A program made the translations under genes and the position numbers. Below the pieces are notes generated by a model. That model did no database searches. It was not told the origin of the DNA and worked only from the letters and a program-made list of their open reading frames with translations. Of a stretch of 64,000 bases of DNA, positions 1-64,000 are shown piece after piece. The stretch comes from Syntrophaceae bacterium. Lineage in GTDB: Bacteria > Desulfobacterota > BSN033 > UBA1163. Within the stretch, counting starts at the first letter, position 1. Each line of letters opens with the position of its first letter. The stretch is taken from positions 9,700 through 73,699 of the forward strand of contig JACAEV010000140.1 in the NCBI GenBank assembly GCA_013388645.1, written 5' to 3'.

Positions 1-15
1 CAGAGAGTTCTATCC

Positions 16-2049
16 ATGACGAAGACAAGAGGCGATTCCTTCCTAAGAAAAGGCTACGGGTTACTCATAGCAATGGTCTCTTCGAGCAGGGCATCCAGTG
101 CCTTTTTCATCTGCCTGTTGGTCGTCGTGCTGGTCTACCGGATTCAACTTACGATTGGTTTGTTTAGCCATCCGGTCAAACCCTTTGATTTTAATCCAAC
201 AGATCACTCCCTCGGAATCATGCTTGCTTCTTTGGCCTATGATCTCTCTCTTGTCTTGGTCTGTTTCTTACTGTGTTGGCTCCTCTCTCAAATGACCAAT
301 TTGACGAAACGGAATGCCCTCTCTCCTGTTTTAACAATTTCAGGAGTTTTCTTTTTACATATTGTTTTATTGATCCTTATTCTCATCCATGGAGTTCATG
401 GCCGCCTGCTGTTTGACGTTCAGACAGGGTTTGATATGTCCGCGGTTAAAGAAGCCTTTTCAGGTATTTCATTGGTTGAAACCATTCAACTCATTGAGAT
501 AAGTGATTATGCATTTCTCCTCCTTCCCTTTGGACTTTTTTGGATGGTTTTTCTATTCCCACTTGGTTTAAGGGTTTGGATGGCGGGCGTTTCAATGGCC
601 TTGGTCATCTTTTTATTGTTGATTTCTTTGCTTGCAACTCACGACGGAGGCAAACCGATTCCTGCAGAAATACGCCTGAATCCAACACTTTTCCTCCTCT
701 ACGATGTGGCAGAAAATATTTTTTTCCATCCGTCTGTTAAAGCCCGAGAGGCCAGTATGCTTGGAGGAAATAGAGCGGGGGTCCGGCTCTCTCGCTCTAT
801 GGAATATCATCCACTGAGACCGAAAAAAAACCTGCCCGTTGAAAAAACGCATCCATGGAATATCCTCTTTTTTGTCATGGAATCCGTAGGGTCCCGATAT
901 ATCTTTCATGCGGGGGAGGGCCATCCTCTGCCCATGCCATTTCTACATCAGATTTCTAAAGGGGGCTGGTTTTTAAAGAATCACTACACGACATCGAATG
1001 TGAGCACCAAGGCCATTTTTTCTTTATTCAGTGGGGTTTATGATTTTTTTAAACGTGAGAATTTCGGCACTCGTGTGGATGCCGAGATTCCCGCTCTCTA
1101 TAATTGGGTCGGAGAGAGATATGATCGTTTTTTGGTCACCCCTTCTTCCATCTCCTGGTACTTTCCAACCCAGTTTATCAAAAATAGTGGTCTTCAGGAA
1201 ATACATAGTTATGAAAATCTGAAATTTAAAATCAAGGAAGAATTTCATTCCTTGGGCCATTATATTGCAAGAGATGAAGTTCAGACAGTCGATTTCTTTA
1301 TCCAACGATTGACCAAAGCGAGGGAGCCTTTCTTAGGAATCTATATCAGCTTTGTTGCCCATTTCCCCTATTTTGACTATGGCGAGGAATACCGGATCAT
1401 GCACGAGGAGGGACGTCTGATCAGTCGATATTATAATAATTTGAATCTACTGGATCATATGGTGAAGCGTGTGGTGGATCACCTAAAAACACAGGGGCTG
1501 TTGGAGCGTACCATATTGGTCATCGTGGGGGATCACGGACAGGCCTTTGGCCAGCACCATTCTAATAATTTTATGCATTATCGATACAGCTATAATGAAA
1601 ACCTTGAGACTCCAGCGATCTTTTATCAACCGGCGCTTTTTAAGCCTAAGGCATTTGAGTTTCCTACCAGTCATGTGGATATTTTGCCCACCCTCCTTGA
1701 TGCCATGGGCATTCCTTATCCTCCCGAGGTCTTTGATGGAGAATCCCTTTTTCGTGATCCGTTGAAAAAAAGATCTATTTATTTTTATGGTTATGAAGAA
1801 TCCATTTCTTCATTGGACTCGAGTCTTATCAAGGTTCAATACTCGTTAAAAAAAAATAGATGCTGGGTCTATGATTTAAAACGTGATCCCGATGAGAAAA
1901 CCCCTCTCGATTGCTCTCACTACCCGCTTCACGTGGAGGCCCTTCATCAGTTTGTCAGCGGCCACGATGAGCATCTCTTGAAATATAATGTAGGTTTGAA
2001 AGAGAAAAGAAAAATGTCTGGGATTCAATCTCCTGTTATCATCGAATAG
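16..2049 (+). CDS. Membrane-anchored sulfatase/alkaline-phosphatase superfamily protein (LtaS / phosphoglycerol- or phosphoethanolamine-transferase-like)
   Basis: N-terminal ~220 aa is multi-pass hydrophobic; C-terminal domain carries sulfatase-family motifs (VMESVGSRY, VIVGDHGQAFGQHH). The ORF is open to position 1, so the 5' end may be truncated by the window. Confidence 0.6.
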   Translation: MTKTRGDSFLRKGYGLLIAMVSSSRASSAFFICLLVVVLVYRIQLTIGLFSHPVKPFDFNPTDHSLGIMLASLAYDLSLVLVCFLLCWLLSQMTNLTKRNALSPVLTISGVFFLHIVLLILILIHGVHGRLLFDVQTGFDMSAVKEAFSGISLVETIQLIEISDYAFLLLPFGLFWMVFLFPLGLRVWMAGVSMALVIFLLLISLLATHDGGKPIPAEIRLNPTLFLLYDVAENIFFHPSVKAREASMLGGNRAGVRLSRSMEYHPLRPKKNLPVEKTHPWNILFFVMESVGSRYIFHAGEGHPLPMPFLHQISKGGWFLKNHYTTSNVSTKAIFSLFSGVYDFFKRENFGTRVDAEIPALYNWVGERYDRFLVTPSSISWYFPTQFIKNSGLQEIHSYENLKFKIKEEFHSLGHYIARDEVQTVDFFIQRLTKAREPFLGIYISFVAHFPYFDYGEEYRIMHEEGRLISRYYNNLNLLDHMVKRVVDHLKTQGLLERTILVIVGDHGQAFGQHHSNNFMHYRYSYNENLETPAIFYQPALFKPKAFEFPTSHVDILPTLLDAMGIPYPPEVFDGESLFRDPLKKRSIYFYGYEESISSLDSSLIKVQYSLKKNRCWVYDLKRDPDEKTPLDCSHYPLHVEALHQFVSGHDEHLLKYNVGLKEKRKMSGIQSPVIIE

Positions 2050-2099
2050 CCTTAGAATGTTTAAGGTCTTCACCATTGGAGTGTAAAAGGAGAGATAAG

Positions 2100-2576
2100 A
2101 TGTTGGAACTGAACGAGACGATCAAAGAGCATTTCCGCAACCCCAAAAATGTAGGTGAGATTGAGAATCCGGAAGGGATGGGGACGATTGATAACCCAGT
2201 GTGTGGGGATACTACCAAACTCTATCTCAGAATTAAAAATGGAGTCGTTGAAGAGGCTAAATTTCTCTCATTCGGCTGTGCCGTGACCATTGCCTCTGCC
2301 TCGGTATTTACTGAGAAGATCAAAGGTAAAGAAATTTCAAAACTCTTTTTGGGAACGGATGACGAAATCGTCCAGCGTCTGGTGGGTTTGATTGAGAATG
2401 AATTGGGGGAGATTCCTGCTGTGAAACTTCATTGTCCGCCTGCCACCGTTCAAGTGTTTCTTAATGCGATCCGTGGATATTTGGAAAAAGAAGGAAGGAT
2501 TGATTTGAGTTCAAGAGCCAGACGTTTGATTCCTAAAATATCGGAATACTACAAAAGAGGCGAGGAGAAAGATTGA
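2100..2576 (+). CDS. NifU/IscU-like Fe-S cluster assembly scaffold protein
   Basis: NPxCGD motif (IDNPVCGDTTKLYL) and GCAVTIASAS motif typical of the IscU/NifU N-terminal domain. Start moved to ATG 2100, which follows RBS AAAGGAGAG and is in frame with track ORF 2076..2576. Confidence 0.7.
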   Translation: MLELNETIKEHFRNPKNVGEIENPEGMGTIDNPVCGDTTKLYLRIKNGVVEEAKFLSFGCAVTIASASVFTEKIKGKEISKLFLGTDDEIVQRLVGLIENELGEIPAVKLHCPPATVQVFLNAIRGYLEKEGRIDLSSRARRLIPKISEYYKRGEEKD

Positions 2577-2580
2577 GGAG

Positions 2581-2892
2581 ATGCTCAATACTACCTATTG
2601 GGCAAAAGAGAGAGATCTGACCACCATAAAGAAAACGATTGAAAATTCATTGTGTTTTTCATTATTCCATCATGATAGACAGATTGGCTTTGGGCGAGTG
2701 ATCAGTGATTTTGCAACATACGCCATGTTCTTTGATATCATCATCGAAGGAAGCTTCAGGGAATCATCCATCCAAGGCCTAAGGCAGGTACTATGGACTT
2801 CGTTTGCGGAGGGGTTATATAGAAAATACGGCTTTAGGTCAATAAGCGAAAAGCCAATCGTGATGTTCAAGAATTTCCCGTTATCAACATAA
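2581..2892 (+). CDS. Small GNAT-like N-acetyltransferase domain protein (tentative)
   Basis: 103-aa ORF translationally coupled to the scaffold gene. The GFGRVISDFATYAMFFDI core resembles an acetyl-CoA-binding GNAT motif; the assignment is weak. Confidence 0.35.
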   Translation: MLNTTYWAKERDLTTIKKTIENSLCFSLFHHDRQIGFGRVISDFATYAMFFDIIIEGSFRESSIQGLRQVLWTSFAEGLYRKYGFRSISEKPIVMFKNFPLST

Positions 2893-2927
2893 AATGTAAA
2901 ATGGGTGATTCTACTTTTTCACCTTTT

Positions 2928-3106
2928 CATTTCCCATCTCTCAGTTTCTGGATTTCTTTCTGGACGTCTTTCCACATATGGCCGTGAAGTGTGAGGGTCA
3001 ACTTGCAGATGGGACAGGTCAAGAGGGCACCTTCGAACAAATCCTCAACAGAATATTCTGTTTTTCGGCCACAAACGGGACAACTGAAGGGTAATTTCTG
3101 CTCCAT
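2928..3106 (-). CDS. Small zinc-ribbon protein (59 aa; CPVCG...CPICK)
   Basis: Hand translation of the minus strand gives MEQKLPFSCPVCGRKTEYSVEDLFEGALLTCPICKLTLTLHGHMWKDVQKEIQKLRDGK. It is below the ORF-track size cut-off and lies downstream of, and co-oriented with, the radical SAM gene 3227..4396. Confidence 0.45.
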
Positions 3107-3226
3107 TTAATTTTGACTATGTAAATAGATGAAGGCTGGCATTTCGAATGCGGACATCGTTACCTTCTGACGATACGTACATCGGTACCGTTGCCGTTAG
3201 ACTATACCCTCCTTTTTTATGTATTT

Positions 3227-4396
3227 CTATCCCCAGATCCCGGGGATGGGTTTCCCACAATATCGACACTTTCCCTCCTTCAAGTGGATCTCTCCCACCA
3301 TATAACCTGTCCGTTGAATGATCATTTTCTTGCATTTTGGGCAGAAAGTGTTCTCGGCTGCATGTCCTGGAATATTTCCGATATAAACGTACTCGAGACC
3401 GGCGGATAAAGCGGCCTCTCGGGCCTTCTCTAAGGTCGAAACGGGTGTTGGGGGAAGAGTCTTAAGTTTGTACAAGGGATAGAATCGAGAGAAATGGATG
3501 GGCGTATCTGAACCCAATTCTTTTTTGATCCAGGTACACATTTCTTTTAGCACTGACATCTCATCATTTTTGGTGGGGATGATGAGGGTGGTGATCTCCA
3601 GGTGGACGTTCTCTTGTTTCAGCGTTTTCAGTGTTTCAAGCACTGGATGGAGTTCTCCGCCACACAATTCACGATAAAAACTCTCCGTAAATCCCTTTAA
3701 ATCAATATTGGCGGCATCCAACACTTTGCAGAGGTTTTTGAGGGGAGCTGGATTGATAAAACCATTGGAGTGGGTGACGTTGAGAAGACCTGCTTTCTTC
3801 ACGAGTAAACTGATATCTGACATATATTCATAGAAGATCATTGGCTCCACATAAGTGTAAGCCACTGACCGGGCTCCGATCTCTTTTGCTCTGCTCACGA
3901 TCAATTCTGGTGGGACGTCATAGCTATATACATCCTCTGGGGAGGCCTGGGAGATCTCCCAATTCTGACAGAACTTACATTGGAAGTTACACCCTGCAGT
4001 GGCGAGCGAAAAGGAGGTCGTTCCAGGAAGGACATGGAAGAAAGGTTTCTTTTCAACCGGATCTAAATGAACCGCACAAGGATTTCCGTAAACTAAGCTA
4101 TAGTATTTACCATCCCGATTTTCCCGTACCCGACAAATACCTCTTTTCCCTTTAGCAACGCGGCACCGATGTGGGCATAGTTCACACTGAATCTCCCCGC
4201 CTTCCAATGGAGTGTAATAGGGCGAGAGTTTTGTCTTGATCAGCCCCTTTTTGGCCATTTGGGCATGGGAGAATGTCGCAAGGCTCGATAAAGAAACCGA
4301 GGAAAGGACACAAAGACTGGCCCCACAGAGACGCAAAAATTCCCGTTTTGTGAGGAGAGGAATGGAAGTAATTGGATCGGCTTGCCATTTGTCCAT
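3227..4396 (-). CDS. Radical SAM enzyme, PflX/AmmeMemoRadiSam-like (PFL-activase-related), with Tat-type signal peptide
   Basis: CNFQCKFCQNWEISQ CxxxCxxC radical SAM motif and an N-terminal CELCPHRCRVAKGKRGICRV Cys motif. The C-terminus has CPKCK...CRYCG. The N-terminus (TKREFLRLCGASLCVLSSVSLSSLATFSHA) looks like a KR-variant twin-arginine signal. Confidence 0.75.
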   Translation of the reverse strand: MDKWQADPITSIPLLTKREFLRLCGASLCVLSSVSLSSLATFSHAQMAKKGLIKTKLSPYYTPLEGGEIQCELCPHRCRVAKGKRGICRVRENRDGKYYSLVYGNPCAVHLDPVEKKPFFHVLPGTTSFSLATAGCNFQCKFCQNWEISQASPEDVYSYDVPPELIVSRAKEIGARSVAYTYVEPMIFYEYMSDISLLVKKAGLLNVTHSNGFINPAPLKNLCKVLDAANIDLKGFTESFYRELCGGELHPVLETLKTLKQENVHLEITTLIIPTKNDEMSVLKEMCTWIKKELGSDTPIHFSRFYPLYKLKTLPPTPVSTLEKAREAALSAGLEYVYIGNIPGHAAENTFCPKCKKMIIQRTGYMVGEIHLKEGKCRYCGKPIPGIWG

Positions 4397-4489
4397 GGTA
4401 ATAAATTATAAAAGAATCCATTCCGTAGTCAATCTTTTTCAGATTTTTGATGCTTCACAATTAAGATAGGTTTTTATATAATATTTTTA

Positions 4490-5545
4490 ATGGAAATTAC
4501 ACGTCGAGGTTTTATTAAACATTCTTTTCTTCTTGGGAGTTCATTTCTTTTCTCTTCTTCCCCCGTTTATTCAGCGGTGAAGAAAGAAGTAAAATGGATT
4601 CCAGCCTATGAAAAATTGGAAATGGATGGGAAATTGGCTCAAAGGGTGAAGCAAGCCTATGCCATATTTGAAAATTGTCACCTCTGCCCCAAAAAGTGTG
4701 GGGTCAATCGTCAAAAGGGGGAAAAGGGGTTCTGCAAAGCTCCATTGAAACCGGTCATTTTCAGCTATCATCCTCACTTCGGCGAAGAGAGGGCTTTAGT
4801 TGGGGGAAAGGGTTCTGGAACTATATTCTTTTCCAACTGCAACCTTCGCTGTATCTTCTGCCAGAACTGGCCTATTTCTCATGAGGGAAGAGGGAAAGAA
4901 ATTCAAGATGAAGATCTGGCTGACGTGATGCTAAAACTCCAGAGCATGGGATGTCATAATATCAACCTTGTCACCCCTACCCATGTCATGCCCAATATCT
5001 TGAATGCCACGCGAATGGCCCTGAAGAAGGGCCTTCATATCCCTTTGGTTTACAATACCAGTGGCTATGAACGTTTAGAGATCGTGAAACTTTTGGAGGG
5101 GATTGTTGATCTCTATTTACCGGATTTGAAATATATGGATTCGGATAAGGCAGCGAAGTATTCAGCCGGGGCTTCTGATTATCCTGAAGTGGCAAAAAAA
5201 GCAATTCTTGAGATGAACCGGCAGGTAGGCGTTCTCCAATTGGATAAAGAGGGAATTGCGATTCGTGGTTTGATGATCCGACACTTGGTCATGCCCAACC
5301 GAGTGGCTGGGACAGAGAAATTCGTCAAATGGGTAGCTGAAGCCCTCCCGAAAAATACTTACGTCAATATCATGGCTCAATATCGTGTAGAGTATAAAGC
5401 TTATGATTATCCAGAGATTGCTCGTGGAATTACCGTTCAGGAATTTATGGAGGCAATGGATTGGGCTGAAAAATATGGATTGACCAACCTCGACCCTCAA
5501 TCAGTAGCACTCAAGAATTTTTATCACCAACGCCGATCAAACTAA
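4490..5545 (+). CDS. Radical SAM enzyme, PflX-like (paralogue of 3227..4396), with canonical Tat signal peptide
   Basis: MEITRRGFIKHSFLLGSSFLFSSSPVYSA is an RRxFIK twin-arginine motif followed by a hydrophobic core and an AxA-like site. CNLRCIFCQNWPISH radical SAM motif. CHLCPKKCGVNRQKGEKGFCK N-terminal Cys motif. Divergent from 3227..4396 across a shared AT-rich promoter region. Confidence 0.75.
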   Translation: MEITRRGFIKHSFLLGSSFLFSSSPVYSAVKKEVKWIPAYEKLEMDGKLAQRVKQAYAIFENCHLCPKKCGVNRQKGEKGFCKAPLKPVIFSYHPHFGEERALVGGKGSGTIFFSNCNLRCIFCQNWPISHEGRGKEIQDEDLADVMLKLQSMGCHNINLVTPTHVMPNILNATRMALKKGLHIPLVYNTSGYERLEIVKLLEGIVDLYLPDLKYMDSDKAAKYSAGASDYPEVAKKAILEMNRQVGVLQLDKEGIAIRGLMIRHLVMPNRVAGTEKFVKWVAEALPKNTYVNIMAQYRVEYKAYDYPEIARGITVQEFMEAMDWAEKYGLTNLDPQSVALKNFYHQRRSN

Positions 5546-5978
5546 ACCCGTATGGAAATATCGGATTAAATACAATAAACCCCCTGAGAGAGGCTGGGCT
5601 TTTAAACCTGAGCTCGGTGATCGATAAGGATCTAAAACTTTCTATATTAACTATCCCCGGTTTAAATACTGGGGCTTTTTAATTGGATCAATTGCGATCA
5701 AACTGGGTTAAAATGCGAGGATTATTAGCACATTAATCCATTCGATTTTATTTGGTATTTTAAATTGGCAATAAGATGCGAATAAAAACCTCTCAAATAT
5801 AAGTTTTCGTTCTATTCTCACCCGTATAACCAAAATCCAGTTTATTTGTAACCAAATAATTTCATTAATATTTTTAGCTAACCTTTTTGAATAAGGACCC
5901 AAGAATTGTGGTATTAAAATTGCTCTATTTTAACCAAAAACCATTAATAAGTCGTTGACTGAGGGAAGGTTGATTCAA

Positions 5979-6119
5979 ATGTGGCAAAACTGGATCATTG
6001 GTTTATTAGGAACTTGGTTAATCGTTGCGTCTTTTATTATCGATGGGAATCTTATTAATCAATTAGTTGTTGGGATTGCTGTTGCCATTTTAGGTTTTTG
6101 GAAAGCTATTCAAGGTTAA
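5979..6119 (+). CDS. 46-aa hydrophobic two-helix membrane peptide (MWQNWIIGLLGTWLIVASFIIDGNLINQLVVGIAVAILGFWKAIQG)
   Basis: ATG is preceded by GAGGGAAGG. The stop lies 19 nt before the radical SAM gene 6139, whose own RBS TAAGGAGG follows, consistent with translational coupling. The peptide is Gly/Trp-rich with two predicted TM helices and is not in the ORF track (<60 aa). Confidence 0.35.
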   Translation: MWQNWIIGLLGTWLIVASFIIDGNLINQLVVGIAVAILGFWKAIQG

Positions 6120-6138
6120 TTGATAAGGAGGATGCGAA

Positions 6139-7560
6139 ATGAACTTTTCAGAACAAATCAAAGATCTTACCGGTCAACAGGTTTCCAGGATGATTGTTGA
6201 ACTTTTAAGTAGGGTTTCTGATGAGCGGTTGATTCAATTGACTTATTTAGGAGAAAAATTGACATCTGATTATGAGATTTTAGGGGCCATCAAAGGCGTC
6301 AGAAATATGCTTGAAACTCCAGGACATCCTTCAAAAAAATTGTTCAGAGAGGTTCTGGAGTATCTCCCCCCCAAAAATCGAACCATTGTCTTTAATACTC
6401 TCTTTCACAACGCCTGGTTTATGGGAAATAGAAAAAGGGATCAATTTGAAAAGGAGCATGGATTTCGACCTCCCTTTGTCATGATTCTTAGCCCCACCTG
6501 GCAATGTAATTTGAGATGCGCGGGTTGCTATACTCTCGGTTACCAGAGATATCCCGGGCTTCCTTATGATCTAATTAAACGTATTTTGAGAGAATGTATG
6601 GATATTGGTCTTCACTTTATTACTGTCCTGGGAGGGGAACCCTTTATGTATCCTCATCTCTTTCAAATGATCGAAGATCACCCACAGATCTTTTTCCAGG
6701 TTTATACCAATGGGACATTGATGACCAGGGAGAAGGCAGAAAGGATCAGAGATTTAGGAAATGCCATGGTGGTCGTGAGCTGCGAAGGCTATGAGGAAGA
6801 GACGGATAAATGGAGAGGCCCTGGAGTCTATAAAAAGATCATGGAGGCAATGGATCATCTTCGTGAGGCACACGTCCTTTTTGGTTCTTCAGCAACCGTC
6901 ACCAAGGATAATGTGCAGGTCGTCTCCTCTGAAAAGTGGGTGGACCATCTTTTGAAGAAGGGGATTATCGCCCAGAATTATTTTCTTTATATCCCTGTAA
7001 ATGGACAAGGGGATATCAATCTCATGGTCACTCCGGAGCAACGAGACCATCTCCGGAAACAGGTCATTAAATTCAGAAGAACCAAACCGATGTTTATCCT
7101 TGATTTTTGGAATGATGGGCCTCATGTCCGTGGATGTATTGCCGGAGGGAGGAGATACTTTCATATTAATGCGAATGGAGATGTCGAGCCTTGTGTTTAT
7201 ACCCACGTGGCCATGGACAATATTAAGAATGTTTCTTTAGCGGAGGCACTCGATAGCCCTCTCTTCAGGGCCATTCGAAGGAGACAGCCCCATAATGAGA
7301 ATCATCTCAGGCCCTGCATGATCATCGACAATCCTGAACGACTGAGAGAAATTATTGAGGAGACCCATCCTTATTTTACACACCCCGGGGCAGAGGAAGT
7401 TGTGACCACCATGAAAGAGGAGATGGATGCCTATGCTGCAAGATTTGCAGTCTATGCAGATAAGGTCTGGAGAGAAGAGTATCTCAAGCCATCGACTATT
7501 TCAACGAGTTGCGCTTCCTCCAGCATCGGAGTTTCCATGGCGATGAAATCCGGCTCGTAA
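6139..7560 (+). CDS. Radical SAM domain protein with C-terminal auxiliary Cys cluster (HpnH-related/SPASM-like family), ~115-aa N-terminal extension
   Basis: WQCNLRCAGCY CxxxCxxC motif in a context (FVMILSPTWQCNLRCAGC, ITVLGGEPF) resembling adenosylhopane synthase HpnH. C-terminal GCIAGG...VEPCVYTH...RPCMIID Cys residues. Confidence 0.65.
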   Translation: MNFSEQIKDLTGQQVSRMIVELLSRVSDERLIQLTYLGEKLTSDYEILGAIKGVRNMLETPGHPSKKLFREVLEYLPPKNRTIVFNTLFHNAWFMGNRKRDQFEKEHGFRPPFVMILSPTWQCNLRCAGCYTLGYQRYPGLPYDLIKRILRECMDIGLHFITVLGGEPFMYPHLFQMIEDHPQIFFQVYTNGTLMTREKAERIRDLGNAMVVVSCEGYEEETDKWRGPGVYKKIMEAMDHLREAHVLFGSSATVTKDNVQVVSSEKWVDHLLKKGIIAQNYFLYIPVNGQGDINLMVTPEQRDHLRKQVIKFRRTKPMFILDFWNDGPHVRGCIAGGRRYFHINANGDVEPCVYTHVAMDNIKNVSLAEALDSPLFRAIRRRQPHNENHLRPCMIIDNPERLREIIEETHPYFTHPGAEEVVTTMKEEMDAYAARFAVYADKVWREEYLKPSTISTSCASSSIGVSMAMKSGS

Positions 7561-7806
7561 TTACCAAGGAGTCCATAATTGAAAAGACATATCGTTCTGA
7601 AAATCTCCCCTTTTGCCAAAGAGGGGTAATTCCTCCCTTTGCAAAAGGGAGGGGAGGAGGGATTTGGTCTTCAATGTCCATACAATTATGGACTGATTAG
7701 TATATCTTCTCAGCTTTGGGTCTTCTGATTGCGTTGGCATTCCTTTAACTCCCTGTCACTCCATTGACAACATCAATTTTTTTGTTATATTGAAGCGACA
7801 TTTTAG

Positions 7807-8427
7807 GTGTTGAAGATGAACTCTTATAAGAGTTTTAAAGAACTGAGCCGACATGAAGTGGACGGCAAAGACTATCGAACCAGGATTCAATTGAGAGATC
7901 CGCGCGTTCTGATCATGGCGCCTCATGGGGGAAAGATTGAGCCCGCTACAGAGATCATTGCTGAAGCGATTGCGGGTGAGGATTACTCCTTTTATAGCTT
8001 CGAAGGTTTGAAGGAAGATAGTCAAAAGCTTCATATCGAGAGCCATCTTTTTGATGAACCCAAGGCGCTCAAAGCCGTTGAAAAGGCTGATGTGGTGGTG
8101 ACCGTCCACGGACAGATTGATCAGAAAAAAGAGTTTGTGATGGTAGGAGGGCTCCATGACAGCTTAAGATTAGAGATCATACGGCAATTAGAGACGGCAG
8201 GTTTTCAAACCCGAACACCCACCGAAGGGCTGATGGGCACGGACCCACAGAATATCTGTAATCGAGGAAAATCAAAGCAGGGAGTCCAGTTAGAGGTCAG
8301 TCGAAAGGTTCGTGATTTGCTTAGAGCAAATAAGAATGAACTTCAAAAGTTTGTTAATGCGGTGCGAAAAGCGATTCAGATCTATTTAATTAGCGAGAAC
8401 TTCAATGCATCAATTTCCTGTGAGTGA
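7807..8427 (+). CDS. Poly-gamma-glutamate hydrolase family protein (YjqB/PghP-like, UPF0714)
   Basis: RVLIMAPHGGKIEPATEIIAEAIAGEDYSFYSFEGL and VTVHGQ motifs match the YjqB/PghP zinc-hydrolase family. Confidence 0.55.
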   Translation: MLKMNSYKSFKELSRHEVDGKDYRTRIQLRDPRVLIMAPHGGKIEPATEIIAEAIAGEDYSFYSFEGLKEDSQKLHIESHLFDEPKALKAVEKADVVVTVHGQIDQKKEFVMVGGLHDSLRLEIIRQLETAGFQTRTPTEGLMGTDPQNICNRGKSKQGVQLEVSRKVRDLLRANKNELQKFVNAVRKAIQIYLISENFNASISCE

Positions 8428-8761
8428 AGAGAAGAATAAGTGGCTTCAAGATAAGATGGAGACCCTCGGTATCCACGAAAAGGATATGGAAGAGCGATTC
8501 GTCCGATCCTCCGGCAGCGGTGGACAGAAGGTGAACAAGACCTCTACCTGTGTCTATCTCAAACATATTCCAACAGGAATTGAAATAAAATGCATGGAAG
8601 AAAGAAGTCAATCTCTCAATCGGTTTCTTGCCAGACGCGAACTGGTGAGAAGGATCGAAAAGTTGTCAGGGAAGTTGACCTCTGAAGAGATAAAGATTGA
8701 AAAGATAAAGCGGCAAAAGTTAAAAAGAAGGAAAAGGGCAAGGCAGAAATATTCGCTATAG
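8405..8761 (+). CDS. arfB: ArfB-like peptidyl-tRNA hydrolase (class I release-factor GGQ domain with basic C-terminal tail)
   Basis: SSGSGGQKVNKTSTCVYLKH GGQ motif. C-terminal tail EKIKRQKLKRRKRARQKY is Lys/Arg-rich like the ArfB ribosome-binding tail. Overlaps the upstream gene by 23 nt. Confidence 0.6.
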   Translation: MHQFPVSEEKNKWLQDKMETLGIHEKDMEERFVRSSGSGGQKVNKTSTCVYLKHIPTGIEIKCMEERSQSLNRFLARRELVRRIEKLSGKLTSEEIKIEKIKRQKLKRRKRARQKYSL

Positions 8762-8768
8762 GTCAAGG

Positions 8769-9362
8769 TTGAAGTTGCGGAGGGAGAAACTTGTGGAGAA
8801 AGAGATTGCGAAATTTATGTATGAGATGGGTCAGCTTAAAAGGGTGAAGCGGTCAGGGTGGTGGATTGCTGGCGTGAAGGACCCTGAGAGTGTGGCAGAA
8901 CATACATTCAGGACGGCGGCCATTGCTTATCTTCTTGCTCATTTAGAAGGAGTGGATATTGAAAAAGCAGTCCTCATGGCGTTATTTCATGATATGCCAG
9001 AGACGAGAACCAACGACGCCCATCGAATTGTCCGAAGGTATGTAAACTGGAAAGAGGTTGATAACCAGGCAGTGAGGGATCAATCAAAAAGACTTCCTGA
9101 CGAGATCCAAGCACAGATGGTCAATCTATTGGGAGAGTTTGAAAAAGAGGTGTCTCCGGAAGCAAAAGTAGTTCGTGATGCAGATCTTCTCGAATGTATC
9201 TTGCAGGCACGTGAATATCACGCCTTAGGATATACGGATGTGGCGGATTGGATTTTTAATGCTCAGACCGCTCTCAAAACAGAATCGGCAAAGAAGTTAG
9301 CTTCGGAATGTCTTAAGACTGAACCCAAAGAATGGTGGCAAGGGTTGAAAGCAAAAGAATAA
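8769..9362 (+). CDS. HD-domain phosphohydrolase (YfbR-like 5'-deoxynucleotidase family)
   Basis: AEHTFRTAAIAYLLAH...LFHDMPETRTND H-HD-D metal-binding motifs. The track start is TTG; an in-frame ATG at 8817 is an alternative start. Confidence 0.65.
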   Translation: MKLRREKLVEKEIAKFMYEMGQLKRVKRSGWWIAGVKDPESVAEHTFRTAAIAYLLAHLEGVDIEKAVLMALFHDMPETRTNDAHRIVRRYVNWKEVDNQAVRDQSKRLPDEIQAQMVNLLGEFEKEVSPEAKVVRDADLLECILQAREYHALGYTDVADWIFNAQTALKTESAKKLASECLKTEPKEWWQGLKAKE

Positions 9363-9378
9363 GGGGAGATGGAAGAAG

Positions 9379-11058
9379 ATGAAGAAAAGGCTTTTGGTCG
9401 TTGGAGGGGTCGCCGCTGGCCCCAAAGCCGCAGCCAAGGCAAGAAGATGTGATCCTGAGATGGAGATTGCTATTTATCAAGAAGAGGATGAAATCTCCTA
9501 TGCGGGATGTGGACTTCCTTACTATATTAGCGGAGTTATACAAGAAAGAGAGGATTTGATCTCACGCACGCCAGGCAAGTTTGCCCTGGAAGGGATAAAA
9601 ATATTGAAAAATCGCAGGATCGAAAAAATTGATATCAGCGACCATGTTATCATTGGTAAAAGGATTGGTTCCGGAGAGACCTTTACAGATCGTTTTGATC
9701 AATTGGTCATCGCAACAGGAGCCTATCCGATTCGGCCTAAAATCGAAGGGATTCATTTGGGCAATGTTTTCTATCTTCGTTCCATCTTGGATGCCGATGC
9801 CATTTATGAAAGGATACAATCTGGAGGTATTCAAAACGTTACGATTGTTGGAGGGGGTTATATTGGGCTGGAGATGGCTGAATCACTCATCCATTTAGGG
9901 AAAAAGGTGACCATCGTTGAGTTGGCTCCCCAAATTTTAACACTCTTCGATGAAGATTTTGCTGGCATATTGAGACAATATTTAGAGAGGAAGGGGGTGA
10001 ACGTTTTTACCTCAGAGGGAATCCAAGCACTGGAAGGGAAGGGAGGAAGAGTGTCCCACGTCACTACTGTGTCAAAGGAGATAGAAACGGATATGGTTTT
10101 GATGAGTCTTGGGATTCGACCTCAGGTTGAGCTGGCCAAACAGGCTGGATTAAGAATTGGGGAGACAGGGGCGATCTGGGTGAATGAGAAAATGGAGACA
10201 AGTATTGAGGGAATTTATGCCGCAGGTGATTGTGCGGAGACGACCCATCTCATCACAGGGAAAAAGGTTTGGATCCCTTTAGGGTCGACTGCCAACAAAC
10301 AGGGCAGAGTGGTCGGAGTAAATGTCTGCGGTGGAAATGCGATCTTTCCAGGGGTGATGGGGACAACGGTCTTTAAAACCTTTGACTTCAATGTAGCTAA
10401 GACAGGATTGAGCATGAGAGAGGCAGAAATGGAAGGATTTCGTCCTATTCAAGCCATTGTGAGGGGGTATGATCGTGCTCACTATTATCCAGGGGAAAAA
10501 GAATCGACGTTAAAGGTCATCGCAGACAAAGGGACGGGTCGAATTCTTGGAGGTCAGGCAATCGGTGAGGGGCCCTCGGATAAATTCATTGATATCCTGG
10601 CAATGGCCCTTCATGATAAAATGACATGCCGGGAATTAGTCAATGTGGATTTAGCTTATGCCCCTCCTTTCAGTCCTGTTCTTTCGCCCATCATCGTGGC
10701 GGCCAACGTGTTATCGAACAAACTGGATGGAAACGTTGAGGGCATTTCAGCTGCAGAGGTGAGAGAGAAGCTTGAAACACAGAAAAAAAATTTCCAGGTT
10801 ATCGATGTCAGAGAAGAGGACGAGGTGAAAGAAAAGCGAATTCCTAACACCACTTGGATCCCATACGGAGACCTCAAAAATAGGATGGGTGAACTCGATA
10901 GAGAAAAAGAGATTGTCGTCCATTGCGAGTCAGGTCTCCGATCTTATAAAGCCTGTCTCAAACTTCAACACGAAGGTTTCCAGGATGTGAAGAACATCGA
11001 TGGAGGCATGCTCTGTTGGTGCTATGATGTAGAGCCTGAAGGTAATGAAAAAGGGTAA
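9379..11058 (+). CDS. CoA-disulfide reductase / NAD(P)H persulfide reductase-like flavoprotein with C-terminal rhodanese domain
   Basis: N-terminal LLVVGGVAAGPKAA FAD fold and SYAGCGLPY redox-active Cys of the NADH oxidase/CoADR family. C-terminal rhodanese with VVHCESGLRS active-site Cys loop. Confidence 0.8.
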   Translation: MKKRLLVVGGVAAGPKAAAKARRCDPEMEIAIYQEEDEISYAGCGLPYYISGVIQEREDLISRTPGKFALEGIKILKNRRIEKIDISDHVIIGKRIGSGETFTDRFDQLVIATGAYPIRPKIEGIHLGNVFYLRSILDADAIYERIQSGGIQNVTIVGGGYIGLEMAESLIHLGKKVTIVELAPQILTLFDEDFAGILRQYLERKGVNVFTSEGIQALEGKGGRVSHVTTVSKEIETDMVLMSLGIRPQVELAKQAGLRIGETGAIWVNEKMETSIEGIYAAGDCAETTHLITGKKVWIPLGSTANKQGRVVGVNVCGGNAIFPGVMGTTVFKTFDFNVAKTGLSMREAEMEGFRPIQAIVRGYDRAHYYPGEKESTLKVIADKGTGRILGGQAIGEGPSDKFIDILAMALHDKMTCRELVNVDLAYAPPFSPVLSPIIVAANVLSNKLDGNVEGISAAEVREKLETQKKNFQVIDVREEDEVKEKRIPNTTWIPYGDLKNRMGELDREKEIVVHCESGLRSYKACLKLQHEGFQDVKNIDGGMLCWCYDVEPEGNEKG

Positions 11059-11138
11059 ATGAGAGAAACGGGTTCGATGCTCAAAAGAAGGCGATGCCCC
11101 CTTACTTTCAAAAGCGGGAACCATTCCTTTGAGCACCC

Positions 11139-12425
11139 TCATTGAAGCACATCGGTGGAATCTTCTACGATTTCCCATATCGTAGGGGATGAAGGATCTG
11201 AGAGGTCTCGGATTCGTCCGTGTTCGTCACCCACCATGGGACATAATGGATATCCGGTATGGGTCTCAACGATGATCCCACTACTTCCATCCGAGAGGAC
11301 GACCCTCCTTCCCGCAGCCAGCACATTTAACAGCAGCAGGAAGGATGAGACATACTCCTTGTGAAGTTTTCCTGATAAGGCTTCTCTGATCAGAATCGTC
11401 GCTGCTTTAGCAACAGATAACGCTTGCCGATAGGGACGGACAGTGCGGAGAGCATCGTAGACATCGGCGACGGCGACAAGGAGGCTTGCAAAATGTAATG
11501 TGTGCTGGGGAAGACGTTGCTGAATCTTTGGATATCCGGATTGATTGGCCCCCATATGGTGTTGATAGGCGACTACCGGAAGGAGAGGGTTGGCGGATTC
11601 TACGCCGGGGATATCCAGAAGGAGTTGAGCACCGCAGAATGGGTGCCTCTCCATAAGAAGCCGCTCATGCGGTTCAAGAGGGCCATTGCGGTTTAAGATT
11701 TCTTTAGGGACTTCTTTCTTTCCAAGATCGTGGCAGAGGGCAGCCATGGAGATGGCATTGACCATTTCATCGGGGAGTCGGAGCGCCCGTGCCAGAGCGG
11801 ATGAAAGAACACAAACATTGAGGGCATGAGTAAAGGTGTAGTCGTCGAAGTTCTTCATTTCACGGATCGGCTCAAAAAGTTCTCTACCCACTGCCAATCG
11901 GGCAACAATTGCACATACGACCTCTCTGGCTCGAACGAGACCTTCGGGTTTTTTGGATTCAAGATCTGAGAGGACTCCTTGGGCTTCGGCGAGGAATCCC
12001 AGATACCCCGTGACCGCCCGAGTTAAAACAGAACTGGGCGTGACCTTTCTTTCTAATTTCAGGGAACCGGTGATGATTTTTAAACTCCGGTAAGGGGTTC
12101 GTTCCTTAGCCACCACCGTTTCGATCCATAAGGTGAGATCATCCTCTCTCGCATCCGGTTCAATTTGAATACTCTCAAATCCAAGTTGCTGGAGTGATTG
12201 AAAGAGAGCGCTGTAGGAAATGGGAATGTTTTCGATCCTCCGGTCTTCGACAATCGTATCATTTCCGAGGAAAGTAATCCTCACTGGCCGTCCCCAAGCA
12301 GCCAGTTTTTGAGAAGCTTGCTTAGCCGATTGGAGAATCTGTTTGGCCCCAGGAGGATAGATTCGGCGCATCCGAAAGAGAGCCCCAAGGTTGCAAAGAA
12401 AATAATCAAGGGCATCCTGCCCCAT
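11139..12425 (-). CDS. HD-GYP domain c-di-GMP phosphodiesterase with novel N-terminal domain
   Basis: HALNVCVLSSALA...LCHDLGK...HHMGANQSGYPKI are the HD and GYP motifs. The N-terminal ~100 aa are paralogous to the N-terminus of the upstream 609-aa protein. The start overlaps that gene by 20 nt. Confidence 0.8.
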   Translation of the reverse strand: MGQDALDYFLCNLGALFRMRRIYPPGAKQILQSAKQASQKLAAWGRPVRITFLGNDTIVEDRRIENIPISYSALFQSLQQLGFESIQIEPDAREDDLTLWIETVVAKERTPYRSLKIITGSLKLERKVTPSSVLTRAVTGYLGFLAEAQGVLSDLESKKPEGLVRAREVVCAIVARLAVGRELFEPIREMKNFDDYTFTHALNVCVLSSALARALRLPDEMVNAISMAALCHDLGKKEVPKEILNRNGPLEPHERLLMERHPFCGAQLLLDIPGVESANPLLPVVAYQHHMGANQSGYPKIQQRLPQHTLHFASLLVAVADVYDALRTVRPYRQALSVAKAATILIREALSGKLHKEYVSSFLLLLNVLAAGRRVVLSDGSSGIIVETHTGYPLCPMVGDEHGRIRDLSDPSSPTIWEIVEDSTDVLQ

Positions 12426-14235
12426 AGCTTTTCTCCCTTTTGGGTGGATACCAGTGGTTCTGGGAAATCAACCCCCCTCTTTCCCGCTCTCCCTTTTGGT
12501 TAGAGAGGTAGGTCTGGACTCTCTTCAGGGCTCTCAGGGCTTCACTACTCACCTTTGGATGAGGGTGATTTAAAAGAGCCTGAAGAGGACGAAGCACCTG
12601 AGGAAGTCCTTGCTGTCCGAGAACGATGGCAAGATTACGGGCAACGTACCAGGGACTGATGCGCGACTTTACCACAAAGGTTGGGGTTGCGGCTGAAGAG
12701 AAGCAGGAGAGGAGGTTGACGAGAAAATGGCGTTTGGAAATTTGTTCCTCTTCAGCCAGGGCCTTTAATGCCGTTTCGAGGAGACATTTTTCATGGTTCA
12801 CGGCAAAGGTGATGAGAGCATGCTGCTCCGGGAAAGAGGTTTTCGTAATGGCTGAAAGGCCTTTTTTAAATAAGTCTTTGACAAGGGAAGGAACGGAATC
12901 GAGCAGTTCTGGGAAGGTTCGATCCACCAGTCTGATAAAACCGAGAACACGCAGCGGACCCAACTGCTCCACACGTGCCTCGATACGGTTGAGGAGCCTT
13001 TTCTTAAAATCTTCTCCTTCCTCCAAGGCCAGGGCGAGAATCAGTTGATCCAAATATTCATCGGGGTCCTTCAACAAAAACGGTGTTTCCTCCTCCGGGC
13101 AAATCGTGGAAGAGGGATGAACCAAAAATTCAAGTGACTCGGAATACTCTGAATCCATAAAAGGGTTTTCTGATAGATTGATAATAAGATCCTCTACGGT
13201 CTTCCACACCTCCGCCGTAAACCCAGCATCCTTACCCGGAGATAACCTTGACTTGATCAATGTGAGGATTTCATCCGTTTTAGTGATTGGGGCAAAACGC
13301 CGGTATACCTCTACAAATCGATGAGTTCCTTGCTCGCCCAATGCAGCCAGCCCCGCGAGAAGATCGATAAATCGCTCTCCATCGATTTCCTTCAATAATG
13401 AGGCTTTCCCGAGTCCCAATCGCTTGGACTCCTGACCTTCGCGTCCTACGATTCGAACAAGATCTCTGACAGAGAGGAGCTTCCCCATTTGTGCAAGGTA
13501 ATTGAGGATGTCTTCCCGTTGACCTTCTGGAAGAAGGGATAGCGCATCCTCCAAACGCTCACCCAACATGAGCAAAAATTTCGTAAACCCCTCTGAATCG
13601 CCAAATCCCGATTCCGTCCACTCCTCCTTTGCGATTTCCCAGAATTCTTCAGAAGCAAGGGCAATGGCAAGCTGTTCAGTAGGGGCTTCGTGGCTCATGA
13701 GAGCAAGCCAAGCTTGGCGACGTCTTCGTTCCGGGTTTTCCTTAGAATCTTTCACTGCATCCGTAATCTCACTATGGATCTGATCCAGCTTCAGGGGCTC
13801 AATGTCGATAGTGAATACCTCAGAACGAAGTTGATGTCGGAGTTCTTGTCCTTCTAATTTGAGCGTGGAAATCACCCGAGCAAAACCCCAGACATCGTCA
13901 AGGGTCGCTTCTTTTGTCCAGAATATCTGAAGCACCTTTCTTGCATGCAACATCGAAGCAAGAGGGGTTGCCTTCCCAGCAATGAATTCTCCTGAAACGA
14001 CGAGCTCCTTGGAGGTGACCCCGATCGTAAGACTGCCTGTTGAATCGAACGGGACAGAATTTAGGACATTTTTAGCGACTTCGAGAAGGGTGGGGTGCTT
14101 GTTGGGATAGATGCGAACGCCGCGAATGAGGTGGACCAGATTTAAGGCAAATACCTCAACCTTTTTGGCGACTGTAGAAACTTCATTATTTTTCGATTCT
14201 ATCATGAATAACCTAAAAAAACCCAAACCAATCAA
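12406..14235 (-). CDS. 609-aa HEAT-repeat protein sharing its N-terminal domain with the HD-GYP protein
   Basis: C-terminal PWYVARNLAIVLGQQGLPQVLRPLQALLNHPHPKVSSEALRAL looks like HEAT/PBS-lyase repeats. N-terminal LIRGVRIYPNKHPTLLEVAK aligns with LFRMRRIYPPGAKQILQSAK of the HD-GYP protein. Confidence 0.45.
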   Translation of the reverse strand: MIGLGFFRLFMIESKNNEVSTVAKKVEVFALNLVHLIRGVRIYPNKHPTLLEVAKNVLNSVPFDSTGSLTIGVTSKELVVSGEFIAGKATPLASMLHARKVLQIFWTKEATLDDVWGFARVISTLKLEGQELRHQLRSEVFTIDIEPLKLDQIHSEITDAVKDSKENPERRRRQAWLALMSHEAPTEQLAIALASEEFWEIAKEEWTESGFGDSEGFTKFLLMLGERLEDALSLLPEGQREDILNYLAQMGKLLSVRDLVRIVGREGQESKRLGLGKASLLKEIDGERFIDLLAGLAALGEQGTHRFVEVYRRFAPITKTDEILTLIKSRLSPGKDAGFTAEVWKTVEDLIINLSENPFMDSEYSESLEFLVHPSSTICPEEETPFLLKDPDEYLDQLILALALEEGEDFKKRLLNRIEARVEQLGPLRVLGFIRLVDRTFPELLDSVPSLVKDLFKKGLSAITKTSFPEQHALITFAVNHEKCLLETALKALAEEEQISKRHFLVNLLSCFSSAATPTFVVKSRISPWYVARNLAIVLGQQGLPQVLRPLQALLNHPHPKVSSEALRALKRVQTYLSNQKGERERGGLISQNHWYPPKREKSYGAGCP

Positions 14236-14470
14236 ATTTTTATATTATCGCCAAAGGCGATCCGGCCTGCGGTTCCTAAATAAGCAAGTTCAATGCCAGC
14301 ACCGAAAAAGTGGCTTAACCCCTTATTTTATTTAAATATATTCAATTTGTAATATTAATTTTTTGACCGAATAATGACTTTTTTTGTCACCTAAAAAGAA
14401 GTCATGATGGCAATGTTATTTCATCGGCCCTTCAAGGAGTGTCAAGAATTACGGCGGGATTTTGGTCTGG

Positions 14471-15112
14471 TTAAGACACAATTATCTCATTCACATATTT
14501 TATCCAATCATATCCATAGGCGTCTTCATAGACCAATCTCAAGGGGAAACCATGTTTCTGGGGAAGCGTTTTACCGTTTACACGGTAGGCTAAAAAGATT
14601 TTTTTTTGATCAAGTGCCTTTGTAGGGATCCTCACACGCTTTTCGTAGGCCCCTATGATGTCAACATATTGCGCCTCTTTTCTGATCTGCGTCTCCTGGA
14701 GCAAACTCTTTAAATGAACACCTGTCCAACGACCATTATTGGAAAAGAAGCCGGGACAGATGAGAAGAACCGTCTCAGTTATTGAGGGATAATTAAGAAT
14801 TTGGTCATAACTCAAAGAAAGGGGTTGATTGACTTTACCCGCCACCTTCAGGCGATAAGTTTTTAAATCGATCGCTACATCGGTTGGTCCCATCGTCCCA
14901 AATGTTTTAAGCGGATCGATTTCGAGATTTCGAGTGTCAATCTCTTCCGGGTTCATATTCTTCAATTCTTCTCTTGATGCCCCTTTTGGGAGAAGCTTTT
15001 TTGCTTTGGCCCAGCAGATTGTGAAGGGATTGAGAATGAGGTTTGAAAAAGAAACCCATAGCCACGTTCTTAGTAGTTTTCTTCTCGTCCACATAAATAA
15101 ATAATAAAACAA
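14471..15112 (-). CDS. Sulfite-oxidase-family molybdopterin-binding domain protein (YedY/MsrP-like) with Tat signal
   Basis: LLICPGFFSNNGRWTGVHLKSLL...FLAYRVNGKTLPQKHGFPLRLVYEDAYGYDWIKYVNEIIV matches the Mo-co oxidoreductase fold. N-terminal MWTRRKLLRTWLWVSF is a twin-arginine motif, so the true start is probably the second Met. Confidence 0.55.
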   Translation of the reverse strand: MFYYLFMWTRRKLLRTWLWVSFSNLILNPFTICWAKAKKLLPKGASREELKNMNPEEIDTRNLEIDPLKTFGTMGPTDVAIDLKTYRLKVAGKVNQPLSLSYDQILNYPSITETVLLICPGFFSNNGRWTGVHLKSLLQETQIRKEAQYVDIIGAYEKRVRIPTKALDQKKIFLAYRVNGKTLPQKHGFPLRLVYEDAYGYDWIKYVNEIIVS

Positions 15113-15249
15113 TTTTTATGATAAGAAAAGGAGGTCGAAGATAGTGAATGTGATCTTGTTTTTTGACAAGCCTTTCTTACTGACTATTATAGGGATGACC
15201 GAAGCATTAAGCTTTGGGCACAGAAATGATATGGCTACCTTTTATGCAT

Positions 15250-16587
15250 TCATCCACGTGTAGAGTTCGTGGTCTTCTGCGTAGGTGGATAAAGGTACGA
15301 TTCGTATCGCACTTCTGGAATGATATTCCCACCAGATGGGAAGATCGCTACATCCGCTTGAGGCAACTTTTGAGAGACCTTCTCGATGGCATCCTGAATG
15401 GTAGAGGCGTACGAAAATTTCATCATCTTCACCTGCTCAGGTGAAAGACCCTCCGTGACATGTATCACCGTAAATTTTTCGGCCAATTCTTTAAAATAGA
15501 CCACTTGCATGATGTAAGAAATCCCAAAGGATTTGAGATGGTCGGGGACCTTGCCCTCGAGTAGCCGACGATGAAAATCCGCCGCTGTTTCATCGCTCGC
15601 CATTTCTTTGACCAATGGCATGATCGAGCCAGCCTCTTTCTGCGGAGCAACCCAGATGATAGCACCTCCTGACCGTGTGCAGAAACCTGACATGGTCAAT
15701 GCCTTTGTCGCCTGGACTCCTACTTCTAACGGGAAGGCCGAGGTGATGGTGACGTCTGCTAATTTCGAAAGGGGAATAGTATAGAGAGAGGTAGAAAACT
15801 TGGAGGCTTCCCTGTGTTCTAATTCCGGATTTCCTGTAAAGGCTTTGATTACCTCTTTCTTCTCATTGATGATGAAATCGAGTTTGAATGCCATTCGAGA
15901 TAATTTTCCCGCATCCAAAATCTCTTCATAGAACGGGTTTCCATCAAGGAGGTTAACTCTACTGTTGCGATGGCGCATCCAAGTGAAATGATGGCTGGCT
16001 ACCGAGCGATAGGAACATACTCCGGGCATGACGATCTTGTATCCCCCTCCGAATCCAGCGATGGGATGTGGCATACATTCGCCGACACCGATGATCAGAT
16101 CAGCAAAAGCGACATATCGATTGATTTCCACCAGTGTTCCTCGATGCGTTCTCCCAATGATGACATTGTCAGAGGCGTGGGGATCGTGAGGGAAAATGCG
16201 ACCCTTCAAGCGAGTAAATGCCTCTTTGCCCACCTTCTTTTCCAATTGTTCCAATATGGGAATGGGATGAGTTCCCAAAGCGCAGATCCCTGTAACCCGA
16301 TTATCCGGAATGCCGGCCCGATTAAGCCGATTTAAAATTTCAGGCAATGCCAAATGAACCGGTGTGGGCCGTTGAAGATCATCAAATAATAGGACGACCT
16401 CCATCCCCGGACGCGCCAATTCTTCAATCTTAGGTGATCCAATAGGGTGATCCAGAGCGAGTTTGATTTCTTGGATCGGATCTTTAACTCCCTGGATGGG
16501 TAGTTTGTCCTCAGCGGAAGTTAAGTTCCATCCCTTGGGGATAGAAAATGCTTTCCTCTCATTTTCATAGTTCAGATAACAAGACAT
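15250..16587 (-). CDS. LarA-like (DUF2088) lactate-racemase-domain protein
   Basis: ALGTHPIP and HPIAGFGGGYKIVMPG motifs resemble the nickel-pincer-cofactor-binding motifs of LarA-family racemases/epimerases. Confidence 0.6.
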   Translation of the reverse strand: MSCYLNYENERKAFSIPKGWNLTSAEDKLPIQGVKDPIQEIKLALDHPIGSPKIEELARPGMEVVLLFDDLQRPTPVHLALPEILNRLNRAGIPDNRVTGICALGTHPIPILEQLEKKVGKEAFTRLKGRIFPHDPHASDNVIIGRTHRGTLVEINRYVAFADLIIGVGECMPHPIAGFGGGYKIVMPGVCSYRSVASHHFTWMRHRNSRVNLLDGNPFYEEILDAGKLSRMAFKLDFIINEKKEVIKAFTGNPELEHREASKFSTSLYTIPLSKLADVTITSAFPLEVGVQATKALTMSGFCTRSGGAIIWVAPQKEAGSIMPLVKEMASDETAADFHRRLLEGKVPDHLKSFGISYIMQVVYFKELAEKFTVIHVTEGLSPEQVKMMKFSYASTIQDAIEKVSQKLPQADVAIFPSGGNIIPEVRYESYLYPPTQKTTNSTRG

Positions 16588-16693
16588 GGCGATCTCTCTT
16601 TTCTATAAGGCTTTAGGGGCTAACTCATTTTAACCATATTAACATTTCACCATGAAAGATGCAAACTGTAATCTTGACAAACTCAAGGTTACT

Positions 16694-16708
16694 GGGGTAC
16701 AGTACCCC
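16694..16708. promoter_or_regulatory. Perfect 7-1-7 palindrome GGGGTAC-A-GTACCCC at the 5' end of the GntR gene (candidate autoregulatory operator)
   Basis: Read directly from the sequence. It lies in the divergent larA-like/gntR intergenic region and contains the GT-N-AC core typical of GntR-family operators. Confidence 0.4.
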
Positions 16709-16710
16709 TG

Positions 16711-17436
16711 ATGCGACGACTGGTGATCAAGGATACGAAAACGATGCGGAGAAGAATCTATGAATATCTTCGGGAACAACTCTTGAATGGAGAGATCGCC
16801 CCTCGTGAGCATTTAATCGAAGGGAAGATTGCTAAAGAGATTGGAACATCGAGAACTCCAGTCAGAGAAGCTCTCCACGGCCTCGAGTTGGAAGGGTTAA
16901 TTGAATCCATCCCAAGGGTAGGGTATGTAGTGAAAGCCATCAGTGAACAAGAGGTGGAGGAGATCTGTGAGATCAGGATGGCCATCGAAGGGGTAGCCGC
17001 ACGCTGGGCGATGGAGAAGGACCATCCAAAATTAATGGAAGAACTTAAAAAAAATATTTCCCTCTCAAACGAGAAAGTGTCAAAGGGAGACGCTCGAGCC
17101 TTTATTGATCTGGATGCTCGATTTCATGAAATCATTGCTAAGCACAGTGGAAGTCAACGCCTCTTAGAATTGGCTCAAAACCTAAGACGACACATGCTTC
17201 GATACAGGTTACGAAGCATTTATTCGATGGATAATGTTGTAAGAGCAATTAAAGGACACAAAGGAATTCTCCGGGCAATCCAAAAAGGAGACATTGGAGA
17301 GGTCAATCAAGCCATTCGTGGTCATATGGAGCAGGTGAAAAAGGATGTCTTGAGATATGCCTTTAAAGAAACAGGGTTCGAGGGATCGAGGGGTCAAGGA
17401 GTCAAGCGATCGAGTGATAAAAGAATAAACACTTAA
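16711..17436 (+). CDS. GntR-family transcriptional regulator (FCD-type C-terminal domain)
   Basis: Winged-HTH region EHLIEGKIAKEIGTSRTPVREALHGLELEGLIESIPRVGYVV. The likely true start is the second Met at 16744 (MRRRIYEYL), which would leave the palindrome upstream. Confidence 0.8.
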   Translation: MRRLVIKDTKTMRRRIYEYLREQLLNGEIAPREHLIEGKIAKEIGTSRTPVREALHGLELEGLIESIPRVGYVVKAISEQEVEEICEIRMAIEGVAARWAMEKDHPKLMEELKKNISLSNEKVSKGDARAFIDLDARFHEIIAKHSGSQRLLELAQNLRRHMLRYRLRSIYSMDNVVRAIKGHKGILRAIQKGDIGEVNQAIRGHMEQVKKDVLRYAFKETGFEGSRGQGVKRSSDKRINT

Positions 17437-17478
17437 AACCTCGAATCCTGGAACCCTTGAATCTTTGGTTGGTTAGAT

Positions 17479-18030
17479 ATGATTGAAATCAAATTTAGAG
17501 GCCGCGGAGGGCAAGGGGCTGTTAGTGCTTCAGAGATTTTGGGCAGAGCCCTTTTTCTTGATGGGAAATACCCCCAATGCTTTTCATTGTTTGGAGGGGA
17601 GCGCCGAGGAGCTCCGGTGGTTGGATTCCTACGGGTCGACGAAGAGCCAATCCTCTTGAAATGTCAGATCTATCATCCGGATCATATCATTATTTTTGAC
17701 CCTTCATTAATTAACGAAGATGAAATTTTACAGGAGCTCAAACCAGGGGGAATGGTTCTGGTCAATATCAATGAGGAGATGGATTTCCTTCAATCCCTCA
17801 GGAAATTCAAAATCGGGTTCGTCAATGCCAGCTTGATAGCTAAAGATACGGGGGTAGGAAGCACCCTGAATACCGTGATGTTAGGAGCGTATATCCATTT
17901 GACGAATCTGGTCAAGATGGACACCTTGGTTGAAGCAGTGAAAACAATGGTCCCCTCCAAAATGGAGGAAAATATCCAAGCTGTCAAAGAAGGTTATCGC
18001 CAGGTAAAAATATTTGAGGTAGAGGAATAG
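17479..18030 (+). CDS. 2-oxoacid:ferredoxin oxidoreductase gamma subunit
   Basis: MIEIKFRGRGGQGAVSASEILGRA is the canonical PorC/KorC N-terminus. Confidence 0.8.
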   Translation: MIEIKFRGRGGQGAVSASEILGRALFLDGKYPQCFSLFGGERRGAPVVGFLRVDEEPILLKCQIYHPDHIIIFDPSLINEDEILQELKPGGMVLVNINEEMDFLQSLRKFKIGFVNASLIAKDTGVGSTLNTVMLGAYIHLTNLVKMDTLVEAVKTMVPSKMEENIQAVKEGYRQVKIFEVEE

Positions 18031-18035
18031 GGCGA

Positions 18036-19763
18036 TTGAATACAAATCATGAACCATCTTCCGAGTATGTGATTCCCATCTCCTTTGGAAGTACGGAAAT
18101 CATTGAAACAGGGAATTGGGGTTTTCTCAAACCTCAAACTTCCTTCATGACCGCTCCTTGCCAGGAGTCCTGCCCTGCAGGAAACCCCATTCCGCAATTT
18201 CTATACTTGGCAACTGATGGCCGATATCACGAAGCGCTTCAAATCCTTTTAAGAGAGAACCCTTTCCCTGGAGTATGCGGAAGGGTCTGTTTTCATCCCT
18301 GTGAGACCGACTGCAACCGAGCTCAGTATGATGAACCCGTTTCTATTCGTTCGATGGAAAGATATGTATCGGATGTAGCGGCGAATCAGCCTTTGAATCT
18401 TAAACCCGTCAGGAATGAGGGTTCAAAAAGGGTGGCTATTGTGGGGGCTGGTCCGGCAGGACTTTCATGCGCCTATTTCCTCTCTCTCTTAGGTCACCCA
18501 AGCACGATTTTTGAGAGCCAGAAGGAGCCAGGTGGAGTGATGCGCTGGGGAATTCCTGGATATCGCCTGCCGAAATCTATATTGAGAAAAGAGATTCAGA
18601 GGATTCTTTGTCTTCCCATTCAGATTAAGACGAATATCATTGTGGGCGAAGATATTTCTTTTGATGAATTAACTCAATTTGACGCTGTTTTTCTCTCTCC
18701 AGGGGCGGGGTTAAATACTTCCCTCTCTATTGAGGGAGAAGATTTGAAACAGGTTTGGATGGGTCAGGATTTTTTAGGGCGAATTAATTCAAAAGAGAAA
18801 GTCACTTTAGGAAAAGAATGTATTGTGATCGGAGGCGGCAATACCGCGATGGATGTTGCCCGGTCTGCCCTGCGTCTCGGTTCCAAAGTGACGGTCGCTT
18901 ATCGAAGAACCAAAGGGGAAATGCCAGCGATTCGGGATGAGATCATTGAGGCAGAGGAAGAAGGAGTCCGATTTGAATTCCTGATTCAACCTGTGAAAAT
19001 AAACCGTCTCCAAAATAAAAAGTTGGCTGTAACATTCCAGCGAATGAAGCTTAGCGGTCTGGATCCAAGCGGCCGACCTAAACCGATCCCAGTGAAAAGA
19101 AAATTTATCACCATGGAAACGGATCAACTGATCACTGCGGTGGGTGAACAGGTCGATCTTTCATGGATTCCTCAGGATCTTATTAAGAATGGTTTGATTG
19201 AAGGGAATCCCTCTTCTAAGATATTCGGAGGGGGAGATGCTATTGACCAGCCGCGGACAGTCGTCCACGCTATTTCTTCGGGGAAAAAAGCTGCCATTTC
19301 CATTGACCTTTGTTTGAGGGGGGAGTCGGTGAATCAGGTTTTTTCTAAAATTAAGGTTGGAAATAAAGGCGCTGTTTCGATGGGGGCTTATCTTAAAGGA
19401 AGAGAGGATGGAGAATGGCCGGAGGAACAACGGATCATCACCTATGAGCAGATCAATACCCTCTACTTTGAATCCAGCAGAAGAGTGAGGATGCGAAAGC
19501 GAAGCGATGATAAAAGGCTAAAAGGTTTTTCAGAGGTCAATTTAAGTTTTACTTCAAAAGAAGCCCATTTTTCAGCTTCGAGATGCTTTTCCTGCGGTAC
19601 GTGTAATTATTGTTACAACTGCTATTTTTTCTGTCCGGAGGGAGTGATTTCCCTCGATCCTGTTCAGAGAAGAAGAATCGTTGACTTTGAACACTGCAAA
19701 GGGTGTGGAACCTGTGCCAAGGTCTGCCCAAAGAGTGTTGTGGTGATGAAGGAAGTCGGTTAG
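18036..19763 (+). CDS. GltD/SudA-like NAD(P)H-dependent Fe-S flavoprotein fused to a PorD-type 2x[4Fe-4S] ferredoxin domain (occupies the delta-subunit position)
   Basis: N-terminal CQESCP...CGRVCFHPCETDC Cys cluster like glutamate synthase small subunit. VAIVGAGPAGLSCAYFL and IVIGGGNTAMDVA dinucleotide folds. C-terminal CFSCGTCNYCYNCYFFCP and CKGCGTCAKVCP ferredoxin motifs. Confidence 0.75.
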   Translation: MNTNHEPSSEYVIPISFGSTEIIETGNWGFLKPQTSFMTAPCQESCPAGNPIPQFLYLATDGRYHEALQILLRENPFPGVCGRVCFHPCETDCNRAQYDEPVSIRSMERYVSDVAANQPLNLKPVRNEGSKRVAIVGAGPAGLSCAYFLSLLGHPSTIFESQKEPGGVMRWGIPGYRLPKSILRKEIQRILCLPIQIKTNIIVGEDISFDELTQFDAVFLSPGAGLNTSLSIEGEDLKQVWMGQDFLGRINSKEKVTLGKECIVIGGGNTAMDVARSALRLGSKVTVAYRRTKGEMPAIRDEIIEAEEEGVRFEFLIQPVKINRLQNKKLAVTFQRMKLSGLDPSGRPKPIPVKRKFITMETDQLITAVGEQVDLSWIPQDLIKNGLIEGNPSSKIFGGGDAIDQPRTVVHAISSGKKAAISIDLCLRGESVNQVFSKIKVGNKGAVSMGAYLKGREDGEWPEEQRIITYEQINTLYFESSRRVRMRKRSDDKRLKGFSEVNLSFTSKEAHFSASRCFSCGTCNYCYNCYFFCPEGVISLDPVQRRRIVDFEHCKGCGTCAKVCPKSVVVMKEVG

Positions 19764-19830
19764 AAATGTTTAATCCGTTCTGCAGTGCTGCGGTACTGCA
19801 GTCATGCTGTGTATAAGTGAAGGAATAAGT

Positions 19831-20979
19831 ATGAAAGATTTTCTAACCGGAAATCATGCGGTGGCCCATGCAGTTAAACTTTGTCGGACCCCCCTGATCG
19901 CAGCTTACCCGATTACTCCTCAGACGGCCATCTACGAGAAACTTTCTGAATGGGAGGCATCGGGTGTGTTGAAGGGAATCATGATGCGGACAGAATCCGA
20001 ACATTCCGCAATGGCCTCCTGTATCGCGGCCTCCTTAACTGGAGTGAGGACCTTTACTGCTACTTCCTCTCAAGGGATTGCCCTCATGCATGAGATGCTT
20101 CATTTTGCTGCTGGCTGTCGTGCTCCAGTGGTTATGGCCAATGTCAATCGACTCTTGGCCGCTCCATGGGGATTCTGGGCTGACCAGTTAGATAGCCTTT
20201 CTCAGAGAGATACAGGATGGATTCAGTTTTACTGTGAAAATGGTCAGGAAGCCCTCGATACGGTCATTCAGTCTTACAAAATTGCGGAACAGGTTTATCT
20301 TCCAGCGATGGTTTCTCTGGAAGCCTTCTTTGTCTCCCATTTTATGGAGCCTGTGGACATTCCAGAACAGGAACAAGTCGATCGATTCCTTCCCCCTCTG
20401 GACCTTCCGCATAAGTTCGATATTGATAAGCCCGGATTTTTCGTCCCGGTGGTTTCGTCCGAATTATATCGGAAATATAAACATATGGCTCAGGAGTCCA
20501 TGGACTCTGTGAAAGAGATTGCCGTGAAAGTCGATCAAGAATTTAAGGAGGAATTTGGACGGGGTTATGGGATGATTGAGTCGGTTGCGCTGGAAGATGC
20601 GGAGGTAGCTCTTGTGACAGCGGGATCGATTACAAGCACAGCGAGGCTGGCCATAAAAAATCTTCGTAAACAAGGGAACAAGGTTGGCTTACTAAAGGTG
20701 CGCCTCTTTAGACCTTTTCCTGTGGAGGCAATTCAAGTGGCCCTAAAAGGGAAGAAAAAAATCGCAATCATTGATCGAAACCTCTCTCTTGGAAGCGGTG
20801 GGATATTCTGCCAAGAGTTGAGAGCAACTTTGATTCACTCTCCTGACCACCCCCTTACCTATAGTTATATTGCTGGAATAGGGGGGACAGATGTGACCCC
20901 TGAAGTCATTCAAAAAATTGCTATGGAAGTGATGAGTCGAACGGAACCAGTAGACAAGCCGATGTGGGTTATGGAATAG
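19831..20979 (+). CDS. 2-oxoacid:ferredoxin oxidoreductase alpha subunit
   Basis: LTGNHAVAHAVKLCRTPLIAAYPITPQT and the TESEHSAMASCIAASLTG motif. Start set at ATG 19831 (MKDFLTGN), in frame with the track ORF. Confidence 0.85.
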   Translation: MKDFLTGNHAVAHAVKLCRTPLIAAYPITPQTAIYEKLSEWEASGVLKGIMMRTESEHSAMASCIAASLTGVRTFTATSSQGIALMHEMLHFAAGCRAPVVMANVNRLLAAPWGFWADQLDSLSQRDTGWIQFYCENGQEALDTVIQSYKIAEQVYLPAMVSLEAFFVSHFMEPVDIPEQEQVDRFLPPLDLPHKFDIDKPGFFVPVVSSELYRKYKHMAQESMDSVKEIAVKVDQEFKEEFGRGYGMIESVALEDAEVALVTAGSITSTARLAIKNLRKQGNKVGLLKVRLFRPFPVEAIQVALKGKKKIAIIDRNLSLGSGGIFCQELRATLIHSPDHPLTYSYIAGIGGTDVTPEVIQKIAMEVMSRTEPVDKPMWVME

Positions 20980-20994
20980 TAGTGAATTACAGAA

Positions 20995-21110
20995 ACAAAT
21001 CCAAAACTCAAAAGGTTATATAGTTTTGAGTTTTGACGTTTGAATATTTGAGTTTGTTTAGAGTTTAGGGTTTCGAGTTTAGGGTTTAACTTCTTTGTTT
21101 CGGATTTTTC
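20995..21110. repeat. Intergenic palindromic element family A (tandem heptamers GTTTAGR / YCTAAAC); core 21052..21087
   Basis: The 36-nt core gtttgtttagagtttagggtttcgagtttagggttt is repeated with one mismatch at 50238..50273. A flanking 12-bp perfect hairpin caaaactcaaaa/ttttgagttttg lies just after the alpha-subunit stop. Confidence 0.7.
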
Positions 21111-21118
21111 GATAACTT

Positions 21119-22036
21119 ATGTTACCAGGCTGTGAGAGACGTATGATTCAACCAGAGCAACAACCCAACTTACTTCGGTCGGGTCATGCAGCCTGTGCGG
21201 GTTGCGGACTTGCTATCGGCATGAAACTGGTGCTTCAAGCCATGGGACCTCGAACCATAGCGGTGATTGTTCCATCCTGTGAAGGAGCTATCGGAGGAGT
21301 ATATCCTTATACTTCTTATGGGGTCCCGACCATCCATTCTGCTTTTGAAATTGCCGCTCCCACTGCAGCCGGGATCGCTAATGCCTTAAAAATTCAAGGA
21401 AGGGATGATATTCAAGTGTTGGCTTTTGCTGGAGATGGCGGAACGTTTGATATTGGTTTAGCATCTCTTTCAGGGGCAACCAAAAATAACGAGGATATCA
21501 TTTATGTCTGTCTCGATAACGAGGCCTACATGAATACCGGAATTCAGGTCAGCTCTGCCACTCCTTCCTATGCGTGGACAGGGACAACCCCCGAAGGGAA
21601 CCCCCGACGAAAGAAGAATATCATGGAGATCATGGCTGCCCATTACAATCCTTATTCAGCGACGGCGACGATCGGTTTTCCCCGCGATCTCCAGCAAAAA
21701 ATTACTAAAGCAAAAAACATCCGGGGGACAAAATTCATTCATCTGCTTGTCCCTTGCCCAACGGGTTGGAGGACACCATCCGACATTTCCCCTGAATTAT
21801 CCATTCTCGCTGTGGAGACGAAGGTTTTTCCCCTTTATGAGGTGGAAGATGGGAAGAGATATACCATCAACTATGAACCACGCCATCTCCCTATCCAGGA
21901 ATACCTTGTGAAACAGGGAAGATTTAGACATTTAAAGGAGGAGCAGATTAGAAAGATTCAAAGAGATGTGGATGAGGAGTGGGAGAAATTAAAACAAAGA
22001 GCAAGACCTTCCCCAAAAACAAGGGCTTTTAGTTAA
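21119..22036 (+). CDS. 2-oxoacid:ferredoxin oxidoreductase beta subunit (TPP-binding)
   Basis: GCGLAIGMKLV...AFAGDGGTFDIGLASLSGA...CLDNEAYMNTG thiamine-diphosphate-binding motifs. Confidence 0.85.
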   Translation: MLPGCERRMIQPEQQPNLLRSGHAACAGCGLAIGMKLVLQAMGPRTIAVIVPSCEGAIGGVYPYTSYGVPTIHSAFEIAAPTAAGIANALKIQGRDDIQVLAFAGDGGTFDIGLASLSGATKNNEDIIYVCLDNEAYMNTGIQVSSATPSYAWTGTTPEGNPRRKKNIMEIMAAHYNPYSATATIGFPRDLQQKITKAKNIRGTKFIHLLVPCPTGWRTPSDISPELSILAVETKVFPLYEVEDGKRYTINYEPRHLPIQEYLVKQGRFRHLKEEQIRKIQRDVDEEWEKLKQRARPSPKTRAFS

Positions 22037-22396
22037 GGTCAAGAAGCCAATGGTATACAAGGAACGACGAACAAAGAACGATAAACAGAGAGTATGAAGC
22101 AGTAGTTCTCGATCATCGTTTAACGTTCGATATGCCTTAAGGAAGCTTAAATCCTCAGTGATTGTTTCAAATAATACAAAGGAACGCTAATGCTTTTGGA
22201 AAAGGAGAGATTTTTAAAAAATTATTTTAAAATCCCCCGTTATTCCCTTTTGCCAAAGGAGGATAAGAAAGCCAATAACCAGGGATTACCAGGAAGCGAA
22301 TGTTTTATTGACCAGAAGTGGAAACACAAGGGGTTGGGTTTAGAGGTTGACCAGCCACAACGACCTCATTTACAACCCCATTGAAGAGAGGTGACC

Positions 22397-23068
22397 ATGA
22401 GAAAAATATTTTTTGTTTTAATGGTTTTCCTAACGATGGCATGGAATATCGCTGTGGCTGCTGAGAGGGACGTGGAGATTCAGGGAAAGACATTAACCTC
22501 AAAGAAACCACCCTTCGCTATCACCTTACCTGGCGCATTTAACCTCGCTCATTCTTCTTCATACGAAAATCCCAGAGAGAACTCTCTGACCCGTGTCTTT
22601 TTCCTCGTGAATGCAAAAGAGAAGCAGGTTGAAGAGATGCTCATCCTTCAGATTGCAGATAAAACGAATCCCCAAGCAGACCCAATGACCGTGCCCCCAT
22701 TGAAGCCTTATGCAGAGAAAAGATTGTATTCGAAAGGAAAAGTGAAAAAGGGAGAATTAGAGGTCGATTACCTGATTCAACTTATGGCATGGAATCCTGA
22801 GGCCCCTTCGCTTCAACCCATTTTGAAAAAAGGGTTCATCATTTCACCCATCTGGGCTCTTCAAGGACAATTTCTATTTCTTTATCAGGGAGAGCATGCT
22901 GCCTACTTCAGGTATTCAAAGAATATCAATTCCTTTGGGACAAAGGTCTCAGAAAAAGGAGAGGATTGGGGAAAAGAGATCATCAAAGGAAATGAAAAGA
23001 GAGTCTACGAAACTTTTCAAAAAATGTTTTTGGAAATGATCCATTCTATTCAAATAAAAAACCTATAG
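22397..23068 (+). CDS. Secreted hypothetical protein (signal peptide)
   Basis: MRKIFFVLMVFLTMAWNIAVAAE N-terminal signal. RBS AGAGAGGTG precedes ATG 22397. No recognisable domain. Confidence 0.45.
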   Translation: MRKIFFVLMVFLTMAWNIAVAAERDVEIQGKTLTSKKPPFAITLPGAFNLAHSSSYENPRENSLTRVFFLVNAKEKQVEEMLILQIADKTNPQADPMTVPPLKPYAEKRLYSKGKVKKGELEVDYLIQLMAWNPEAPSLQPILKKGFIISPIWALQGQFLFLYQGEHAAYFRYSKNINSFGTKVSEKGEDWGKEIIKGNEKRVYETFQKMFLEMIHSIQIKNL

Positions 23069-23160
23069 GAGTAAATCCAAAAGGGTAATTTAATGGAGTC
23101 TGGAACCTTGGAGTGATGGAATAATGAGGAAAGAGCAAAAACAGATGGAGGTTATAGCCG

Positions 23161-24075
23161 TTGCAGAAGATCTTTTCGATGAAAGAGGCTGTCTTACGGT
23201 TCGTTGAGGACGGCGACTCCATTGTCATGGGTGCCGCCTTAGAGGCAGCCATACCATTTGCCTTCGGACATGAAATCATCCGACAGGAGAAAAAGAATCT
23301 TACCCTGGTTGGACCTATTTCCGATATGCTCTTTGATCAAATGATCGGTTCTGGATGTATTCATAAGGTGGCGGCTGCATGGATTGGAAATGTAATCATG
23401 GGTGTTGGATATAACATGAGAAGGGCTGTTGAGGAAGGCATTCCCAGGAAAGTGGAGGTAGATGATTATACGAATTTTACCATTTCATTAGCTCTTCATG
23501 CAGGAGCCCTCGGTATCCCTTTTATTCCAACAAAAAGCCTTTTAGGCACAGGGATGATGTCAGGAAGAATGCCATTCCAGGAGATGGATTGTCCTTATAC
23601 AAAAGAAAAACTCGCTTTAGTCCCAGCCCTAAACCCCGATGTAGCAGTTGTCCAAGCACAAAGAGCAGATGAGGAAGGAAATACACATTATTGGGGCGGA
23701 AGCGGTGTGACGAAAGAAGCCGCCCTTTCTGCTCGCAAGGTGATCGTGGTAACGGAAGAAGTTGTAAGTAAAAAAGTGATTCGGCGAGACCCGAATCGAA
23801 CCCTCATCCCCGGGTTTTTGGTCCATGCTGTTATTCATGAACCTTGGGGAGCGCATCCGTCTCCCATGCAGGGTTATTATAATCGAGATCATGAAAAATA
23901 TATGAGCTATTATCAAGAATCTAAGGAAAGAGAGGGATATCTGAGATGGCTTGATAAATGGGTCTTTGGTGTGAAAGACAGAGGAGAATATCTCAAGCTT
24001 TTAGGTGAAGAGAAGATGAAATCACTTTTAATCAAGCGCCGCAGAAAATCACTGACGGTGGATTATGGATACTAA
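23161..24075 (+). CDS. Class I CoA-transferase subunit A (glutaconate/3-oxoacid CoA-transferase alpha-like)
   Basis: AVLRFVEDGDSIVMGAALEAAIPFAFGHEIIRQ and VAAAWIGNV motifs typical of AtoD/GctA-type alpha subunits. Confidence 0.75.
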   Translation: MQKIFSMKEAVLRFVEDGDSIVMGAALEAAIPFAFGHEIIRQEKKNLTLVGPISDMLFDQMIGSGCIHKVAAAWIGNVIMGVGYNMRRAVEEGIPRKVEVDDYTNFTISLALHAGALGIPFIPTKSLLGTGMMSGRMPFQEMDCPYTKEKLALVPALNPDVAVVQAQRADEEGNTHYWGGSGVTKEAALSARKVIVVTEEVVSKKVIRRDPNRTLIPGFLVHAVIHEPWGAHPSPMQGYYNRDHEKYMSYYQESKEREGYLRWLDKWVFGVKDRGEYLKLLGEEKMKSLLIKRRRKSLTVDYGY

Positions 24076-24084
24076 AAAAGTGGA

Positions 24085-24175
24085 AAATTGGAATGATGGA
24101 TTGTTGGAATGCTGGGTAAATAAGGGAACATTTTGGTTTTCATATCATTCCAGTATTCCATTATTCCTGATCATA
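24085..24175. repeat. Intergenic palindromic element family B (GGAATRNTGG / CCANYATTCC units)
   Basis: Imperfect hairpin ggaatgatggattgttggaatgctgg ... catatcattccagtattccattattcc. A second copy lies at 46125..46235 and a half-copy around 23100..23135. Confidence 0.6.
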
Positions 24176-24177
24176 TT

Positions 24178-24990
24178 ATGATCGAGTGTGATCGAAGTGG
24201 AGAGCCCAACTTGCGAGCGGCTGATTACACAATGCAGGAACTAATGGTGGTGGCTGGGGCGCGGGAAATTCGCGACGACGATGTGGTCTTTGTGGGGATG
24301 AGACTTCCGCTTTTAGCTTTCCAATTGGCTAAGGCCACTCACGCTCCTCATGCCATCGGGATCTTTGAAAACGGAATTTTAAGAGATAAACCAGCAGGCG
24401 ATGCCCTTTACACGATGGGAGATACCCCCAATATTGAAGGTGCAATTTGGACCACTTCGATGATGGACATCATGTCCCTTTTACAAAGCGGAAAAGTAAG
24501 TTTAGGTTTTATTGGTGGTGCGGAGGTAGACCGTTTCGGCAATCTTAATACTACTTACATTGGAGGAAAAGAAAGGGTTAGAATTCGACTTCCAGGAAGT
24601 GGAGGGGGAAGCGACATCGCTTCGCTTGCTGGAAGGGTGATCATCATGATGAGCCATGAGAGGCGACGGTTTGTGGAGAGAGTCAGTTATATTACCTCCC
24701 CTGGCTTTGGGGACGGTGAGAATTGGAGAGAGAGAAACGGTTTGAAGGGAGGAGGGCCATGTGCTGTCATTACAACCAAGGGAATATTGAGATTTGATTC
24801 TAAAACAAAAGAGATGGTTCTTGACTCGGTTCACCCAGGAGTCATAGTGGAGGAAGTCCTTGAAAATACCGGATGGAATTTAAATTATAAATCAAGAATT
24901 AAAGAAACAGACCCACCTACACGGTTGGAACTTCGAACGATAAGAAGATTTGATCCAACTGGTTTTTGGACAAGAAACGGCATGAAGTGA
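24178..24990 (+). CDS. Class I CoA-transferase subunit B (GctB-like)
   Basis: AADYT...GMRLPLLAFQLAK, GFIGGAEVDRFGNLNTTYIGG, LPGSGGGSDIASLAGRVIIMMSHERRRF. The track start 24133 lies inside the palindromic element; ATG 24178 (or 24232) is the likely start. Confidence 0.75.
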   Translation: MIECDRSGEPNLRAADYTMQELMVVAGAREIRDDDVVFVGMRLPLLAFQLAKATHAPHAIGIFENGILRDKPAGDALYTMGDTPNIEGAIWTTSMMDIMSLLQSGKVSLGFIGGAEVDRFGNLNTTYIGGKERVRIRLPGSGGGSDIASLAGRVIIMMSHERRRFVERVSYITSPGFGDGENWRERNGLKGGGPCAVITTKGILRFDSKTKEMVLDSVHPGVIVEEVLENTGWNLNYKSRIKETDPPTRLELRTIRRFDPTGFWTRNGMK

Positions 24991-25158
24991 TAATTTTTTA
25001 ACCACGCCTTAAAAAATTTTAAATTTTCTGTTTTTTAAATCAAATTCACTCTTAAAAAAATAATCTAATAATTTCAATAGGTTAATTTGATTCAGCAAAT
25101 TATAAAATTTGTGCCAATTTTTGGCAATTATTTTGCATAATTCTTATTCGAGGTTTTT

Positions 25159-25950
25159 ATGTCCGAGATATTCCTTGGAGACCTTGCCCAAGTAAAGCTT
25201 TTTGACATCCTAAAACCCTTATTGATGGGGAAAAAAACGGGTAAATTGTCCTTCAGGGGCAAGGAGAATGGTGAAATGTACTTAGAATCGGGTAACATTG
25301 TTCATGCAAAAGCCCCTGATTCTTCAGGAGAATATGGTTTTTTTACCCTTATGGGATGGAAGGCGGGGAGAATATCATTCGAACCGGACGAACCCCCACC
25401 GGAGAAAACCATTCCAATCCCCTCTGAACAGTTACTGTTAAATTGGTCTACAAAAAAGATAGAATGGGAGAGGATTCGAGAGATCATTCATTCTAACAAT
25501 GCTGTTTTTTCGCTTTCTTCTCAGAATAATGGAGAAAGCAAGACGATCAGTGCCGATCAGTGGAGCGTATTGGTTTTATCGAATGGATCAAGGAATGTTT
25601 CAGAAATTGCCAAAACGCTTAATTGGGATGAGTTCAAGGTCATCCGGACCATTTATAAACTTGTCCAAGCAGGGTTATTGGAGCAAGCGGGAGAACCAAA
25701 ACCGGTAAAGAAAAAATTGGTGCGGGAAACTTTTTTCTCACTCATTGAGAATGAATTGCGAAAAGTCATGGGAGCTGTTTCTCCCTTCGTGGTGGAGGAT
25801 AAACTCGTTGAATTCGGAGAGAAGAGGGATTCCTTTCCCCAAGAGAAATTATTATCTTTTGTGGAAGCCTTAGGGGAGGAGATCCCTCAGGACGATAGAA
25901 GAAAAGAATTTAAGAAGGCGGTCATGGAATTTTTCTCAAGCGAAAAATAA
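25159..25950 (+). CDS. DUF4388 (PATAN-like) domain protein
   Basis: LAQVKLFDILKPLLMGKKTGKLSFRGKENGEMYLESGNIVHA matches the DUF4388/PatA-N-terminal signature. Confidence 0.55.
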   Translation: MSEIFLGDLAQVKLFDILKPLLMGKKTGKLSFRGKENGEMYLESGNIVHAKAPDSSGEYGFFTLMGWKAGRISFEPDEPPPEKTIPIPSEQLLLNWSTKKIEWERIREIIHSNNAVFSLSSQNNGESKTISADQWSVLVLSNGSRNVSEIAKTLNWDEFKVIRTIYKLVQAGLLEQAGEPKPVKKKLVRETFFSLIENELRKVMGAVSPFVVEDKLVEFGEKRDSFPQEKLLSFVEALGEEIPQDDRRKEFKKAVMEFFSSEK

Positions 25951-26000
25951 AATATTTTTAGAATCTGTCCACTGGACAGGGAATTTAAAAGGAGGGATTT

Positions 26001-26957
26001 ATGGCAGTTAAAAAGAAAAGTGGATTGGGTCTGCTACCAAAATTATTGATCGGGACCTTAATTCCGATTTTGGTAGCCTTTTTAGTGATCTGGGTGATCG
26101 TCTTTTCCAGTATCCGTATAGGAAATTTTCAGATTACGAGCGTCAAGGACATCGGCTCTGAGAGCCTGAAGGAACTCAGTACTACCTCTTTAAGAGAGTC
26201 TAAGGCCTCATTGGATAAGTTGGGAGAGAAAATCATTAAGGAGAAGGCCATCGATGTGGCGACACAAATTGAGATTTTTATAAAATCCCATCCCAAGATG
26301 AAACGGGAGGATTTATTGAAGGATCCGTGGTTAAAGTCTATTGCTGTCCAAAAAGTGGGAGAGACAGGCTATACAGCGGTCCATGATAACAACGGCATTA
26401 ACCACTTCCATGTGAATCCCCAAATCGTCGGAACAGATTTGCATGATCTCTCTGCAAAACTCCCTGCATTTTGGAAGATTCTGGAAGCGAGCCTCAAGGG
26501 GCCTGCTTCGGGTTATTATGACTGGAAAGATGCGGATGGAAAAATTCGGCCCAAGTATATGTATCTGTCTCCTGTTAAAGATACCGATCTGATCGTGGCA
26601 GCGACCACCTATATTGATGAGTTTTCAAGACCTGCCAAAGCTTTCGAAGGAAAAATAAAACAGATTGAAGGCAGATATTTGGATGCTTATGAGAGCCGAA
26701 TTAAAATATTCTACATCATTATTTTATTTGTTCTTCTTATTTTGTTGGTAAGAATCTATTTCTATGCACGTTCAGTCGTCCATCCCATTCGATATCTTTC
26801 AGAGGTGGCCAATAAAATTAGTATGGGAGAACTGGACACGCCCGTCCAGATTAAGCAGAAAGGGGAAGTCGGTACTTTGGCTGAGTCGATCGAACGTATG
26901 CAGACCAGTGTCAAGGCGGCCATCGAGCGACTGCAGAAAAGGAGAGAGGCCAAATAA
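26001..26957 (+). CDS. Membrane sensor-like protein: TM, periplasmic domain, TM, HAMP; no output domain
   Basis: Two hydrophobic segments flank a ~200-aa extracytoplasmic region. The C-terminal HPIRYLSEVANKISMGELDTPVQIKQKGEVGTLAESIERMQ is a HAMP domain. Confidence 0.5.
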   Translation: MAVKKKSGLGLLPKLLIGTLIPILVAFLVIWVIVFSSIRIGNFQITSVKDIGSESLKELSTTSLRESKASLDKLGEKIIKEKAIDVATQIEIFIKSHPKMKREDLLKDPWLKSIAVQKVGETGYTAVHDNNGINHFHVNPQIVGTDLHDLSAKLPAFWKILEASLKGPASGYYDWKDADGKIRPKYMYLSPVKDTDLIVAATTYIDEFSRPAKAFEGKIKQIEGRYLDAYESRIKIFYIIILFVLLILLVRIYFYARSVVHPIRYLSEVANKISMGELDTPVQIKQKGEVGTLAESIERMQTSVKAAIERLQKRREAK

Positions 26958-27051
26958 GAATGGAGTTTTTAACCTCGAAGTTTTTAAGTTGGGTGATTTT
27001 CAAAAACTCTGAACTACGAACTCATCACTCCGAACTTATAAGGGGGAAGCC

Positions 27052-28188
27052 ATGATATATCCTAAAGGAGAAGTGATCCATCGAAATTTATCGACTGCCT
27101 TCACAGATTTGAATGCCCTCTTGGCGACATTAAAATCAGGAAATTTTAGTGGCGTGGTTGAAATCGAATTCCCTGAAAACAGAGGCGCCATCTTTGTCGA
27201 CTCCGGAGAAATTATTAATGCCGAGGCCAAACCGGGGGATGGTTCAAAAGGGATGGTCGGGCATGAGGCAATCCAGTCCCTGCTCACCTTTTCGAAGGAA
27301 AAAAGTGGGTCTATTAATATTTATCAACTGGCTCCTGAGAGAGTGGCCATCGTGGCCAGCAACCTTCAACATGAAGTTCTTTTCAAAGGGCTCTCGACGG
27401 ATTTTACGCGTTTAGATCGATTGCTCCTGAAATTGAGAGAAGAAAAACACAATGGTTTTATAGAAATTCTGACAAAAGAGAACCAAACCATGGGCGTGTT
27501 GTTCCTTGAAGGCGGAGAACCCGTCGAGATGTTTACACCCTCCGAATCGGGGCCTTCCGTTTTCGGCCGAAAATCAATTCCGATATTTGTGGAGAATGCT
27601 ATTAAACAGGGAGCGATCTTTGATGTTTACAGAAGTCAGGGTAAAATTTTGAAGAAGGAAATAAAGGAAAAAGAGGTAAAAGAAAAAGAGATCAAAGAGA
27701 TAAAAGAGGGAAAAGAAACAGAGGTAAAAGAAACAAAAGAAATGAAGGAGACAAAAGAAGCAAAAGAAATCAAAGTTACAGGTAGGGGAGAAGAAATTAA
27801 GGAACTTATTTTGATTTTTCAGGATATTCTCTCCAAGGCAGAAAAATTAATTAATGGAGCCTCAAAGGATAAAGAAGTATTTTATAAAGCTTTTAAAGAA
27901 TCCCTTATAGAAAAATCAGAGGTATTTCCTTTCCTTGATCCATTTGCCGGTGAATTTGCATTTCGGGGGGGAGTGATTCAATTCACAGGAGAGGTGGGAG
28001 CAAAAGATTTTACTAAGGGAATCGTAGAATGCCTGGTGGCTACTCTATCACACCTCGAGCAGGAATTAACAAAAGAAAAGATGCTTCCTTTAAAGCTGAA
28101 AGCGGGCATAGAATCCTCTCTGGAGCAGCATAAGGAGGTGTTGAAGCGGTTAGGAGTGGCGGATATTACCTCTAATATTTTCAAATAG
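27052..28188 (+). CDS. Tandem DUF4388 (PATAN-like) domain protein with internal Lys/Glu repeat linker
   Basis: Two DUF4388-like units (SGNFSGVVEIEFPENRGAIFVDSGEIINAE; HNGFIEILTKENQTMGVLFLEGGEPVEM). A ~45-aa KE(I/V)KE repeat is encoded by tandem AAAGAR-rich DNA at 27650..27780. The C-terminal segment resembles the C-terminus of the 25159 protein. Confidence 0.5.
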   Translation: MIYPKGEVIHRNLSTAFTDLNALLATLKSGNFSGVVEIEFPENRGAIFVDSGEIINAEAKPGDGSKGMVGHEAIQSLLTFSKEKSGSINIYQLAPERVAIVASNLQHEVLFKGLSTDFTRLDRLLLKLREEKHNGFIEILTKENQTMGVLFLEGGEPVEMFTPSESGPSVFGRKSIPIFVENAIKQGAIFDVYRSQGKILKKEIKEKEVKEKEIKEIKEGKETEVKETKEMKETKEAKEIKVTGRGEEIKELILIFQDILSKAEKLINGASKDKEVFYKAFKESLIEKSEVFPFLDPFAGEFAFRGGVIQFTGEVGAKDFTKGIVECLVATLSHLEQELTKEKMLPLKLKAGIESSLEQHKEVLKRLGVADITSNIFK

Positions 28189-28333
28189 AGTTCTACCTAT
28201 CCAATTTAAGGGGTCAAGATAGACAAAAATGGTTGTTTAATATAATCATTAGACTACCTTGCTGATACTCGACCCTTTCTGTAAATCTTACCTATCCATT
28301 TTATTGTTATCTTTAATCTATTGTCGATTTTCC

Positions 28334-28413
28334 TTGACAAAATTTTTGTTCCATTTATACTTGTTAAAAAATTCTCAAGATAGGGAAAGGGAGAATTCAT
28401 ATTTGTTCCCTAT
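28334..28413 (+). promoter_or_regulatory. Candidate sigma70-like promoter (TTGACA-N16-TATACT) followed by inverted repeat ATAGGGAA-N18-TTCCCTAT, upstream of TRAP dctP
   Basis: -35 at 28334..28339, -10 at 28356..28361 and the inverted repeat at 28380..28413 were read from the sequence. They sit in a 380-bp intergenic region ahead of the dctP start at 28568. Confidence 0.3.
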
Positions 28414-28567
28414 TATTTTTAGGGGTGGTCAACTGTATGTTTTTAATTTGGACTTTTTATGTCAAAAATGTTAGGAAGGGGGTGGTTCTAAGAACAGAGT
28501 GGATTAAGGCTTTTTTTGTGACCATTTGATTTTAATTTTTATTAAATTACAAAAGGAGGTTAGGAAG

Positions 28568-29578
28568 ATGAGACGTTGGAAGATGATCAGTTTCGTTCTT
28601 TGTTTGTCGTTGATTGGATTTGTTGCTTCACCTGCATTGGCGCAGATTAAGCTAAATTACTCCGTGTTTTTTCCTGCCCCACATAAGAATGCTGTCCTTG
28701 CAACGGATTGGGCCAAAGAGATCGAAAAGAGGACAGGTGGGAAGGTTCAAATTACCGTTTTTCCAGGTGGAACATTGACACCTGCTGATAAGTGCTACGA
28801 TGGGGTGGTAAAAGGAATATCAGATATTGGTTTTTCAGTGATGGCCTACACCAGGGGAAAGTTCCCTTTGACAGAGGTTTCCGATTTGCCAATGGGTATG
28901 AAAACTGGGTTGGTCGCCACAAAAGTGATCAATGACTATTTTAAAAAATTTAAACCTAAAGAATTTGATGAAGTGAAAGTCATGTATCTCCATGGTCATG
29001 GTCCTGGGATCATTCATAGTAAAAAAGAAATCAAGACACTCGGAGATCTCAAAGGGGTCAAAATCCGCTGCACGGGAATGGCGGCAAAGATCGTTCAAGC
29101 CCTTGGGGCTACTCCAGTGGCCATGCCCATGGGTGAAACCTACGATGCTTTGAGCAGAGGCGTGGTTGATGCCTCCATGTCGCCACAAGAAGCACTGCAG
29201 GGCTGGAAATGGGGAGAAGTCGTGAAGTTTACCATTGAAAACTTTGGATCCTCTTACAGTACAGGGATGTTCGTTGTAATGAATAAAGATAAGTGGAATT
29301 CTTTACCCCCGGACATTCAGAAGATCATCGAACAGGTGAATGAAGAATATATTGAAAAACAGGGGAAGGTTTGGGATGAAATCGATAAAGCGGGAAGAGA
29401 TTATACGATTGCTCGTGGTAACAAAATCATTTCTCTTTCAGCGGATGAAGATAGAAAGTGGGAAAAGGCTGTCAAACCCCTTCTCGATGAATACAAGAAG
29501 AATATGAAGGATAAGGGCCTCCCTGGGGATGAAGTGCTGAGTTTCTATTTCCAGACCATCTATAAATATCAAAAGTAA
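28568..29578 (+). CDS. dctP: TRAP transporter substrate-binding protein (DctP family)
   Basis: Signal peptide MRRWKMISFVLCLSLIGFVASPALAQ and DctP-fold motifs. RBS AAAGGAGG precedes ATG 28568. Confidence 0.8.
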   Translation: MRRWKMISFVLCLSLIGFVASPALAQIKLNYSVFFPAPHKNAVLATDWAKEIEKRTGGKVQITVFPGGTLTPADKCYDGVVKGISDIGFSVMAYTRGKFPLTEVSDLPMGMKTGLVATKVINDYFKKFKPKEFDEVKVMYLHGHGPGIIHSKKEIKTLGDLKGVKIRCTGMAAKIVQALGATPVAMPMGETYDALSRGVVDASMSPQEALQGWKWGEVVKFTIENFGSSYSTGMFVVMNKDKWNSLPPDIQKIIEQVNEEYIEKQGKVWDEIDKAGRDYTIARGNKIISLSADEDRKWEKAVKPLLDEYKKNMKDKGLPGDEVLSFYFQTIYKYQK

Positions 29579-29587
29579 GTCAGAAAG

Positions 29588-29629
29588 AGGGGGAGGGAGG
29601 AGATATCAATATCCCATCCCCCTTTTTTA
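29588..29629 (+). terminator. Intrinsic-terminator-like GC-rich hairpin plus T7 tract between dctP and dctQ
   Basis: GGGGGAGGGAGGAGATATCAATATCCCATCCCCC followed by TTTTTTT. Confidence 0.45.
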
Positions 29630-29665
29630 TTGGATTTAAGTTTTTTCGTTGAAGAGGAGCGATCC

Positions 29666-30148
29666 ATGGAAGGATTTTTAAAAATGGTCAATGGAATAAG
29701 CCGATACTTCAATATCATTGCGGGAATGAGTCTAACATTCCTCATGCTCTTAACCATCCTGGATGTTATTTTAAGAGGGTTTAGAAGTCCTGTCCCGGGC
29801 ACCTATGAAGTGGTGGCTTTTGCAGGGGCGGTCGTCATTGGATTTTCTATGCCCATGACCTCTTGGTTGAGAGCCCATATTTTTGTCGATTTTTTTATTT
29901 TAAGATTTTCCAAAAAAGTAAGAGACGTCTTCAACATTGCCACGAGATGCGTGGTCATCATTTTATTTTTCTTGATCGGCTGGAACATGTTCAAGTATGC
30001 AATGGATTTACAAAAGTCAGGAGAGGTTTCCCTCACTTTACAAATGCCTTTCTACCCGGTCGCTTATGGCGTAGGGGTTTGTTGTTTCATTCAATGCCTT
30101 GTGATGGTATGCGATATCGTGAAGATCTTTGGAGGGGAATATGAATGA
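29666..30148 (+). CDS. dctQ: TRAP transporter small permease (DctQ family)
   Basis: ~160-aa protein with four hydrophobic helices between dctP and dctM. RBS GAGGAG precedes ATG 29666. Confidence 0.7.
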   Translation: MEGFLKMVNGISRYFNIIAGMSLTFLMLLTILDVILRGFRSPVPGTYEVVAFAGAVVIGFSMPMTSWLRAHIFVDFFILRFSKKVRDVFNIATRCVVIILFFLIGWNMFKYAMDLQKSGEVSLTLQMPFYPVAYGVGVCCFIQCLVMVCDIVKIFGGEYE

Positions 30149-31442
30149 AGTGATGATTGGTATTATTGGACTGGCTGTCGTGCTGGTATTGTTTCTGACC
30201 GGCATTGAGCTTGGTTTTGCCATGGCCCTGGTTGGGTTTCTGGGTTTTAGTTATATCGTTTCTTTCAAAGCTGGATTAAACTTGATTGCAAAGGATATCT
30301 TCGATGTCTTTGCTTCTTATGGGTTTACTGTCATTCCCCTCTTTGTCCTCATGGGTCAGATCGCATTCAATGCCGGTATTGCAAAGAGGTTGTACAATAC
30401 TGCCTATCGTTTTATTGGACATGTCCCAGGAGGGATGGCCATGGCCACGGTTGCAGGAGCGACAGCATTTAAAGCGATTTGTGGTTCATCTCCTGCGACA
30501 GCAGCCACCTTTGCCAGCGTGGCTGTCCCTGAAATGGATCGATATAATTATGACAAAAAATTATCTACAGGAATTGTTGCCACGGTGGGAACCCTGGGCA
30601 TCCTGATTCCGCCCAGTGTTACGCTGATTGTATTTGGGATCATTACAGAGCAATCTATCGGAAAACTATTTCTGGCTGGACTGATTCCGGGATTAATCAT
30701 CGCCTTCTTTTTTATTTGCATCATTTATGTATGGTGTAAGATTAACCCGAGTTTAGGGCCTAAGGGCGAAAAATCAACATGGAAGGAAAGGTTGGCCTCG
30801 CTACCAGAGTTTGCCCTGGTCGTGGTTATCTTCTTATTGATGATTTGGGGATTGATGAAAGGGTTCTTTACACCGACCGAGGCAGGGAGCGTTGGGACGG
30901 CGGCTGTTCTTCTTATGTCTATTTTAAGAAGGGACATTAATTTTAAAGGTTTCATCAAATCGGTAGCAGAGTCTTTACGCACTGCCTGTATGGTTCTCAT
31001 GCTGATCGCCGGATCTACTATCTTAGGCCATTTTCTCGCCGTTACAAAAATTCCAATGATCGCAGCCGATTGGGTGGTGGGACTCCCTCTCAACAAATAC
31101 ATTATTATGATTATTATCAGTTTAATTTACCAGACGGGGGGATCTTTTATTGATGACCTGGCTTTCATGGTTCTTGCTACGCCGATATTCTATCCTGTCA
31201 TTATCAAATTGGGTTTTGATCCAATATGGTTCGGTATGATCATTGCCATTACGGTCATGATCGGGGTCGTCATCCCTCCTGTGGCGATCAATGTCTTTGT
31301 AGTAAAAAATATCACCAAAACTCCATTTAATGTGATTTACAAGGGAGTCTATCCCTTTTTGATCAGCCTTGGAGTTTGCGGGGCATTACTCTTTCTTTTC
31401 CCGGAACTCGCCACTTGGCTTCCTTCTGTATTGATGAAGTAG
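30141..31442 (+). CDS. dctM: TRAP transporter large permease (DctM family)
   Basis: ~430-aa polytopic membrane protein with the DctM signature. Overlaps dctQ by 8 nt. RBS GGAGGGG precedes ATG 30141. Confidence 0.8.
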   Translation: MNEVMIGIIGLAVVLVLFLTGIELGFAMALVGFLGFSYIVSFKAGLNLIAKDIFDVFASYGFTVIPLFVLMGQIAFNAGIAKRLYNTAYRFIGHVPGGMAMATVAGATAFKAICGSSPATAATFASVAVPEMDRYNYDKKLSTGIVATVGTLGILIPPSVTLIVFGIITEQSIGKLFLAGLIPGLIIAFFFICIIYVWCKINPSLGPKGEKSTWKERLASLPEFALVVVIFLLMIWGLMKGFFTPTEAGSVGTAAVLLMSILRRDINFKGFIKSVAESLRTACMVLMLIAGSTILGHFLAVTKIPMIAADWVVGLPLNKYIIMIIISLIYQTGGSFIDDLAFMVLATPIFYPVIIKLGFDPIWFGMIIAITVMIGVVIPPVAINVFVVKNITKTPFNVIYKGVYPFLISLGVCGALLFLFPELATWLPSVLMK

Positions 31443-31536
31443 GCAATCACCGGAAGCATTTCGCCTTGATAAACACCTTTCTTGAGGTTTAAGGATCGCT
31501 TCACTAAAGGTTGAGGAACCGAATTTTCCTCCCGCC

Positions 31537-32844
31537 TTAAGTTTCTTTTTTGGGGACACTTCTCCAACGTGACTTCCGGTATCTTATCTTCAATTCTTTG
31601 GGCCACCATGGTAATAAGTCAGAGGGCACTGTTTCTCGAAGAAGTCGCGGAACCCTTTCTCCCTTGGCCTGAGCTTCGATTCCAAATAGGAGGACAGCCT
31701 CTTTGAAATATTTTTTCATCCTCAGCCTCTTGGGAATGATCCCTTTTTGAATCGAATTTCTTATAATGGATTGGGCCATTAAGATCTGGCAAGCCATTTC
31801 CTTTGATCCTCTTGGAAAAGAGAACGGAGTGAGGATTTGATCAATGGCCCACCGGATGGTTTGCATCCGATAAAGATATTTTTCTCTTTTTCCAAGAAAA
31901 GGATGCTCGGGGGTGATCGATCGAAGGAAAGGAGTTAAAAGGAGGGCAAATAGAATGGATTCCGATACTTGACTTCCACCTCTAATCAATTGGTCCACCA
32001 GATCGAAAAGGGATAGAAAAAAATTTTTATTTTTTCCCTTGGAAAGGCTGCGATCCCCAAACGTCCTTTCGAGGTCGGGGAAAAGAGAAAATAGCAGACC
32101 TGTTTGAAGCATGAGTTGGAGGGAAGGCTTTGCCACACCTTCCTTCAGCTCCCGTAGAAACTCATCTCGAAGCCGGGAAGGGGAACATTTTCGTATCTCC
32201 TCCCGATTCCGGAGAATAGCCTGGTAAGTAGGTTCTTCAATAGAGAATCCGGTTCGGGCGGCATGGCGAATGACCCGAATCATTCGGACAGGATCTTGCT
32301 CAAACCTTTCATCCGGACTCCCGATGGTCCGAATGATTTGCCGTTCGAGGTCAACCATTCCACCGACATAGTCGATAATAGAGAAATCTGAGATATTATA
32401 AAAAAGGCCATTAATGGTGATGTCTCGGCGTTGGGCATCCTCTGCCGGGGTGCCAAAACTCTCCTTCCGTACGATCTCTCCTTCTTCTGTCTCGATTTCT
32501 TCAAATTCGGAGCGACTCCTAAAAGTGGAGACCTCTATCACCTTCCCGCCTTTAAAAAATACATGAACCAATCTGAACCTTCGGCCAACGATACGGCTGT
32601 TTTTAAAGAGAGCGTGAATTTCAAGGGGATGAGCATTGGTGACCACATCGAAATCTATTGGGATCTTTCCCAGCAGAAGATCCCGAACACTCCCTCCAAC
32701 GAGATAAGCTAAAAAACCATTCCGATGAAGGCGGTAAAGGACTTTTAAGGCTTCTTCATCAATATTTTTTCTTGAAATCGGATGGTTGGCTCTTGGAATG
32801 ATGAGAGGGGTCATTTGAAGATTTGAATCGCTCCGGGTGTACAA
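31537..32844 (-). CDS. pcnB: Poly(A) polymerase / tRNA nucleotidyltransferase family protein (PcnB-like)
   Basis: LVGGSVRDLLLGKIPIDFDVVTNAHP and RRFRLVHVFF are nucleotidyltransferase head-domain motifs. Confidence 0.7.
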   Translation of the reverse strand: MYTRSDSNLQMTPLIIPRANHPISRKNIDEEALKVLYRLHRNGFLAYLVGGSVRDLLLGKIPIDFDVVTNAHPLEIHALFKNSRIVGRRFRLVHVFFKGGKVIEVSTFRSRSEFEEIETEEGEIVRKESFGTPAEDAQRRDITINGLFYNISDFSIIDYVGGMVDLERQIIRTIGSPDERFEQDPVRMIRVIRHAARTGFSIEEPTYQAILRNREEIRKCSPSRLRDEFLRELKEGVAKPSLQLMLQTGLLFSLFPDLERTFGDRSLSKGKNKNFFLSLFDLVDQLIRGGSQVSESILFALLLTPFLRSITPEHPFLGKREKYLYRMQTIRWAIDQILTPFSFPRGSKEMACQILMAQSIIRNSIQKGIIPKRLRMKKYFKEAVLLFGIEAQAKGERVPRLLRETVPSDLLPWWPKELKIRYRKSRWRSVPKKET

Positions 32845-33188
32845 ACTTTAACGCATCGAGGATTTCCACGACAAAGGTCACAATGAAAAGCCTCTTCCCC
32901 CAAGATAGGCAGAGCATCAAAAGGACAGCATTCTGCCCTTTTTCTATCCCAAATAAATTTCTTTCTCTCTGGAGTCATCTTTAACCTTTCAGCATTAAGA
33001 CACTTCATCTTTTTGCACTGGCGGCATAGAACAGGCGTATGCAGGCTGGTGTCAAGATCATCTTTATCGATATGAATTGCTGATTTCTCTGGATTGATGA
33101 TTCCAAGATGAAAGAGAGAGCAAACCATTTCACAAAGATGGCAGCCACTGCATTTCTCTTTATTCACTTCGATTCTCATTATTTTCAA
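32811..33188 (-). CDS. 4Fe-4S dicluster ferredoxin-domain protein (partner of AOR)
   Basis: CSGCHLCEMVC...CRQC...CDLCRGNPRCVKVCTPGAI Cys motifs. Immediately downstream of the AOR gene on the same strand. Confidence 0.6.
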   Translation of the reverse strand: MKIMRIEVNKEKCSGCHLCEMVCSLFHLGIINPEKSAIHIDKDDLDTSLHTPVLCRQCKKMKCLNAERLKMTPERKKFIWDRKRAECCPFDALPILGEEAFHCDLCRGNPRCVKVCTPGAIQIFK

Positions 33189-33323
33189 GATGATTTATCT
33201 TCAGTCTAAAAGTTATGGGAAGGATGGAGGTTTAGGCAAAAGGTAAGGTCATTGGCCTGAAGAATCTTAAGACTTAACCTCTTGAACTGATGCCAAACAG
33301 GCCTCCTTACCCTTATCCTAACC

Positions 33324-35240
33324 TCACTCCTTCTTGATTAACCCCAATTTTTCCAATTTCTTTCTTTTAGGTATCCCATTTTCATCCCAGCCGTGAAGTC
33401 GATAATATTCATTTAGCATCCCATCAAATTCTTCATGAGAAATGACTTCTCCTTTTGCCGGTCCCTCTGGAATGGGTTCTTCAAAGTACCTTTTCGGTAA
33501 GGTGTCCTCTTTCCGGGTTATCCCATCTTTGACCAGCATCATTCTTTCTAAGGTATAAATCCTTTCTCCAATGATTTTTAACTCCTTTGGGGTAAAGGCC
33601 AAACCGGTCGAGAGAGCGATCAGCTTAGAGAATTCATTATATTGGGGAGCGTGAGGGCTTGAGAAAACAGTGAGGAAGTGGCAAAAACCCAAAGCATCGC
33701 AGAGAGCATTGAAGATCTCATGCCACCATATCATTCTTGCCTTACCCGAGTAAGCAGAGAATTGGTCGCTGACCCGCCCCCCATAGATCTTTTTCAGGAT
33801 TTTCTCGGGAAGGCCGAGGATATCCAAAGAGGGGCGACTTCTCATGTGGCAGGCTCCTCGCGTAGAGGTCGCCATCCCCAAGGCAAAACTTTTGGGAAGT
33901 CTCTCATCGGTCATTTCAATTGGAAAATTTTTAATGTCAAGAAGGTAATCTTTAGAAACTTCTCCGAAAATCCTCTTAGCAAAAGCGCCTTCTGCCAACC
34001 TATTTCCGAACCCTTTCCTCTGGGCAATCTGATGGATAAGTTTAAGAATCGTTTTCCCATCTCCCCAATTCAATGGGATTTCTGTCATTTTCTGATCGAT
34101 GATCCCCCGTTGAAAGAGTTCCATCACCCAGGCCAAATAGGAGCCGGTTGAAATGGTGTCAAGGCCATAGCGATTGCAGAGCTCGGTGGCAGAGAGGATA
34201 TTCTGAAGATTAAAATTTCCCAACTTCGATCCTAATGAACCAATGGAGGCATATTCAGGCCCCTCGCCCTTTGTCCCTTTATACTGTCCTTCTTCGATAG
34301 AGAATCGGTGCCGGCAATGAGCAGGGCAACCAAAACAGGAAAGCATTCCTGTGGAGAATGGTTCCAATGCCTCCGCTTCCAAGGCATACCCCTGTTCGCC
34401 AATCGTTGTCAATTGATTATTGCGGATGCTCAAAAAACCCATGGCATTTGCATATTGGAAGAGAAGAGGCGTTCCATATCTCCCAAGGGCTTGTACCCAT
34501 TTTGAATTCATCAGTTTCTTTAAGGTTCTTAAATAATATTTGAGATAATTTTTGGGGTCGGAAAGGGTGATGTCCAGGTTTCCCCTCACCGCCACTGCCT
34601 TCAAGTTCTTCGAACCCATGACCGCACCCATCCCTGTTCTTCCAGCAGAATTTTTCATGCCAGTGCGGATGGCAGAGAATCTGACCAAATTTTCTCCAGC
34701 AGAGCCGATACAGGCGACCTGGATTTTTTCATCTCCCAACTCTTGACGAATGATTCTTTGCGTGTCAACCGTATCAAGGCCCCAGAGTTTTTGTGCATCT
34801 CGAATTTCCACATTTCGATTTTTAATAAAGAGATAGATCGGTTTTCGACTTCTCCCTTTGATCAGCAGGTGACTTAAGCCTGCTTTGACCAATTCCGCTC
34901 CAAAATCTCCTCCCATATTCGAATCACCAAGATGGCCTGACTCTGGTGATTTGGCCGTGATGTTGATTCGGGATCCGAAGCCAAGGATCCCGGTGAGAAG
35001 ACCCGCTCCGAAGATCAGGGGGTTTTCTGGGGAAAGTGGATCAAGATCAGGTGAATAGGATTGAGAGAGGAGATACATATTGATTCCCCTTCCCCCCAAG
35101 AATTTATTTCTCAGATCCAGAGGGATAGGGAGGATCTCTACCGAATCTTTATTCAGATGAAGAAGGGCTATTTTTCTTCCAAGAACCATTCTACCGGGAT
35201 TATAACAGAATTGGCCTGAAAAGGCGTAATTTCTATCCAT
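33324..35240 (-). CDS. Tungsten-containing aldehyde:ferredoxin oxidoreductase (AOR family)
   Basis: N-terminal AOR_N domain (LGGRGINMYLL, GAGLLTG) and a ~600-aa length with conserved AOR C-terminal motifs. Confidence 0.85.
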   Translation of the reverse strand: MDRNYAFSGQFCYNPGRMVLGRKIALLHLNKDSVEILPIPLDLRNKFLGGRGINMYLLSQSYSPDLDPLSPENPLIFGAGLLTGILGFGSRINITAKSPESGHLGDSNMGGDFGAELVKAGLSHLLIKGRSRKPIYLFIKNRNVEIRDAQKLWGLDTVDTQRIIRQELGDEKIQVACIGSAGENLVRFSAIRTGMKNSAGRTGMGAVMGSKNLKAVAVRGNLDITLSDPKNYLKYYLRTLKKLMNSKWVQALGRYGTPLLFQYANAMGFLSIRNNQLTTIGEQGYALEAEALEPFSTGMLSCFGCPAHCRHRFSIEEGQYKGTKGEGPEYASIGSLGSKLGNFNLQNILSATELCNRYGLDTISTGSYLAWVMELFQRGIIDQKMTEIPLNWGDGKTILKLIHQIAQRKGFGNRLAEGAFAKRIFGEVSKDYLLDIKNFPIEMTDERLPKSFALGMATSTRGACHMRSRPSLDILGLPEKILKKIYGGRVSDQFSAYSGKARMIWWHEIFNALCDALGFCHFLTVFSSPHAPQYNEFSKLIALSTGLAFTPKELKIIGERIYTLERMMLVKDGITRKEDTLPKRYFEEPIPEGPAKGEVISHEEFDGMLNEYYRLHGWDENGIPKRKKLEKLGLIKKE

Positions 35241-35355
35241 TAACGTTTTATCTACTAATAGGCGTTCAGGTGGCTCTTGACAAATGAGTGAAATCGGAAA
35301 AGAATATTATTATAAATGTTGAAGTTTCAAAATTTTTAAACGAGCGGGGGTCAAA

Positions 35356-35550
35356 ATGAAAATACAGGAAGTAAGATCAAAGGCGAAGGCCTTGGGATTG
35401 AAAAGCACCTTTGGGCTATCGAAGGCAGAACTGATTCGAAGGGTTCAAAAGGCTGAAGGGAATTTTGATTGTTTCGGAACGGCCAAGGGCTATTGCGACC
35501 AATTTCAATGTTGTTTCAGAGAGGATTGTTTTAAATTTATCAAGAGTTAA
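35356..35550 (+). CDS. Small hypothetical protein with Rho-N/SAP-like helix pair and C-terminal Cys cluster (CFGTAKGYCDQFQCCFREDC)
   Basis: 64-aa ORF from the track with no confident family. Confidence 0.3.
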   Translation: MKIQEVRSKAKALGLKSTFGLSKAELIRRVQKAEGNFDCFGTAKGYCDQFQCCFREDCFKFIKS

Positions 35551-35621
35551 TTTTTTTGGCTGTGCCCGAAGGTTAATGCCTTTTTGCCTTGCAAAGTTAT
35601 TCAACGAAAGGAGGATTCGTT

Positions 35622-36200
35622 ATGGCAAAACAAATTCAATGGGAAACTTCACTCACGACGGCTAAGGGTAAGGCAAAGAAAGAGAGAAAACTGATTTTGA
35701 TGGACTTTTATAACAATCTCTGAATTGGGTGCCAACAGCTGGCAGCTGTTACTTATCCCGATTCGAATGTTTGTGCATCGGTAGAAAATAATTTCATCCC
35801 ACTTCAAATCGATTTCAACAAGAACAAAGCCCTGGTAAAACGATTTAGCGTTAAATGGACTCCCACTGTTGCCATTTTAGATTCGGAGGGCGAGGAGCAC
35901 CATCGTTTTGTCGGATATCTTCCTCCGGAGGATTTCATTGCACAGATCCTTCTCGGCAAGGGGAAGGTTGAATTCAATCTTGATCGCTTCGAACAATCCA
36001 TACAGTGTTTCCTGGAAGTTCTCGTTCGCTATTCCAAAACAGATGCCGCGCCTGAGGCACAATACTATCTCGGTGTTGCCAAGTATAAAGCAACCCATGA
36101 TCCCAAACAATTGAAATTGGGATTGGAGGTGCTGCAAAGGGATTATCCGAATAGCGAGTGGACTAAGAAGGCCCAGGTATACGGACTGATTCCTGGGTAG
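35622..36200 (+). CDS. Thioredoxin-fold selenoprotein with UxxC redox motif (in-frame TGA 35721..35723 read as selenocysteine)
   Basis: RBS AAAGGAGG precedes ATG 35622. The ORF reaches TGA at codon 34, at the exact position of the first Cys of a thioredoxin-like CxxC motif (DFYNNL-U-IGCQQ). The same frame then runs 159 codons without any Met to TAG 36198..36200. A stem-loop AACAGC/UGGCA/GCUGUU begins 10 nt after the TGA. Confidence 0.6.
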
Positions 36201-36222
36201 ATTTTATTTTGCAGACGCCATT

Positions 36223-37041
36223 TTAATGGATAGAAAATCGCCAGGCACAGTACCAATCTGGACGGGGAGGATCAGGAGGGCATCCCAAACATTCTGTCTG
36301 AATCCGAGAATCGATGGTCGCTGCAAAAGTTCGGTACTCAATGATGCCGATGGATTTGCAAGGATAATCTTCTAAGCCTTTGAGCCTGCGGGAAGCCTGG
36401 ACCCGACAGTCGATCATGCGGAAGACAAAGGAGTCCGATTTTTCTTCCACGAAATCCTGTTTATTGATACGGGCGTATAACCGAAATTGAAGTGCTGTTT
36501 TGAGAGCATCCAATCCACCCTGTTGTGGCAAGTCCAATAGGGTTTTGATATGGTAAGCTTCATAAGGAGAAAATCGGGTCCAGCAGGTATCATTACATCG
36601 TTTTGCATCAAAAATTCCAAACTTTTTTTCAACAGTCTGGAACCATACTCCGTCATTGGCCAACCAATTGAGGGCAAGGGAATCTAAGAGCTCATTCAAC
36701 TGATTTTCGTCCATCCGATATAAAACCGCTGGTATTCCTTGTTGTAGTTCAATGTTGAGAAGTTTAGCAACCCGTTTCAATTGAATTGCTAAACTGGTTG
36801 CCCCAACCTCTTTTTCCATCTCAAGGGCAACTTCCATTCCATATTGGTACTCCACTTCCTTGAGCCAATAACCATAATGAACCAGAGTACGCCAAAAGGC
36901 ATCTAAAATCCAACGAATCAGAAATTCCTTTTCAAGTTTTGTCGATAATTCCATTCTCTTTTTATTCTCCTCCATTTCCTCTCTCTTTTTCTGTTCGCCA
37001 AGGTCATTCAGAATGATAAAGCAGAGGTGACACCATGGCAA
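36223..37041 (-). CDS. Hypothetical protein with C-terminal Cys-rich region
   Basis: Track ORF; last gene of a minus-strand operon. Start uncertain (overlaps the upstream gene by 34 nt). Confidence 0.35.
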   Translation of the reverse strand: MPWCHLCFIILNDLGEQKKREEMEENKKRMELSTKLEKEFLIRWILDAFWRTLVHYGYWLKEVEYQYGMEVALEMEKEVGATSLAIQLKRVAKLLNIELQQGIPAVLYRMDENQLNELLDSLALNWLANDGVWFQTVEKKFGIFDAKRCNDTCWTRFSPYEAYHIKTLLDLPQQGGLDALKTALQFRLYARINKQDFVEEKSDSFVFRMIDCRVQASRRLKGLEDYPCKSIGIIEYRTFAATIDSRIQTECLGCPPDPPRPDWYCAWRFSIH

Positions 37042-37670
37042 CGGGAAGCCGTGCTGATCAATATTAGCCGGTTTGACTTTTTCTTTTTTTTAATATCCTC
37101 CAACAAGTCCAACAGCGCTTTGGTTCGAAATCCTCCCACTCCTGGGCCGAGTTGTTCACTTCGGATTACCATTGATTCAAAAGGCCCTCTCAAATCTTTT
37201 AAAATCTGATAAAGAGGTTTTTCACGCCTTTTCCCGGTTGCCGTGCAATATCGAGAAGGTTCCGGGCAATCTTCAGAACATAAGAAATCAGCAAGGCTGG
37301 TATAGAGATCGCCTGTTTTGCCTATCATGGGGTTGGGCAATCCAGGAAGGGCAGGGACTTTAATCCTTTTGGCCCCGATAGGTTTCAGCTGGGATAAAAT
37401 GAATTCGAAAGCAAAGTGAAGGGGGAGGGCAGCGATAATATAGTCGGCCTTTAAACCTTTTGATAAAAATTGATTTAGATAGAGTATCCCGTCACAGACT
37501 GCAGTTTGAATTGGAAGCCGAGAGACTTTTTGGAGTGCCTTTTTATTTTTATCAACAACGATGATTCTTGAACGAGCATTTTTTTGAGAGAGTTTTTCTG
37601 CAGCCCGGCCTCCAAAACGGCCACATCCGATGATGAGGAATGAAGGTGAACGATTAGAATAAGACATCAA
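37008..37670 (-). CDS. Rossmann-fold NAD(P)-binding protein (TrkA-N-like GxGxxG) with C-terminal CxxxCx6C cluster
   Basis: FLIIGCGRFGGRAAEKL dinucleotide-binding fold and FLCSEDCPEPSRYC Cys motif. Function unknown. Confidence 0.4.
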   Translation of the reverse strand: MMSYSNRSPSFLIIGCGRFGGRAAEKLSQKNARSRIIVVDKNKKALQKVSRLPIQTAVCDGILYLNQFLSKGLKADYIIAALPLHFAFEFILSQLKPIGAKRIKVPALPGLPNPMIGKTGDLYTSLADFLCSEDCPEPSRYCTATGKRREKPLYQILKDLRGPFESMVIRSEQLGPGVGGFRTKALLDLLEDIKKKKKSNRLILISTASRCHGVTSALSF

Positions 37671-37709
37671 AATACTTTTTTATCAATAAAAAATAATCAG
37701 ATTTTTGAA

Positions 37710-38753
37710 CTACCTCTGTGAAAAGGTGTCCCATGCGGACTTCTTTCCAGCGGAAACCATCGCACGTATATTCTCAGGGGGCGCATTGACAGGGACCGTG
37801 CAACCTGAGGATAAGATGTAATTCCCCTTCGTGCCTGCAACCGATATCATCAGACGCAAACTTTCTTTTTCCACTTTCTCTGGATTTCCGAATACTAATA
37901 CATCGGTTGGATCAAGATTGCCCATCAGACCAATGTCCTCCCCCAGAATCTTTCGGGCTTCATCCATATTAACTTTACTATCCAAACTTAAACAGTCCAC
38001 CCCCGTCCCCATCATTGTTTCCAGTCGGTCAGTGGTATCACCGCATATGTGCATAATGATTTTAGCTCCCAACTTCTTAAGAGCGGAGACAACCTTAGTT
38101 GTATAGGGTTGGGCGAAAGTCATCCATATTTTAGAGGAGATCACATCACCGGATGACATGGGATCTGAAATGAAAAGGACATCCGCCCCGGCATGAAGGA
38201 GAGCTGTTCCCCAAACGATTTGAGTGGATACACAAAGTTCTAATAGGTCTTTTACAGATTGGGGACTTTTATAAACGTCTGTTAAAATTTTATCAGGACT
38301 TCGAAGCATGGAGGCATGTCGAAAAGGAGCTTGAAGATAACCTAAAACCGGGATCTCCTTTCCGACTTTTCCCTTAAGCAGATATATCCCTTCTAATACA
38401 ATTGGCATACGGCCATCCTTGTATGGGTCAGGGATTTTAAGCTTTGGAAGATCTTTCTTATAGTCCTTTATTGCGAACTCGATGACGGAGGGGAACGCAT
38501 CTTCCGGGAACTTTAGCTTTGATCCCATAGCCTCAGACTCACAGTGAATGCCTCCAAGGTCTCGCACCATGTCATAATCAAATTCCTGAACGCAGAGGTA
38601 TTGAGAATGGGCATACTTGCTTGCATCAAGAATAGCCTCATAAGCTTTAAATCCAGCTTGACGCACACACCACTCCCTCACGAGAGGAAATACTGGAATT
38701 CTATCAGGTTTCTGTCCATCCAAAACAGACATAATTCTTTCGTAAGAATTCAT
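37710..38753 (-). CDS. Uroporphyrinogen decarboxylase (URO-D) superfamily protein, MtaA/MtbA-like methyltransferase type
   Basis: DRIPVFPLVREWCV N-terminus and overall URO-D fold motifs. Confidence 0.7.
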   Translation of the reverse strand: MNSYERIMSVLDGQKPDRIPVFPLVREWCVRQAGFKAYEAILDASKYAHSQYLCVQEFDYDMVRDLGGIHCESEAMGSKLKFPEDAFPSVIEFAIKDYKKDLPKLKIPDPYKDGRMPIVLEGIYLLKGKVGKEIPVLGYLQAPFRHASMLRSPDKILTDVYKSPQSVKDLLELCVSTQIVWGTALLHAGADVLFISDPMSSGDVISSKIWMTFAQPYTTKVVSALKKLGAKIIMHICGDTTDRLETMMGTGVDCLSLDSKVNMDEARKILGEDIGLMGNLDPTDVLVFGNPEKVEKESLRLMISVAGTKGNYILSSGCTVPVNAPPENIRAMVSAGKKSAWDTFSQR

Positions 38754-38769
38754 CTCTTCTTTTTGCTCC

Positions 38770-39284
38770 TCAATCGTCTATTTTCCTACTTTCATTCCGG
38801 AGTCTTAAAATAATCTCTGAAGCGATCTTGGCAGCAATTCCACAAACTTCTGGACATCCCTTTCGACTATGGCCACCCATACTGTGAAAGTTCTCTCTTT
38901 CCTCCGGGATATGCATCCGATAAACTTTTCCAAATCGGATTCGATGAATTTCTTGACACAAGGTATGACCTATTTTCTCCTTGAATTTTGCGAACATTTC
39001 CATGGCGGGCTCCATCGCCTTCTGATATTGCTCCTTGTCCTCAAGTTTTTCGCGCCCAACGACTGTACCGATTGCCATCAATGAACCCAATAAAGCACCA
39101 CAGGTCTCGCCCTGGCGAGCAACGCCACCTGCGAGGGTGCTTGCGGATTTAAAAACCTCTTTATTCCCAATTTGTAATTTCTCTTGCAAAGCTGCAAGAA
39201 CGGATTGGCTTCACCCAAAATAATCCATATCATATTGAAGGGCCAATTTAAAAATTTCTTCGGCTAGATGGTTTTCTTTTTCCA
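38770..39284 (-). CDS. C_GCAxxG_C_C-family putative redox protein, selenocysteine-containing variant (in-frame TGA at 39210..39212, minus strand)
   Basis: Minus-strand ATG at 39284 with RBS GAGGTGA gives MEKENHLAEEIFKLALQYDMDYFG-TGA-SQSVLAAL... The TGA replaces the conserved first Cys, and ETCGALLG plus the C-terminal GCPEVCG complete the family signature. A hairpin UUCUUGCA/GCUU/UGCAAGAA starts 10 nt after the TGA. Frame continuity across a T-homopolymer near 39178..39182 follows the ORF track, which implies one more T than I count in the printed text. Confidence 0.5.
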
Positions 39285-39437
39285 TTCATCACCTCGGCTG
39301 GGGCGGAGTATAAAACCCTTGACTTCATTAATATTTGTTCCCAACTTCGTACTATTCGTAATTAAAAAAAAAGATATTGTCAAGAAGCCAAATTAAAATC
39401 AAAAAAAGCGCTTGACTTTTTTAGAGGATGAATTAAA

Positions 39438-39457
39438 CTGGTCTGAAGTTAGACCAG
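39438..39457. promoter_or_regulatory. FadR/GntR-type operator-like inverted repeat CTGGTCT-N6-AGACCAG overlapping a TTGACT-N16-TAAACT promoter
   Basis: Read from the sequence ~45 nt upstream of the GntR/FadR-family gene. It contains the TGGT...ACCA half-sites characteristic of FadR-subfamily operators. Confidence 0.45.
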
Positions 39458-39500
39458 ATTTTAAAAAGCATTTAAATTGATAAGGACAAAAATTAGGAAG

Positions 39501-40304
39501 ATGTATTCCTTTAAAGCGATCAAAAAAGATTCATTATCTCAGCGGATAGAAAAAGATATCAAAAACGCAATCGCCTCTCGAATTTATAAACCTCTTGAAA
39601 AATTGCCTTCCGAAAGGGATCTTATGGGTCAATTCAATGTCAGTCGTACCACCATCCGGGAGGCTTTAATGAGTTTACAGAGCAGCGGTTTGATTTTTGT
39701 AAAAAGAGGAATGAATGCAGGCGCCTATGTAGCTGAGATCAATCCGGATCCAATCACAGAGAATTTTCAAAACCTGATTAAATTTGGAAAGATTAACTTT
39801 GTTCATCTTACAGAGGCACGGTTATATATCGAACCCGAAGCTGCCAGAATTGCAGCCATTTGCAGATCAGAGAAAGATCTTGCGACACTTAACGAGCTCC
39901 TGGCAAAAGCCGAGGCCAGTAATCAGACTTCAGTCAAAGAGGCGCGCTTGATCAATGTCCGTTTCCATGTGGAAGTTGCAAAGGTTACTCAAAATCCGAT
40001 TATCATTTTTATCTCAGAGTCCGTCACACAAGTCTTTTCGGCAGGTCTGATTGAGCGGACGAAACTCAGTAAAGCGGATGTGTTGAAAAATATTGATGCC
40101 CATCGATATATCTTGGATTCGATCATTCGAAAGGATGAAAAAGAAGCCTATGAAAGAGCCAAGAGCCATATTTTAGGGGTTTACCATACCTATCGCCGGA
40201 TTATCCCTAACGTTCCCCGAAGCGATATCAGGGGACTCGAAAACCGGTTGGGGGATTTTAAAAAGGACGGAAAAGGCAAATCCAGGGTGACTTTCAGGGG
40301 ATGA
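39501..40304 (+). CDS. GntR/FadR-family transcriptional regulator
   Basis: LPSERDLMGQFNVSRTTIREALMSLQSSGLIFVKRGMNAGAYVA winged HTH and an FCD-like C-terminal domain. ATG 39501 is in frame with the TTG-initiated track ORF. Confidence 0.75.
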   Translation: MYSFKAIKKDSLSQRIEKDIKNAIASRIYKPLEKLPSERDLMGQFNVSRTTIREALMSLQSSGLIFVKRGMNAGAYVAEINPDPITENFQNLIKFGKINFVHLTEARLYIEPEAARIAAICRSEKDLATLNELLAKAEASNQTSVKEARLINVRFHVEVAKVTQNPIIIFISESVTQVFSAGLIERTKLSKADVLKNIDAHRYILDSIIRKDEKEAYERAKSHILGVYHTYRRIIPNVPRSDIRGLENRLGDFKKDGKGKSRVTFRG

Positions 40305-40494
40305 GGATCATTTGCCAGAGCCGATTGGATATCGAGATGGATATAATTTAATCCTGAGAAAATCGGGAGGGCGAAAGGATCGGAATGGAAAGGCAGTCTC
40401 CATTCAGAACGGGAAGGTGGGAGGGAGAGAAAGAAGAATGTGGAAAAAGAAAAAAGTTGGAATTAATTTTTTAACCAAGAAAGGAGGAGAGACC

Positions 40495-41481
40495 ATGATG
40501 AAAAGAGTTTCATTGCTTGAGTTGGCGGGGGTTGTGATTCTCATTACGACTTTTGTTCTATTTGGGGGGACAGAGATTTCATGGGCTCAAAAGTCCGTTA
40601 GAATTTCTATCGCCACAGGTGGAACAGGCGGGGTCTGGTATCCCTATGGGGGAGCCATGGCCAATGTGATTTCGAAATACCTTTCTGAGGTTGAAGCAAC
40701 GGCCGAAGTCACCGCCGCTTCCGTGGACAATGCGAGGTTATTGGGAGCTGGTAAGGTTGATGTTGCTTTCATATTCGGAGACGTTGGTTACGATGCGTTT
40801 TTGGGGAAGGGGGTCTTTAAAGAAAAAATACCCACCATGCGTTGCATCGCTTCCCTATACCCCTCCGTGACTCATATCGTAACCCGGGAGGGGACGGGAA
40901 TCGAAAAAGTTGCGGACCTAAAGGGGAAAAGAATTTCGACAGGGGCTCCTGGAAGCGCAACGGAGGTCATCGCCAATAGAATCCTGGAGGCTTATGGAGT
41001 GGATCCTGACCGAGACATAAAAAAGGATCGACTGAGTGTGGCGGAGTCTGTGGGGGCATTAAAAGATAGAAAAGTGGACGCTTTTTTCTGGACCGGAGGG
41101 ATTCCAACCTCTGCGATCATGGACATCTGTGCCACTCCTGGCATCAAGGCAAAGCTATTAGAGAACGCTGAGGCGCTTCCGAAACTGATATCCAAATTCG
41201 GTCCGATTTATTACAAGAGCATATGCCCTAAGAATACCTATCCGGGAATTGACTATGATGTGGCCACCGTGACAGCAGGCAATTTTCTATCCTGTCTCGA
41301 AAAGGTGGATGAGAAGCTGGTCTATAGTATTATCAAGACACTTTTTGATCACCGGGACGAATTAATTAAAACCCATAAAGTCGCTCTGCAGCTCAAATTA
41401 GAGGATGCAGTGGAAGGATCTCCTTATCCATACCACCCGGGGGCCATCAAGTACTATAAAGAAAAAGGGGTTTGGAAATGA
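40495..41481 (+). CDS. TAXI-family TRAP transporter solute receptor
   Basis: Signal peptide MMKRVSLLELAGVVILITTFVLFGG and ISIATGGTGGVWYPYGGAMANVIS, typical of TAXI-type periplasmic binding proteins. RBS AAGGAGGAG precedes ATG 40495. Confidence 0.7.
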   Translation: MMKRVSLLELAGVVILITTFVLFGGTEISWAQKSVRISIATGGTGGVWYPYGGAMANVISKYLSEVEATAEVTAASVDNARLLGAGKVDVAFIFGDVGYDAFLGKGVFKEKIPTMRCIASLYPSVTHIVTREGTGIEKVADLKGKRISTGAPGSATEVIANRILEAYGVDPDRDIKKDRLSVAESVGALKDRKVDAFFWTGGIPTSAIMDICATPGIKAKLLENAEALPKLISKFGPIYYKSICPKNTYPGIDYDVATVTAGNFLSCLEKVDEKLVYSIIKTLFDHRDELIKTHKVALQLKLEDAVEGSPYPYHPGAIKYYKEKGVWK

Positions 41482-41497
41482 GGGGGAGGGGGGAAGG

Positions 41498-42859
41498 ATG
41501 GAAGAGATATTGGCAAAGATCGTTCATCACCTCACGAAGACCCAATTCGATGATCTTCCTGCCACTGTTATTGATCATACAAAGAAATTTATTGTTGATT
41601 CATTTGGTGTGGCAATTGCTGGAGGATCCGCTCCTGGATGCAAAGAGGTAGCGGACCTTGTTCGATCATGGGGAGGGAAACCAGAGGCCACCCTCTTGGG
41701 ATATGAGGGGAAAGTTCCTTCTCCTTCAGCCGCTTTTGCCAATAGTGTGATGATGCATGCGTTGGATTTCGATGATACCTTGGATGAATCAGCGCTACAT
41801 GCCCATGTGACTGTTTTGCCATCTGCGTTAGCTGTGGCAGAGGCCATGGGTGGAGTCTCGGGGAAAGATCTCATCACTGCGGTGACTTTAGGCGTAGACT
41901 TAGTTTGTCGGTTGGGATTAGCTACACGGAGGCCATTATCGTGGGTCCGTACAGCGACCTGTGGATCCTTCGGAGCGGCTGCTGCCTCAGGAAAAATATT
42001 AAGATTGGATAAAGAAGAAATGTGGAACGCTCTTGGGGTGGTTTATAGTCAAGCTTCTGGGAACGCACAATGCCTTATTGATGGAGGACTCGTCAAACGG
42101 ATGCAACCTGGTTTTTCTGCAAAAGCTGGGGTCTTTTCTGTTTTTTTAGCAAAGAAGGGAATTACAGGAGCCAAAGATCTCTTTGAAGGGCCATATGGAT
42201 TTTTTAATCTCTATGAGGGAGGCGATTATGACCGAGAGAGCATATTGACAGGATTTGGAAAACAATTTGAAGGGGTGAAATTGAGCATTAAGCCTTATCC
42301 CTCCTGTCGCATGACCCATGCCTCCATCGATGCGGCCATTGCGGTAAGAGAAAATTATAAGATCAACCCATCCGAGATTGAAGAGGTGGTCGTCCGCGTT
42401 TCCCCAATGGTGTTTAATATGGTTGGATCTCCATTTGTCATTCGTGAAAATCCCCAGGTGGATGCTCAATTCAGCATCCCCTATAATGTGGCAGTGGGAA
42501 TGATCAAAGGAGAGGTCTTCTTAAAAGATTTCGACGAGCGCTACATCAGGGATCCTCAAGTTCTCGAATTATCCAGGAAAATAAGAGTGGAGATTGATCC
42601 AGGTTTACCGGAAAGAGATATGATGTCTGCGGATCTCCAGGTGAAGACCAAGAATAACATTTTCTATAAGAAAGTCGATAAGGTAAAAGGAAATCCTTTA
42701 AATCCTATGGATATGAATGAATGTGTCAAAAAATTTATGAAATGTATTGAGTATAGTGAAAATCCCAATATGGAGAAAAAGGCCAAGGAGATCTTGGACG
42801 CTTTAATCGATCTCGACCAGTTGAGGGATATTAGTGTTCTGATGCGGTTATTTGTATAA
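41498..42859 (+). CDS. MmgE/PrpD-family protein (2-methylcitrate dehydratase / cis-aconitate decarboxylase superfamily)
   Basis: The N-terminal region (ILAKIVHHLTKTQFDDLPATVIDHTKKFIVDSFGVAIAG) and ~450-aa length are consistent with the PrpD fold. Confidence 0.7.
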   Translation: MEEILAKIVHHLTKTQFDDLPATVIDHTKKFIVDSFGVAIAGGSAPGCKEVADLVRSWGGKPEATLLGYEGKVPSPSAAFANSVMMHALDFDDTLDESALHAHVTVLPSALAVAEAMGGVSGKDLITAVTLGVDLVCRLGLATRRPLSWVRTATCGSFGAAAASGKILRLDKEEMWNALGVVYSQASGNAQCLIDGGLVKRMQPGFSAKAGVFSVFLAKKGITGAKDLFEGPYGFFNLYEGGDYDRESILTGFGKQFEGVKLSIKPYPSCRMTHASIDAAIAVRENYKINPSEIEEVVVRVSPMVFNMVGSPFVIRENPQVDAQFSIPYNVAVGMIKGEVFLKDFDERYIRDPQVLELSRKIRVEIDPGLPERDMMSADLQVKTKNNIFYKKVDKVKGNPLNPMDMNECVKKFMKCIEYSENPNMEKKAKEILDALIDLDQLRDISVLMRLFV

Positions 42860-42968
42860 AGATCTCAAATTAAATGCAGAAAGAATAGAGGTGGAGAACT
42901 TTTGGGCCTCCGTTGAAGAGGCCCTCTTCATTTTTTAAGGAAAATTTATTAAAGGGAAGGGATCGAAT

Positions 42969-44414
42969 GTGACTCGTAAGGCATCTCCTGAAGTAACGAA
43001 ATTGGTGGATGAATTGGCAACGATTGTAACTAAGAAATATGTGTCAGCTCATATTTTTGAGAGGATAAAAAGTTCAATCGATACCTTTCCTTATGAAGCA
43101 GAGAAAGAGAATCTGCCCTATGCGATTGTGATGCCAAAATCGAAGAACGAGGTTAGTGAGATTTTGAAGTATGCCAATCGAAGAGAAATCCCTGTATTTA
43201 TCCGAGGGTCAGGGACTTCTTTTACCGGTGCTTCACGGTACCATATTCCAGGCATCGTCATCAACACACATCGAATGAATGACATAGAAGTCTTTGAAGA
43301 CTTTGGTTTTTTTGAATGCGGACCAGGATGTATTTGTGAATCAGTAGCGAAGGAGATCGAAACGCGAGGTTACTTCCTTCCATTTGCCCCTGGCAGTCGA
43401 TTAATTGCAAGCATGGGTGGATTAATTGCCAATAATACCAGCGCTCATATCGTCGATGCCAGTGTTGGAAAGCCTGGGGATTATGTGCTTGGCCTCGAAG
43501 TGGTGCTTCCAAATGGGGAGATCATAGAGACGGGAACGAAAGGGTTACGAAGACCAGCGGGCACGGACTTGACCAAGTGGTTTGTAGGAGGGGATGGACT
43601 TTTAGGTGTGGTGACCAGGATCCGGATGAGACTTGCCCCCGCATTTGAAAGGGCCTATGGGATTGCGATTTACCAAGATCTCAAATCCCTCGCAAAGGGT
43701 GTTCAGAGAATATATAGGGAGAGGCGGCCCCTTCCTTTATTTATGGAATTTATGGAGAAGGAGACCGCTAAAATTGGATATAAGATTAAGGGGCTTGAAA
43801 TTCCAAAAGGATCGGTCATTCTGTTTGTGAGCACAGGAAATTCAAAAGAGGAGGCCTCTCAGAAGGCCGAACAGATATTGAGTTCGCTACGTGCTGAGAA
43901 TCCGATGGAGGCCCAACTCATTAAAGATATCGAGTTATGGGAAAAACTTTGGTCATCTCGTGAAGTGATTGGGTCTTACCTCATGCAAGAAAGCGGAAAT
44001 CAATGGTCTTCTGCCGAAGTGGTCTCCAATCTCATGGAACTTGAAGCGTGTATGGAGGATGCGTCCCATTTCAATCAAGATTTACCGGTGCTCAGCCAAT
44101 TGACTCTCTATCTGTTTGGACACATTGGAGGTTTGACGATGCACCCTGGTGTGATCATCCCTAAAGAATGGGATAATGAGAAAAAGAAGAGGGCGGTTGA
44201 TGAGAAATTTCAGAGAGAGGCTGAATTAAATCTAAAGTATCATACCTGTGGCGGGGAGTGGGGCCAATTTGCGAAACGGGCGCCCTTTTTTATCATGCGG
44301 TATGGAGAAGAGAGTTATGAATTGATGAAGAAAATTAAGAAAACTTTTGATCCCAATAATATACTCAATCCGGGAGTTTTGGAGGGGGACTTCAACAATA
44401 AGGAGAATGGATGA
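42969..44414 (+). CDS. FAD-linked oxidase (GlcD / D-lactate dehydrogenase-like FAD-binding subunit)
   Basis: FAD_binding_4 motifs VFIRGSGTSFTGAS and GGDGLLGVVTRIRMRL. GTG start. Confidence 0.75.
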   Translation: MTRKASPEVTKLVDELATIVTKKYVSAHIFERIKSSIDTFPYEAEKENLPYAIVMPKSKNEVSEILKYANRREIPVFIRGSGTSFTGASRYHIPGIVINTHRMNDIEVFEDFGFFECGPGCICESVAKEIETRGYFLPFAPGSRLIASMGGLIANNTSAHIVDASVGKPGDYVLGLEVVLPNGEIIETGTKGLRRPAGTDLTKWFVGGDGLLGVVTRIRMRLAPAFERAYGIAIYQDLKSLAKGVQRIYRERRPLPLFMEFMEKETAKIGYKIKGLEIPKGSVILFVSTGNSKEEASQKAEQILSSLRAENPMEAQLIKDIELWEKLWSSREVIGSYLMQESGNQWSSAEVVSNLMELEACMEDASHFNQDLPVLSQLTLYLFGHIGGLTMHPGVIIPKEWDNEKKKRAVDEKFQREAELNLKYHTCGGEWGQFAKRAPFFIMRYGEESYELMKKIKKTFDPNNILNPGVLEGDFNNKENG

Positions 44415-45631
44415 ATCAAAGGAAGGTGGCCAGAGATCTTCACAGCATAGATGAAGAAGAATATATTGAGGATTTAAAGGGAATTATCCTTGATGCCGCA
44501 AAGAGGTGCAGGAACTGCAATTATTGTTTTACGATTTGTCCTTTGTTCCATTCGACACGCGGGTTTATGAGTCAAACTCCTTCTGGCATTATGCAATCGA
44601 TCAACTATGCCTTAAAATGGGACGTCTTTAAGGGAGAAGATCAAGAAATTTTACGAGATCTTTTGTATCTTTGTACGACATGTAACGGATGTGTTCTACG
44701 ATGCAAATCCAAAGCAACGGGGCTCCCCGTTTTAGATGCAATCGAGGCGGGAAGAAAATTATTGAGGGAGATGATGATTGGCCCTCTCCCACAACAGAGA
44801 AAACCTCTAAAAGATATCTATTTATATGGCAATCCCTATGGGGAAAAGCCTGAGAGAAGAGTCGATTGGACGAAGGGATTGAAGGTGAAAATAATCCCTC
44901 CCGAGAGAGCAGAGGTTTTATTTTATGTGGGATGTACCACTGCCTACGAACCTAGCCTGCATCTGATAGGAAAAAGTCTGGTCAGACTGCTTCAATCCCT
45001 TCATGTCGATTTTGGAATTTTAAACGAAGAGGTTTGCTGTGGGGAACCTGCCAGAAGGATGGGGGATGAGGGTCTATTTCAAGAAATGATGAACCGAAAC
45101 CTCGATCAATTTAAGAGTTATGGCATAAAAACGATCGTATCCATCTCACCCCATTGTTTTAATACTTTCTTGAATGAATATCCAACCATCCAGGAGGAGA
45201 TAAAAATTCAACATTACACAGAGTTCTTGGCAGAGGCATTCAAAGGGAAGAAGCCATTGTTCAAGAAAGAAATCTCCTCTGTCATTACCTATCATGACCC
45301 CTGTTACCTTGGTAAACATAATCAGATTTTCAACGCCCCGAGGGAACTTTTGCAGATGATCCCTGGGGTGAAATTGGTTGAGATGAAGATGACAAGGGAA
45401 GAGAGTCTCTGTTGTGGGGGCGGAGGGGGAAGAATGTTTGCCGAGGTGGAGGAGGAACGAAGGTTATCCGATATGCGAATCACTCAAGCTCTGGAGGCCG
45501 GGGCAAATATCATTGCCACCGCGTGTCCTTGGTGTTACAAAATGCTCCAAAATTCGATTCAGGATTCTAATCTCGAGGATAAGATAAGGGCTAAAGATAT
45601 CTCAATCATTTTAAGTGAAGCCTTGAATTGA
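44411..45631 (+). CDS. Fe-S oxidoreductase with two 4Fe-4S motifs and two CCG domains (GlcF/LutA/HdrD-like)
   Basis: CRNCNYCFTICP and CTTCNGCVLRC ferredoxin motifs. CCGEPA and CCGGGGG cysteine-rich CCG domains. Overlaps the FAD oxidase gene by 4 nt. Confidence 0.75.
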   Translation: MNQRKVARDLHSIDEEEYIEDLKGIILDAAKRCRNCNYCFTICPLFHSTRGFMSQTPSGIMQSINYALKWDVFKGEDQEILRDLLYLCTTCNGCVLRCKSKATGLPVLDAIEAGRKLLREMMIGPLPQQRKPLKDIYLYGNPYGEKPERRVDWTKGLKVKIIPPERAEVLFYVGCTTAYEPSLHLIGKSLVRLLQSLHVDFGILNEEVCCGEPARRMGDEGLFQEMMNRNLDQFKSYGIKTIVSISPHCFNTFLNEYPTIQEEIKIQHYTEFLAEAFKGKKPLFKKEISSVITYHDPCYLGKHNQIFNAPRELLQMIPGVKLVEMKMTREESLCCGGGGGRMFAEVEEERRLSDMRITQALEAGANIIATACPWCYKMLQNSIQDSNLEDKIRAKDISIILSEALN

Positions 45632-45688
45632 TTAAAAACCAATTTTTTTTATTTCCACTGGCCGCATCCCATCAGTTCTAAAAAGCAT

Positions 45689-46099
45689 TTAATGGTCTTT
45701 TGGGAGTTCGCACAGTTCAATGAGGACGCCGCTTGAAGATTTTGGGTGCACAAAAGCAACTTTGGTGCCATGAGCCCCGGGTCGGGGTTTTTGGTCGATC
45801 AACGTCGCACCTTTCTCAAGATAGGCTTTCACCTCTTTTTCTACATCATCCACTTCAAAACAGATGTGATGAATCCCCTGTCCCTTCGTCTCTAAAAATT
45901 TAACAAGAGGTGAATCTGGCTCCGCAGGCTGAACCAATTCAATATTCGACTCCCCGATCTTAAAAAAACCCACCCTCGTTTTCTGGGCAGTGACCATCTC
46001 CACCCCGGAGAGGGTAAGACCCATCACATTTTGATAGAACTTGGCTGCTTCTTCGATGTTATTTACTGCAATAGCAATATGGTTAATCTTTTTTAGCAT
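45689..46099 (-). CDS. Methylmalonyl-CoA epimerase (VOC/glyoxalase-fold)
   Basis: HIAIAVNNIEEAAKFY...GIHHICFEV metal-binding VOC motifs. ~135-aa length and position in the mutase cluster. Confidence 0.65.
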   Translation of the reverse strand: MLKKINHIAIAVNNIEEAAKFYQNVMGLTLSGVEMVTAQKTRVGFFKIGESNIELVQPAEPDSPLVKFLETKGQGIHHICFEVDDVEKEVKAYLEKGATLIDQKPRPGAHGTKVAFVHPKSSSGVLIELCELPKDH

Positions 46100-46124
46100 T
46101 CTATCATCCTCCTTATTAGTCTAT

Positions 46125-46235
46125 ACGCATAGAGTGAATAGCCGTAGGATGATGGAATGTTGGAATAATGGAATAATGAAAAAACAGCCTTTTATTAAAA
46201 CCCATTATTCCAATATTCCACTATTCCAATTGTAC
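46125..46235. repeat. Intergenic palindromic element family B, second copy
   Basis: ggatgatggaatgttggaataatggaataatg ... cattattccaatattccactattccaat, an imperfect hairpin related to 24085..24175. Confidence 0.6.
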
Positions 46236-46619
46236 ATTTCTATGAATGTATTTAATAATATCTTCGGTGGAGGCGCCGGGTTGAAAGATCTCCCGAATCC
46301 CAGCCTTTTTTAGTCCCGGGATATCATCCACGGGTATAATCCCGCCCCCAAAAACAAGGATATCTTCAGCCTTTTTATCTCTAAGAATCTGAACCACTTT
46401 CGGGAAAAGATTGTTGTGGGCACCGGAGAGGCTGGAGAGACCGACAACATCCACATCTTCTTGAATCGCTGCGTTGGCAATCTGTTCAGGGGTTTGCCGT
46501 ATGCCTGTATAGATCACCTCCATCCCTGCATCTCGAAGAGCTCGTGCAATGACTTTTGCCCCTCGATCATGCCCATCCAATCCTGGTTTTGCGATCAGTA
46601 CTCGGATCTTTCGGGCCAT
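46221..46619 (-). CDS. Methylmalonyl-CoA mutase small subunit, cobalamin-binding domain (stand-alone)
   Basis: [35 protein letters not shown]12-binding DxHxxG motif. RBS GGAGGAG precedes ATG 46619. Confidence 0.8.
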
Positions 46620-46771
46620 TTCTCTCCTCCGTCGAAAGTTCGGAGACAATCATTTTGTAGTTTCTTGGTCTGATAGTCTCACAATCTTTAACTATACGAC
46701 TAATAGACCAATTGACTATGTGACTATGTCACTAATGACTCCGAACTCCCAATTCCGAACTCTGAACTGTT

Positions 46772-48427
46772 TTATCGTTCTTTGTATTCCCCAAACACTT
46801 CTCTTAAAGTATCAGAAATCTCACCTAACGTGGCATAAACCTTGACCGCCTCTAAAATGGGAGGAACCACATTATCCGTCCCTTGAGCGGCTTTTTTCAG
46901 AAGGGCTAAAGTTTCCTTGACTTTCGTATTGTCTCTTTCTTTTTTGACCTTTGCCAGTTTTTCCTTCTGGTATTGTTCTACTTCAGGTTTGATACGAAGG
47001 ATATCTCGAAGAGGTTCCTCTTCAATCTGAAATTGGTTTAATCCGACAATGATTCGTTTCTTGGTTTCAATTTCCTTCTGATACTGATAGGCACTTTCAC
47101 CAATTTCTCCCTGTATAAAACCCGATTCGATGGCTTTGATCGCTCCCCCCATGGCTTCAATCTTTTCAATATATTCCATGGATTTTTTTTCTATCTCATC
47201 GGTAAGGGCTTCCACGGCATAGGACCCTCCCAAGGGATCGATCATATCGGCGACACCACTTTCATAAGCAATAAGCTGTTGGGTTCTCAAGGCAAGCCTG
47301 ACAGAATCTTCTGTGGGCAGAGCATAGGCTTCGTCTCTCGAATTGGTATGAAGGGACTGAGTTCCTCCCAATACAGCCGCCAGAGCCTGGAAGGCAACTC
47401 TCACTACATTGTTATCGGGTTGTTGAGCGGTGAGCGAACAACCGGCCGTCTGGGTATGAAACCGCAACATACACGACTCGTCCTTTTTCGCTTTAAATCG
47501 TTCCTTCATAATTTTCGCCCACAGCCTCCGAGCTGCTCTAAATTTCGCAATCTCTTCGATGAAAGTGTTGTGGCAGCAGAAGAAGAAAGCAAGCCTCGAA
47601 GCAAAAGAATCTACATCCAGCCCTGCCCGAATAGCTGCCTCCACATAAGCAATCCCATCGGCAAGAGTAAAGGCGACTTCCTGGACGGCGGTACAGCCTG
47701 CTTCGCGCATATGATAACCACTGATGCTGATGGTATTCCATCGGGGAACGCGATCTTTGCAAAATGCAAAAATATCAGTGACAATGCGCATCGATTCAAG
47801 AGGGGGATAGATATAAGTTCCCCTTGCTGCGTATTCTTTTAAAATGTCATTCTGAATCGTTCCCTGAAGGACTTCGCTTTTCACTCCCTGTTTTTCCGCC
47901 ACGGCGAGGTACATCGTTAGAAGGATGGCAGCCGTGGAATTGATAGTCATCGAAGTAGAGACCTTATCCAGAGGGATGCCATCAAATAGAATCTCCATGT
48001 CTTTCAAAGTATCAATGGCCACCCCGACCTTTCCCACTTCACCATCAGATAAGGGATGGTCAGAATCATAGCCGATTTGGGTGGGTAGATCGAAAGCCAC
48101 GCTTAAACCGGTTTGGCCATGTTCCAGAAGATATTTGTATCGTTTATTTGTCTCTTCAGGGGTGGCAAATCCTGCATACTGACGCATGGTCCAGAGACGG
48201 CCCCGATACATGGTGGGCTGGACTCCTCGTGTGAAAGGAAATTCGCCAGGAAATCCTAGATCCTCACAATAATCTAAGTCGGCCACGTCCAAAGGAGTGC
48301 AAAGGCGTTTCAATTCAATATGGGAGGTTGTTTTGAAAGAAGGTTCTCGTTCAGGGGCTTTGGAGATGACTTTGTTCAATGTGGTCTTTTCCCACCTTTC
48401 AAATTCTTCTCTGATGTTCTTAGCCAT
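46772..48427 (-). CDS. Methylmalonyl-CoA mutase large (catalytic) subunit
   Basis: 551-aa TIM-barrel subunit with [23 protein letters not shown] and related MCM motifs. Confidence 0.85.
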
Positions 48428-48538
48428 AATTCGCTCCCAGAAAAAGGGGACAGGCTACTTTTTAAAGAACTTACTTCGGGAAAGACTGCATATACTCTTA
48501 TTTCTCATGAAAAAGTAGCCTGTCCCCTTTTTTTATTC

Positions 48539-50113
48539 TTACAGTGGTATATTTCCATGCTTTCGCCAGGGATTGGTATCAACTTTTGTCTTCAAAATAT
48601 CGAGGGCTTGGATGATCTTGGGGCGAGTTTCCTCAGGTTCGATGATCTCATCGACATATCCTAATTCCGCTGCCTTATAGGGGCTTGCAAATTTCTCATG
48701 ATATTCGGCGACGAGTTGCTCGCGTGTCTCCTTAGGATCTTTAGCAGTTTTGAGTTCGTTTCGAAAGATGATATTGACCGCCCCATCTGCACCCATCACT
48801 GCAATTTCGGCAGTAGGGTAACAGTAATTGATATCACCCCGGATATGTTTACTCGACATCACATCATACGCCCCTCCGTAGCCTTTCCGGGTGATGATCG
48901 TGATCTTCGGGACTGTGGCTTCACAGAATGCGTAGAGGAGTTTCGATCCATGTCGAATAATTCCTCTTTCCTCCATATCCATTCCAGGAAGAAAACCCGG
49001 GACATCCACAAAGGTGACCAGAGGGATATTAAAACAATCACAAAAGCGTACGAATCGGCCAGCCTTCACCGAGGAGTCCGGGTCAAGAGAGCCGGCTAAC
49101 CAATTGGGCTGGTTGGCAATGATTCCTACTGGCATACCGTTGTAACGGGCAAATCCGATGACGATGTTCTTGGCCCAATCTTTCTGGACTTCAAGGAAGT
49201 AACCGTTATCCACGGTTGGGACGATCACTTTTTTCATGTCGTAGGCCTTTTTGGAATCTTCGGGGACGGCTGTTTTTAAAGATTCGTCCATTCGATTGGG
49301 GTCATCCGTGCATGCAATGACGGGTGGTTTTTCCCGATTATTCTGAGGGAGAAATCGGAGCAGTTCTTTGGTGAGACGAATGGTATCCTCGTCATTTTCT
49401 CCTGCAAAATGGGCTACACCACTCTTTTCCATATGGACTTTTGCTCCTCCTAAAAGTTCAGAGGTAATGGGCCTCCCATCGGCAGTCTCTGTCTTACCCA
49501 GGGCTGCCCGGATGACATCAGGCCCTGTGATGTGCATATAACTTGTTTTCTTCGTCATTAAAATGAAATCGGTCATGGCAGGGGAATAAACGGCTCCCCC
49601 TGCGCAGGGTCCCATGATGGCAGATATCTGTGGGATCACACCGGAGGCCAATACGTTCCTTAAAAAGATGTAGGCATAGCCTGCGAGACTCTCAACACCT
49701 TCTTGAATTCTTGCTCCTCCGGAATCATTTAAACCGATTATGGGTGCTCCTGTCTTCATCGCCAGATCCATGACCTTACAAATCTTTTCTGCAAAAGCCA
49801 TTCCCAGGGCACCGCCGAATACAGTGAAATCTTGAGAGAAAACATAGGTCAGCCGACCTTCGATCTTTCCATAACCTGTTACCACCCCATCCCCGAAAAA
49901 TTTCTTCTTCTCCATGCCAAAATCGGTGCAACGGTGGGTGACGAAGCGGTCCAGCTCAACAAACGTCCCGGGATCGAATAGAAGATCAATACGTTCACGG
50001 GCCGTCAGCTTTCCATCTTGGTGCTGCTTATCAATTCGCTCCTGCCCCCCTCCCAATAATGTTTCAGCCCTTCTTTTTTCTAATTCTTTACGTATCGCTT
50101 CAATTGACTTCAT
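48539..50113 (-). CDS. Acyl-CoA carboxylase carboxyltransferase subunit (propionyl-CoA carboxylase beta / methylmalonyl-CoA carboxyltransferase 12S-like)
   Basis: 524-aa protein with the N-terminal [13 protein letters not shown] motif and the duplicated crotonase-like carboxyltransferase fold. Confidence 0.85.
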
Positions 50114-50140
50114 GAACGAATTTCCCTCCTACAAAAAATA

Positions 50141-50275
50141 AACTCTAAATCTAAAACGCTAAATCCTAAATAAACTCAAAACTCAAAATCGAAATATCGA
50201 AACACCCCTTTTTGGGTTTAAAGTTTTGGACTTTGGGTTTGTTTAGAGTTTAGGGTTTCGAGTTTAGTGTTTCTT
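50141..50275. repeat. Intergenic palindromic element family A, second copy (core 50238..50273)
   Basis: Left arm is (CTAAAYN)n and right arm is gtttgtttagagtttagggtttcgagtttagtgttt. The right arm overlaps the meaB stop codon. Confidence 0.7.
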
Positions 50276-51217
50276 AAGTTCCTCTGCCATTACCTTTTCG
50301 GCTACAGAATAAGGATCGATTCGACGGTTCATCAGGTCTTCGATGATTTTATCCCATTGTCCTTCTTTTTCCATTTTTTCAATAAAATGGGCCATGACCT
50401 CCGTCTCAAGAATTTCTAAAAAGGTGGTCTTGGTTCTTTCTCTCAGTTTTTTTTCCAAGGCTTGGTTTTGCTCCAACGCCTGTTTATGACGGTAGATTCC
50501 ATAAACGAGTTCAAAAATCCCTTTTCCTAATATTGCCTCGGTTTTAAAAATGGGAGGCTCCCAACCATCCTCTCTTTTTCGACCCATTTCAAGAACCATC
50601 CGGAGATCTCGTTCCATTTTATCTGCCCCTTCCCGATCACATTTATTGATGACAAAAAGATCTCCAATTTCAATGATCCCAGCCTTAATGGCCTGTATGT
50701 CGTCTCCTAATCCTGGGACGAGGATGACAATGGAGGTGTGGGCGGTATTGACAATCTCCACCTCATCCTGTCCTACGCCCACAGTTTCAACCAGGATGAT
50801 ATCTTTTCCCATGGCATCCATGACATTAATAATATCTTGAGTCGAACGGGTCAATCCGCCCAAGCATCCTCGCGTCGCCAGGGAGCGAATAAATACCCCT
50901 TCGTCCGTGGCGTGGCGTTGCATCCGGATTCGGTCTCCTAAGATCGCACCGCCGGTGAAGGGGCTGGTGGGATCAACCGCCACAATTCCAACGGTTTTTC
51001 CTTCCTTGCGGAAGATATCCACCATTTTGTCAACGATGGTGGACTTGCCTGAGCCCGGTGGACCCGTGATCCCAATAATGTAAGCTCTCCCCGTCTTTGG
51101 ATAAAGTTCCTTTAAGGGTTCAAGTGCGCTGGGCATCCGATCGTCAATATCCCTCATCAATCTGGATGCCGCCCGAATATCCCCCTCTAAAATTCTTTGA
51201 GCTATACCCATAGGCAC
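50264..51217 (-). CDS. meaB: MeaB/ArgK methylmalonyl-CoA mutase-associated GTPase
   Basis: GITGPPGSGKST P-loop and the ArgK-family layout. Confidence 0.85.
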   Translation of the reverse strand: MPMGIAQRILEGDIRAASRLMRDIDDRMPSALEPLKELYPKTGRAYIIGITGPPGSGKSTIVDKMVDIFRKEGKTVGIVAVDPTSPFTGGAILGDRIRMQRHATDEGVFIRSLATRGCLGGLTRSTQDIINVMDAMGKDIILVETVGVGQDEVEIVNTAHTSIVILVPGLGDDIQAIKAGIIEIGDLFVINKCDREGADKMERDLRMVLEMGRKREDGWEPPIFKTEAILGKGIFELVYGIYRHKQALEQNQALEKKLRERTKTTFLEILETEVMAHFIEKMEKEGQWDKIIEDLMNRRIDPYSVAEKVMAEELKKH

Positions 51218-51417
51218 TTCAATATAGCAAAACTTTTTCTAAGTCTCAAGGAAATTTTAAATATAAAAATATTCAAATTTTGAGAAACCATAGCTTCACA
51301 TTTCTCCTATATTTTTAAGAAGAAAGAACAGAGGATTATCATTTAAAAGTCTATGTGGGAAAGAGAAAATTAGAGATCGATGGTGCTGATTGCTAAGATT
51401 TGAAGGCTAAAAGAGTC

Positions 51418-52371
51418 TTATTTTTCAGATCCCTCCTTTTCCCCCCTTCCAGGTTTACGTTTGAACAAGAAACCAAGTGACTTTTTAATTCCGTCAGTTG
51501 CTGAAAAATGCCCAACGGCATTTTTCATGTCAGTGATCTTAGAGAAGTTTTCAAAGATGATCTCTGGGGTGATGTCATCTGAGGGATCAAACCTAATGCC
51601 TTGCCCTTCTACTATTTGCACCCGCGAGAAATAACCGCCTCCAGCAGAAAGGATATAGCCGGTGGATTGGCACTGATCGCTACAAAGATAGGCTACCATG
51701 GCCGTAACCAGTTCAGATCTAAGAAAGGGGGAGATTTCCTTGGGAAAGAAACCTGAAGGCTCGTTTAGGCGGGTGGCGGCCGATGGAGCGATCGTATTGA
51801 TGAGAATGTTGTATTTCTGGGCTTCAAGCTTCAGGGAGTTCATGAACCCAATGATACCCATCTTGGCTGTAGAGTAATTTGTCTGTCCGAAATTCCCAAA
51901 CAGCCCAGCGACAGAGGTGGTCATGACGATTCTGCCATAGCTTTTTTCCTTCATCACGGGGAAGGCAGCCCGTGCGGTGTAAACCGTTCCCATCAAATGG
52001 ACCTTCATAACCAGATCAAAGTCATTCAATGACATTTTTAAAAATGTCTTATCTCTGAGGATTCCAGCGTTGCATACGAGGATATCGATGGTACCGAAGT
52101 TATCCAGAGCGGCCCTTATAATATTCTGTGCAGCTTCTGGGTCCGCTACGCTGTCGAAATTGGGCACTGCTTTCCCACCAGCAGCTTGGATTTCCTCTAC
52201 CACTCGCATTGCCGCCGTTTTGGATTGACCAACTCCATCCCAAGACCCTCCAAGGTCGTTGACGACGACCTTGGCTCCGCGGGAAGCCAGAAATATTGCA
52301 TAACTCCTTCCTAAACCCGCCCCTGCCCCGGTTACCACGGCCACCTTGTCTTTGAAACTAATATACATCAA
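51418..52371 (-). CDS. Short-chain dehydrogenase/reductase, MFE-2-type 3-hydroxyacyl-CoA dehydrogenase-like
   Basis: VAVVTGAGAGLGRSYA and the N-terminal layout of the peroxisomal multifunctional-enzyme SDR domain. Confidence 0.65.
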   Translation of the reverse strand: MMYISFKDKVAVVTGAGAGLGRSYAIFLASRGAKVVVNDLGGSWDGVGQSKTAAMRVVEEIQAAGGKAVPNFDSVADPEAAQNIIRAALDNFGTIDILVCNAGILRDKTFLKMSLNDFDLVMKVHLMGTVYTARAAFPVMKEKSYGRIVMTTSVAGLFGNFGQTNYSTAKMGIIGFMNSLKLEAQKYNILINTIAPSAATRLNEPSGFFPKEISPFLRSELVTAMVAYLCSDQCQSTGYILSAGGGYFSRVQIVEGQGIRFDPSDDITPEIIFENFSKITDMKNAVGHFSATDGIKKSLGFLFKRKPGRGEKEGSEK

Positions 52372-52666
52372 GTTCTTTCCTTTATTAAGAATTTTGAATG
52401 TAAAAAACCTTGGATTGTCTCCCTTAGACCTGACAAATTGTATTGTAGCATCAGAAGAGGAAATCCGTATAGAAATGCAATGGAGGAAAGTTTTTTGAAC
52501 ACCTTAAAGACGGAAGAGGCCTAAAATTGCAAATGGTTGTTTTCGCCCCTGAGTTATAAATCATGGGAAGAATATGCGATACTGTTTATGCCCAAAAAAC
52601 GCCAAACCCCTTTCTGTCCCTCCTGACATGATCCGTCTAAACCCAGTCATTCACTCCACCATTTTT

Positions 52667-53872
52667 TTAATCCCTACCTATAATAGCAATACTAGCTACA
52701 CTGTAATTTGGTAGTCCTCCCAAATTATGGGCAAGACCTAAATGAGCATTCTTAACCCTTCTTTCTTTAGGAACCCTCTCTAAGATTTGCTCATACAAAG
52801 CATAAATCATTCTTAATCCAGAAGCGCCAATAGGATGGCCAAAACATTTCAGTCCTCCATCCACCTGGCAGGGGAGTTCTCCGTCAAGATCATAAAAACC
52901 ATCCATCACATCATAGTAAGCTTTTCCTCTTTCAGACATATGAAGGTCTTCATAGCTCACAAACTCCGTAATAGAAAAGCAGTCGTGGATCTCTATCAGG
53001 CTTATTTCTTTCCTGGGATTCTTTACCCCCGCTTCTTCATAGGCCTTGAGACTTGCCCGCGTGGCGGTTTCTATATGGGCACCATCCCAATTAGTATAGA
53101 GACTTTCTTCGCCGGAAGTGCAAGCGATTTGCAAGGATTTCACCATTACAAAATCTTTATTTCGCTTGATGCTTTTTGCGATTTCGGGAGTGGTCACAAT
53201 CGCCGCAGCTGCTCCATCGCTTACACCACAACAATCAAAGAGGCCTAAGGGGTATGCGATCATGGGGGCTGCGATGATTTGTTCTTCGGTCACAACTTGT
53301 CGCAAGTGGGCTCTCGGATTCATCGCCCCATTTTTATGGCTTTTGGCAGAGATATGCGCTAAAGCCTGTTTTATTTTGTGCATAGGTAGACCATATTTTG
53401 CTGAGTAGGCGGTGGCCAACTGAGCAAACTGTCCTGGTGCTGTCCAGTTGGCTCCAATGGCAAAGTCCATGATCCCATATGTGCCCGCATTGGGCAGACC
53501 TGAGAAGCCTGTATCCTTGAGCTTCTCCACCCCCAGGGCCAAAGCAATATCGTAAGCACCAGATGCGACCGCATAGCAGGCGCCCCTGAATGCTTCCGTA
53601 GCAGTGGCACAAAAGTTCTCTGTTCTTGTGACAGGAATGAATGGCAATTTCAAAATAACTGCCATGGGTATGGCAGATTTACCTAAGTTCATCTCATCAT
53701 AGTGGGTGCCGAGATAAGCTGTTTGAATATCTTTTTTCTCAATTCCTGCATCTGCCAAGCACTCTCTAAAAGCCTCAACGATTAAATCCTCCCCACTTGC
53801 ATCCCACCTTTCACCAAATTTAGTGCAGCCCATGCCAATAATTACTATCTTGTTATTAATTCCGGTCGACAT
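52667..53872 (-). CDS. Thiolase-family protein (SCP-x/archaeal-type thiolase)
   Basis: IVIIGMGCTKFGER N-terminus with catalytic Cys. 401-aa thiolase fold. Confidence 0.75.
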   Translation of the reverse strand: MSTGINNKIVIIGMGCTKFGERWDASGEDLIVEAFRECLADAGIEKKDIQTAYLGTHYDEMNLGKSAIPMAVILKLPFIPVTRTENFCATATEAFRGACYAVASGAYDIALALGVEKLKDTGFSGLPNAGTYGIMDFAIGANWTAPGQFAQLATAYSAKYGLPMHKIKQALAHISAKSHKNGAMNPRAHLRQVVTEEQIIAAPMIAYPLGLFDCCGVSDGAAAAIVTTPEIAKSIKRNKDFVMVKSLQIACTSGEESLYTNWDGAHIETATRASLKAYEEAGVKNPRKEISLIEIHDCFSITEFVSYEDLHMSERGKAYYDVMDGFYDLDGELPCQVDGGLKCFGHPIGASGLRMIYALYEQILERVPKERRVKNAHLGLAHNLGGLPNYSVASIAIIGRD

Positions 53873-55333
53873 TTATCTTTCCCCCCTTTTCATGGGTCTC
53901 GCCTTCCAGAAATAATTAACAACATCTCTTTTTGGGTCATAATATTTTCGCCGAAAACTCATCGTTACAGGCATTCCTACGGATAACATATCTAAATCAC
54001 AATCTGTAAAATCAAACATAAATCTTCCACCCATATTGAATTCAACTGATCCATAGATGGCAGGGGGATGATATGAAGCAGCCAGGTTATCTCCGGTATA
54101 GCTGACAATGTGTCCTTTCTTGTCCGAAAAAAGGAAGTCTTCCATCTCAGAATCTCCCCTACAATCAGGGTTGACACAGATGTTCTGAGGTGGGTATTGA
54201 ACCGTACCGCACGTCTTGCATTTGGAACCCCAAAGACCTAAGATTGCTTTTCTTTTCCTCCAATTAAGGGACCAACGGGGCCACTGATCCACCTCGGAGC
54301 GCAATCCCAATTCTCCAGGCATTATTTCGCGCCAGATTAAATACTTACCGTATTTGTCAAGGTATTTTTTTTGGGCTAAATATTCAGAAATTCCTTTCTT
54401 GCCTCTTTTGTTCTCAATGTTTCCCGTAATCTCAAAGTAAAGGGCATCACATCCATTTCCAAAACTGACCACCATGATTTTGTCGCCCGGTTTAGCTTCT
54501 TCTAAGGCATTTACCAGCATGATTAAAGGGTGAGCGGTCCCTACATCTCCAATCTCAGCAAGAAGATTATTTTGCTCCATTTTTGGCGAGATATTTAATA
54601 TTTTGTTCAATTTTTTCCGTTCCGCTTCATAGTGACAAGGGTAGATGATTTTGGAGAAGTCCGAAATTTTTAATTGGGATTTTTCTAAAAGGCCTTTAAC
54701 GACCTCTGGAATCAATGTTTCATATCCCATATCTCGAACCCAACGATCCTCCCATTGCCGATCATATTTAGCGAATCCACCTCGGTAGTGATCCACAAAA
54801 TCATAAGTGGTAGAATAACTTCCCTTGAATTCAGCAATCACATCTTGGTCGCCGACCAGCAAGGCAACGGCTGCATCCCCAAAGATCATTTCTTGGATAG
54901 AACCAGGTTTGCCAAGACGACAATCAGAAGAAGAGACGATGATAGGATTGATTCTTTTTGATTCGACCCCCTCCAATGCCGACAAAAGAGCTGTTGTGCC
55001 AGCTTTAAGAGCGCCACCAAAATCTGCTGCTCTAATAGGGTCATTTAATGCTAAGGCCGCTGAAATAATCCCTGCGTTTAATCTCTCTTTATAAGGCGGA
55101 CTTGTCGAAGCAAAGTACACGCCTTGTATCCGGTACCTTTCTATACCCTCTAAACAATCAATTCCGGCTGCTACGGCCATAGTGATGGTGTCTTCATCAA
55201 AGTTTGCTATGGCTTTTTCCCCCTTGGCCTGAGTTATCACGGCAGGGTTTATCCAGCCCATCGCTTCCGATATATCCTTCCGTTTTAATCGATACCAAGG
55301 GATATACCCACCATAAGAACAAATTCCTAGCAT
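53873..55333 (-). CDS. HMG-CoA-synthase-like condensing-enzyme domain fused to DUF35 (zinc ribbon + OB fold)
   Basis: N-terminal ~350 aa are HMGCS/FabH-like. C-terminal CKTCGTVQYPP...CVNPDCRGD zinc ribbon and OB region. Abuts the thiolase gene with no gap. Confidence 0.6.
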   Translation of the reverse strand: MLGICSYGGYIPWYRLKRKDISEAMGWINPAVITQAKGEKAIANFDEDTITMAVAAGIDCLEGIERYRIQGVYFASTSPPYKERLNAGIISAALALNDPIRAADFGGALKAGTTALLSALEGVESKRINPIIVSSSDCRLGKPGSIQEMIFGDAAVALLVGDQDVIAEFKGSYSTTYDFVDHYRGGFAKYDRQWEDRWVRDMGYETLIPEVVKGLLEKSQLKISDFSKIIYPCHYEAERKKLNKILNISPKMEQNNLLAEIGDVGTAHPLIMLVNALEEAKPGDKIMVVSFGNGCDALYFEITGNIENKRGKKGISEYLAQKKYLDKYGKYLIWREIMPGELGLRSEVDQWPRWSLNWRKRKAILGLWGSKCKTCGTVQYPPQNICVNPDCRGDSEMEDFLFSDKKGHIVSYTGDNLAASYHPPAIYGSVEFNMGGRFMFDFTDCDLDMLSVGMPVTMSFRRKYYDPKRDVVNYFWKARPMKRGER

Positions 55334-55438
55334 TTCCTTTCTCCCAATGATTGAGAATGAATATTCATTAGTGAACTTAACCTCACTCTACCATTTAAAC
55401 TATAAAGCATCGAATTTTTTTCTTTCCTTCCAACTTTT

Positions 55439-56380
55439 TTAATTTTTATCAAGGCGAACTTCATGAATGAAGTCTTTGATTGATCTTTCCAAATCATAAC
55501 TTGGCTTATATCCGGTTTCGGTGCGAAGCCGGGAATCATCAAGATTGACGGGAATGGTTTTAACGATTTCAACGCTGTTTAAATTCGGATGAAAACTTAT
55601 TTTTGCATTGGGGATAATAGACCGAATCATTTCTACCAAATCTCTAGCAGCAAGTTTGATTCCAGACAAATTGTAGTTGATGGTCTTAATCTGTTCTTTA
55701 GGGGTAAATATTAGAGAACACAAGGCTTCTATTCCATCCTTATAGTACAGTACTGGCAAAATGGATTCCTCCTCGATCCACATTTCAAAGGGTTCTCCCT
55801 TGGCCGCTGCTTCAATCACCATTGGAATACATTGTGCGACCCCAGGTGTCTTGACTCCGGGGCCAATGATCTGGGGAAAACGAATACTTCTGAAGTCGAG
55901 ACCAAAGCGTCTTCGGTAAAAGGTCCCCAAATGTTCTCCGAACACCTTGGTTACACCATACATCCCAATGGGTCTTTGGATTGTTTCATCATCAATGACT
56001 TGCGGAAGATGGAGTCCATAGCTGGCAATCGAGGAGGAAAATATAAACCTCTCGACGTTACATATTCTTGCAGCTTCAAGGGCGTGAAAGATTCCACGGA
56101 CGTTTACCTCATAGGTCGCCCAAGGATCCTCCTCAGAGGGGGCAGATAGTCGAGCGGCCAAGTGAATAAGCCATTTTATATTATTATCCTTTAAAGCATT
56201 GATCAGATGTGCCTGACAAGTTACACTCCCAGGGATGAAAATGACTTTATCTAATTTTTTTTGTTTATTCAAAAGATCTGATTGAATATCCATTATAAAA
56301 ACCGAATGGCCTTTATCTAAAAGGTTTTTAGATAGTTTTAAACCGATAAAACCGCAACCGCCTGTAATGAGAATATTCAT
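55439..56380 (-). CDS. NAD-dependent epimerase/dehydratase family protein
   Basis: MNILITGGCGFIGLKLSKNLL Rossmann fold. RBS GGGGAAG precedes ATG 56380; the track ORF has a 51-codon upstream extension. Confidence 0.7.
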   Translation of the reverse strand: MNILITGGCGFIGLKLSKNLLDKGHSVFIMDIQSDLLNKQKKLDKVIFIPGSVTCQAHLINALKDNNIKWLIHLAARLSAPSEEDPWATYEVNVRGIFHALEAARICNVERFIFSSSIASYGLHLPQVIDDETIQRPIGMYGVTKVFGEHLGTFYRRRFGLDFRSIRFPQIIGPGVKTPGVAQCIPMVIEAAAKGEPFEMWIEEESILPVLYYKDGIEALCSLIFTPKEQIKTINYNLSGIKLAARDLVEMIRSIIPNAKISFHPNLNSVEIVKTIPVNLDDSRLRTETGYKPSYDLERSIKDFIHEVRLDKN

Positions 56381-56605
56381 CTTTCTTCCCCTTTTCTTTC
56401 TGAATAAAGCCGTATTGTTAAAAAATGTTTTTTTAATTAAATCAACTTGCACCCATTTTAAGGTTCTTGCAACCTCCGAATATGTAACAATGGCATACGC
56501 ATCGGACCTTGGTGAAACCAATATTTCCCACACTCATAAAACCCATTGGTTCCCTTTTTCCTACGGACTTTAATTTTCATCTTAGAAATTTTCCAATTTA
56601 ATGAC

Positions 56606-57889
56606 TCATCGAGAAAATAGGTTTGGGAGCCAAGTTGATAGCCATGGAAACAATGTGACTAAAATCAAAGTGAACACTAACATGAAAAAGTAAGGCACAT
56701 AGGACTTACACGTATCAGCGAAAGAGATCTTGAACATCCCGGAAACCACAAATATGTTAACTCCTACAGGGGGAGTTAAAAAGCCGATGTAAAGATTTAA
56801 CAAGAATACGCTGGCAAAATAAATCTCATCAATAGAGAATTTAATATAAAGTTGTTTTAAAATAGGGACAAGGATAACTGTAGCTGAAAGAACATCAACT
56901 AAACATCCAGTCACCAACAGAAATAAATTATTGAATAGCATGAATATCCATTTGTCCCGTACCATACCAAAAATTTGTTCGGCCCATAATTGAGGAATTT
57001 GCTCCAGGGATAAATACCGAGCCAGTACCGAGGCTCCCGAGACAAGAATAAGAACGACAGAGGTCGTTATCCCGGTTTCAACGGCCAGCATAGGGATTTG
57101 CCGAAATTTTAACCCTCGGTGGATGAAAAGCTCCACACAGACCGCATAGGCTGCAGCAACAGCCGCTGCTTCTGTCACCGTAAAGATGCCTCCATAAATT
57201 CCACCAAATATGATGATGGGCATTCCTAAAGCTGTCATTCCATTTTTTATGGACTTAATCATTTTTAAAAAATCAGGTTTTTGGAATTTCTGGTCCGGGA
57301 AAAATTTCTTACCCTTAAAATAAATATAGATGGAGAATAAAATCACAATAATAATTGCTGGGAGTACCCCTGAGAGGAATACTTTCATGACGGATACTTC
57401 GGCAACAAGGGCATAAATAAGGCCCGGGATAGTAGGAGGAATTAACATCCCTAATAAGGCGCTAGGGCCCAGAATTCCGCCGACAAAAGCTTTAGACCAC
57501 CCACGGCTTATCAAGGCCGGATACATAATTCCACCAATAGCTGCGAGAGTGGCAATGTCCGACCCTGTAATAGAACCAAAAAGGGCACAGCCAATGACCG
57601 TAGCAATCGCCAGACCAGAGGGGAAAAAGCCTACACAGGCATCTGCTATATCCAACAATTTTTTGGCCAATGTTCCTCGAGCCATGATGTTCCCTGCTAA
57701 TATAAAGTAGGGGGCAGCCGAATAGGAGTAGGGTTGAATACTGTAAAACATGTTTTGGACAACCACTCCCAGGGGAATATGTGCGATAAAGGCATAGACA
57801 AAGATGGAAGTGGCAATCATGGCAAAAGCCACGGGAACGGATATGAACATCATCATAACCATAACAAGGAGGACAATCAGTCCTTCCAT
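56606..57889 (-). CDS. dctM: TRAP transporter large permease (DctM family), second system
   Basis: 427-aa polytopic DctM-like protein. Confidence 0.8.
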   Translation of the reverse strand: MEGLIVLLVMVMMMFISVPVAFAMIATSIFVYAFIAHIPLGVVVQNMFYSIQPYSYSAAPYFILAGNIMARGTLAKKLLDIADACVGFFPSGLAIATVIGCALFGSITGSDIATLAAIGGIMYPALISRGWSKAFVGGILGPSALLGMLIPPTIPGLIYALVAEVSVMKVFLSGVLPAIIIVILFSIYIYFKGKKFFPDQKFQKPDFLKMIKSIKNGMTALGMPIIIFGGIYGGIFTVTEAAAVAAAYAVCVELFIHRGLKFRQIPMLAVETGITTSVVLILVSGASVLARYLSLEQIPQLWAEQIFGMVRDKWIFMLFNNLFLLVTGCLVDVLSATVILVPILKQLYIKFSIDEIYFASVFLLNLYIGFLTPPVGVNIFVVSGMFKISFADTCKSYVPYFFMLVFTLILVTLFPWLSTWLPNLFSR

Positions 57890-57979
57890 TATTTATCTCC
57901 TCCTTTATCAGGCAAATTGATCGAAAATGGAGACACCTGGATCAATTTTTTCCAGCAAGTCATTATCCGTTTTCTACAA

Positions 57980-58474
57980 TCATTTGCTCTTTTCATCCCC
58001 TTCACTTAAGGGTTTGAGAATTTTTATAAAATTTTCAGCAAACCGAAAAACGGCTATAAGGTAACCCAGAGGCATAACGATCAGGAGTATTCCCACGGGC
58101 AACCAATACAGAGATGTTAGCCTCTGGTCCCTTTTTAGGAAGTCGTCAACAAATTCGAAAGAAAGAACGAGAAGGATCGTCGTTACTCCTAAAGTCAATA
58201 GGTTCGCTACGAAATTCAAACTCTTTTTAGTCTTGGGAATAAATTGGATCACCATGTCAACACGCATGTGACTCCCTATGCGGGCACCAGGGCCGATTCC
58301 AATCGTGATGATAGCTAACAAAAGAAAACCGGCTATTTCCTCAACCCAACTCAAAGAGCTGCCAATGACATAGCGAAAAAAGACACCAACGACAGAAATT
58401 ATGACACTTCCCATAACGGCCGAGGCTAAAAAGGCATGCTCACACACCTCTACCCATCGACTGACAATCTTCAT
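57980..58474 (-). CDS. dctQ: TRAP transporter small permease (DctQ family), second system
   Basis: 164-aa four-helix protein between dctP and dctM. Confidence 0.7.
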   Translation of the reverse strand: MKIVSRWVEVCEHAFLASAVMGSVIISVVGVFFRYVIGSSLSWVEEIAGFLLLAIITIGIGPGARIGSHMRVDMVIQFIPKTKKSLNFVANLLTLGVTTILLVLSFEFVDDFLKRDQRLTSLYWLPVGILLIVMPLGYLIAVFRFAENFIKILKPLSEGDEKSK

Positions 58475-58598
58475 TTTTTCCCCTGTGGTTTTTACCTACC
58501 CAATTGACAATGTTGCCTGACTCCTCTCATTCTAAAATTATATTACGTCCGCGGTGTCCAAATCTACCCTTCATTTAAAGAGAGTATTTTAACATCAA

Positions 58599-59645
58599 TT
58601 ATTCTAATATTTCTTTATCATAATCACGGCCAAGAGATTTATATACAGTTCTCATAAACTGCCGGCCATCATGGGATTTCTCATCAACTTTTTTCTCATG
58701 ATCAATCACTACTTTTTTAGTTGCCGCAATCCAGCGAGCCTTTTCTTGTTGACTAATTGTCCAGACCTTAACTCCCTTGCTTTTTAGGAAATCAATTGCC
58801 TTGTCATCGAAATCCTTTGACTCTTTTTGCTGTTTAAAACAGGCTTCAACGGCTGCATCAATCACGATTTTTCTTAAGTCCTCAGGCATACTGGCGAGGG
58901 TTTTTTCTCTCATCCAAAAAATATAAGTCCCGAAAAGATGATCAGAGACTGTAATATTATTAATAACTTCGTGGAAACGATTTGCCACCATAATTCCAGG
59001 AGGTGTTGTGAGTCCTTCTATCACTTTTTGTTGGATTGATTGGAAAACCTCTGGAAAGGGAAGGGGAGGAGCATTCATGCCCAGAGCTTCAAGCGTACCT
59101 TTAATTGTATATGCTTGAGCTGCCCTAAGTTTTCTTCCTTTACATTCTTCCAAAGTTCGAATAGGTGGATCTTTGTAAGCCAAGGCGTTAAATCCATAGG
59201 GTATCCATCCCAAACCAATCAATCCATTACCTTTAAGGCTTTCCAGTATGAGTTTGGCACCTTCACTTCCAACCCACTTGTTGAAAAAAGTATCCCAATC
59301 CTTGATTAGAAAGGGGGTATACATTGTCATTGGTTTGGGGTCGAGCGAACCAGCAAGAGCACAACTTATAGTAGCAAATTGAAGTGTATTATTATTGATC
59401 TGGCTCACAATATCCATTTCTCCCCCTACTTGGCCACTATGGTACCATTTCCCTTTAATCTTCCCTTCTGATTTAGTCTCCAAGATTTTTAGAAATACTT
59501 CACCGCCTCTTGCATAAGGATGGGTTAAAGCCCCTGCGGTGGCACCTCTTAGTTCATAGACCTCTACGGCCTCACCCGAAGACGCCCAAAAGAATCCCAA
59601 TGTGATGATACATACCCAAGACAATATAATTCTTTTTGTTTTCAT
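58599..59645 (-). CDS. dctP: TRAP transporter substrate-binding protein (DctP family), second system
   Basis: Signal peptide MKTKRIILSWVCIITLGFFWASSGEA and the DctP fold. Confidence 0.8.
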   Translation of the reverse strand: MKTKRIILSWVCIITLGFFWASSGEAVEVYELRGATAGALTHPYARGGEVFLKILETKSEGKIKGKWYHSGQVGGEMDIVSQINNNTLQFATISCALAGSLDPKPMTMYTPFLIKDWDTFFNKWVGSEGAKLILESLKGNGLIGLGWIPYGFNALAYKDPPIRTLEECKGRKLRAAQAYTIKGTLEALGMNAPPLPFPEVFQSIQQKVIEGLTTPPGIMVANRFHEVINNITVSDHLFGTYIFWMREKTLASMPEDLRKIVIDAAVEACFKQQKESKDFDDKAIDFLKSKGVKVWTISQQEKARWIAATKKVVIDHEKKVDEKSHDGRQFMRTVYKSLGRDYDKEILE

Positions 59646-59841
59646 CTTAAGTCTCCTTTTTCTTTAAGGGTTATATGCAACTCCGATAAAGATTTTTGAA
59701 TAAATTCTTCTTAAAATAAATTCTTGGATCCCTTTTCGTTGAATTAACCTTCACCTCCTTTCATCATTTTCTAAAATTTAAACCTATGTATGCGACAACA
59801 ATTATCATCCTGTTGGTGAATTTTCTAAGAATTCAATATTC

Positions 59842-60249
59842 TTAGTCTCTTTGTACCAACTCAATGTAAACACCGTTGAACTCTTCCGGCTTGATCACAG
59901 CGACCATTGAACCCCTCGATCCTCTGATAATCTGATCCCAGACAAACTCTACTCCTTTTGAGCGAAGCTCCTGAAATGTTTTATCGAGATCTTCCACTTC
60001 AAATGCAATATGGTGGATCCCTTCGCCCCGTTCCTTGAGGAAATCGGCGGCGAGACCCGTATCGCCCGTTGTTTGGACCAATTCTATGTTGGTTTCCCCG
60101 ATTGGAAGGAAAGCCACTCTGTTGACAACGTTTTCTACTTTGACCTCTTCAATTTCTTTTATCTTCAAGCCCAAAAGAGATGTGTACTTCCTTATCCTTT
60201 CTTCCAAGTCCTTTACAACGATGCCAATATGCTCAATCTTTATTAACAT
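59842..60249 (-). CDS. VOC-family protein, methylmalonyl-CoA-epimerase-like (second copy)
   Basis: HIGIVVKDLEERIRKY...GIHHIAFEV. Paralogue of 45689..46099. Confidence 0.6.
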   Translation of the reverse strand: MLIKIEHIGIVVKDLEERIRKYTSLLGLKIKEIEEVKVENVVNRVAFLPIGETNIELVQTTGDTGLAADFLKERGEGIHHIAFEVEDLDKTFQELRSKGVEFVWDQIIRGSRGSMVAVIKPEEFNGVYIELVQRD

Positions 60250-60258
60250 CCATCGCTC

Positions 60259-61839
60259 CTATTTCTGAAATTCCCTTCTTAACCTGTAACCTGCTTTCTC
60301 TCGATCCCATGCATTAGCGATTCCTCTTCTTCGAAGTTCAAATTTCTGGGCCCGATCCGTAGGTGTCTTGGGAAACTCTTTCAAAAACTCCACATATCTG
60401 GGGACCATGAAATAAGCCATTCGCTCTTCACAGAATTTTATTAAGTCTTCAGGTTTAAGCTCCTTGTTGGGTCGAAGGATTATATAAATCTTGACATCGT
60501 CCTCACCAAGTTCAGACGGAACTGCTATAGCTGCAGACTCTAATACGCTTGGGTGGGAATTAACTATCTTTTCAATATCAAATGAAGATATGTTTTCTCC
60601 CCGGCGCCGGATGCAATCCTTCATACGGTCCACAAAATAAAAATAACCGTCCTCATCCTTGTATCCTCTATCCCCGGTATGGAACCATCCTCCTTCCCAA
60701 GCTTCTCTGGTTTTGTCAGGTTGCTTATAATACCCTAAGAACATGGAGTAAGGGATTTTTTCTTTCACTACAATTTCACCGGTTTGGCCCGCAGGAACTT
60801 CACGATTGTTTTCATCCCATATCGTGACTTCAGCAAAGCTGGTTGGTTTCCCGATTGATCCTACCCTAATATTATCTGGTGGATTACAGAGAGGAATCGC
60901 TCCGTTTTCAGTAGCACCATAACCCTCAATAATCTTTACATTGAACCGTTTCTCGAAATCCAACCAGATTTCTTTAGGGGCAGCCCCCCCAAAGGCAATT
61001 CGGGCAGGGTTATCATTATCGTCTTCACGCTCTGGTTGCTTCATCAGTATAGTAAGTATCCCACCGATGTAATTGAAGACAGTGGCTTTATATTGACGTA
61101 TTTCTGCCCAAAAACGAGAGGCCGAAAATTTCTCTCTTAGGACATAGGGACGCCCTGAACACAGAGCCCCCATGGTCGAATACATTTGGGCGTTCGCATG
61201 GAAAAGGGGTAGTGTGGTAAAGAAAATATCATCATCCCGATATTGAAGGATCTCATCGACCCAGACTTGAGCCGTGTTGATGTAATTGAAGTGGCTAATC
61301 ACGGCACCTTTTGGTGGGCCTGTAGTCCCTGAAGTATAAATGATTCCAAGGGGATCTCCATCCTTTATTTCTATTGTTGGTGGTTCTTTCTCTTCTGCTT
61401 TTTCCATGAGGTTTTTCAAAGAGTGAAAGTTCCCAGGTAGCGGAGCACCATCGTTATGTAAGATTTTCTGTTCAATGACTAGTAGATCTTTCTCAACAAA
61501 TGCATAAGCATCATAGAAACGCTCATTCACCACAATCAATTTTGAATCGGAATGATTAATGATATATCTTAATCCATCTCCACGAAGGTTAAAATTCAGA
61601 GGTACCATCACACCACCAATTTTTGCGAGTCCAAACCATAGATAGACGAATTCGGGGCAATTGGGAAGAAGAAAGCATACATGGTCTCCTTTTTTTACAC
61701 CCAACTCACGAAATAAATTGGCTGCTTTATTTACATTCTGATCTAACGTTGCAAAGTTAATAATCTGATCTCGAAAATATATAAAAGGTTCCCCTCCGTA
61801 ATTTTCCGCTCTGCTTTCTAAAAGCTTTTTAATTCTCAT
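60259..61839 (-). CDS. AMP-dependent acyl-CoA synthetase/ligase
   Basis: IIYTSGTTGPPKGAV AMP-binding motif and the ANL-superfamily layout. Confidence 0.8.
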   Translation of the reverse strand: MRIKKLLESRAENYGGEPFIYFRDQIINFATLDQNVNKAANLFRELGVKKGDHVCFLLPNCPEFVYLWFGLAKIGGVMVPLNFNLRGDGLRYIINHSDSKLIVVNERFYDAYAFVEKDLLVIEQKILHNDGAPLPGNFHSLKNLMEKAEEKEPPTIEIKDGDPLGIIYTSGTTGPPKGAVISHFNYINTAQVWVDEILQYRDDDIFFTTLPLFHANAQMYSTMGALCSGRPYVLREKFSASRFWAEIRQYKATVFNYIGGILTILMKQPEREDDNDNPARIAFGGAAPKEIWLDFEKRFNVKIIEGYGATENGAIPLCNPPDNIRVGSIGKPTSFAEVTIWDENNREVPAGQTGEIVVKEKIPYSMFLGYYKQPDKTREAWEGGWFHTGDRGYKDEDGYFYFVDRMKDCIRRRGENISSFDIEKIVNSHPSVLESAAIAVPSELGEDDVKIYIILRPNKELKPEDLIKFCEERMAYFMVPRYVEFLKEFPKTPTDRAQKFELRRRGIANAWDREKAGYRLRREFQK

Positions 61840-62043
61840 GCATTTTCTTTTAAATTTTTATAGTAGTACCATCGCTTGATTTAGTATTTTTTAACCTTAA
61901 AACGAAAAAAAATGCTTTAAACCAATGTTTATTATGTGGGATTACATAGCATTGAAAAAATATTATTTATTTTGTATGATACTATAAGTTGTATGTAAAT
62001 CCTCTAAAGCAAGGGTTTTGACATCCCCACTTCTGGGTAGCTA

Positions 62044-63624
62044 ATGAAAACATATGTATCCCTTAGAGATCTCCTCTATCATAATAAAAGACTAATTCCC
62101 CAAGAGATTTTAAATCGTTTACAAAACATTTCCAGGTCACCCTATCTCGAATTCCTCGAAAAAGATGAAGGCCAGCGCCGTTTAAAAATTTGGACAGATT
62201 TGATGATTAGGTCATTGGAGAACGATGAAGGGCAGAAAGCTTTTTTTATGGACACAGAAAGGGTAGGCTATGCTCGAGCAGTTCAGGGATTTAGAGTGGA
62301 AGACGTGCTTCATGTTTACGAAATTTTTCAAAAAGTCTTAGTAAAAATATTTCAAGAAGCAGTGACCCAAGAGATGATAGAAATAAGTTTATACAAAGAG
62401 GTTGAAAAGCTAAATCAGATCTTACTTCAATGTATCACTATTGTCTCCACCTCTTTCCTTAAAACTCGCGAGGAAATGATTACCGAGAAAGTTTCCCACC
62501 TTCAGAACCTTTTCGACTTCACACAGGAAATTGTTAAAACATTCGATTTGGAAAAAATTGCCAACCATATTCTTACCAAAATGACCTCTCTCTTCTGTGT
62601 GGAAGGTAGCATTTTGGTTATTTGTAGGGAAGAACAGATTCAACAAATCTATAATTATCCTTCCCAAAAAGAATTTAGTGATGTTATGTCAATTGTAAAA
62701 AAAATGTTAAGTCAGAAAACTCCCTTTTTCATTGATGAAGAAGGAGATATTTATAGGGAAATCAGTAGCTTCCTTCTCAAACGGGTTGTGTCAGTTCCTA
62801 TCCAGATACATGGGCAATGTTACGGTATCTTGACTCTTTGTAATGGCTCAAAGGGGTTCAAATTTACGAACAAGGAGCTCGAACTTCTATATCAATTTAT
62901 ATATATTATGGGTGTAGCGTTAGAAAATGCGTTTATGTTGGAAGAGATTGAACAAGGACGTCAAGAACTTCGTCTGCTTACAAACAAGATGATTACTTTG
63001 CAGGAAGAGGAACGTAAACGCCTAGCTGAAGACATTCATGATACACTAGCTCAAACGTTAACGGGAATCGGATATAAGATCCAGTTTTGTAAGGAACTTC
63101 TAAAGAGGAATCCCGCATTATTGATGGTGCAGTTCGATAGTCTGATAGAAAATATCAATCATGCTATTGATCAATCGAGAGAGATTATCTCAAGTTTGCG
63201 GCCTGACCTCATTGATACCATGGGGTTGGTTCCAGCTCTTAAACGCTATATTGAAAATTTTATGCAGGAGACAGACATAAGGGTTATCATGCATTTACCC
63301 AAACGAGTTAAATTGTCTTCGGGGGTAAGAATTTGCCTTTTTCGCATTGTTCAAGAGGCATTGACGAATGTATATAAACATGCTGAAACAAAGGTGGCTG
63401 AAGTTACCCTTAGACAAGATAAAGAAAACATCTTTTTAATTATAGAAGATAGGGGGAGGGGATTTAATCCATCTCACAGGGATTTTAGGAGAAAAGATCA
63501 AGGAACACTTGGACTTCTTTCTATGAAAGAAAGACTCGAAGCAATAGGAGGAATATTTGCCATTCATACTGGATTAAACAAAGGATGTAGAATCGAAGCA
63601 AAAATCCCCTTAAGCGAGGAATAA
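62044..63624 (+). CDS. GAF-domain sensor histidine kinase (HisKA_3/NarX-type)
   Basis: EERKRLAEDIHDTLAQTLTG H-box of the HisKA_3 family and a C-terminal HATPase (IEDRGRGF, GGIFAI). Large N-terminal GAF-like sensor region. Confidence 0.75.
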   Translation: MKTYVSLRDLLYHNKRLIPQEILNRLQNISRSPYLEFLEKDEGQRRLKIWTDLMIRSLENDEGQKAFFMDTERVGYARAVQGFRVEDVLHVYEIFQKVLVKIFQEAVTQEMIEISLYKEVEKLNQILLQCITIVSTSFLKTREEMITEKVSHLQNLFDFTQEIVKTFDLEKIANHILTKMTSLFCVEGSILVICREEQIQQIYNYPSQKEFSDVMSIVKKMLSQKTPFFIDEEGDIYREISSFLLKRVVSVPIQIHGQCYGILTLCNGSKGFKFTNKELELLYQFIYIMGVALENAFMLEEIEQGRQELRLLTNKMITLQEEERKRLAEDIHDTLAQTLTGIGYKIQFCKELLKRNPALLMVQFDSLIENINHAIDQSREIISSLRPDLIDTMGLVPALKRYIENFMQETDIRVIMHLPKRVKLSSGVRICLFRIVQEALTNVYKHAETKVAEVTLRQDKENIFLIIEDRGRGFNPSHRDFRRKDQGTLGLLSMKERLEAIGGIFAIHTGLNKGCRIEAKIPLSEE

Positions 63625-63644
63625 ATTCAATTAGGTAAGCCGTC

Positions 63645-64000
63645 ATGATAAAGGTAATGATTGTTGACGATCATATCGTAGTTAGAGAAGGACTAAAACA
63701 GCTAATTGGGCTCGAAGATGATATTGAAGTAATTGCAGAAGCTGACAACGGATTAGAATGTTTAAATCTTCTTGAAAAGACGTCTCCCGATCTCATTTTC
63801 ATGGATGTTAGAATGCCAGGTATCAGTGGAATTGAGACAAGCCGATTAATTTGCCAGAAATATCCACACATTAAAATTGTTATGCTTACTATTTATGAAG
63901 ATGATAAATATGTAGCCGAGGCCCTTCAGGCAGGAGCAAAAGGTTATATCTTGAAGAAGGTAAATCGAGACGAATTGACGAAGGTTATTCACCACGTCAT
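63645..64000 (+). CDS. NarL/LuxR-family response regulator (receiver domain; 3' end outside window)
   Basis: MIKVMIVDDHIVVREGL...LIFMDVRMPGISGIE receiver motifs. Truncated at the window edge. Confidence 0.75.
   Translation, partial: MIKVMIVDDHIVVREGLKQLIGLEDDIEVIAEADNGLECLNLLEKTSPDLIFMDVRMPGISGIETSRLICQKYPHIKIVMLTIYEDDKYVAEALQAGAKGYILKKVNRDELTKVIHHV

Follow-up and report, generated by a model that had tools for sequence, protein, structure and literature searches.

Two distinct radical SAM enzymes, each with a probable twin-arginine signal peptide, encoded side by side in a Syntrophaceae metagenome assembly

Introduction

Radical SAM enzymes are among the largest enzyme superfamilies and, to our knowledge, are regarded as strictly cytoplasmic, because their activity needs SAM, a low-potential electron donor and the assembly of Fe-S clusters. 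The known activases of glycyl-radical enzymes are cytoplasmic proteins. Passengers of the twin-arginine (Tat) translocase, which leave the cytoplasm folded and loaded with cofactors, include the small subunits of hydrogenases, the Rieske protein, periplasmic formate dehydrogenase and glucose-fructose oxidoreductase with its bound NADP. We know of no precedent for an exported radical SAM enzyme and of no extracytoplasmic supply of SAM and reductant for such an enzyme; neither an exported radical SAM enzyme nor a description of the gene pair considered here was found in the searchable literature.

Two described systems come near to the subject. In the HXS antiphage system, a periplasmic effector is reportedly matured by a radical SAM enzyme (PMC13128918), so that there, too, such an enzyme serves the periplasm; in our case, the apparent difference is that the enzymes themselves bear the signal and have no linked client gene. 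The flavinylation motif [ST]GAT, in its turn, is characteristic of proteins outside the cytosol (PMC8238504), and the phrase 'radical SAM' is absent from two flavinylation surveys (PMC8238504, PMC11334425).

Family assignment of the two enzymes

The gene pair lies in a 64-kb stretch of DNA from a metagenome assembly of a Syntrophaceae bacterium, hereafter called the window. Gene A (positions 3227-4396, minus strand) encodes a protein of 389 aa and gene B (4490-5545, plus strand) one of 351 aa, both lengths including an N-terminal leader. The cysteine motifs reported in the initial annotation are present, CELCPHRC...GIC and CNFQCKFCQNW in A and CHLCPKKC...GFC and CNLRCIFCQNW in B. The designation of both proteins as PflX-like holds for B, whereas A is a member of TIGR04337 (the AmmeMemoRadiSam type): it scored 386.8 bits in the profile search against a cut-off of 220, with residues 60-388 matched, and 71.5 bits with Radical_SAM PF04055 in the Pfam search. 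B scored 22.6 bits with TIGR04337 and is hence a non-member. The identity between A and B amounts to just 25% over 110 residues, which makes them members of two families and not the products of a recent duplication. Neither NCBIfam nor Pfam, as searched, holds a PflX/COG1313 model, and B matched there only Radical_SAM PF04055 (52.4 bits) and, weakly, activase models; its placement in PflX/COG1313 is based on the JGI name of its close homologues ('putative pyruvate formate lyase activating enzyme') and on the common N-terminal region PxYxxL...CxLCPRxCxVNR...GxC.

Among proteins of solved structure, PflA (3C8F) is the best relative of A as well as of B, and alignment to it shows the core motifs to be kept: CX3CX2C, TNG (TNG/NTSG), DLK and the VVP strand. 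These positions are invariant across the B alignment. Databases call the relatives of both A and B 'pyruvate formate lyase activating enzyme'. The scores with the models of PflA-family activases lie far below the cut-off in the case of TIGR02493 (48.7 for A and 23.4 for B against 231.75), and TIGR02494 is not passed either (44.5 and 22.8 against 174.35). The proteins differ from these activases by an extra N-terminal four-cysteine motif, by the leader and by the lack of a glycyl-radical enzyme gene nearby; the sole large neighbours common among the 80 loci examined are the partner radical SAM gene and the membrane protein C1 described below.

With AmmeMemoRadiSam proteins A has in common not only the score above the model's cut-off but also the N-terminal Cx2Cx3C...C motif, the radical SAM motif CX3CX2C and the C-terminal CxxC...CxxC ribbon. 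It differs from them by the Tat-type leader and by its conserved neighbours, a radical SAM enzyme of the PflX type and a membrane protein of MFS/spermidine-synthase-like make-up taking the place of AMMECR1 and Memo. Neither AMMECR1 nor Memo gave a match by tblastn at E ≤ 0.01, whether in the window or in any fetched locus; this search, of limited sensitivity, used one query each (the domains of the fusion protein P0267), and distant homologues could escape it. The result agrees with the earlier statements that no AMMECR1 or Memo gene is nearby and that the locus is not the usual AmmeMemoRadiSam trio.

N-terminal leaders

The N-terminal extension comprises residues 1-45 in A (4262-4396, minus strand) and residues 1-29 in B (4490-4576, plus strand). 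The TIGR04337 match starts only at residue 60, so that the N-terminal region of A is an appended extension; leaderless homologues begin exactly at the start of the mature parts, which makes the leader an add-on to a complete enzyme. In A, the n-region is followed by the twin-arginine motif in a KR variant, TKREFLR, and by a weakly hydrophobic, uncharged core of 23 residues (top 19-residue hydropathy window 1.58) with the conserved Cys24 and Cys29; the leader ends with LLTKREFLRLCGASLCVLSSVSLSSLATFSHA, and the putative cleavage site, immediately before the next residue Q, reads S-H-A↓Q. The leader of B, MEITRRGFIKHSFLLGSSFLFSSSPVYSA, contains TRRGFIK, an exact fit to the S/T-R-R-x-F-L-K consensus, an uncharged core of 19 residues, whose top hydropathy window of 1.11 is too weak for a stable membrane helix, and the terminal VYSA. 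In their weak cores, both leaders presumably resemble the Tat signals of E. coli, and neither Sec signals nor membrane anchors. The mature N-termini are lysine-rich in both proteins, and since the stretch AKKGLIKTK in A carries a net charge of +4, charge balance alone gives no N-in verdict for this protein.

Close homologues of A (n = 120, identity 81-100%) and B (n = 120, 77-100%) retain these features, the following values referring to about 115 close homologues in each case. In A, K17 is conserved in 98%, R18 and F20 in 100% and L21 in 97%, and at the cleavage site S43, A45 and Q46 in 98, 99 and 96%, respectively. The corresponding values for R5, R6 and F8 of B are 90, 91 and 89%, and the shortfall from 100% fits N-terminally truncated gene calls among the homologues. 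The motifs TKRxFL and TRRxFIK are thus near-invariant, while the hydrophobic cores vary: mean identity in the leader is 0.47 in A and 0.50 in B, against 0.89 and 0.84 in the mature parts. The leaders are translated parts of conserved open reading frames and evolve in the fashion of signal peptides; the twin Tat-type leaders noticed in the initial annotation are real. The tripartite layout is present in both proteins. The B site is poorer than that of A, with Tyr at -3, unfavourable for signal peptidase, and with LHA, YAA or LAG replacing VYSA in relatives. The KR form in A is a derived variant, more distant orthologues carrying the canonical S/T-R-R-x-F-L.

Curated Tat models recognized the family but scarcely the window's own proteins. 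Of 92 leaders tested, 59 matched TIGR01409 (counted at E ≤ 1; best E 3e-7), 27 Pfam TAT_signal PF10518, 16 the formate-dehydrogenase TAT model and eight the Rieske TAT signal model. The leader of B from the window scored 12.7 bits with TIGR01409 (E = 0.13), under the cut-off of 16.7, and that of A matched neither TIGR01409 nor PF10518. By a crude rule applied identically to all sets, Tat-like N-termini occurred in 54-63% of the radical SAM cluster and in 4-9% of the other ORFs of the same loci, the latter being the background rate. Among the 150 closest 50%-identity representatives of A, 82 had no extension and 41 were Tat-like by this rule, with a few more by eye. Some relatives of A (P0255, P0263 and P0267) possess Sec-like or plain hydrophobic N-termini, ill-suited to the export of an Fe-S protein, which may serve simple anchoring.

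Seven leaders end with a strict lipobox and a Pro/Thr/Glu-rich linker (ALSGC-SPEDT, LSGC-TEEDSKE and VLSSC-KPTTPSED among them), and several more have relaxed lipoboxes; such a combination implies translocation of these orthologues and is a line of evidence separate from the twin-arginine motif. In P0259 and P0260, fusion proteins closely related to A, one N-terminal helix is followed by an FMN_bind domain with [ST]GAT and then by the radical SAM domain, without a helix between them. In further relatives of A, the fusion partner is a NosR-like FMN_bind+Fer4_5, a DsbD_2, a beta-propeller or a CBM11 module. Thus modules of the ApbE-flavinylated kind (FMN_bind, NosR/NapH-like, DsbD-like; PMC8238504) occur in close relatives of A with [ST]GAT intact, whereas A and B of the window have no such fusion. 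Through the flavinylated, NosR- and DsbD-like fusions, electrons would have a way to reach a radical SAM domain that sits at the membrane or beyond it.

Promoters and start codons

The AT-rich spacer of 93 bp between the genes (4397-4489) holds two back-to-back, near-consensus sigma-70-like promoters, whose -10 boxes end 8 nt ahead of the ATG of A and 7 nt ahead of that of B. Sites at 11/12 consensus number six in the whole window, both strands counted, and two of these six fall in this spacer. No Shine-Dalgarno sequence was found ahead of either start codon, and the two genes are possibly translated from leaderless mRNAs, as the position of the putative promoters suggests. Abutting both ATGs, the promoters support the annotated starts and hence the translation of the leaders.

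Distribution and gene neighbourhood

According to the labels of the metagenome-assembled genomes, the carriers belong to about 12 phyla, including Desulfobacterota, Spirochaetota, Acidobacteriota, Planctomycetota, Bacillota, Chloroflexota, Latescibacterota, Gemmatimonadota, Nitrospirota, Bacteroidota (Balneolales), Calditrichota and Gammaproteobacteria. In a neighbour-joining tree, the leader-bearing B proteins formed one clade, sister to a leaderless one, and their A-type neighbours likewise formed one leader-bearing clade with a branching order similar to that of B. The tree suggests that the leader-bearing forms have one origin and were retained for long. A and B adjoin each other in about 20 loci, in convergent, co-directional or divergent layout; the divergent arrangement emphasized in the initial annotation is that of this genome, whereas most relatives are convergent or co-directional.

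The genes conserved next to the orthologues are the other enzyme gene of the pair and a third partner, C1, a 'fused MFS/spermidine synthase' protein with about 14 helices. In the B-centred set of 80 loci across phyla, C1 was a neighbour in 24 of the roughly 58 that belong to the leader-bearing clade and in none of the roughly 22 leaderless ones (Fisher p = 9e-5). It abuts B in several of them, overlapping it by 4 nt in L035 and L038 and being separated by 4-18 nt in L032, L041 and L050; it is also found alone in related genomes. A home-made consensus profile of hydropathy and charge, built from 20 C1 proteins, revealed seven helices, a soluble domain and seven more helices, a pattern that matches the usual MFS arrangement if one helix is added on either side of the insert. 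All the short loops rich in K/R lie opposite the side of the soluble domain, which places this spermidine-synthase-like domain, by prediction, in the periplasm; the low-confidence AF2 secondary-structure string agrees with the topology.

Discussion

We consider it rather probable that A and B are distinct radical SAM enzymes of the PflA superfamily, each equipped with a genuine Tat signal peptide. Their actual export is inferred from sequence comparison, and the recurrence of the leader-bearing pair across about a dozen phyla points to an undescribed extracytoplasmic radical SAM system.

The reading that the leaders are annotation artefacts, with true starts at Met47 of A and Met45 of B and untranslated codons upstream, is already contradicted by the data and has next to no chance of being right. 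Met47 does directly follow the putative cleavage site of A, the database entry P0218 was called from it, and some B entries start from a downstream Met. It is kept, however, in just 50% of the close relatives of A, being replaced elsewhere by A, T, S, P or G, so that the internal start anticipated as a possible refutation of the leaders failed on inspection. Moreover, Met47 is not preceded by a Shine-Dalgarno sequence, strong promoter-like sites abut the annotated ATGs instead, hundreds of sequences from about 12 phyla keep the upstream frame open and its motif conserved, and a start at Met45 would delete the conserved PAYEKLExxGKL helix of B, which leaderless homologues also possess. A different view accepts the leaders as translated but takes them for membrane anchors or targeting peptides, RR being merely a positive cap, that hold the catalytic domains on the cytoplasmic face beside the MFS-like partner. 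The lysine-rich segments after the cores speak for it, the downstream flank in A being more positive than the upstream one, as do the relatives with plain hydrophobic N-termini lacking RR, the scores of the window's own leaders below the curated Tat cut-offs and the established need of radical SAM chemistry for cytoplasmic SAM and reductant. We nevertheless regard it as unlikely: the core of B is too weakly hydrophobic, the S/T-R-R-x-F-L/I-K consensus is kept across phyla and recognized by curated models in 59 of 92 leaders, and the S-x-A-Q site of A is 96-99% conserved. The lipobox with its linker in orthologues, the FMN_bind fusions without an intervening helix, which would make the radical SAM domain extracytosolic, and the predicted periplasmic location of the soluble domain of C1 also disagree with anchoring on the cytoplasmic face.

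It might also be supposed that the enzymes work in the cytoplasm on a client protein and then leave in complex with it through Tat, the leader serving co-export or quality control of the matured partner instead of catalysis outside, or, in a milder version, that the leaders are remnant chaperone-binding peptides, as in NarG, and no export occurs. The attraction of this proposal is that no SAM would be needed outside the cytoplasm, and PflA-type enzymes are established one-shot activases. The Tat system does transport hetero-oligomers (PMC10924467), and radical SAM maturases of exported effectors exist, reportedly in HXS for example (PMC13128918). We find the proposal distinctly improbable. Beside the module, neither a client gene nor a small precursor ORF was found to be conserved, the sole conserved partner is a polytopic membrane protein and no Tat passenger, and the leader present on each enzyme, together with the lipid anchor in many lineages, suggests permanent residence outside. 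NarG-type remnant leaders have neither a hydrophobic core nor a cleavage site, whereas the leaders of A and B are complete, which opposes the milder version. As each protein has its own leader, hitch-hiking of one on the other is also argued against; of the three options raised earlier (export of a loaded enzyme, membrane tethering, hitch-hiking), the comparative evidence favours the first, genuine export, combined in some lineages with a lipid tether.

If the leaders are genuine Tat signals, both enzymes would fold and gain their [4Fe-4S] cluster(s) in the cytoplasm, where SAM could also be bound, and the Tat translocase would carry them folded over the cytoplasmic membrane, as it does other Fe-S and cofactor-containing proteins with the tripartite S/T-R-R-x-F-L-K leader, from which the present case differs in that the passenger is a radical SAM enzyme. 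In this organism, signal peptidase I would free A into the periplasm at the putative S-H-A↓Q site and B, less certainly, near V-Y-S-A, while in other lineages the orthologues may be lipid-anchored through the lipobox cysteine. Once outside, the two enzymes would act jointly on an envelope substrate, in many genomes together with C1, whose spermidine-synthase-like domain is predicted to face the same side. That SAM and low-potential reductants are cytoplasmic counts against this reading. SAM might be co-exported on the enzyme, allowing one turnover or serving as a regenerated cofactor, or might arrive via the MFS moiety.

A fuller and more tentative reading, which we hold to be possible, is that of a first extracytoplasmic radical SAM system, in which the Tat-exported pair, lipid-anchored in some phyla, would work with C1 at the outer face of the cytoplasmic membrane. 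The transporter part of C1 may deliver SAM, decarboxylated SAM or the substrate; electrons could come through transmembrane modules such as the NosR-like, DsbD-like and flavinylated FMN_bind fusions of sister lineages; and the target might be an envelope lipid, a polyamine or a cell-wall component. If true, a Tat-bearing clade of many phyla, partly lipoprotein-anchored or flavin-linked, would break the cytoplasm-only rule. Three questions would become testable: whether SAM travels out bound to the enzyme or by way of a pump, which reductant serves the cluster outside the cell, and which envelope molecule anaerobes modify by radical chemistry. A handle would also be gained on two large uncharacterised families, TIGR04337 and PflX/COG1313, and on the likewise uncharacterised 'fused MFS/spermidine synthase' family. 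Were export disproved, the leaders would still constitute a conserved and unusual means of targeting radical SAM enzymes to the membrane.

Other genes in the window

A crude regular-expression search revealed no Tat genes in the 64-kb window, and the C1 gene was not found there. The small zinc-ribbon gene on the minus strand, thought earlier to be co-transcribed with one of the enzymes, is no general associate of the pair: it adjoins A and B in L001 and L002, which belong to the same population, and in none of 80 other loci. The ORF itself exists and encodes 59 aa as described, with weak YnfU-like matches below the cut-off; it spans positions 2927-3106, beginning one base before the 2928 given originally.

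Radical SAM Enzymes Encoded by Genes A and B

According to the ORF listing, gene A (positions 3227-4396, minus strand) encodes a protein of 389 aa and gene B (4490-5545, plus strand) a protein of 351 aa, the two being separated by an AT-rich spacer of 93 bp (4397-4489). The window derives from a metagenome-assembled Syntrophaceae genome, identical proteins at NCBI being so named. Both products contain a Cx2Cx3C...C motif followed by CNxxCxFCQNW, which confirms the initial annotation in assigning to each a radical SAM domain with an N-terminal cysteine motif. The designation of both as PflX-like proved valid for B, the JGI relatives of which are labelled ‘putative pyruvate formate lyase activating enzyme’ (that is, the PflX group), but not for A, which matched TIGR04337 (AmmeMemoRadiSam system radical SAM enzyme) with 386.8 bits at a cut-off of 220. 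This match begins at residue 60, so that the N-terminus of A represents an extension. In profile searches B matched Pfam Radical_SAM, weakly the activase models, and nothing else; the PflX group to which it belongs is uncharacterised. Since A and B share 25% identity over 110 residues, they are assigned to two families and not to a recent duplication. Among solved structures, the only relative found was the distant E. coli PflA (3C8F), which can be aligned with A and with B via the cluster motif as well as the core motifs TNG, DLK and VVP. The AlphaFold2 model of B (mean pLDDT 44, shallow alignment) was too poor for fold comparison.

Although A is a TIGR04337 member by sequence, it is devoid of the gene partners that define the AmmeMemoRadiSam system: in line with the initial annotation, tblastn with a single query each revealed no AMMECR1 or Memo gene in the window or in the fetched loci, and both were dropped as candidate partners. 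Neither A nor B passes any model of glycyl-radical activases, and no glycyl-radical enzyme is linked to them.

Conservation of the Leaders and Start Codons

The leaders were compared in about 115 close homologues each of A and B (77-100% identical). In B, residues R5, R6 and F8 are conserved at 89-91%, the shortfall matching the N-terminally truncated gene calls seen among the homologues, and the hydrophobic core drifts freely; in A, residues K17, R18, F20, L21, S43, A45 and Q46 are conserved at 96-100%. Leader residues match those of the window at a mean identity of 0.50 in B and 0.47 in A, as opposed to 0.84 and 0.89, respectively, for the mature parts. Rapid drift of the core between a fixed targeting motif and a fixed cleavage region is the pattern in which signal peptides evolve. 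A start at an internal Met, which would have removed the leaders and was named in the initial annotation as a ground for refutation, was rejected for A, as Met47, which immediately follows the putative cleavage site, is conserved in only 50% of relatives, being replaced elsewhere by Ala, Thr, Ser, Pro or Gly. For B, a start at Met45 would cut the PAYEKLExxGKL helix, which is present in leaderless homologues too.

The annotated starts are further supported by the promoter positions together with the absence of a Shine-Dalgarno sequence before A and before B. Two sigma-70-like promoters lie back to back in the spacer, each agreeing with the consensus at 11 of 12 positions: TTGACT-16-TATAAT on the minus strand, its -10 box ending 8 nt before the annotated ATG of A, and TTCACA-17-TATAAT on the plus strand, with the -10 box ending 7 nt before that of B. 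Only six sites of such quality (11/12) occur in the whole window on both strands. This arrangement suggests that A and B may be expressed from leaderless mRNAs.

Conserved cysteines were also observed in the leader cores, at positions where signal peptides do not usually conserve them. In A these are Cys24 and Cys29 (window 4310-4327), within an FLxxCGxSxC motif conserved at 97-100% in close relatives, and B leaders of the subclade coupled to the membrane protein C1 (see below) carry (A/S)KxC(C/F/I)xAGL. Leader-core cysteines occur also in the loci L010, L011, L021, L022, L025, L038, L048-L052 and L057. The cysteines of the A and B types are not at lipobox positions.

Probable Tat Character of the Leaders

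The TRRGFIK sequence of B fits the S/T-R-R-x-F-L-K consensus exactly, and TKREFLR of A is a KR variant of it. Leader-bearing orthologues mostly retain the twin arginine, as judged from R5/R6 in B and from the more distant relatives of A; as nearly all of the 41 Tat-like relatives of A carry the canonical RR, its KR is a derived variant within an RR clade. The cores are weak, with a peak 19-residue Kyte-Doolittle window of 1.11 in B and 1.58 in A, values similar to those of the E. coli TorA, SufI and DmsA signals and far lower than that of the OmpA Sec signal. Checking against curated Tat models was favorable for the family and unfavorable for the proteins of the window. TIGR01409 was matched by 59 of the 92 orthologous leaders (E <= 1; best E 3e-7), Pfam TAT_signal by 27, the formate-dehydrogenase TAT model by 16 and the Rieske TAT signal by 8; B of the window scored 12.7 bits with TIGR01409, below the cut-off of 16.7, and A gave no match, so taken alone A and B of the window fail the curated Tat predictor.

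Distribution and Phylogeny

An alignment-based scan of one genome per species returned 80 loci with B, about half of which have S/T-R-R-x-F-(I/L)-(K/R) leaders. By MAG label, leader carriers belong to Desulfobacterota, Spirochaetota, Acidobacteriota (including Aminicenantes), Planctomycetota, Bacillota (Syntrophomonadaceae, Clostridia), Latescibacterota, Gemmatimonadota, Chloroflexota, Nitrospirota, Balneolales/Bacteroidota, Calditrichota and one gammaproteobacterium, while B proteins of the other loci (Dehalococcoidia, Geobacteraceae, Moorellales and others) begin right at the mature N-terminus. In a neighbour-joining tree of the mature parts, leader-bearing B proteins form one clade, sister to the leaderless one; the few exceptions within the leader-bearing clade can be traced to contig ends, to miscalled starts or to degenerate leaders. 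The exhaustive search for A covered 1.8 billion 50%-identity representatives, and its best 150 were classed by N-terminus: 41 are Tat-like by rule (a few more by eye), 82 have no extension and 12 have another hydrophobic N-terminus. The Tat-like rule was satisfied by 54-63% of proteins in the radical SAM cluster vs a background of 4-9% on other ORFs of the same loci.

On contigs binned as Spirochaetota, the loci L004 and L042 encode B homologues that share 76% and 68% identity, respectively, with the Syntrophaceae B, nearer than many from Desulfobacterota; either the contigs were mis-binned or the B-C1 unit was recently transferred horizontally, as these values indicate. The leaderless-B loci L054, L058, L061, L062 and L068 (Dehalococcoidia, Chloroflexi) have a different conserved context, with an acylphosphatase-like gene of 93 aa after B in all five and, upstream in four (not in L062), an ORF rich in lysine and about 48 aa long, suggesting that the cytoplasmic leaderless branch has a distinct system of its own.

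Genomic Association of A, B and the Membrane Protein C1

Leader-bearing B adjoins a leader-bearing A-type enzyme in about 20 loci, and these A-type neighbours form one clade with branching that mirrors that of B. The divergent orientation recorded in the initial annotation is real in the window but not typical of relatives, where the genes are convergent in most loci and co-directional in three. The third partner, C1, is a ‘fused MFS/spermidine synthase’ of 760-890 aa (NF037959, PF01564, PF07690). Its gene adjoins B, A or both in 24 of the ~58 leader-clade loci and in none of the ~22 leaderless ones (Fisher p = 9e-5); in several loci it abuts B, overlapping it by 4 nt in L035 and L038 and standing 4-18 nt away in L032, L041 and L050. 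C1 was not found in the 64-kb window, nor was TatA in a crude pattern search; in related genomes C1 occurs alone or beside an A-type enzyme with an RR leader (L086).

Hydropathy and charge, profiled over a consensus of 20 diverse C1 proteins, revealed 7 helices, a soluble domain of ~320 residues and 7 further helices. The layout is that of a canonical 6+6 MFS with a single additional helix flanking the insert on either side. The AlphaFold2 model, of low confidence (pLDDT 55, shallow alignment), has the same 7 / alpha-beta / about 7 secondary structure. All K/R-rich short loops are on the side opposite to the soluble domain; by the positive-inside rule, the spermidine-synthase-like domain is predicted to face the periplasm.

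Signs of Translocation and Possible Export of A and B

Among relatives, a strict lipobox closes seven of the leaders, with a Pro/Thr/Glu-rich linker after it, e.g., ...AVALSGC-SPEDT (Pirellulales MAG), ...LSGLSGC-TEEDSKEKD (Clostridia MAG) and ...LVLSSC-KPTTPSED (Anaerolineae MAG), and several more have relaxed lipoboxes. A lipobox with a tether makes sense only in proteins crossing the membrane and is thus an independent sign of translocation. In two close relatives of A, P0259 and P0260, one N-terminal helix precedes an FMN_bind domain whose [ST]GAT flavinylation motif is intact, and no helix separates this domain from the radical SAM domain that follows; FMN_bind domains bearing flavin are characteristic of extracytosolic redox proteins (PMC8238504). 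In further relatives of A the fusion partners are NosR-like FMN_bind+Fer4_5 modules, DsbD_2 membrane domains, a beta-propeller or CBM11. The TIGR04337 family thus seems to include a membrane or extracytosolic branch, of which the flavinylation surveys make no mention. TIGR04337-type fusions are present in P0244, P0245, P0252, P0257, P0259, P0260, P0267, P0271, P0248 and P0255, including a fusion in which Memo and AMMECR1 come after a signal-like N-terminus.

The leader-bearing pair is a robust observation; for its mechanism we infer, as the probable reading, Tat export of folded, cluster-loaded A and B. Three independent lines favor the outer side of the membrane, namely the leaders of A and B as such, the occurrence of lipoboxes and extracytosolic fusions among relatives, and the topology predicted for C1. 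SAM could be bound to the enzyme before export and then either used once, in the style of PflA-type activases, which use SAM once, or serve as a regenerated cofactor; export of glucose-fructose oxidoreductase by the Tat system with bound NADP would provide a parallel. Alternatively, the MFS part of C1 may deliver SAM. Electrons might be supplied by periplasmic low-potential carriers of anaerobes or by modules like those fused in the sister lineages.

Anchoring of A and B at the cytoplasmic face of the membrane would agree with biochemical expectation, with the lysine-rich mature N-termini of both proteins and with the plain hydrophobic N-termini of some relatives, but we regard it as unlikely. 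Somewhat less likely still is that the enzymes act in the cytoplasm and are then co-exported with a client, or that the leader is a NarG-like remnant. That the leaders are an annotation artefact is highly improbable in view of the poor conservation of Met47. Enzyme families and a signal type that are each known are combined here in a way without precedent, together with a conserved partner of their own. Full-text searches of the literature, with matching papers judged by title or abstract, revealed no description of an exported or Tat-signal radical SAM enzyme; an earlier mention is possible in Burroughs et al. 2019 (JBC), reportedly an analysis of Memo/AMMECR1/radical SAM contexts.

Other Genes in the Vicinity

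The zinc-ribbon ORF of 59 aa (2927-3106), located 120 nt downstream of A and initially proposed to be co-transcribed with one gene of the pair, was rejected as a part of the system along with a 103-aa and a 54-aa ORF, all three being found only in same-population contigs. The gene of a SPASM radical SAM protein, clustering with no other locus, was likewise rejected, as was a NifU-like gene, which recurs once, in L032. The latter, encoding a NifU/IscU-like Fe-S scaffold (2076-2576), adjoins the A-B pair of Fe-S enzymes, and the link may be coincidental. The search for a conserved small precursor or client ORF beside the module revealed only lineage-specific families (leaderless Dehalococcoidia, Aminicenantes); the 790-aa secreted protein beside B in Aminicenantes looks like a glycosidase-like neighbour, also lineage-specific, and was set aside.

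The 54-aa ORF (5955-6119) is very hydrophobic and lies directly upstream of the SPASM protein gene (6139-7560; 473 aa), the product of which gave only sub-threshold matches to heme/peptide maturases. The two may form a peptide- or cofactor-maturation pair of their own, which is not conserved beside A and B. At positions 16-2049 a sulfatase-like membrane protein is encoded, and beyond the left end of the window a contig of the same population (L001, 7611-14369) carries a sigma-54 two-component pair, lipid A acyltransferase-like and SIS-domain genes, and CRISPR cas2/cas1.

Follow-up and report, generated by a model that had tools for sequence, protein, structure and literature searches.

A gene for a predicted 46-residue membrane hairpin and a probable Mss-family radical SAM gene behind a predicted sigma-54 promoter in Thermodesulfobacteriota

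Organization of the locus

The locus lies in a window of 64,000 nucleotides (the whole stretch of DNA that was analysed, with positions counted from its first letter). It comprises a very short gene, a radical SAM gene directly downstream and a non-coding stretch of 433 bp (5546-5978) in front of both. The features are as follows.

5655-5684, + strand: intrinsic terminator (7-bp stem with 5 G-C pairs, then a T-run)
5693-5730, + strand: distal enhancer-like site (TGCGA at 5693 and 5714, degenerate partner TAGCA at 5726)
5777-5795, + strand: proximal enhancer-like site (TGCGA-N9-TCTCA)
5909-5924, + strand: sigma-54-type promoter TGGTATTAAAATTGCT, TGGTAT-N5-TTGCT (GG at 5910-5911, GC at 5922-5923)
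5979-6119, + strand: peptide gene with ATG start, 46 aa, predicted two-helix membrane protein, candidate single SPW-repeat unit
6125-6131, + strand: Shine-Dalgarno sequence AAGGAGG of the radical SAM gene (an equivalent one in all relatives)
6139-7560, + strand: probable Mss-family radical SAM gene of the twitch/partial-SPASM type, 473 aa
6139-6459, + strand: N-terminal domain, residues 1-107, five helices, not an RRE/PqqD fold
6505-6528, + strand: CX3CX2C motif (C123, C127, C130) for the radical SAM [4Fe-4S] cluster
7135-7317, + strand: auxiliary-cluster region, C333-X13-G-X4-C352 plus C393

The stop codon of the peptide gene is separated from the radical SAM gene by 19 nt, and by 19-45 nt in the relatives. 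In the enzyme, the CX3CX2C motif occupies residues 123-130, and the extension ahead of the core is about 107-115 aa long. A preliminary description of the window had these elements right: a Gly/Trp-rich 46-aa ORF with two helices and no Cys, a 473-aa radical SAM ORF 19 nt downstream with each gene having its own ribosome-binding site, an extra N-terminal domain of about 115 aa and an AT-rich non-coding region of about 430 bp. The same description had called the two genes translationally coupled. Co-transcription can be kept; coupling itself finds no support in the arrangement, there being no overlap between the genes, a separate Shine-Dalgarno sequence for either one and a gap of 19-45 nt in the relatives.

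Properties of the 46-residue protein

The peptide encoded at 5979-6119 (MWQNWIIGLLGTWLIVASFIIDGNLINQLVVGIAVAILGFWKAIQG) contains four Trp, six Gly and no Cys, and was modelled by AlphaFold as a helix-turn-helix hairpin, with helices at residues 2-21 and 25-45 and a D/N-G-N turn between them. Homologues of about 46 aa fall into 24 clusters, and the median dN/dS (for pairs with unsaturated dS) is 0.09, a value by which the ORF is taken to be under purifying selection. Because of the 24 homologue clusters, the low dN/dS and the hairpin model, the ORF is regarded as real and as more than a chance reading frame. Conservation is even from Met1 through to the end and includes the four Trp; neither a leader/core split nor a cleavage motif was seen in the alignment. 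In the sources that contain it, the peptide is named 'hypothetical protein' or left without a name.

We know of no function for the SPW repeat family. The first half of the SPW profile (Pfam PF03779, positions 1-47 of 93) was matched by 27 of the 27 members of the peptide family at E<=0.01. The window peptide itself scores 24.5 bits against a Pfam gathering threshold of 31.5, i.e. a sub-threshold match to half of the profile, and its residues at the position of the eponymous Ser-Pro-Trp, which belongs to the first helix of each unit, read Ala-Ser-Phe. The SPW repeat was described in a structure-prediction paper with two transmembrane helices per unit (PMC8078820), as in the peptide, whereas SPW repeat proteins carry two units and the peptide only one. 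From the profile matches and the structure model, the peptide is tentatively assigned as one SPW-repeat unit with a predicted membrane-hairpin fold. A literature search for the SPW repeat together with radical SAM returned nothing relevant.

Conservation of the gene pair

Roughly 70 relatives of the locus were collected from peat, sediment and groundwater metagenomes. The metagenome scan was seeded with the peptide, and the loci having more than 100 nt beyond the peptide were counted (n=56). The enzyme gene starts about 25-135 nt downstream of the peptide in every one of these 56 loci, being intact in 52 and truncated in 4. The co-occurrence check proposed in the preliminary description came out positive, and the small ORF is conserved beside enzymes at least about 68% identical to that of the window. 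Matches to the peptide HMM were confined to loci with an enzyme identity of at least 70%, and all 9 loci of the initial set at that identity (the window included) scored with it. The same pair was also found in loci L085-L092.

Outside this clade the enzyme occurs alone: there are peptide-less sister clades, and 76 of the 80 sampled genomes carry the enzyme family without the peptide. Unrelated small ORFs with two transmembrane segments flank Mss-family genes in Omnitrophota and Parcubacteria, and a Pfam search with these ORFs gave sub-threshold noise only.

Upstream regulatory region and regulators

The terminator at 5655-5684 is predicted to end the upstream radical SAM gene (4490-5545) and to part it from the transcription unit of the peptide and the enzyme. 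In the sigma-54-type promoter at 5909-5924, the GG and GC elements have the canonical separation of 10 nt, and the transcription start is predicted at about 5934-5937. The element TGGTAY-N5-TTGC occurs in all 11 distinct related loci and in 45 of the 51 loci from metagenomes (chance expectation, about 6e-4 per locus), and it is missing upstream of 19 of 20 peptide-less relatives. The counterpart of the distal site in the relatives is an inverted pair TGCGA...TCGCA, which precedes the -24 element by about 180-216 bp. The proximal site is conserved; in the relatives it reads TGCGA-N9-TCGCA and precedes the -24 element by about 110-132 bp. An NtrC-type activator presumably binds to this site. With its terminator, two TGCGA-type enhancer sites and conserved sigma-54 promoter, the 433-bp spacer is read as regulatory, as far as its sequence elements tell. 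The preliminary description had noted the spacer for its AT-richness and had missed the promoter and enhancer content.

A HisKA_7TM histidine kinase and a response regulator with a Sigma54_activat domain are encoded upstream of the pair in L001, L003, L085, L089, L092 and other loci. In many close relatives, no such kinase lies in the first 3-6 kb upstream. When the window was searched by tblastn with the L001 proteins, nothing was obtained at E<1e-3 and only noise at E<10; the kinase and the activator would have to be encoded elsewhere. In the peptide-less sister clade, homologues of the sigma-54 activator lie near the enzyme gene in L010 and L011, without an adjacent HisKA_7TM kinase homologue. 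The neighbouring genes comprise regulators, NifU, other radical SAM genes and RF-1- and CoA-disulfide-reductase-like genes; conserved protease, exporter or immunity genes were not found near the peptide-enzyme loci.

Architecture and family of the radical SAM enzyme

In the structure model, residues 1-107 form five helices and no beta-sheet (block-mean pLDDT of about 53-92, lowest in the first 20 residues). This N-terminal domain is common to the whole enzyme family, peptide-less members included, and no Pfam match to PqqD was obtained in the enzyme. The Pfam SPASM match spans residues 333-388; C333, C352 and C393 are invariant in 39 diverse homologues and are the sole conserved Cys beyond the core. 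The enzyme family amounts to 560 representative clusters at E<1e-30, all of about 450-480 aa and of the same architecture. Among the solved structures, the best matches are the RiPP maturases SkfB, SuiB, ChlB and CteB, and no curated NCBIfam equivalog matches the enzyme.

Mss is the bacterial membrane-spanning lipid synthase, which was identified only in 2022 and forms long-chain diacids under anoxic conditions by joining fatty acids tail to tail, and the validated enzymes are those of Thermoanaerobacter ethanolicus (WP_129545148.1) and Thermotoga maritima (Tmari_0825) (Sahonero-Canavesi et al. 2022, PMC13159169). Full-length comparison of the window enzyme with HHW18939.1, QUL99180.1, NLC15665.1 and HHT85941.1 gave 38-43% identity (332-368 bits). 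The former two stand for the Ca. Fermentithermobacillus homologue and the latter two for its relatives, and all four are given as Mss homologues ('Mss homologe') in the supplement of PMC13274423, where the Fermentithermobacillaceae rows matched. In the two papers, Mss homologues are delimited by at least 30% identity, with e<=1e-50 (PMC13159169) or e<=1e-30 (PMC13274423). Through these published homologue lists, which rest on loose BLAST cutoffs, and through indirect identity, the enzyme is provisionally placed by sequence comparison in the Mss family as its discoverers delimit it. Mss enzymes, too, are radical SAM proteins, about 450-470 aa long, which carry CX3CX2C and an Fe-S region at the C-terminus, and they are confined to anaerobes of the same phyla as the relatives of the window enzyme. 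These relatives belong to Thermodesulfobacteriota, Actinomycetota, Bacillota, Atribacterota, Nitrospirota, Omnitrophota, Patescibacteria and Armatimonadota, in agreement with the published spread of Mss (PMC13159169; PMC11868695). The archaeal tetraether synthase Tes (GDGT-MAS, PDB 7TOM), which acts on isoprenoid ether lipids and has additional clusters and a rubredoxin-like site, gave no sequence match to the window enzyme at E<0.01.

Thermodesulfobacteriota hold several paralogous lineages of the family, the window clade being one of them, and one MAG may carry two (L010 and L045); for this reason, the window enzyme may have a substrate other than that of canonical Mss. The other Thermodesulfobacteriota paralogues adjoin BcrAD_BadFG, DUF2229/HGD-D (Ger/PlsA-type), MMPL, SDR, thioesterase and acyltransferase genes, and in other lineages the relatives are located in lipid gene clusters beside Ger/PlsA-like genes. 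The co-occurrence of Ger/PlsA with Mss was used by the Mss authors to predict producers of brGDGTs. No Ger/PlsA, B12-radical SAM or acyltransferase gene was found in the 64-kb window, and a Lip_A_acyltrans gene lies near the L001 locus. Compared with Mss as described, the window clade stands out in forming a lineage of its own within Thermodesulfobacteriota, in having a 46-aa membrane protein dedicated to it and in lacking a nearby Ger gene.

Discussion

The explanation given somewhat better than an even chance is a sigma-54-controlled two-gene operon that encodes an Mss-family lipid-modifying enzyme and a small membrane accessory subunit. For the window paralogue, a lipid substrate is what we infer, together with the following sequence of events. 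An NtrC-type activator would drive the sigma-54 promoter from the upstream enhancer sites, forming a control pair with the seven-transmembrane histidine kinase, both being encoded just upstream in many relatives. The hairpin peptide would be co-produced with the enzyme. The enzyme would generate 5'-deoxyadenosyl radicals that abstract hydrogen from unreactive carbons close to the termini of phospholipid acyl chains, after which a C-C bond would join two tails, aided by a single auxiliary Fe-S cluster held by the three Cys. The peptide is most likely an accessory subunit embedded in the membrane, where it would dock the soluble enzyme onto the bilayer or assist in presenting the lipid tails, and it is probably not a substrate of the enzyme. 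Of the two roles that the preliminary description had offered for the peptide, that of a membrane partner of a lipid-acting enzyme is the best fit to an Mss-family enzyme with an SPW-type hairpin, the role of the peptide itself being assigned by inference.

The other role, that of a RiPP-like precursor in which conserved Trp or aliphatic residues, for example, would be crosslinked or modified by the radical SAM enzyme, has several features on its side. The two genes lie close together without exception, the maturases SkfB, SuiB, ChlB and CteB head the solved-structure matches, the N-terminal extension equals in length the N-termini of SkfB and SuiB that carry an RRE, and the peptide has four conserved Trp. 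With SkfB, SuiB and CteB, the locus shares a small ORF directly upstream of a radical SAM enzyme that is extended at its N-terminus and has an Fe-S domain at its C-terminus, but those systems differ from it in their RRE fold, seven auxiliary Cys, leader and processing/export genes. Here the five-helix domain without beta-sheet is no RRE, the PqqD-like winged helix with a beta-sheet to which a leader peptide binds; it has no PqqD match and is found equally in peptide-less members of the family. The three conserved auxiliary Cys contrast with the seven of the SPASM motif with its two auxiliary clusters, and the peptide is a predicted transmembrane hairpin, conserved evenly from Met1 with neither a leader/core split nor a cleavage motif. 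Protease, exporter and immunity genes are not conserved nearby, the homologues of the enzyme are published lipid enzymes, and the family lacks the peptide in 76 of 80 sampled genomes. The precursor reading is accordingly poorly supported and is considered distinctly unlikely. A related idea, in which an Mss-derived enzyme switched on by the seven-transmembrane sensor kinase would have been recruited to act on or through the micro-protein, by forming C-C crosslinks between aliphatic or Trp side chains of the hairpin or by attaching a lipid tail covalently to it within the bilayer, is rated as very unlikely. The name 'HpnH-related', given to the enzyme in the preliminary description, did not survive comparison with curated families: the match to TIGR03470, over the radical SAM core, is weak (47.4 bits against a cutoff of 225.05), and 20 other radical SAM families score higher. 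By these scores, the likeness to HpnH is at the level of the superfamily only. Full-length matches to Mss homologues are far stronger (330-370 bits), and no hopanoid gene was seen in the annotated part of the window, the ORFs at 16-38753. That the enzyme is an adenosylhopane synthase of the HpnH type, extended by one domain, is therefore given practically no chance.

The remaining two alternatives concern the link between the two products. As a small membrane protein, the peptide might regulate the seven-transmembrane histidine kinase by feedback of the MgrB type and merely be co-transcribed with the enzyme, the target of the two-component system. Sensor kinases modulated by small membrane proteins are known from other systems (MgrB-PhoQ, MzrA-EnvZ), and MgrB-like partners are, as here, very small membrane proteins encoded in regulated operons. 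The peptide gene is moreover the first gene of an operon under sigma-54 and two-component control, HisKA_7TM kinases associate with the peptide-bearing clade, and the sister clade of L010/L011 has activator homologues but neither the peptide nor an adjacent HisKA_7TM kinase. Against such a role, linkage to the enzyme is invariant (56/56 loci, with gaps of 19-45 nt), whereas linkage to the kinase is variable, the kinase being missing from the 3-6 kb upstream in many close relatives and from the window; the four contigs with the peptide beside a truncated enzyme gene are compatible with either view. A kinase regulator is for these reasons held to be unlikely. A similarly low probability is given to a neo-functionalised Mss paralogue, acting on a non-lipid or other substrate, to which the membrane protein would be linked genetically and not functionally. 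That the window clade is a separate lineage under its own regulation, that it has no Ger, MMPL or acyltransferase neighbours (unlike other paralogues) and that two paralogues may occur per genome would suit such an enzyme. The architecture, the motifs and the three auxiliary Cys are nevertheless retained, an obligate membrane-protein neighbour suits a membrane substrate, and a Lip_A_acyltrans gene lies near L001. The locus is most likely a regulated membrane-remodelling operon with a hitherto unnoticed small partner, and not a peptide-antibiotic cluster or a hopanoid gene.

The control of a lipid-modifying enzyme by a membrane-embedded sensor kinase has a known counterpart in the two-component control of a membrane desaturase by DesK-DesR; the system proposed here would differ in the 7TM input domain of the kinase and in an activator that acts through sigma-54. 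The reading proposed here adds a small partner and a regulatory circuit to an Mss-type enzyme, neither of which was met in the Mss literature searched: no accessory protein, sigma-54 promoter or two-component control of Mss appears in the searched text of PMC13159169 and PMC13459092.

Membrane-spanning bacterial lipids, including the branched GDGTs that serve as palaeothermometers, are produced in anoxic soils, peats and sediments by poorly identified organisms. The present analysis suggests that in one lineage of Thermodesulfobacteriota the operon for an Mss-type enzyme is inducible and controlled by sigma-54 and a sensor kinase embedded in the membrane, and that this enzyme needs a dedicated 46-residue membrane partner. 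If so, the operon would offer a testable handle on when bacteria stitch a bilayer into a monolayer, and the peptide would be the first candidate for a helper that brings a soluble radical enzyme to the centre of the membrane. Should the substrate of the enzyme be a different one, the locus would still be a clean case of a micro-protein that is conserved but has no name in gene calls and databases.

Organization of the locus

The peptide gene and the enzyme gene are encoded together with the following features of the window.

Features of the locus (window coordinates; strand in brackets where assigned)
16-2049 (+): 677-aa protein, Sulfatase (alkaline-phosphatase superfamily) domain at residues 282-566 (Pfam)
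2076-2576 (+): NifU_N/IscU-type Fe-S scaffold gene
3227-4396 (-) and 4490-5545 (+): two further radical SAM genes, just upstream of the pair
5655-5684: intrinsic terminator, closing the preceding gene
5693-5730: second TGCGA...TCGCA pair, at about -180 to -216
5777-5795: proximal enhancer site, in the window form TGCGA-N9-TCTCA
5909-5924: sigma-54-type promoter TGGTAT-N5-TTGCT, GG and GC spaced as -24/-12
5979-6119 (+): peptide ORF, ATG start, 46 residues, MWQNWIIGLLGTWLIVASFIIDGNLINQLVVGIAVAILGFWKAIQG
6125-6131 (+): AAGGAGG ahead of the radical SAM ORF
6139-7560 (+): radical SAM ORF, 473 residues
7604-7661 (+): two adjacent G+C-rich hairpins, CUCCCCUUUUGCCAAAGAGGGG and CCUCCCUUUGCAAAAGGGAGG

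The anatomy given in the preliminary description (a 46-aa ORF, a 19-nt gap, a 473-aa radical SAM ORF and a non-coding upstream spacer) was correct, because the ORFs, the gap, AAGGAGG, the Pfam domains (Radical_SAM at residues 120-246 and a SPASM-type Fe-S region at 333-388) and the 433-bp non-coding spacer (5546-5978) were all found. Its term "translationally coupled" was dropped, as the two genes do not overlap and have a separate ribosome-binding site each. The hairpins, ~45 nt past the enzyme stop codon, gave a fold z-score of -2.9 versus shuffles and were not called by the terminator scan because a T-run is missing.

Conservation of the peptide-enzyme pair

A 45-48-aa peptide homologue immediately precedes the enzyme gene in all the related loci chosen by enzyme identity to that of the window (L001-L004 and L089-L092, 69-85% enzyme identity) or reached via the peptide homologue P0131 (L085-L088). 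Enzyme relatives were detected in at least 584 genomes by a scan with one genome per species, and among the best 80 of these the peptide was present in only four, the closest ones (L005-L008, 70-88% identity), being missing from the next clade (L009-L018, 59-63% identity, also Thermodesulfobacteriota) and from the 40-50% relatives across a dozen phyla. The peptide-seeded scan of metagenome contigs yielded 61 loci, 60 of which were confirmed as peptide matches by tblastn. The enzyme gene starts ~25-135 nt downstream of the peptide in each of the 56 metagenome loci that extend far enough beyond it (more than 100 nt). In four of the 56 (L113, L125, L134 and L137) an intact peptide gene is followed by an enzyme gene that is cut short or has an internal deletion, these being either decaying copies or assembly artefacts; the remnant in L134 comprises residues 2-91 and then 375-471.

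Peptide-bearing enzymes formed one monophyletic group in a neighbour-joining tree, which points to a single acquisition of the peptide. Judged from these sequences, conservation of the pairing is confined to one clade.

Peptide homologues fell into 24 clusters in the protein search. Most are 45-46 residues long; calls of greater length (up to 65) are extended at the N-terminus. Conservation spans Met1 to the C-terminus, with W2, W5, G8, L10, F19, N27, G32 and G39 invariant, and median dN/dS was 0.09 where the ratio was computable (ten loci, with synonymous sites mostly saturated). The 46-aa ORF is a real gene.

Promoter and upstream regulation

TGGTAT-N5-TTGCT was first exposed by aligning the window spacer with two relatives. 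All 11 distinct loci examined carry the element, as do 45 of 51 metagenome loci when the 200 nt next to the peptide start are considered (chance expectation ~6e-4 per locus), and it was missing upstream in 19 of 20 peptide-less enzyme relatives. TGCGA-N9-TCGCA lies ~110-132 bp upstream of the promoter element in the relatives. A HisKA_7TM/GAF histidine kinase and a Sigma54_activat/HTH_8 response regulator are encoded immediately upstream in many relatives; the pair is not within reach in the window nor in many of the closest relatives, and the promoter and enhancer sites are retained despite this. The upstream spacer is regulatory, and the conserved sigma-54 promoter, the enhancer sites and the association, frequent among relatives, with a 7TM kinase and activator are new with respect to the preliminary description.

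Assignment of the enzyme to the Mss family

No curated NCBIfam equivalog fits the enzyme, the best being NirJ2 (86 bits versus a cutoff of 500). The proposed relation to adenosylhopane synthase (HpnH) was rejected, this model ranking 21st with 47 bits versus a cutoff of 225. An exhaustive search of representatives gave 560 clusters of enzyme homologues at E<1e-30, mostly of 450-500 residues, with alignments that begin in the N-terminal extension and reach as far as residue ~450. Besides CX3CX2C, three cysteines are invariant (C333-X13-G-X4-C352 and C393), a single-cluster pattern of the twitch-like kind, not the seven-Cys SPASM motif. In the confident AlphaFold model (pLDDT 89, pTM 0.88), the extension (residues 1-107) forms five helices and no beta-sheet.

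A lipid enzyme was suggested by the phylum spread and by the genes that lie near distant relatives (lipid A-type acyltransferase, B12-radical SAM, GT2, SDR, thioesterase, MMPL, BcrAD_BadFG and DUF2229/HGD-D). [quoted passage not shown] The bridge was made via a Bacillota relative, the homologue of Ca. Fermentithermobacillus carboniphilus (L080; HHW18939.1, QUL99180.1; close relatives NLC15665.1, HHT85941.1), 40% identical to the window protein and with 54-58% relatives in Caldicellulosiruptor, Moorella, Thermosediminibacterales and Thermoanaerobacterales, the groups in which Mss was described. The supplementary table of PMC13274423 lists all four accessions under "Mss homologe", and the window protein matches them over about the full length (38.7-40.0% identity, 348-368 bits); twelve Bacillota relatives gave 38-43% identity and 332-368 bits. 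Because of these matches to published homologues the enzyme is placed with high confidence in the Mss family as circumscribed by its discoverers, a sequence-based placement that is indirect with respect to the two validated proteins and uses permissive published cutoffs.

The Mss-family tree is star-like, with many clades ~40% apart, and Thermodesulfobacteriota hold several of them, two being possible in one MAG. Paralogues 62% and 44% identical to the window protein occur in JALVSJ01 (L010 and L045), and 44% and 42% identical ones in JAOZOU01 (L040 and L083); two diverged paralogues per genome imply sub-functionalisation within the family. Ger/PlsA-type ether-lipid genes adjoin clades L032-L049 and L067-L074, which look like the canonical Mss-Ger pairing, whereas the window clade is marked instead by the peptide and the sigma-54 promoter, joined in many relatives by the two-component system, so its precise substrate may differ; confidence in a lipid substrate for this paralogue is moderate. 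In the peptide-less sister clade (L010, L011, L016 and L017) the gene next upstream of the enzyme encodes a ~98-aa NifX/NifB-C-like protein (Pfam Nitro_FeMo-Co, E 1e-10); in L010 and L011 a sigma-54 activator comes before it.

Role of the peptide

In Pfam the peptide matched the first half of the SPW repeat profile below threshold (24.5 bits versus a cutoff of 31.5), and 27 of 27 family members matched this profile at E<=0.01, with one repeat unit every time. SPW units have been described as transmembrane-helix pairs of unknown function (PMC8078820); the name-giving Ser-Pro-Trp is replaced by Ala-Ser-Phe in the peptide. The AlphaFold model from 25 sequences (pLDDT 75) has helices at 2-21 and 25-45 joined by a three-residue turn.

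Of the two roles first proposed, a membrane partner is the best-supported one, that is, an accessory subunit of a lipid-acting enzyme, at about even confidence. The peptide is invariably encoded immediately upstream of the enzyme gene, as a membrane protein it accompanies an enzyme that has to gain access to the inside of the bilayer, and Mss-family genes in Omnitrophota and Parcubacteria also have unrelated small ORFs as neighbours, 73-79 aa long and with two predicted TM helices each:
L072, 1108-1329: two-TM ORF, Omnitrophota
L081, 1669-1893: two-TM ORF, Omnitrophota
L064, 4958-5197: two-TM ORF, Parcubacteria
These lie upstream of the Mss-family gene in Omnitrophota and downstream in the one Parcubacteria genome, have the common pattern LG...LG...W(W)...V(I/F)(K/L)GC(I/L)G...(A/V)G, and showed neither a Pfam family nor sequence similarity to the SPW peptide.

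The other proposed role, a RiPP-like precursor serving as substrate of the radical SAM enzyme, does not hold: the enzyme has no RRE (the peptide-recognition fold of RiPP maturases) and only three auxiliary cysteines in place of the SPASM seven, its N-terminal domain is common to peptide-less homologues, and its relatives are published as lipid-enzyme homologues, while the peptide is evenly conserved, leaderless and transmembrane in its predicted fold, and neither a protease nor an exporter is present. A serious rival to the accessory subunit is that the peptide could act back on the 7TM kinase, by analogy with MgrB, which feeds back on PhoQ; the peptide is linked far more tightly to the enzyme than to the kinase, but the feedback role stays plausible.

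Other genes nearby

One upstream radical SAM gene is AmmeMemoRadiSam-type (TIGR04337, 387 bits; product starting ...LLTKREFLRLCGASLCVLSS...SHA) and the other PflX/activase-like (product starting MEITRRGFIKHSFLLGSSFLFSSSPVYSA). Both N-termini read as putative twin-arginine export signals; exported radical SAM enzymes would be unusual. The two genes (3227-5545) show synteny with the peptide-enzyme pair in the closest relatives, namely L005 and ~18-21 of 60 metagenome loci (e.g. L093, L099, L106 and L128), and in four genomes of Atribacterota (L053, L066, L078 and L082) a PflX-like gene is found ~1 kb from the Mss-family gene. A functional link to the Mss-family pair is possible. A NifU_N/IscU-type gene, which may reflect Fe-S supply for the clustered radical SAM enzymes, lies shortly before the peptide gene in the window, in L085-L088 and in nine metagenome loci. 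In the window it is preceded by the Sulfatase gene, an arrangement shared by only 2 of 60 metagenome loci; the ~280-residue N-terminal region of the 677-aa product has no Pfam match, and the protein has an architecture of the LtaS/phosphoglycerol-transferase type.

The peptide-enzyme observation is real and conserved. Confidence in its anatomy, regulation and family assignment is high. The pair adds a new variant to a type of enzyme system discovered only recently.

Follow-up and report, generated by a model that had tools for sequence, protein, structure and literature searches.

A delta subunit with an inserted, circularly permuted NfnB/GltD-like flavoprotein in a 2-oxoacid oxidoreductase operon of a Syntrophaceae bacterium

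The operon described here, with genes in the order gamma, X, alpha, beta, encodes a POR/VOR-type 2-oxoacid oxidoreductase (OFOR). It lies in a 64,000 nt stretch of contig JACAEV010000140.1 of a Syntrophaceae bacterium, the window of this analysis. Gene X codes for a split PorD: the N-terminal arm and the C-terminal core of a delta subunit, at residues 19-38 and 523-575, flank an inserted flavoprotein, which is a circular permutant of NfnB/GltD. Since X is the only delta subunit of the operon, an NAD(P)H-binding Fe-S flavoprotein would be physically part of the oxidoreductase. We consider it fairly probable that the operon specifies a catabolic, ferredoxin-independent 2-oxoacid:NADP+ oxidoreductase that would make acyl-CoA. 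The open reading frames are arranged as an earlier note on this DNA had claimed, and its observation of a delta subunit fused to a GltD-like flavoprotein is confirmed, gene order and fusions being conserved as well; its interpretation is partly supported. The features are listed in Table 1.

Table 1. Features of the OFOR operon and its neighbourhood (positions in the window)
Feature	Position	Strand	Remarks
LarA-like NPN 2-hydroxyacid racemase/epimerase homologue	15250..16587	-	divergent from operon; Lar_N + LarA_C
Perfect 7+1+7 palindrome	16695..16709		GGGGTACAGTACCCC; read directly in the sequence
GntR-family regulator with FCD ligand domain	16711..17436	+	first gene of the operon; GntR + FCD domains
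OFOR gamma	17479..18030	+	183 aa; PF01558 E 1.6e-35; TIGR02175 PorC_KorC 181 bits, cutoff 81
Gene X	18036..19763	+	575 aa; delta subunit with inserted, circularly permuted NfnB/GltD-like NADPH flavoprotein
X residues 13-38	18072..18149	+	PorD-type N-terminal arm, TGNWGF..KP (family consensus TGxWRxxRP)
X residues 39-118	18150..18389	+	flavoprotein Fe-S domain: C42, C46, C81, C85, C89, C93; without the first CxxC
X residues 128-430	18417..19325	+	FAD and NADPH dinucleotide folds; GAGPAG at 137, GGGNTA at 266, YRR at 289-291
X residues 481-522	19476..19601	+	relocated NfnB/GltD N-terminal segment, F.EV...A..RC517xxC520
X residues 523-575	19602..19760	+	PorD-type 2x[4Fe-4S] ferredoxin core
OFOR alpha	19804..20979	+	391 aa; POR_N + PFOR_II; YPITP motif; substrate loop NRLLAAPWGFWADQ
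Alpha-beta spacer	20980..21118		AT-rich, heptad-repeat element
OFOR beta	21119..22036	+	305 aa; TPP_enzyme_C; TPP site GDG...NEAYMNTG; Cys26, 29, 54, 213 for one [4Fe-4S]
225-aa conserved protein	22391..23068	+	hydrophobic N-terminus
Family-I CoA-transferase, two subunits, glutaconate CoA-transferase-like	23161..24990	+	A 23161-24075, B 24133-24990; CoA_trans in both
TRAP transporter dctPQM	28526..31442	+	DctP, DctQ, DctM domains

X is 100% identical to the NCBI protein 'MAG: FAD-dependent oxidoreductase [Syntrophaceae bacterium]'. Its full-length match to NF009410/PRK12771 in NCBIfam (536.5 bits, cutoff 516, E 8e-161) is far beyond chance. In Pfam, Fer4_20 matches residues 39-118 (model positions 29-111 of 113 only), Pyr_redox_2 residues 132-416 with GxGxxG motifs at 137 and 266, and Fer4_7 residues 522-567, where both of the CxxCxxCxxxCP motifs reported earlier are present, at 523 and 554. 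Residues 39-430 align to residues 44-462 of NfnB (4ylf_B); the region is GltD-like, as had been proposed. The segment that opens NfnB, including its CxxC, has been moved to residues 481-522, which align to residues 3-44 of 4ylf_B and to residues 8-46 of 5jca_L. With C517 and C520 this segment is predicted to complete the distal [4Fe-4S] cluster. The delta subunit is recognised on both sides of the insert: residues 478-575 alone score 46.2 bits against TIGR02179 PorD_KorD (model positions 25-75), and a chimera of residues 1-38 and 520-575 scores 61.2 bits (cutoff 60.05) and covers model positions 6-75 of 78. The C-terminal core also matches PorD_Arch and PRK09624. The order given in the earlier note, a GltD part followed by a PorD part, leaves out both the permutation and the N-terminal arm of delta. 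AlphaFold gave a poor model of X (mean pLDDT 50.5).

The Cys ligands for four [4Fe-4S] clusters of X are all conserved. In a set of 59 diverse homologues (31-53% identity) there is no variation at C46, C85, C89 and C93, and C42 is kept in at least 90%; C517 and C520 are invariant both in this set and in a set of 45 homologues. Seven of the eight delta-core Cys residues do not vary among the 59 sequences and the remaining one, C526, is at least 90% conserved, as are T25, G26 and P33 in the arm. The YRR motif shows no variation among the 45 homologues, and the alignment places it within a VAYRRT motif that is the same in NADPH-binding NfnB; this one motif suggests that X would prefer NADP over NAD.

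Within the catalytic core, the best NCBIfam match of alpha is PorA_Arch (439 bits, cutoff 550) and its best PDB match is 9bt4_B from a four-subunit PFOR (283 bits). Beta reaches 362 bits with PRK11864 and 346 bits with PorB, both below the cutoff of 405, and the equivalog-level NCBIfam models for alpha, beta and gamma all stay under cutoff. The PWGFW loop is invariant in every X-linked alpha subunit examined. The real start of beta is probably the ATG at 21143, relatives beginning at the equivalent of M9. The spacer between alpha and beta has repeats with periods of 7 and 14 (Tandem Repeats Finder), and its 13-mer GAGTTTAGGGTTT recurs at 50246-50272; the predicted stability of its RNA fold is not above that of shuffled sequence (z = -0.85).

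A cluster consisting of OFOR, racemase, GntR, TRAP and CoA-transferase genes is kept in more than 20 genomes and looks catabolic. The LarA-like protein has its best NCBIfam match in the LarAH6 malate racemase (263 bits, below the cutoff of 500) and its best PDB matches in Mar2 (6d6z_A, E 1e-56) and LarA (5huq_A, E 2e-43); homologues with 74-82% identity are found at the same position in about 18 related loci. Homologues of the regulator (66-76% identity) likewise hold their position in relatives, and here a gap of 42 bp separates gntR from the gamma gene. The palindrome noticed earlier at the gntR start is indeed perfect and ends one base before the ATG at 16711. It shares bases with the -10 hexamer of a promoter-like site (16674-16703), its core TGGGGTACAGTAC is kept upstream of gntR in 12 related loci, and it is probably the operator of the GntR/FCD regulator. 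Downstream, the A subunit of the CoA-transferase aligns over its full length to GctA (1poi_A, E 2e-44), with GctAB-like genes at the same position in related loci L026-L028, and DctP shares 62% identity with the DctP encoded next to larA in relative L010 (tblastn). The 225-aa protein matched no family in Pfam or NCBIfam; its homologues (56-73% identity) come after the TRAP genes in relatives. There are hints to 2-hydroxy/2-oxo monocarboxylates, possibly aromatic ones, as substrates.

From these features the following course of the reaction can be proposed. The catalytic core, of POR/VOR type and equipped with TPP and with one [4Fe-4S] cluster in beta, would consist of alpha, beta and gamma. 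The N-terminal arm and the C-terminal two-cluster part of X would dock onto it like PorD, and the permuted NfnB-like insert would contribute two further [4Fe-4S] clusters, FAD and an NADPH site. Two single electrons would pass from TPP to the cluster in beta and the two delta clusters, then to the distal cluster (C517, C520, C42, C93) and the proximal one (C46, C85, C89 and one further ligand), to be gathered on FAD and to leave as a hydride to NADP+. The flavin would act as a plain one-electron/two-electron converter without a bifurcating site. Such a wire, running from TPP over five clusters and FAD to NADP+, would be used in the oxidative direction, and the enzyme may serve the breakdown of an imported 2-hydroxy/2-oxo monocarboxylic acid. 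This catabolic role is suggested by the genes conserved nearby, which encode the LarA-like racemase, the GntR/FCD repressor (preceded by its probable operator), the TRAP transporter and the GctAB-like CoA-transferase.

Alternatively, the enzyme might have two acceptors. Its chief task would then be to reduce free ferredoxin at the delta clusters, and the flavoprotein would be a side valve through which this local electron pool equilibrates with NADP(H), whichever way the electrons run. The PorD-type core, which would be the usual docking site for ferredoxin, is intact, reduced ferredoxin benefits syntrophs, and NfnB-like Fnor enzymes work reversibly with ferredoxin (PMC12221290). However, the flavoprotein is inserted exactly where the delta core begins, and C517 and C520 lead straight into the first ferredoxin motif (CxxCxxCxxCxxCxxxC), which suggests a buried, continuous wire; moreover, no ferredoxin gene was found in the conserved cluster. 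We regard this alternative as possible but rather unlikely.

Flavin-based bifurcation or confurcation, in which FAD would couple 2-oxoacid oxidation to two acceptors, e.g. NADP+ and a second partner, and conserve energy as NfnAB does, appears quite improbable. Homology of the module to NfnB, the bifurcating subunit, and the conserved Arg177, equivalent to Arg201 of NfnB, would be in line with it. Against it stand the marks of non-bifurcating enzymes, namely those concerning the NfnA partner, Arg333 and the extended N-terminus as defined in PMC12221290: a domain search of the neighbourhood and of related loci found no nfnA-like gene, and the cluster has no NfnA/PyrK-like partner; the position of PfNfnI Arg333 is taken by Ile299 in the alignment; and the extended N-terminus, a marker of bifurcation, is absent from X. 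NfnB-like proteins that occur alone, lacking NfnA, proved to be simple, non-bifurcating ferredoxin:NADP+ oxidoreductases (PMC12221290). Those of the Cac_0764 type share with X Fer4_20 and Pyr_redox_2, two [4Fe-4S] clusters and FAD, the lack of NfnA and a non-conserved Arg333, but they are free-standing, roughly 400-470 aa long and unpermuted and use soluble ferredoxin, whereas X is permuted and covalently joined to delta. By score, the closest solved relatives of X are the GltD-like domains of StnC and of the NfnABC large subunits (8oh5_C, 9bov_A, 9n5u_A; 302-353 bits). All three show the same circular permutation, with the F.EV...RCxxC segment after the flavin domain, and in them, as in X, an N-terminal element of the host protein precedes the inserted module and a [4Fe-4S] domain follows it. 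Their host is NuoG/FdhF-like and part of a Bfu-type bifurcating complex, whereas that of X is PorD in an OFOR. The GltD domain of StnC, residues 102-565, carries an FAD that was shown to be non-bifurcating (PMC10482914); StnC and NfnABC both have the bifurcation site placed outside this flavin alone.

The flavoprotein-delta design is real but widespread rather than rare, and biochemical precedents exist. Asking how frequent the fusion is, as the earlier note had suggested, we found its signature in at least 95 of the best 150 50%-identity clusters, and thousands of proteins belong to NF009410, a curated NCBIfam subfamily. The gamma-X-alpha-beta order is kept in 20 or more loci, with about 20 deltaproteobacterial and Nitrospirota MAGs and also one Peptococcaceae MAG (35% identity) among them. 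In Phenylobacterium, Methylovirgula and Aeromonas the gene immediately downstream of an X homologue is nifJ. Where X-like proteins stand beside nifJ they come with a DHOD-like gene; the module may thus, in some settings, exchange electrons with a further flavoenzyme, feeding it or drawing on it, rather than with NADP(H) alone. These cases, together with an X-like gene in Ilyobacter that stands in a rhodanese context without any OFOR and the many partners that GltD-like proteins serve, could indicate that X is a separate redox enzyme, sulfide-dehydrogenase-like or DPD-like with its own ferredoxin domain, and merely co-transcribed with the OFOR. This is very unlikely, as the operon would then have no delta subunit, X has the PorD N-terminal arm, and in other proteins X-type modules are covalently fused to gamma and to IorA-like subunits.

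One precedent is the Azoarcus/Aromatoleum system of the BzdV/KorC type, in which electrons of an OFOR likewise go to NADP+ via an attached Fe-S flavoprotein. An NADP+-reducing OFOR, 2-oxoglutarate:NADP+ oxidoreductase, is described from Azoarcus evansii, and BzdV with KorAB is a ferredoxin-regenerating system. In Aromatoleum aromaticum EbN1 a full-length, 595-aa homologue of X is encoded directly upstream of korA/korB. It is permuted in the same way and has a two-cluster ferredoxin domain at its C-terminus; its best NCBIfam model is likewise NF009410, but at 389 bits it stays below the cutoff of 516 that X passes. It aligns to X from C42 through residue 574 (29% identity, E 1e-68), and since the alignment begins at C42 it lacks the PorD N-terminal arm. 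This layout is the organisation expected for the A. evansii enzyme, which reportedly has subunits of 63, 62 and 37 kDa and contains FAD. In contrast to the operon studied here, the OFOR partner is a two-subunit KorAB type without delta subunit, and the system acts on 2-oxoglutarate to provide benzoyl-CoA reductase with electrons.

A second comparison is the NADH-dependent phenylglyoxylate dehydrogenase PadEFGHI of Azoarcus/Thauera, also an OFOR related to POR/VOR, in which an additional FAD subunit passes electrons directly to a pyridine nucleotide. PadE, PadG, PadI and PadF are the fifth-to-eighth best NCBIfam matches of gamma, alpha, beta and the delta core, with scores far below the cutoffs (135 vs 300, 275 vs 700, 215 vs 700, 34 vs 150). 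However, the flavoprotein of that enzyme is a subunit of its own, apart from delta (PadF, about 100 aa), and no Pad flavoprotein model is among the 25 best of the 88 NCBIfam families matched by X. The eukaryotic pyruvate:NADP+ oxidoreductase (PNO) of Euglena and Cryptosporidium is a PFOR hard-wired to an NADP+ reductase, built from a monomeric PFOR and an NADPH-cytochrome P450 reductase-type FMN/FAD module. The likeness in function claimed earlier holds; as for the parts, a domain search found no CPR-type domains in X, and the resemblance is one of analogy, not homology.

The textbook standard potentials are about -500 mV on the 2-oxoacid side and about -320 mV on the NADP side. In principle an OFOR can work in reverse, and the wire could conduct both ways, but an anabolic synthase driving reductive carboxylation of acyl-CoA with NADPH, the direction also considered in the earlier note, is highly improbable, because it would run about 180 mV or about 35 kJ/mol uphill without a coupling partner and among neighbours (uptake transporter, racemase, substrate-responsive GntR/FCD regulator, CoA-transferase) that form a catabolic set. 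In the oxidative direction, passing electrons of -500 mV to NADP+ would waste this energy, which is odd for a syntroph that normally needs reduced ferredoxin. The delta clusters may stay exposed to free ferredoxin, and the enzyme could then serve both acceptors.

The genes gamma, X, alpha and beta all run in one direction, and this order, given in the earlier note together with an assignment to a 2-oxoacid oxidoreductase (OFOR), is borne out by Pfam and NCBIfam domains and by motifs in the translations. Alpha matches PF01855 (E 6e-61) and PF17147 (E 1e-27) in Pfam, contains AAYPITPQT and scores 283 bits against the PFOR alpha subunit 9bt4_B. Beta, matched by PF02775, holds the cysteines for one [4Fe-4S] cluster; judged from its relatives, its real start is probably the ATG at 21143. 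By these features gamma, alpha and beta are assigned to a POR/VOR-type 2-oxoacid:ferredoxin oxidoreductase, of which they form the core. The operon has no delta-like gene besides X, and a GenBank entry 100% identical to it is named 'MAG: FAD-dependent oxidoreductase [Syntrophaceae bacterium]'.

Genes of the oxidoreductase operon, with their positions in the window
Gene	Coordinates	Strand	Product
gamma	17479-18030	+	183 aa; PF01558; TIGR02175 181 bits vs cutoff 81
X	18036-19763	+	575 aa; TTG start, 5 bp past gamma stop codon
alpha	19804-20979	+	391 aa; POR_N + PFOR_II; YPITP motif
beta	21119-22036	+	305 aa; TPP_enzyme_C; GDG...N motif (GDGG...LDNEAYMNTG); Cys26, 29, 54, 213

In Pfam, X is composed of Fer4_20 (39-118), Pyr_redox_2 (132-416) and a two-cluster ferredoxin (522-567). 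It scores 536.5 bits against the NCBIfam model NF009410/PRK12771 ('NAD(P)-binding protein', cutoff 516), with X 20-572 covering model positions 28-563 of 566. Because of this domain content and the end-to-end match, the earlier description of X as a GltD-like flavoprotein joined to a delta ferredoxin was correct. The extreme N-terminus of X (FGSTEIIETGNWGFLKP) can furthermore be recognized as the N-terminal arm of PorD. Native X stays under the cutoff of the PorD_KorD model TIGR02179 (42.7 bits against 60.05) and the fragment 478-575 by itself reaches 46.2 bits (positions 25-75); a 94 aa chimera of X[1-38] and X[520-575] covers model positions 6-75 of 78 with 61.2 bits. The arm and the 2x[4Fe-4S] core that make a delta subunit are present solely as a split gene product. 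In 59 homologues of 31-53% identity the arm has the consensus TGxWRxxRP, with conservation of at least 90% for T25, G26 and P33.

As judged by HMMER alignment, the flavoprotein part is circularly permuted: X 39-430 corresponds to residues 44-462 of Thermotoga NfnB (4ylf_B) and X 481-522 to NfnB 3-44. The latter segment shows the pattern F.EV..g.t..eA...A.RCxxC, which in NfnB and GltD stands at the start of the protein and gives the first two cysteines of the distal cluster. A permutation agrees with the Fer4_20 match beginning only at model position 29 and with the retention of only CxxxCP (C42, C46) from the usual CxxCx4Cx3CP motif. The relocated C517xxC520 abuts the first ferredoxin motif, creating a run of six cysteines (C517-C520-C523-C526-C529-C533). 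Among the 59 diverse homologues, C42, C46, C85, C89, C93, C517, C520 and the eight ferredoxin cysteines are invariant or at least 90% conserved, and C81 is less conserved than the others. From homology with the ligand sets of DPD and NfnB we take C517, C520, C42 and C93 to be the ligands of the distal cluster; the proximal one is presumably held by C46, C85, C89 and a fourth ligand that is non-Cys or variable. On this assignment, four [4Fe-4S] clusters and one FAD are predicted for X. The stretch VAYRRT (289-292), invariant among close homologues, corresponds to the strand that binds NADPH in NfnB, which suggests NADP(H) rather than NAD(H) as cofactor. An AlphaFold2 model of X (45 homologues, 69-79% identity) had a mean pLDDT of 50.5, too low for use, and Foldseek with this model gave the same matches as at the sequence level and nothing further. 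X is confirmed as a split delta subunit carrying an inserted, permuted flavoprotein.

This topology is widespread. A genome scan gave 25 loci in MAGs of Thermodesulfobacteriota (Syntrophaceae, Syntrophorhabdus), Nitrospirota and one Peptococcaceae, and the order gamma-X-alpha-beta occurs in every locus of sufficient length. The Peptococcaceae locus (L023) keeps it with X 35% and alpha 52% identical and with otherwise unrelated neighbours. As this single-protein scan gave chiefly close relatives, the wider context was drawn from a plasmid collection. On plasmid 2 of Aromatoleum aromaticum EbN1 an X homologue (WP_011255089, 595 aa) lies immediately 5' of korA/korB-type genes; it matches X 42-574 (BLASTP, E 1e-68), shares the permuted order and the C-terminal ferredoxin domain, and has the identical best NCBIfam model. 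For nifJ, too, an X homologue is located immediately 5' in Methylovirgula, Aeromonas and Phenylobacterium, the last one scoring 742 bits against NF009410. When 1.84 billion cluster representatives were searched, the best 150 matches included 103 with a length of 520-640 aa. Another 19 of these 150 measure 690-800 aa, and all five scanned were gamma-X fusions with POR, Fer4_20 and Pyr_redox_2, in this order. Gamma-X super-fusions of ~730-760 aa (P0152, P0155, P0176, P0217, P0248) stand beside proteins of ~990-1190 aa (P0170, P0244, P0249, P0255), in which an IorA-like POR_N and/or TPP_enzyme_C core is followed by the flavoprotein module and mostly by a C-terminal ferredoxin domain. From these contexts, the X module accompanies or is fused to four distinct OFOR architectures.

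The earlier note had raised the question of how frequent the fusion is. It is common: 95 of the best 150 matches carry the six-cysteine run at 520-640 aa, and 86 have the TGxW arm in addition. OFORs that carry an FAD subunit and are linked to NADP or NAD have been on record since 1998-2003, and a full-text search of the open-access literature found no paper describing a delta-flavoprotein fusion. With the arrangement common and a curated family model already existing, this is a variant on a known kind of design and no new principle.

Two side observations concern the module elsewhere. The permuted flavoprotein sits right ahead of the ferredoxin domain in three host families, PorD, IorA and the NuoG-like StnC. 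In Phenylobacterium and Methylovirgula a conserved triad consists of an NF009410-type protein, nifJ (a monomeric PFOR) and a 'dihydroorotate dehydrogenase-like' gene, and in the Aeromonas record, which is without annotation, at least the X-like gene and, after it, nifJ are present (loci L030, 5920-12209; L031, 5001-11327; L034, 5001-10123). Taken jointly, the X-like and dihydroorotate dehydrogenase-like proteins have the cofactors of dihydropyrimidine dehydrogenase, here distributed to either side of a PFOR.

Three other identities were considered and rejected. A bifurcating NfnB is marked by nfnA upstream of it, by a long N-terminus and by conservation of Arg333, according to a 2025 study of 27 enzymes (PMC12221290), and X has none of the three. 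No nfnA (PyrK-like) gene was found between positions 11 and 32 kb in the window nor in the related loci L026-L028, the gene upstream of X being gamma; the extended N-terminus with the first CxxC of the distal cluster is absent, its segment having moved to 481-522; and EMTAR333EEE of PfNfnI (5jca_L) aligns with EMPAI299RDE, that is, with Ile299. NfnB-like proteins standing alone without NfnA are plain ferredoxin:NADP+ oxidoreductases (PMC12221290). The best-scoring solved relatives of X are permuted GltD-like domains, in NfnABC large subunits (9n5u_A, 353 bits; 9bov_A) and in StnC (8oh5_C). In StnC this domain comprises residues 102-565, with an N-terminal [2Fe-2S] element before it and a [4Fe-4S] domain after it, and its FAD has been demonstrated not to bifurcate (PMC10482914). 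Phenylglyoxylate dehydrogenase (PadEFGHI) scores far below the cutoffs (PadE 135/300, PadF 34/150, PadG 275/700, PadI 215/700), and it has five separate subunits, against four genes here and a fusion of delta with the flavoprotein. GltD itself is dismissed by its models (TIGR01317, 197 against 448; TIGR01318, 263 against 483) and by the adjacent OFOR subunits in place of gltB.

PadEFGHI is, together with the 2-oxoglutarate:NADP+ oxidoreductase of Azoarcus evansii, the closest functional precedent. It is NADH-dependent, and its delta (PadF, ~100 aa) and FAD subunits are separate, whereas the enzyme of the window is fused and remains under the cutoff of all Pad models. The Azoarcus enzyme is that of Ebenau-Jehle et al. 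2003, and BzdV with KorAB is counted under the same precedent. The Azoarcus-type enzyme resembles the one described here in its Fe-S flavoprotein, X being homologous to the korAB-adjacent WP_011255089. It differs in its two-subunit KorAB core with fused alpha-gamma (TIGR03710), for which alpha of the window scores 107 against 483 and gamma is separate; here, the core is of the four-subunit POR/VOR type and the flavoprotein is inserted in delta. The complex of the window is predicted to reduce NADP+ in dependence on 2-oxoacid and CoA. The resemblance to the eukaryotic pyruvate:NADP+ oxidoreductase pointed out in the earlier note is that of an analogue assembled from unrelated parts.

An assignment at the substrate level failed, as all NCBIfam equivalog models for pyruvate, 2-oxoisovalerate, 2-oxoglutarate, oxalate, phenylglyoxylate and indolepyruvate remained under their cutoffs (PorA_Arch 439/550, VorA 373/646, PadG 275/700, OOR alpha 237/500, PorB 346/405 and VorB-type beta 362/405). 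The substrate loop of alpha, APWGFW(A/P)DQ (window 20140-20170, residues 113-128), is invariant in every X-linked alpha looked at, even in that of the Firmicute locus L023 (7644-8738, 52% identity). At this position PFOR has PINIW and oxalate oxidoreductase PGDFG, against PWGFW here; the loop may characterise either the class of substrate or the X-linked clade.

The neighbouring genes add to this. In L026-L028 a larA-like gene and a dctP on the minus strand are followed by gntR, gamma, X, alpha, beta, dctQ, dctM, dctP, orf223, two CoA-transferase genes (A and B), a PatA_N/DUF4388 gene and a Cache-HAMP gene. The window keeps this order, except that neither of the two places holds TRAP genes. 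The LarA homologue, under all NCBIfam cutoffs, is nearest to the malate racemase Mar2 (E 1e-56) and to lactate racemase, and the CoA-transferase A subunit matches GctA, a glutaconate CoA-transferase, from end to end (E 2e-44). In the relatives, the TRAP binding protein encoded inside the operon is nearest to Polaromonas Bpro_4736 (4mnc/4mni, E 2e-56), and the next matches are proteins that bind lactate, alpha-keto acids (TakP) or alpha-ketovalerate; an AlphaFold2 model of it (pLDDT 51), used solely for PDB entry titles, likewise had 4MNC/4MNI as top match. The larA-adjacent binding protein is nearest to 4n6d, to 4pgn/4nap and to the 7nr2/7nsw group. We take Bpro_4736 to have been crystallised with benzoylformate and 4pgn with indolepyruvate, and the 7nr2 group presumably binds lignin-derived aromatic acids. 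No 2-hydroxyacid dehydrogenase was found in the cluster. Together, racemase, CoA-transferase, binding proteins and alpha loop point to the catabolism of an imported acid, which would be a chiral 2-hydroxy or 2-oxo monocarboxylic acid, possibly aromatic.

A further-reaching proposal, to which we give only a small chance, is that larA-like | gntR-gamma-X-alpha-beta-(dctQMP)-orf225-gctAB-like constitutes an anaerobic route, so far undescribed, by which Syntrophales and Nitrospirota use chiral 2-hydroxy/2-oxo acids that are aromatic, of the mandelate/phenylglyoxylate or aryl-lactate/aryl-pyruvate type. In it, an OFOR linked to NADP+ and independent of ferredoxin would receive its substrate from a nickel-pincer racemase and yield benzoyl-CoA or arylacetyl-CoA. 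The permuted NfnB cassette would then serve generally as an NADP adaptor that can be inserted just ahead of the ferredoxin domain in PorD, IorA and NuoG-like proteins.

Where the relatives carry TRAP genes, the window has short gaps: 22037-22390 against 13961-16892 of L026 (dctQMP), and 16588-16710 against 7606-8628 (the extra dctP by larA). Its own dctPQM set (28526-31442), whose DctP shares 62% identity with the one next to larA in L010, lies 6.5 kb downstream, and the relatives' dctQMP lies between beta and orf225. The TRAP genes look as if deleted or rearranged in this genome. The conserved 225-aa protein at 22391-23068 has a hydrophobic N-terminus and belongs to no Pfam or NCBIfam family; its homologues in the relatives always come after the TRAP genes and ahead of the CoA-transferase genes. 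Past the latter, at 25159-28188, DUF4388/PatA_N genes and a Cache-HAMP sensor follow as in the relatives and may add another level of sensing for this substrate. Just past larA is a gene for a 213-aa Oxidored_molyb protein (YedY/MsrP-like; 14471-15112, minus strand), found also in L004 and, at greater distance, in L026.

The perfect palindrome which had been noticed at the GntR start is indeed there. It has 15 bp (GGGGTACAGTACCCC, 16695-16709), ends one base ahead of the GntR ATG and shares bases with the -10 hexamer of a promoter-like site, TTGACA-18-TACAGT. The core of the palindrome is conserved 5' of gntR in 12 loci, with proteins of only ~70% identity. Very likely it serves as operator both for the operon, which would be autoregulated, and for the divergent larA gene. 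In a promoter and terminator scan, counts were not above those of shuffled sequence, the site overlapping the palindrome being the sole notable one, and an Rfam scan of the whole window gave no family at gathering score. The alpha-beta spacer (20980-21118; 19-417 bp across relatives) consists of AT-rich heptad repeats, AGTTT[T/A]G, with GAGTTTAGGGTTT twice as an exact copy and an inverted half giving a 12-bp hairpin. The 13-mer pair occurs again in an intergenic region near 50.25 kb (50110-50290), and eight matches with at most two mismatches compare with 2.15 expected. RNA structure in the spacer was not significant (z = -0.85). The repeat may be a small REP/MITE-like element.

In the mechanism we propose, TPP-dependent oxidative decarboxylation would release two low-potential electrons, which would pass from the [4Fe-4S] cluster of beta over the two delta clusters and then the two flavoprotein clusters, first distal, then proximal, to FAD, and from there to NADP+ by hydride transfer. 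The parts, their topology and its conservation are as described; we infer that the four products form one complex, that electrons flow in this direction to NADP+, and that ferredoxin is not required. Standard potentials of ~-500 mV (acyl-CoA + CO2 / 2-oxoacid) and -320 mV (NADP+) make the forward reaction ~35 kJ/mol downhill. Since no coupling partner is encoded, the reverse reaction is unlikely. The interpretation in the earlier note is supported in part: the hard-wired NADP link of the OFOR is well supported by anatomy and comparative genomics, with biochemical precedent in a homologous system, and the suggested reversibility, ~35 kJ/mol uphill, is unlikely.

Split delta and permuted flavoprotein provide a clean case of an electron wire built by domain insertion, and as a self-contained module X could serve engineering, as stand-alone NfnB-like Fnor enzymes already do. 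If the mechanism holds, anaerobes with this operon would oxidize 2-oxoacids without a soluble ferredoxin pool, making NADPH directly in an irreversible step. At present such genes are annotated just as 'FAD-dependent oxidoreductase' plus 'pyruvate ferredoxin oxidoreductase', and because the family is large the consequence for annotation is broad: electron flow would have to be redrawn in reconstructions of Syntrophales, Nitrospirota and many other MAGs.
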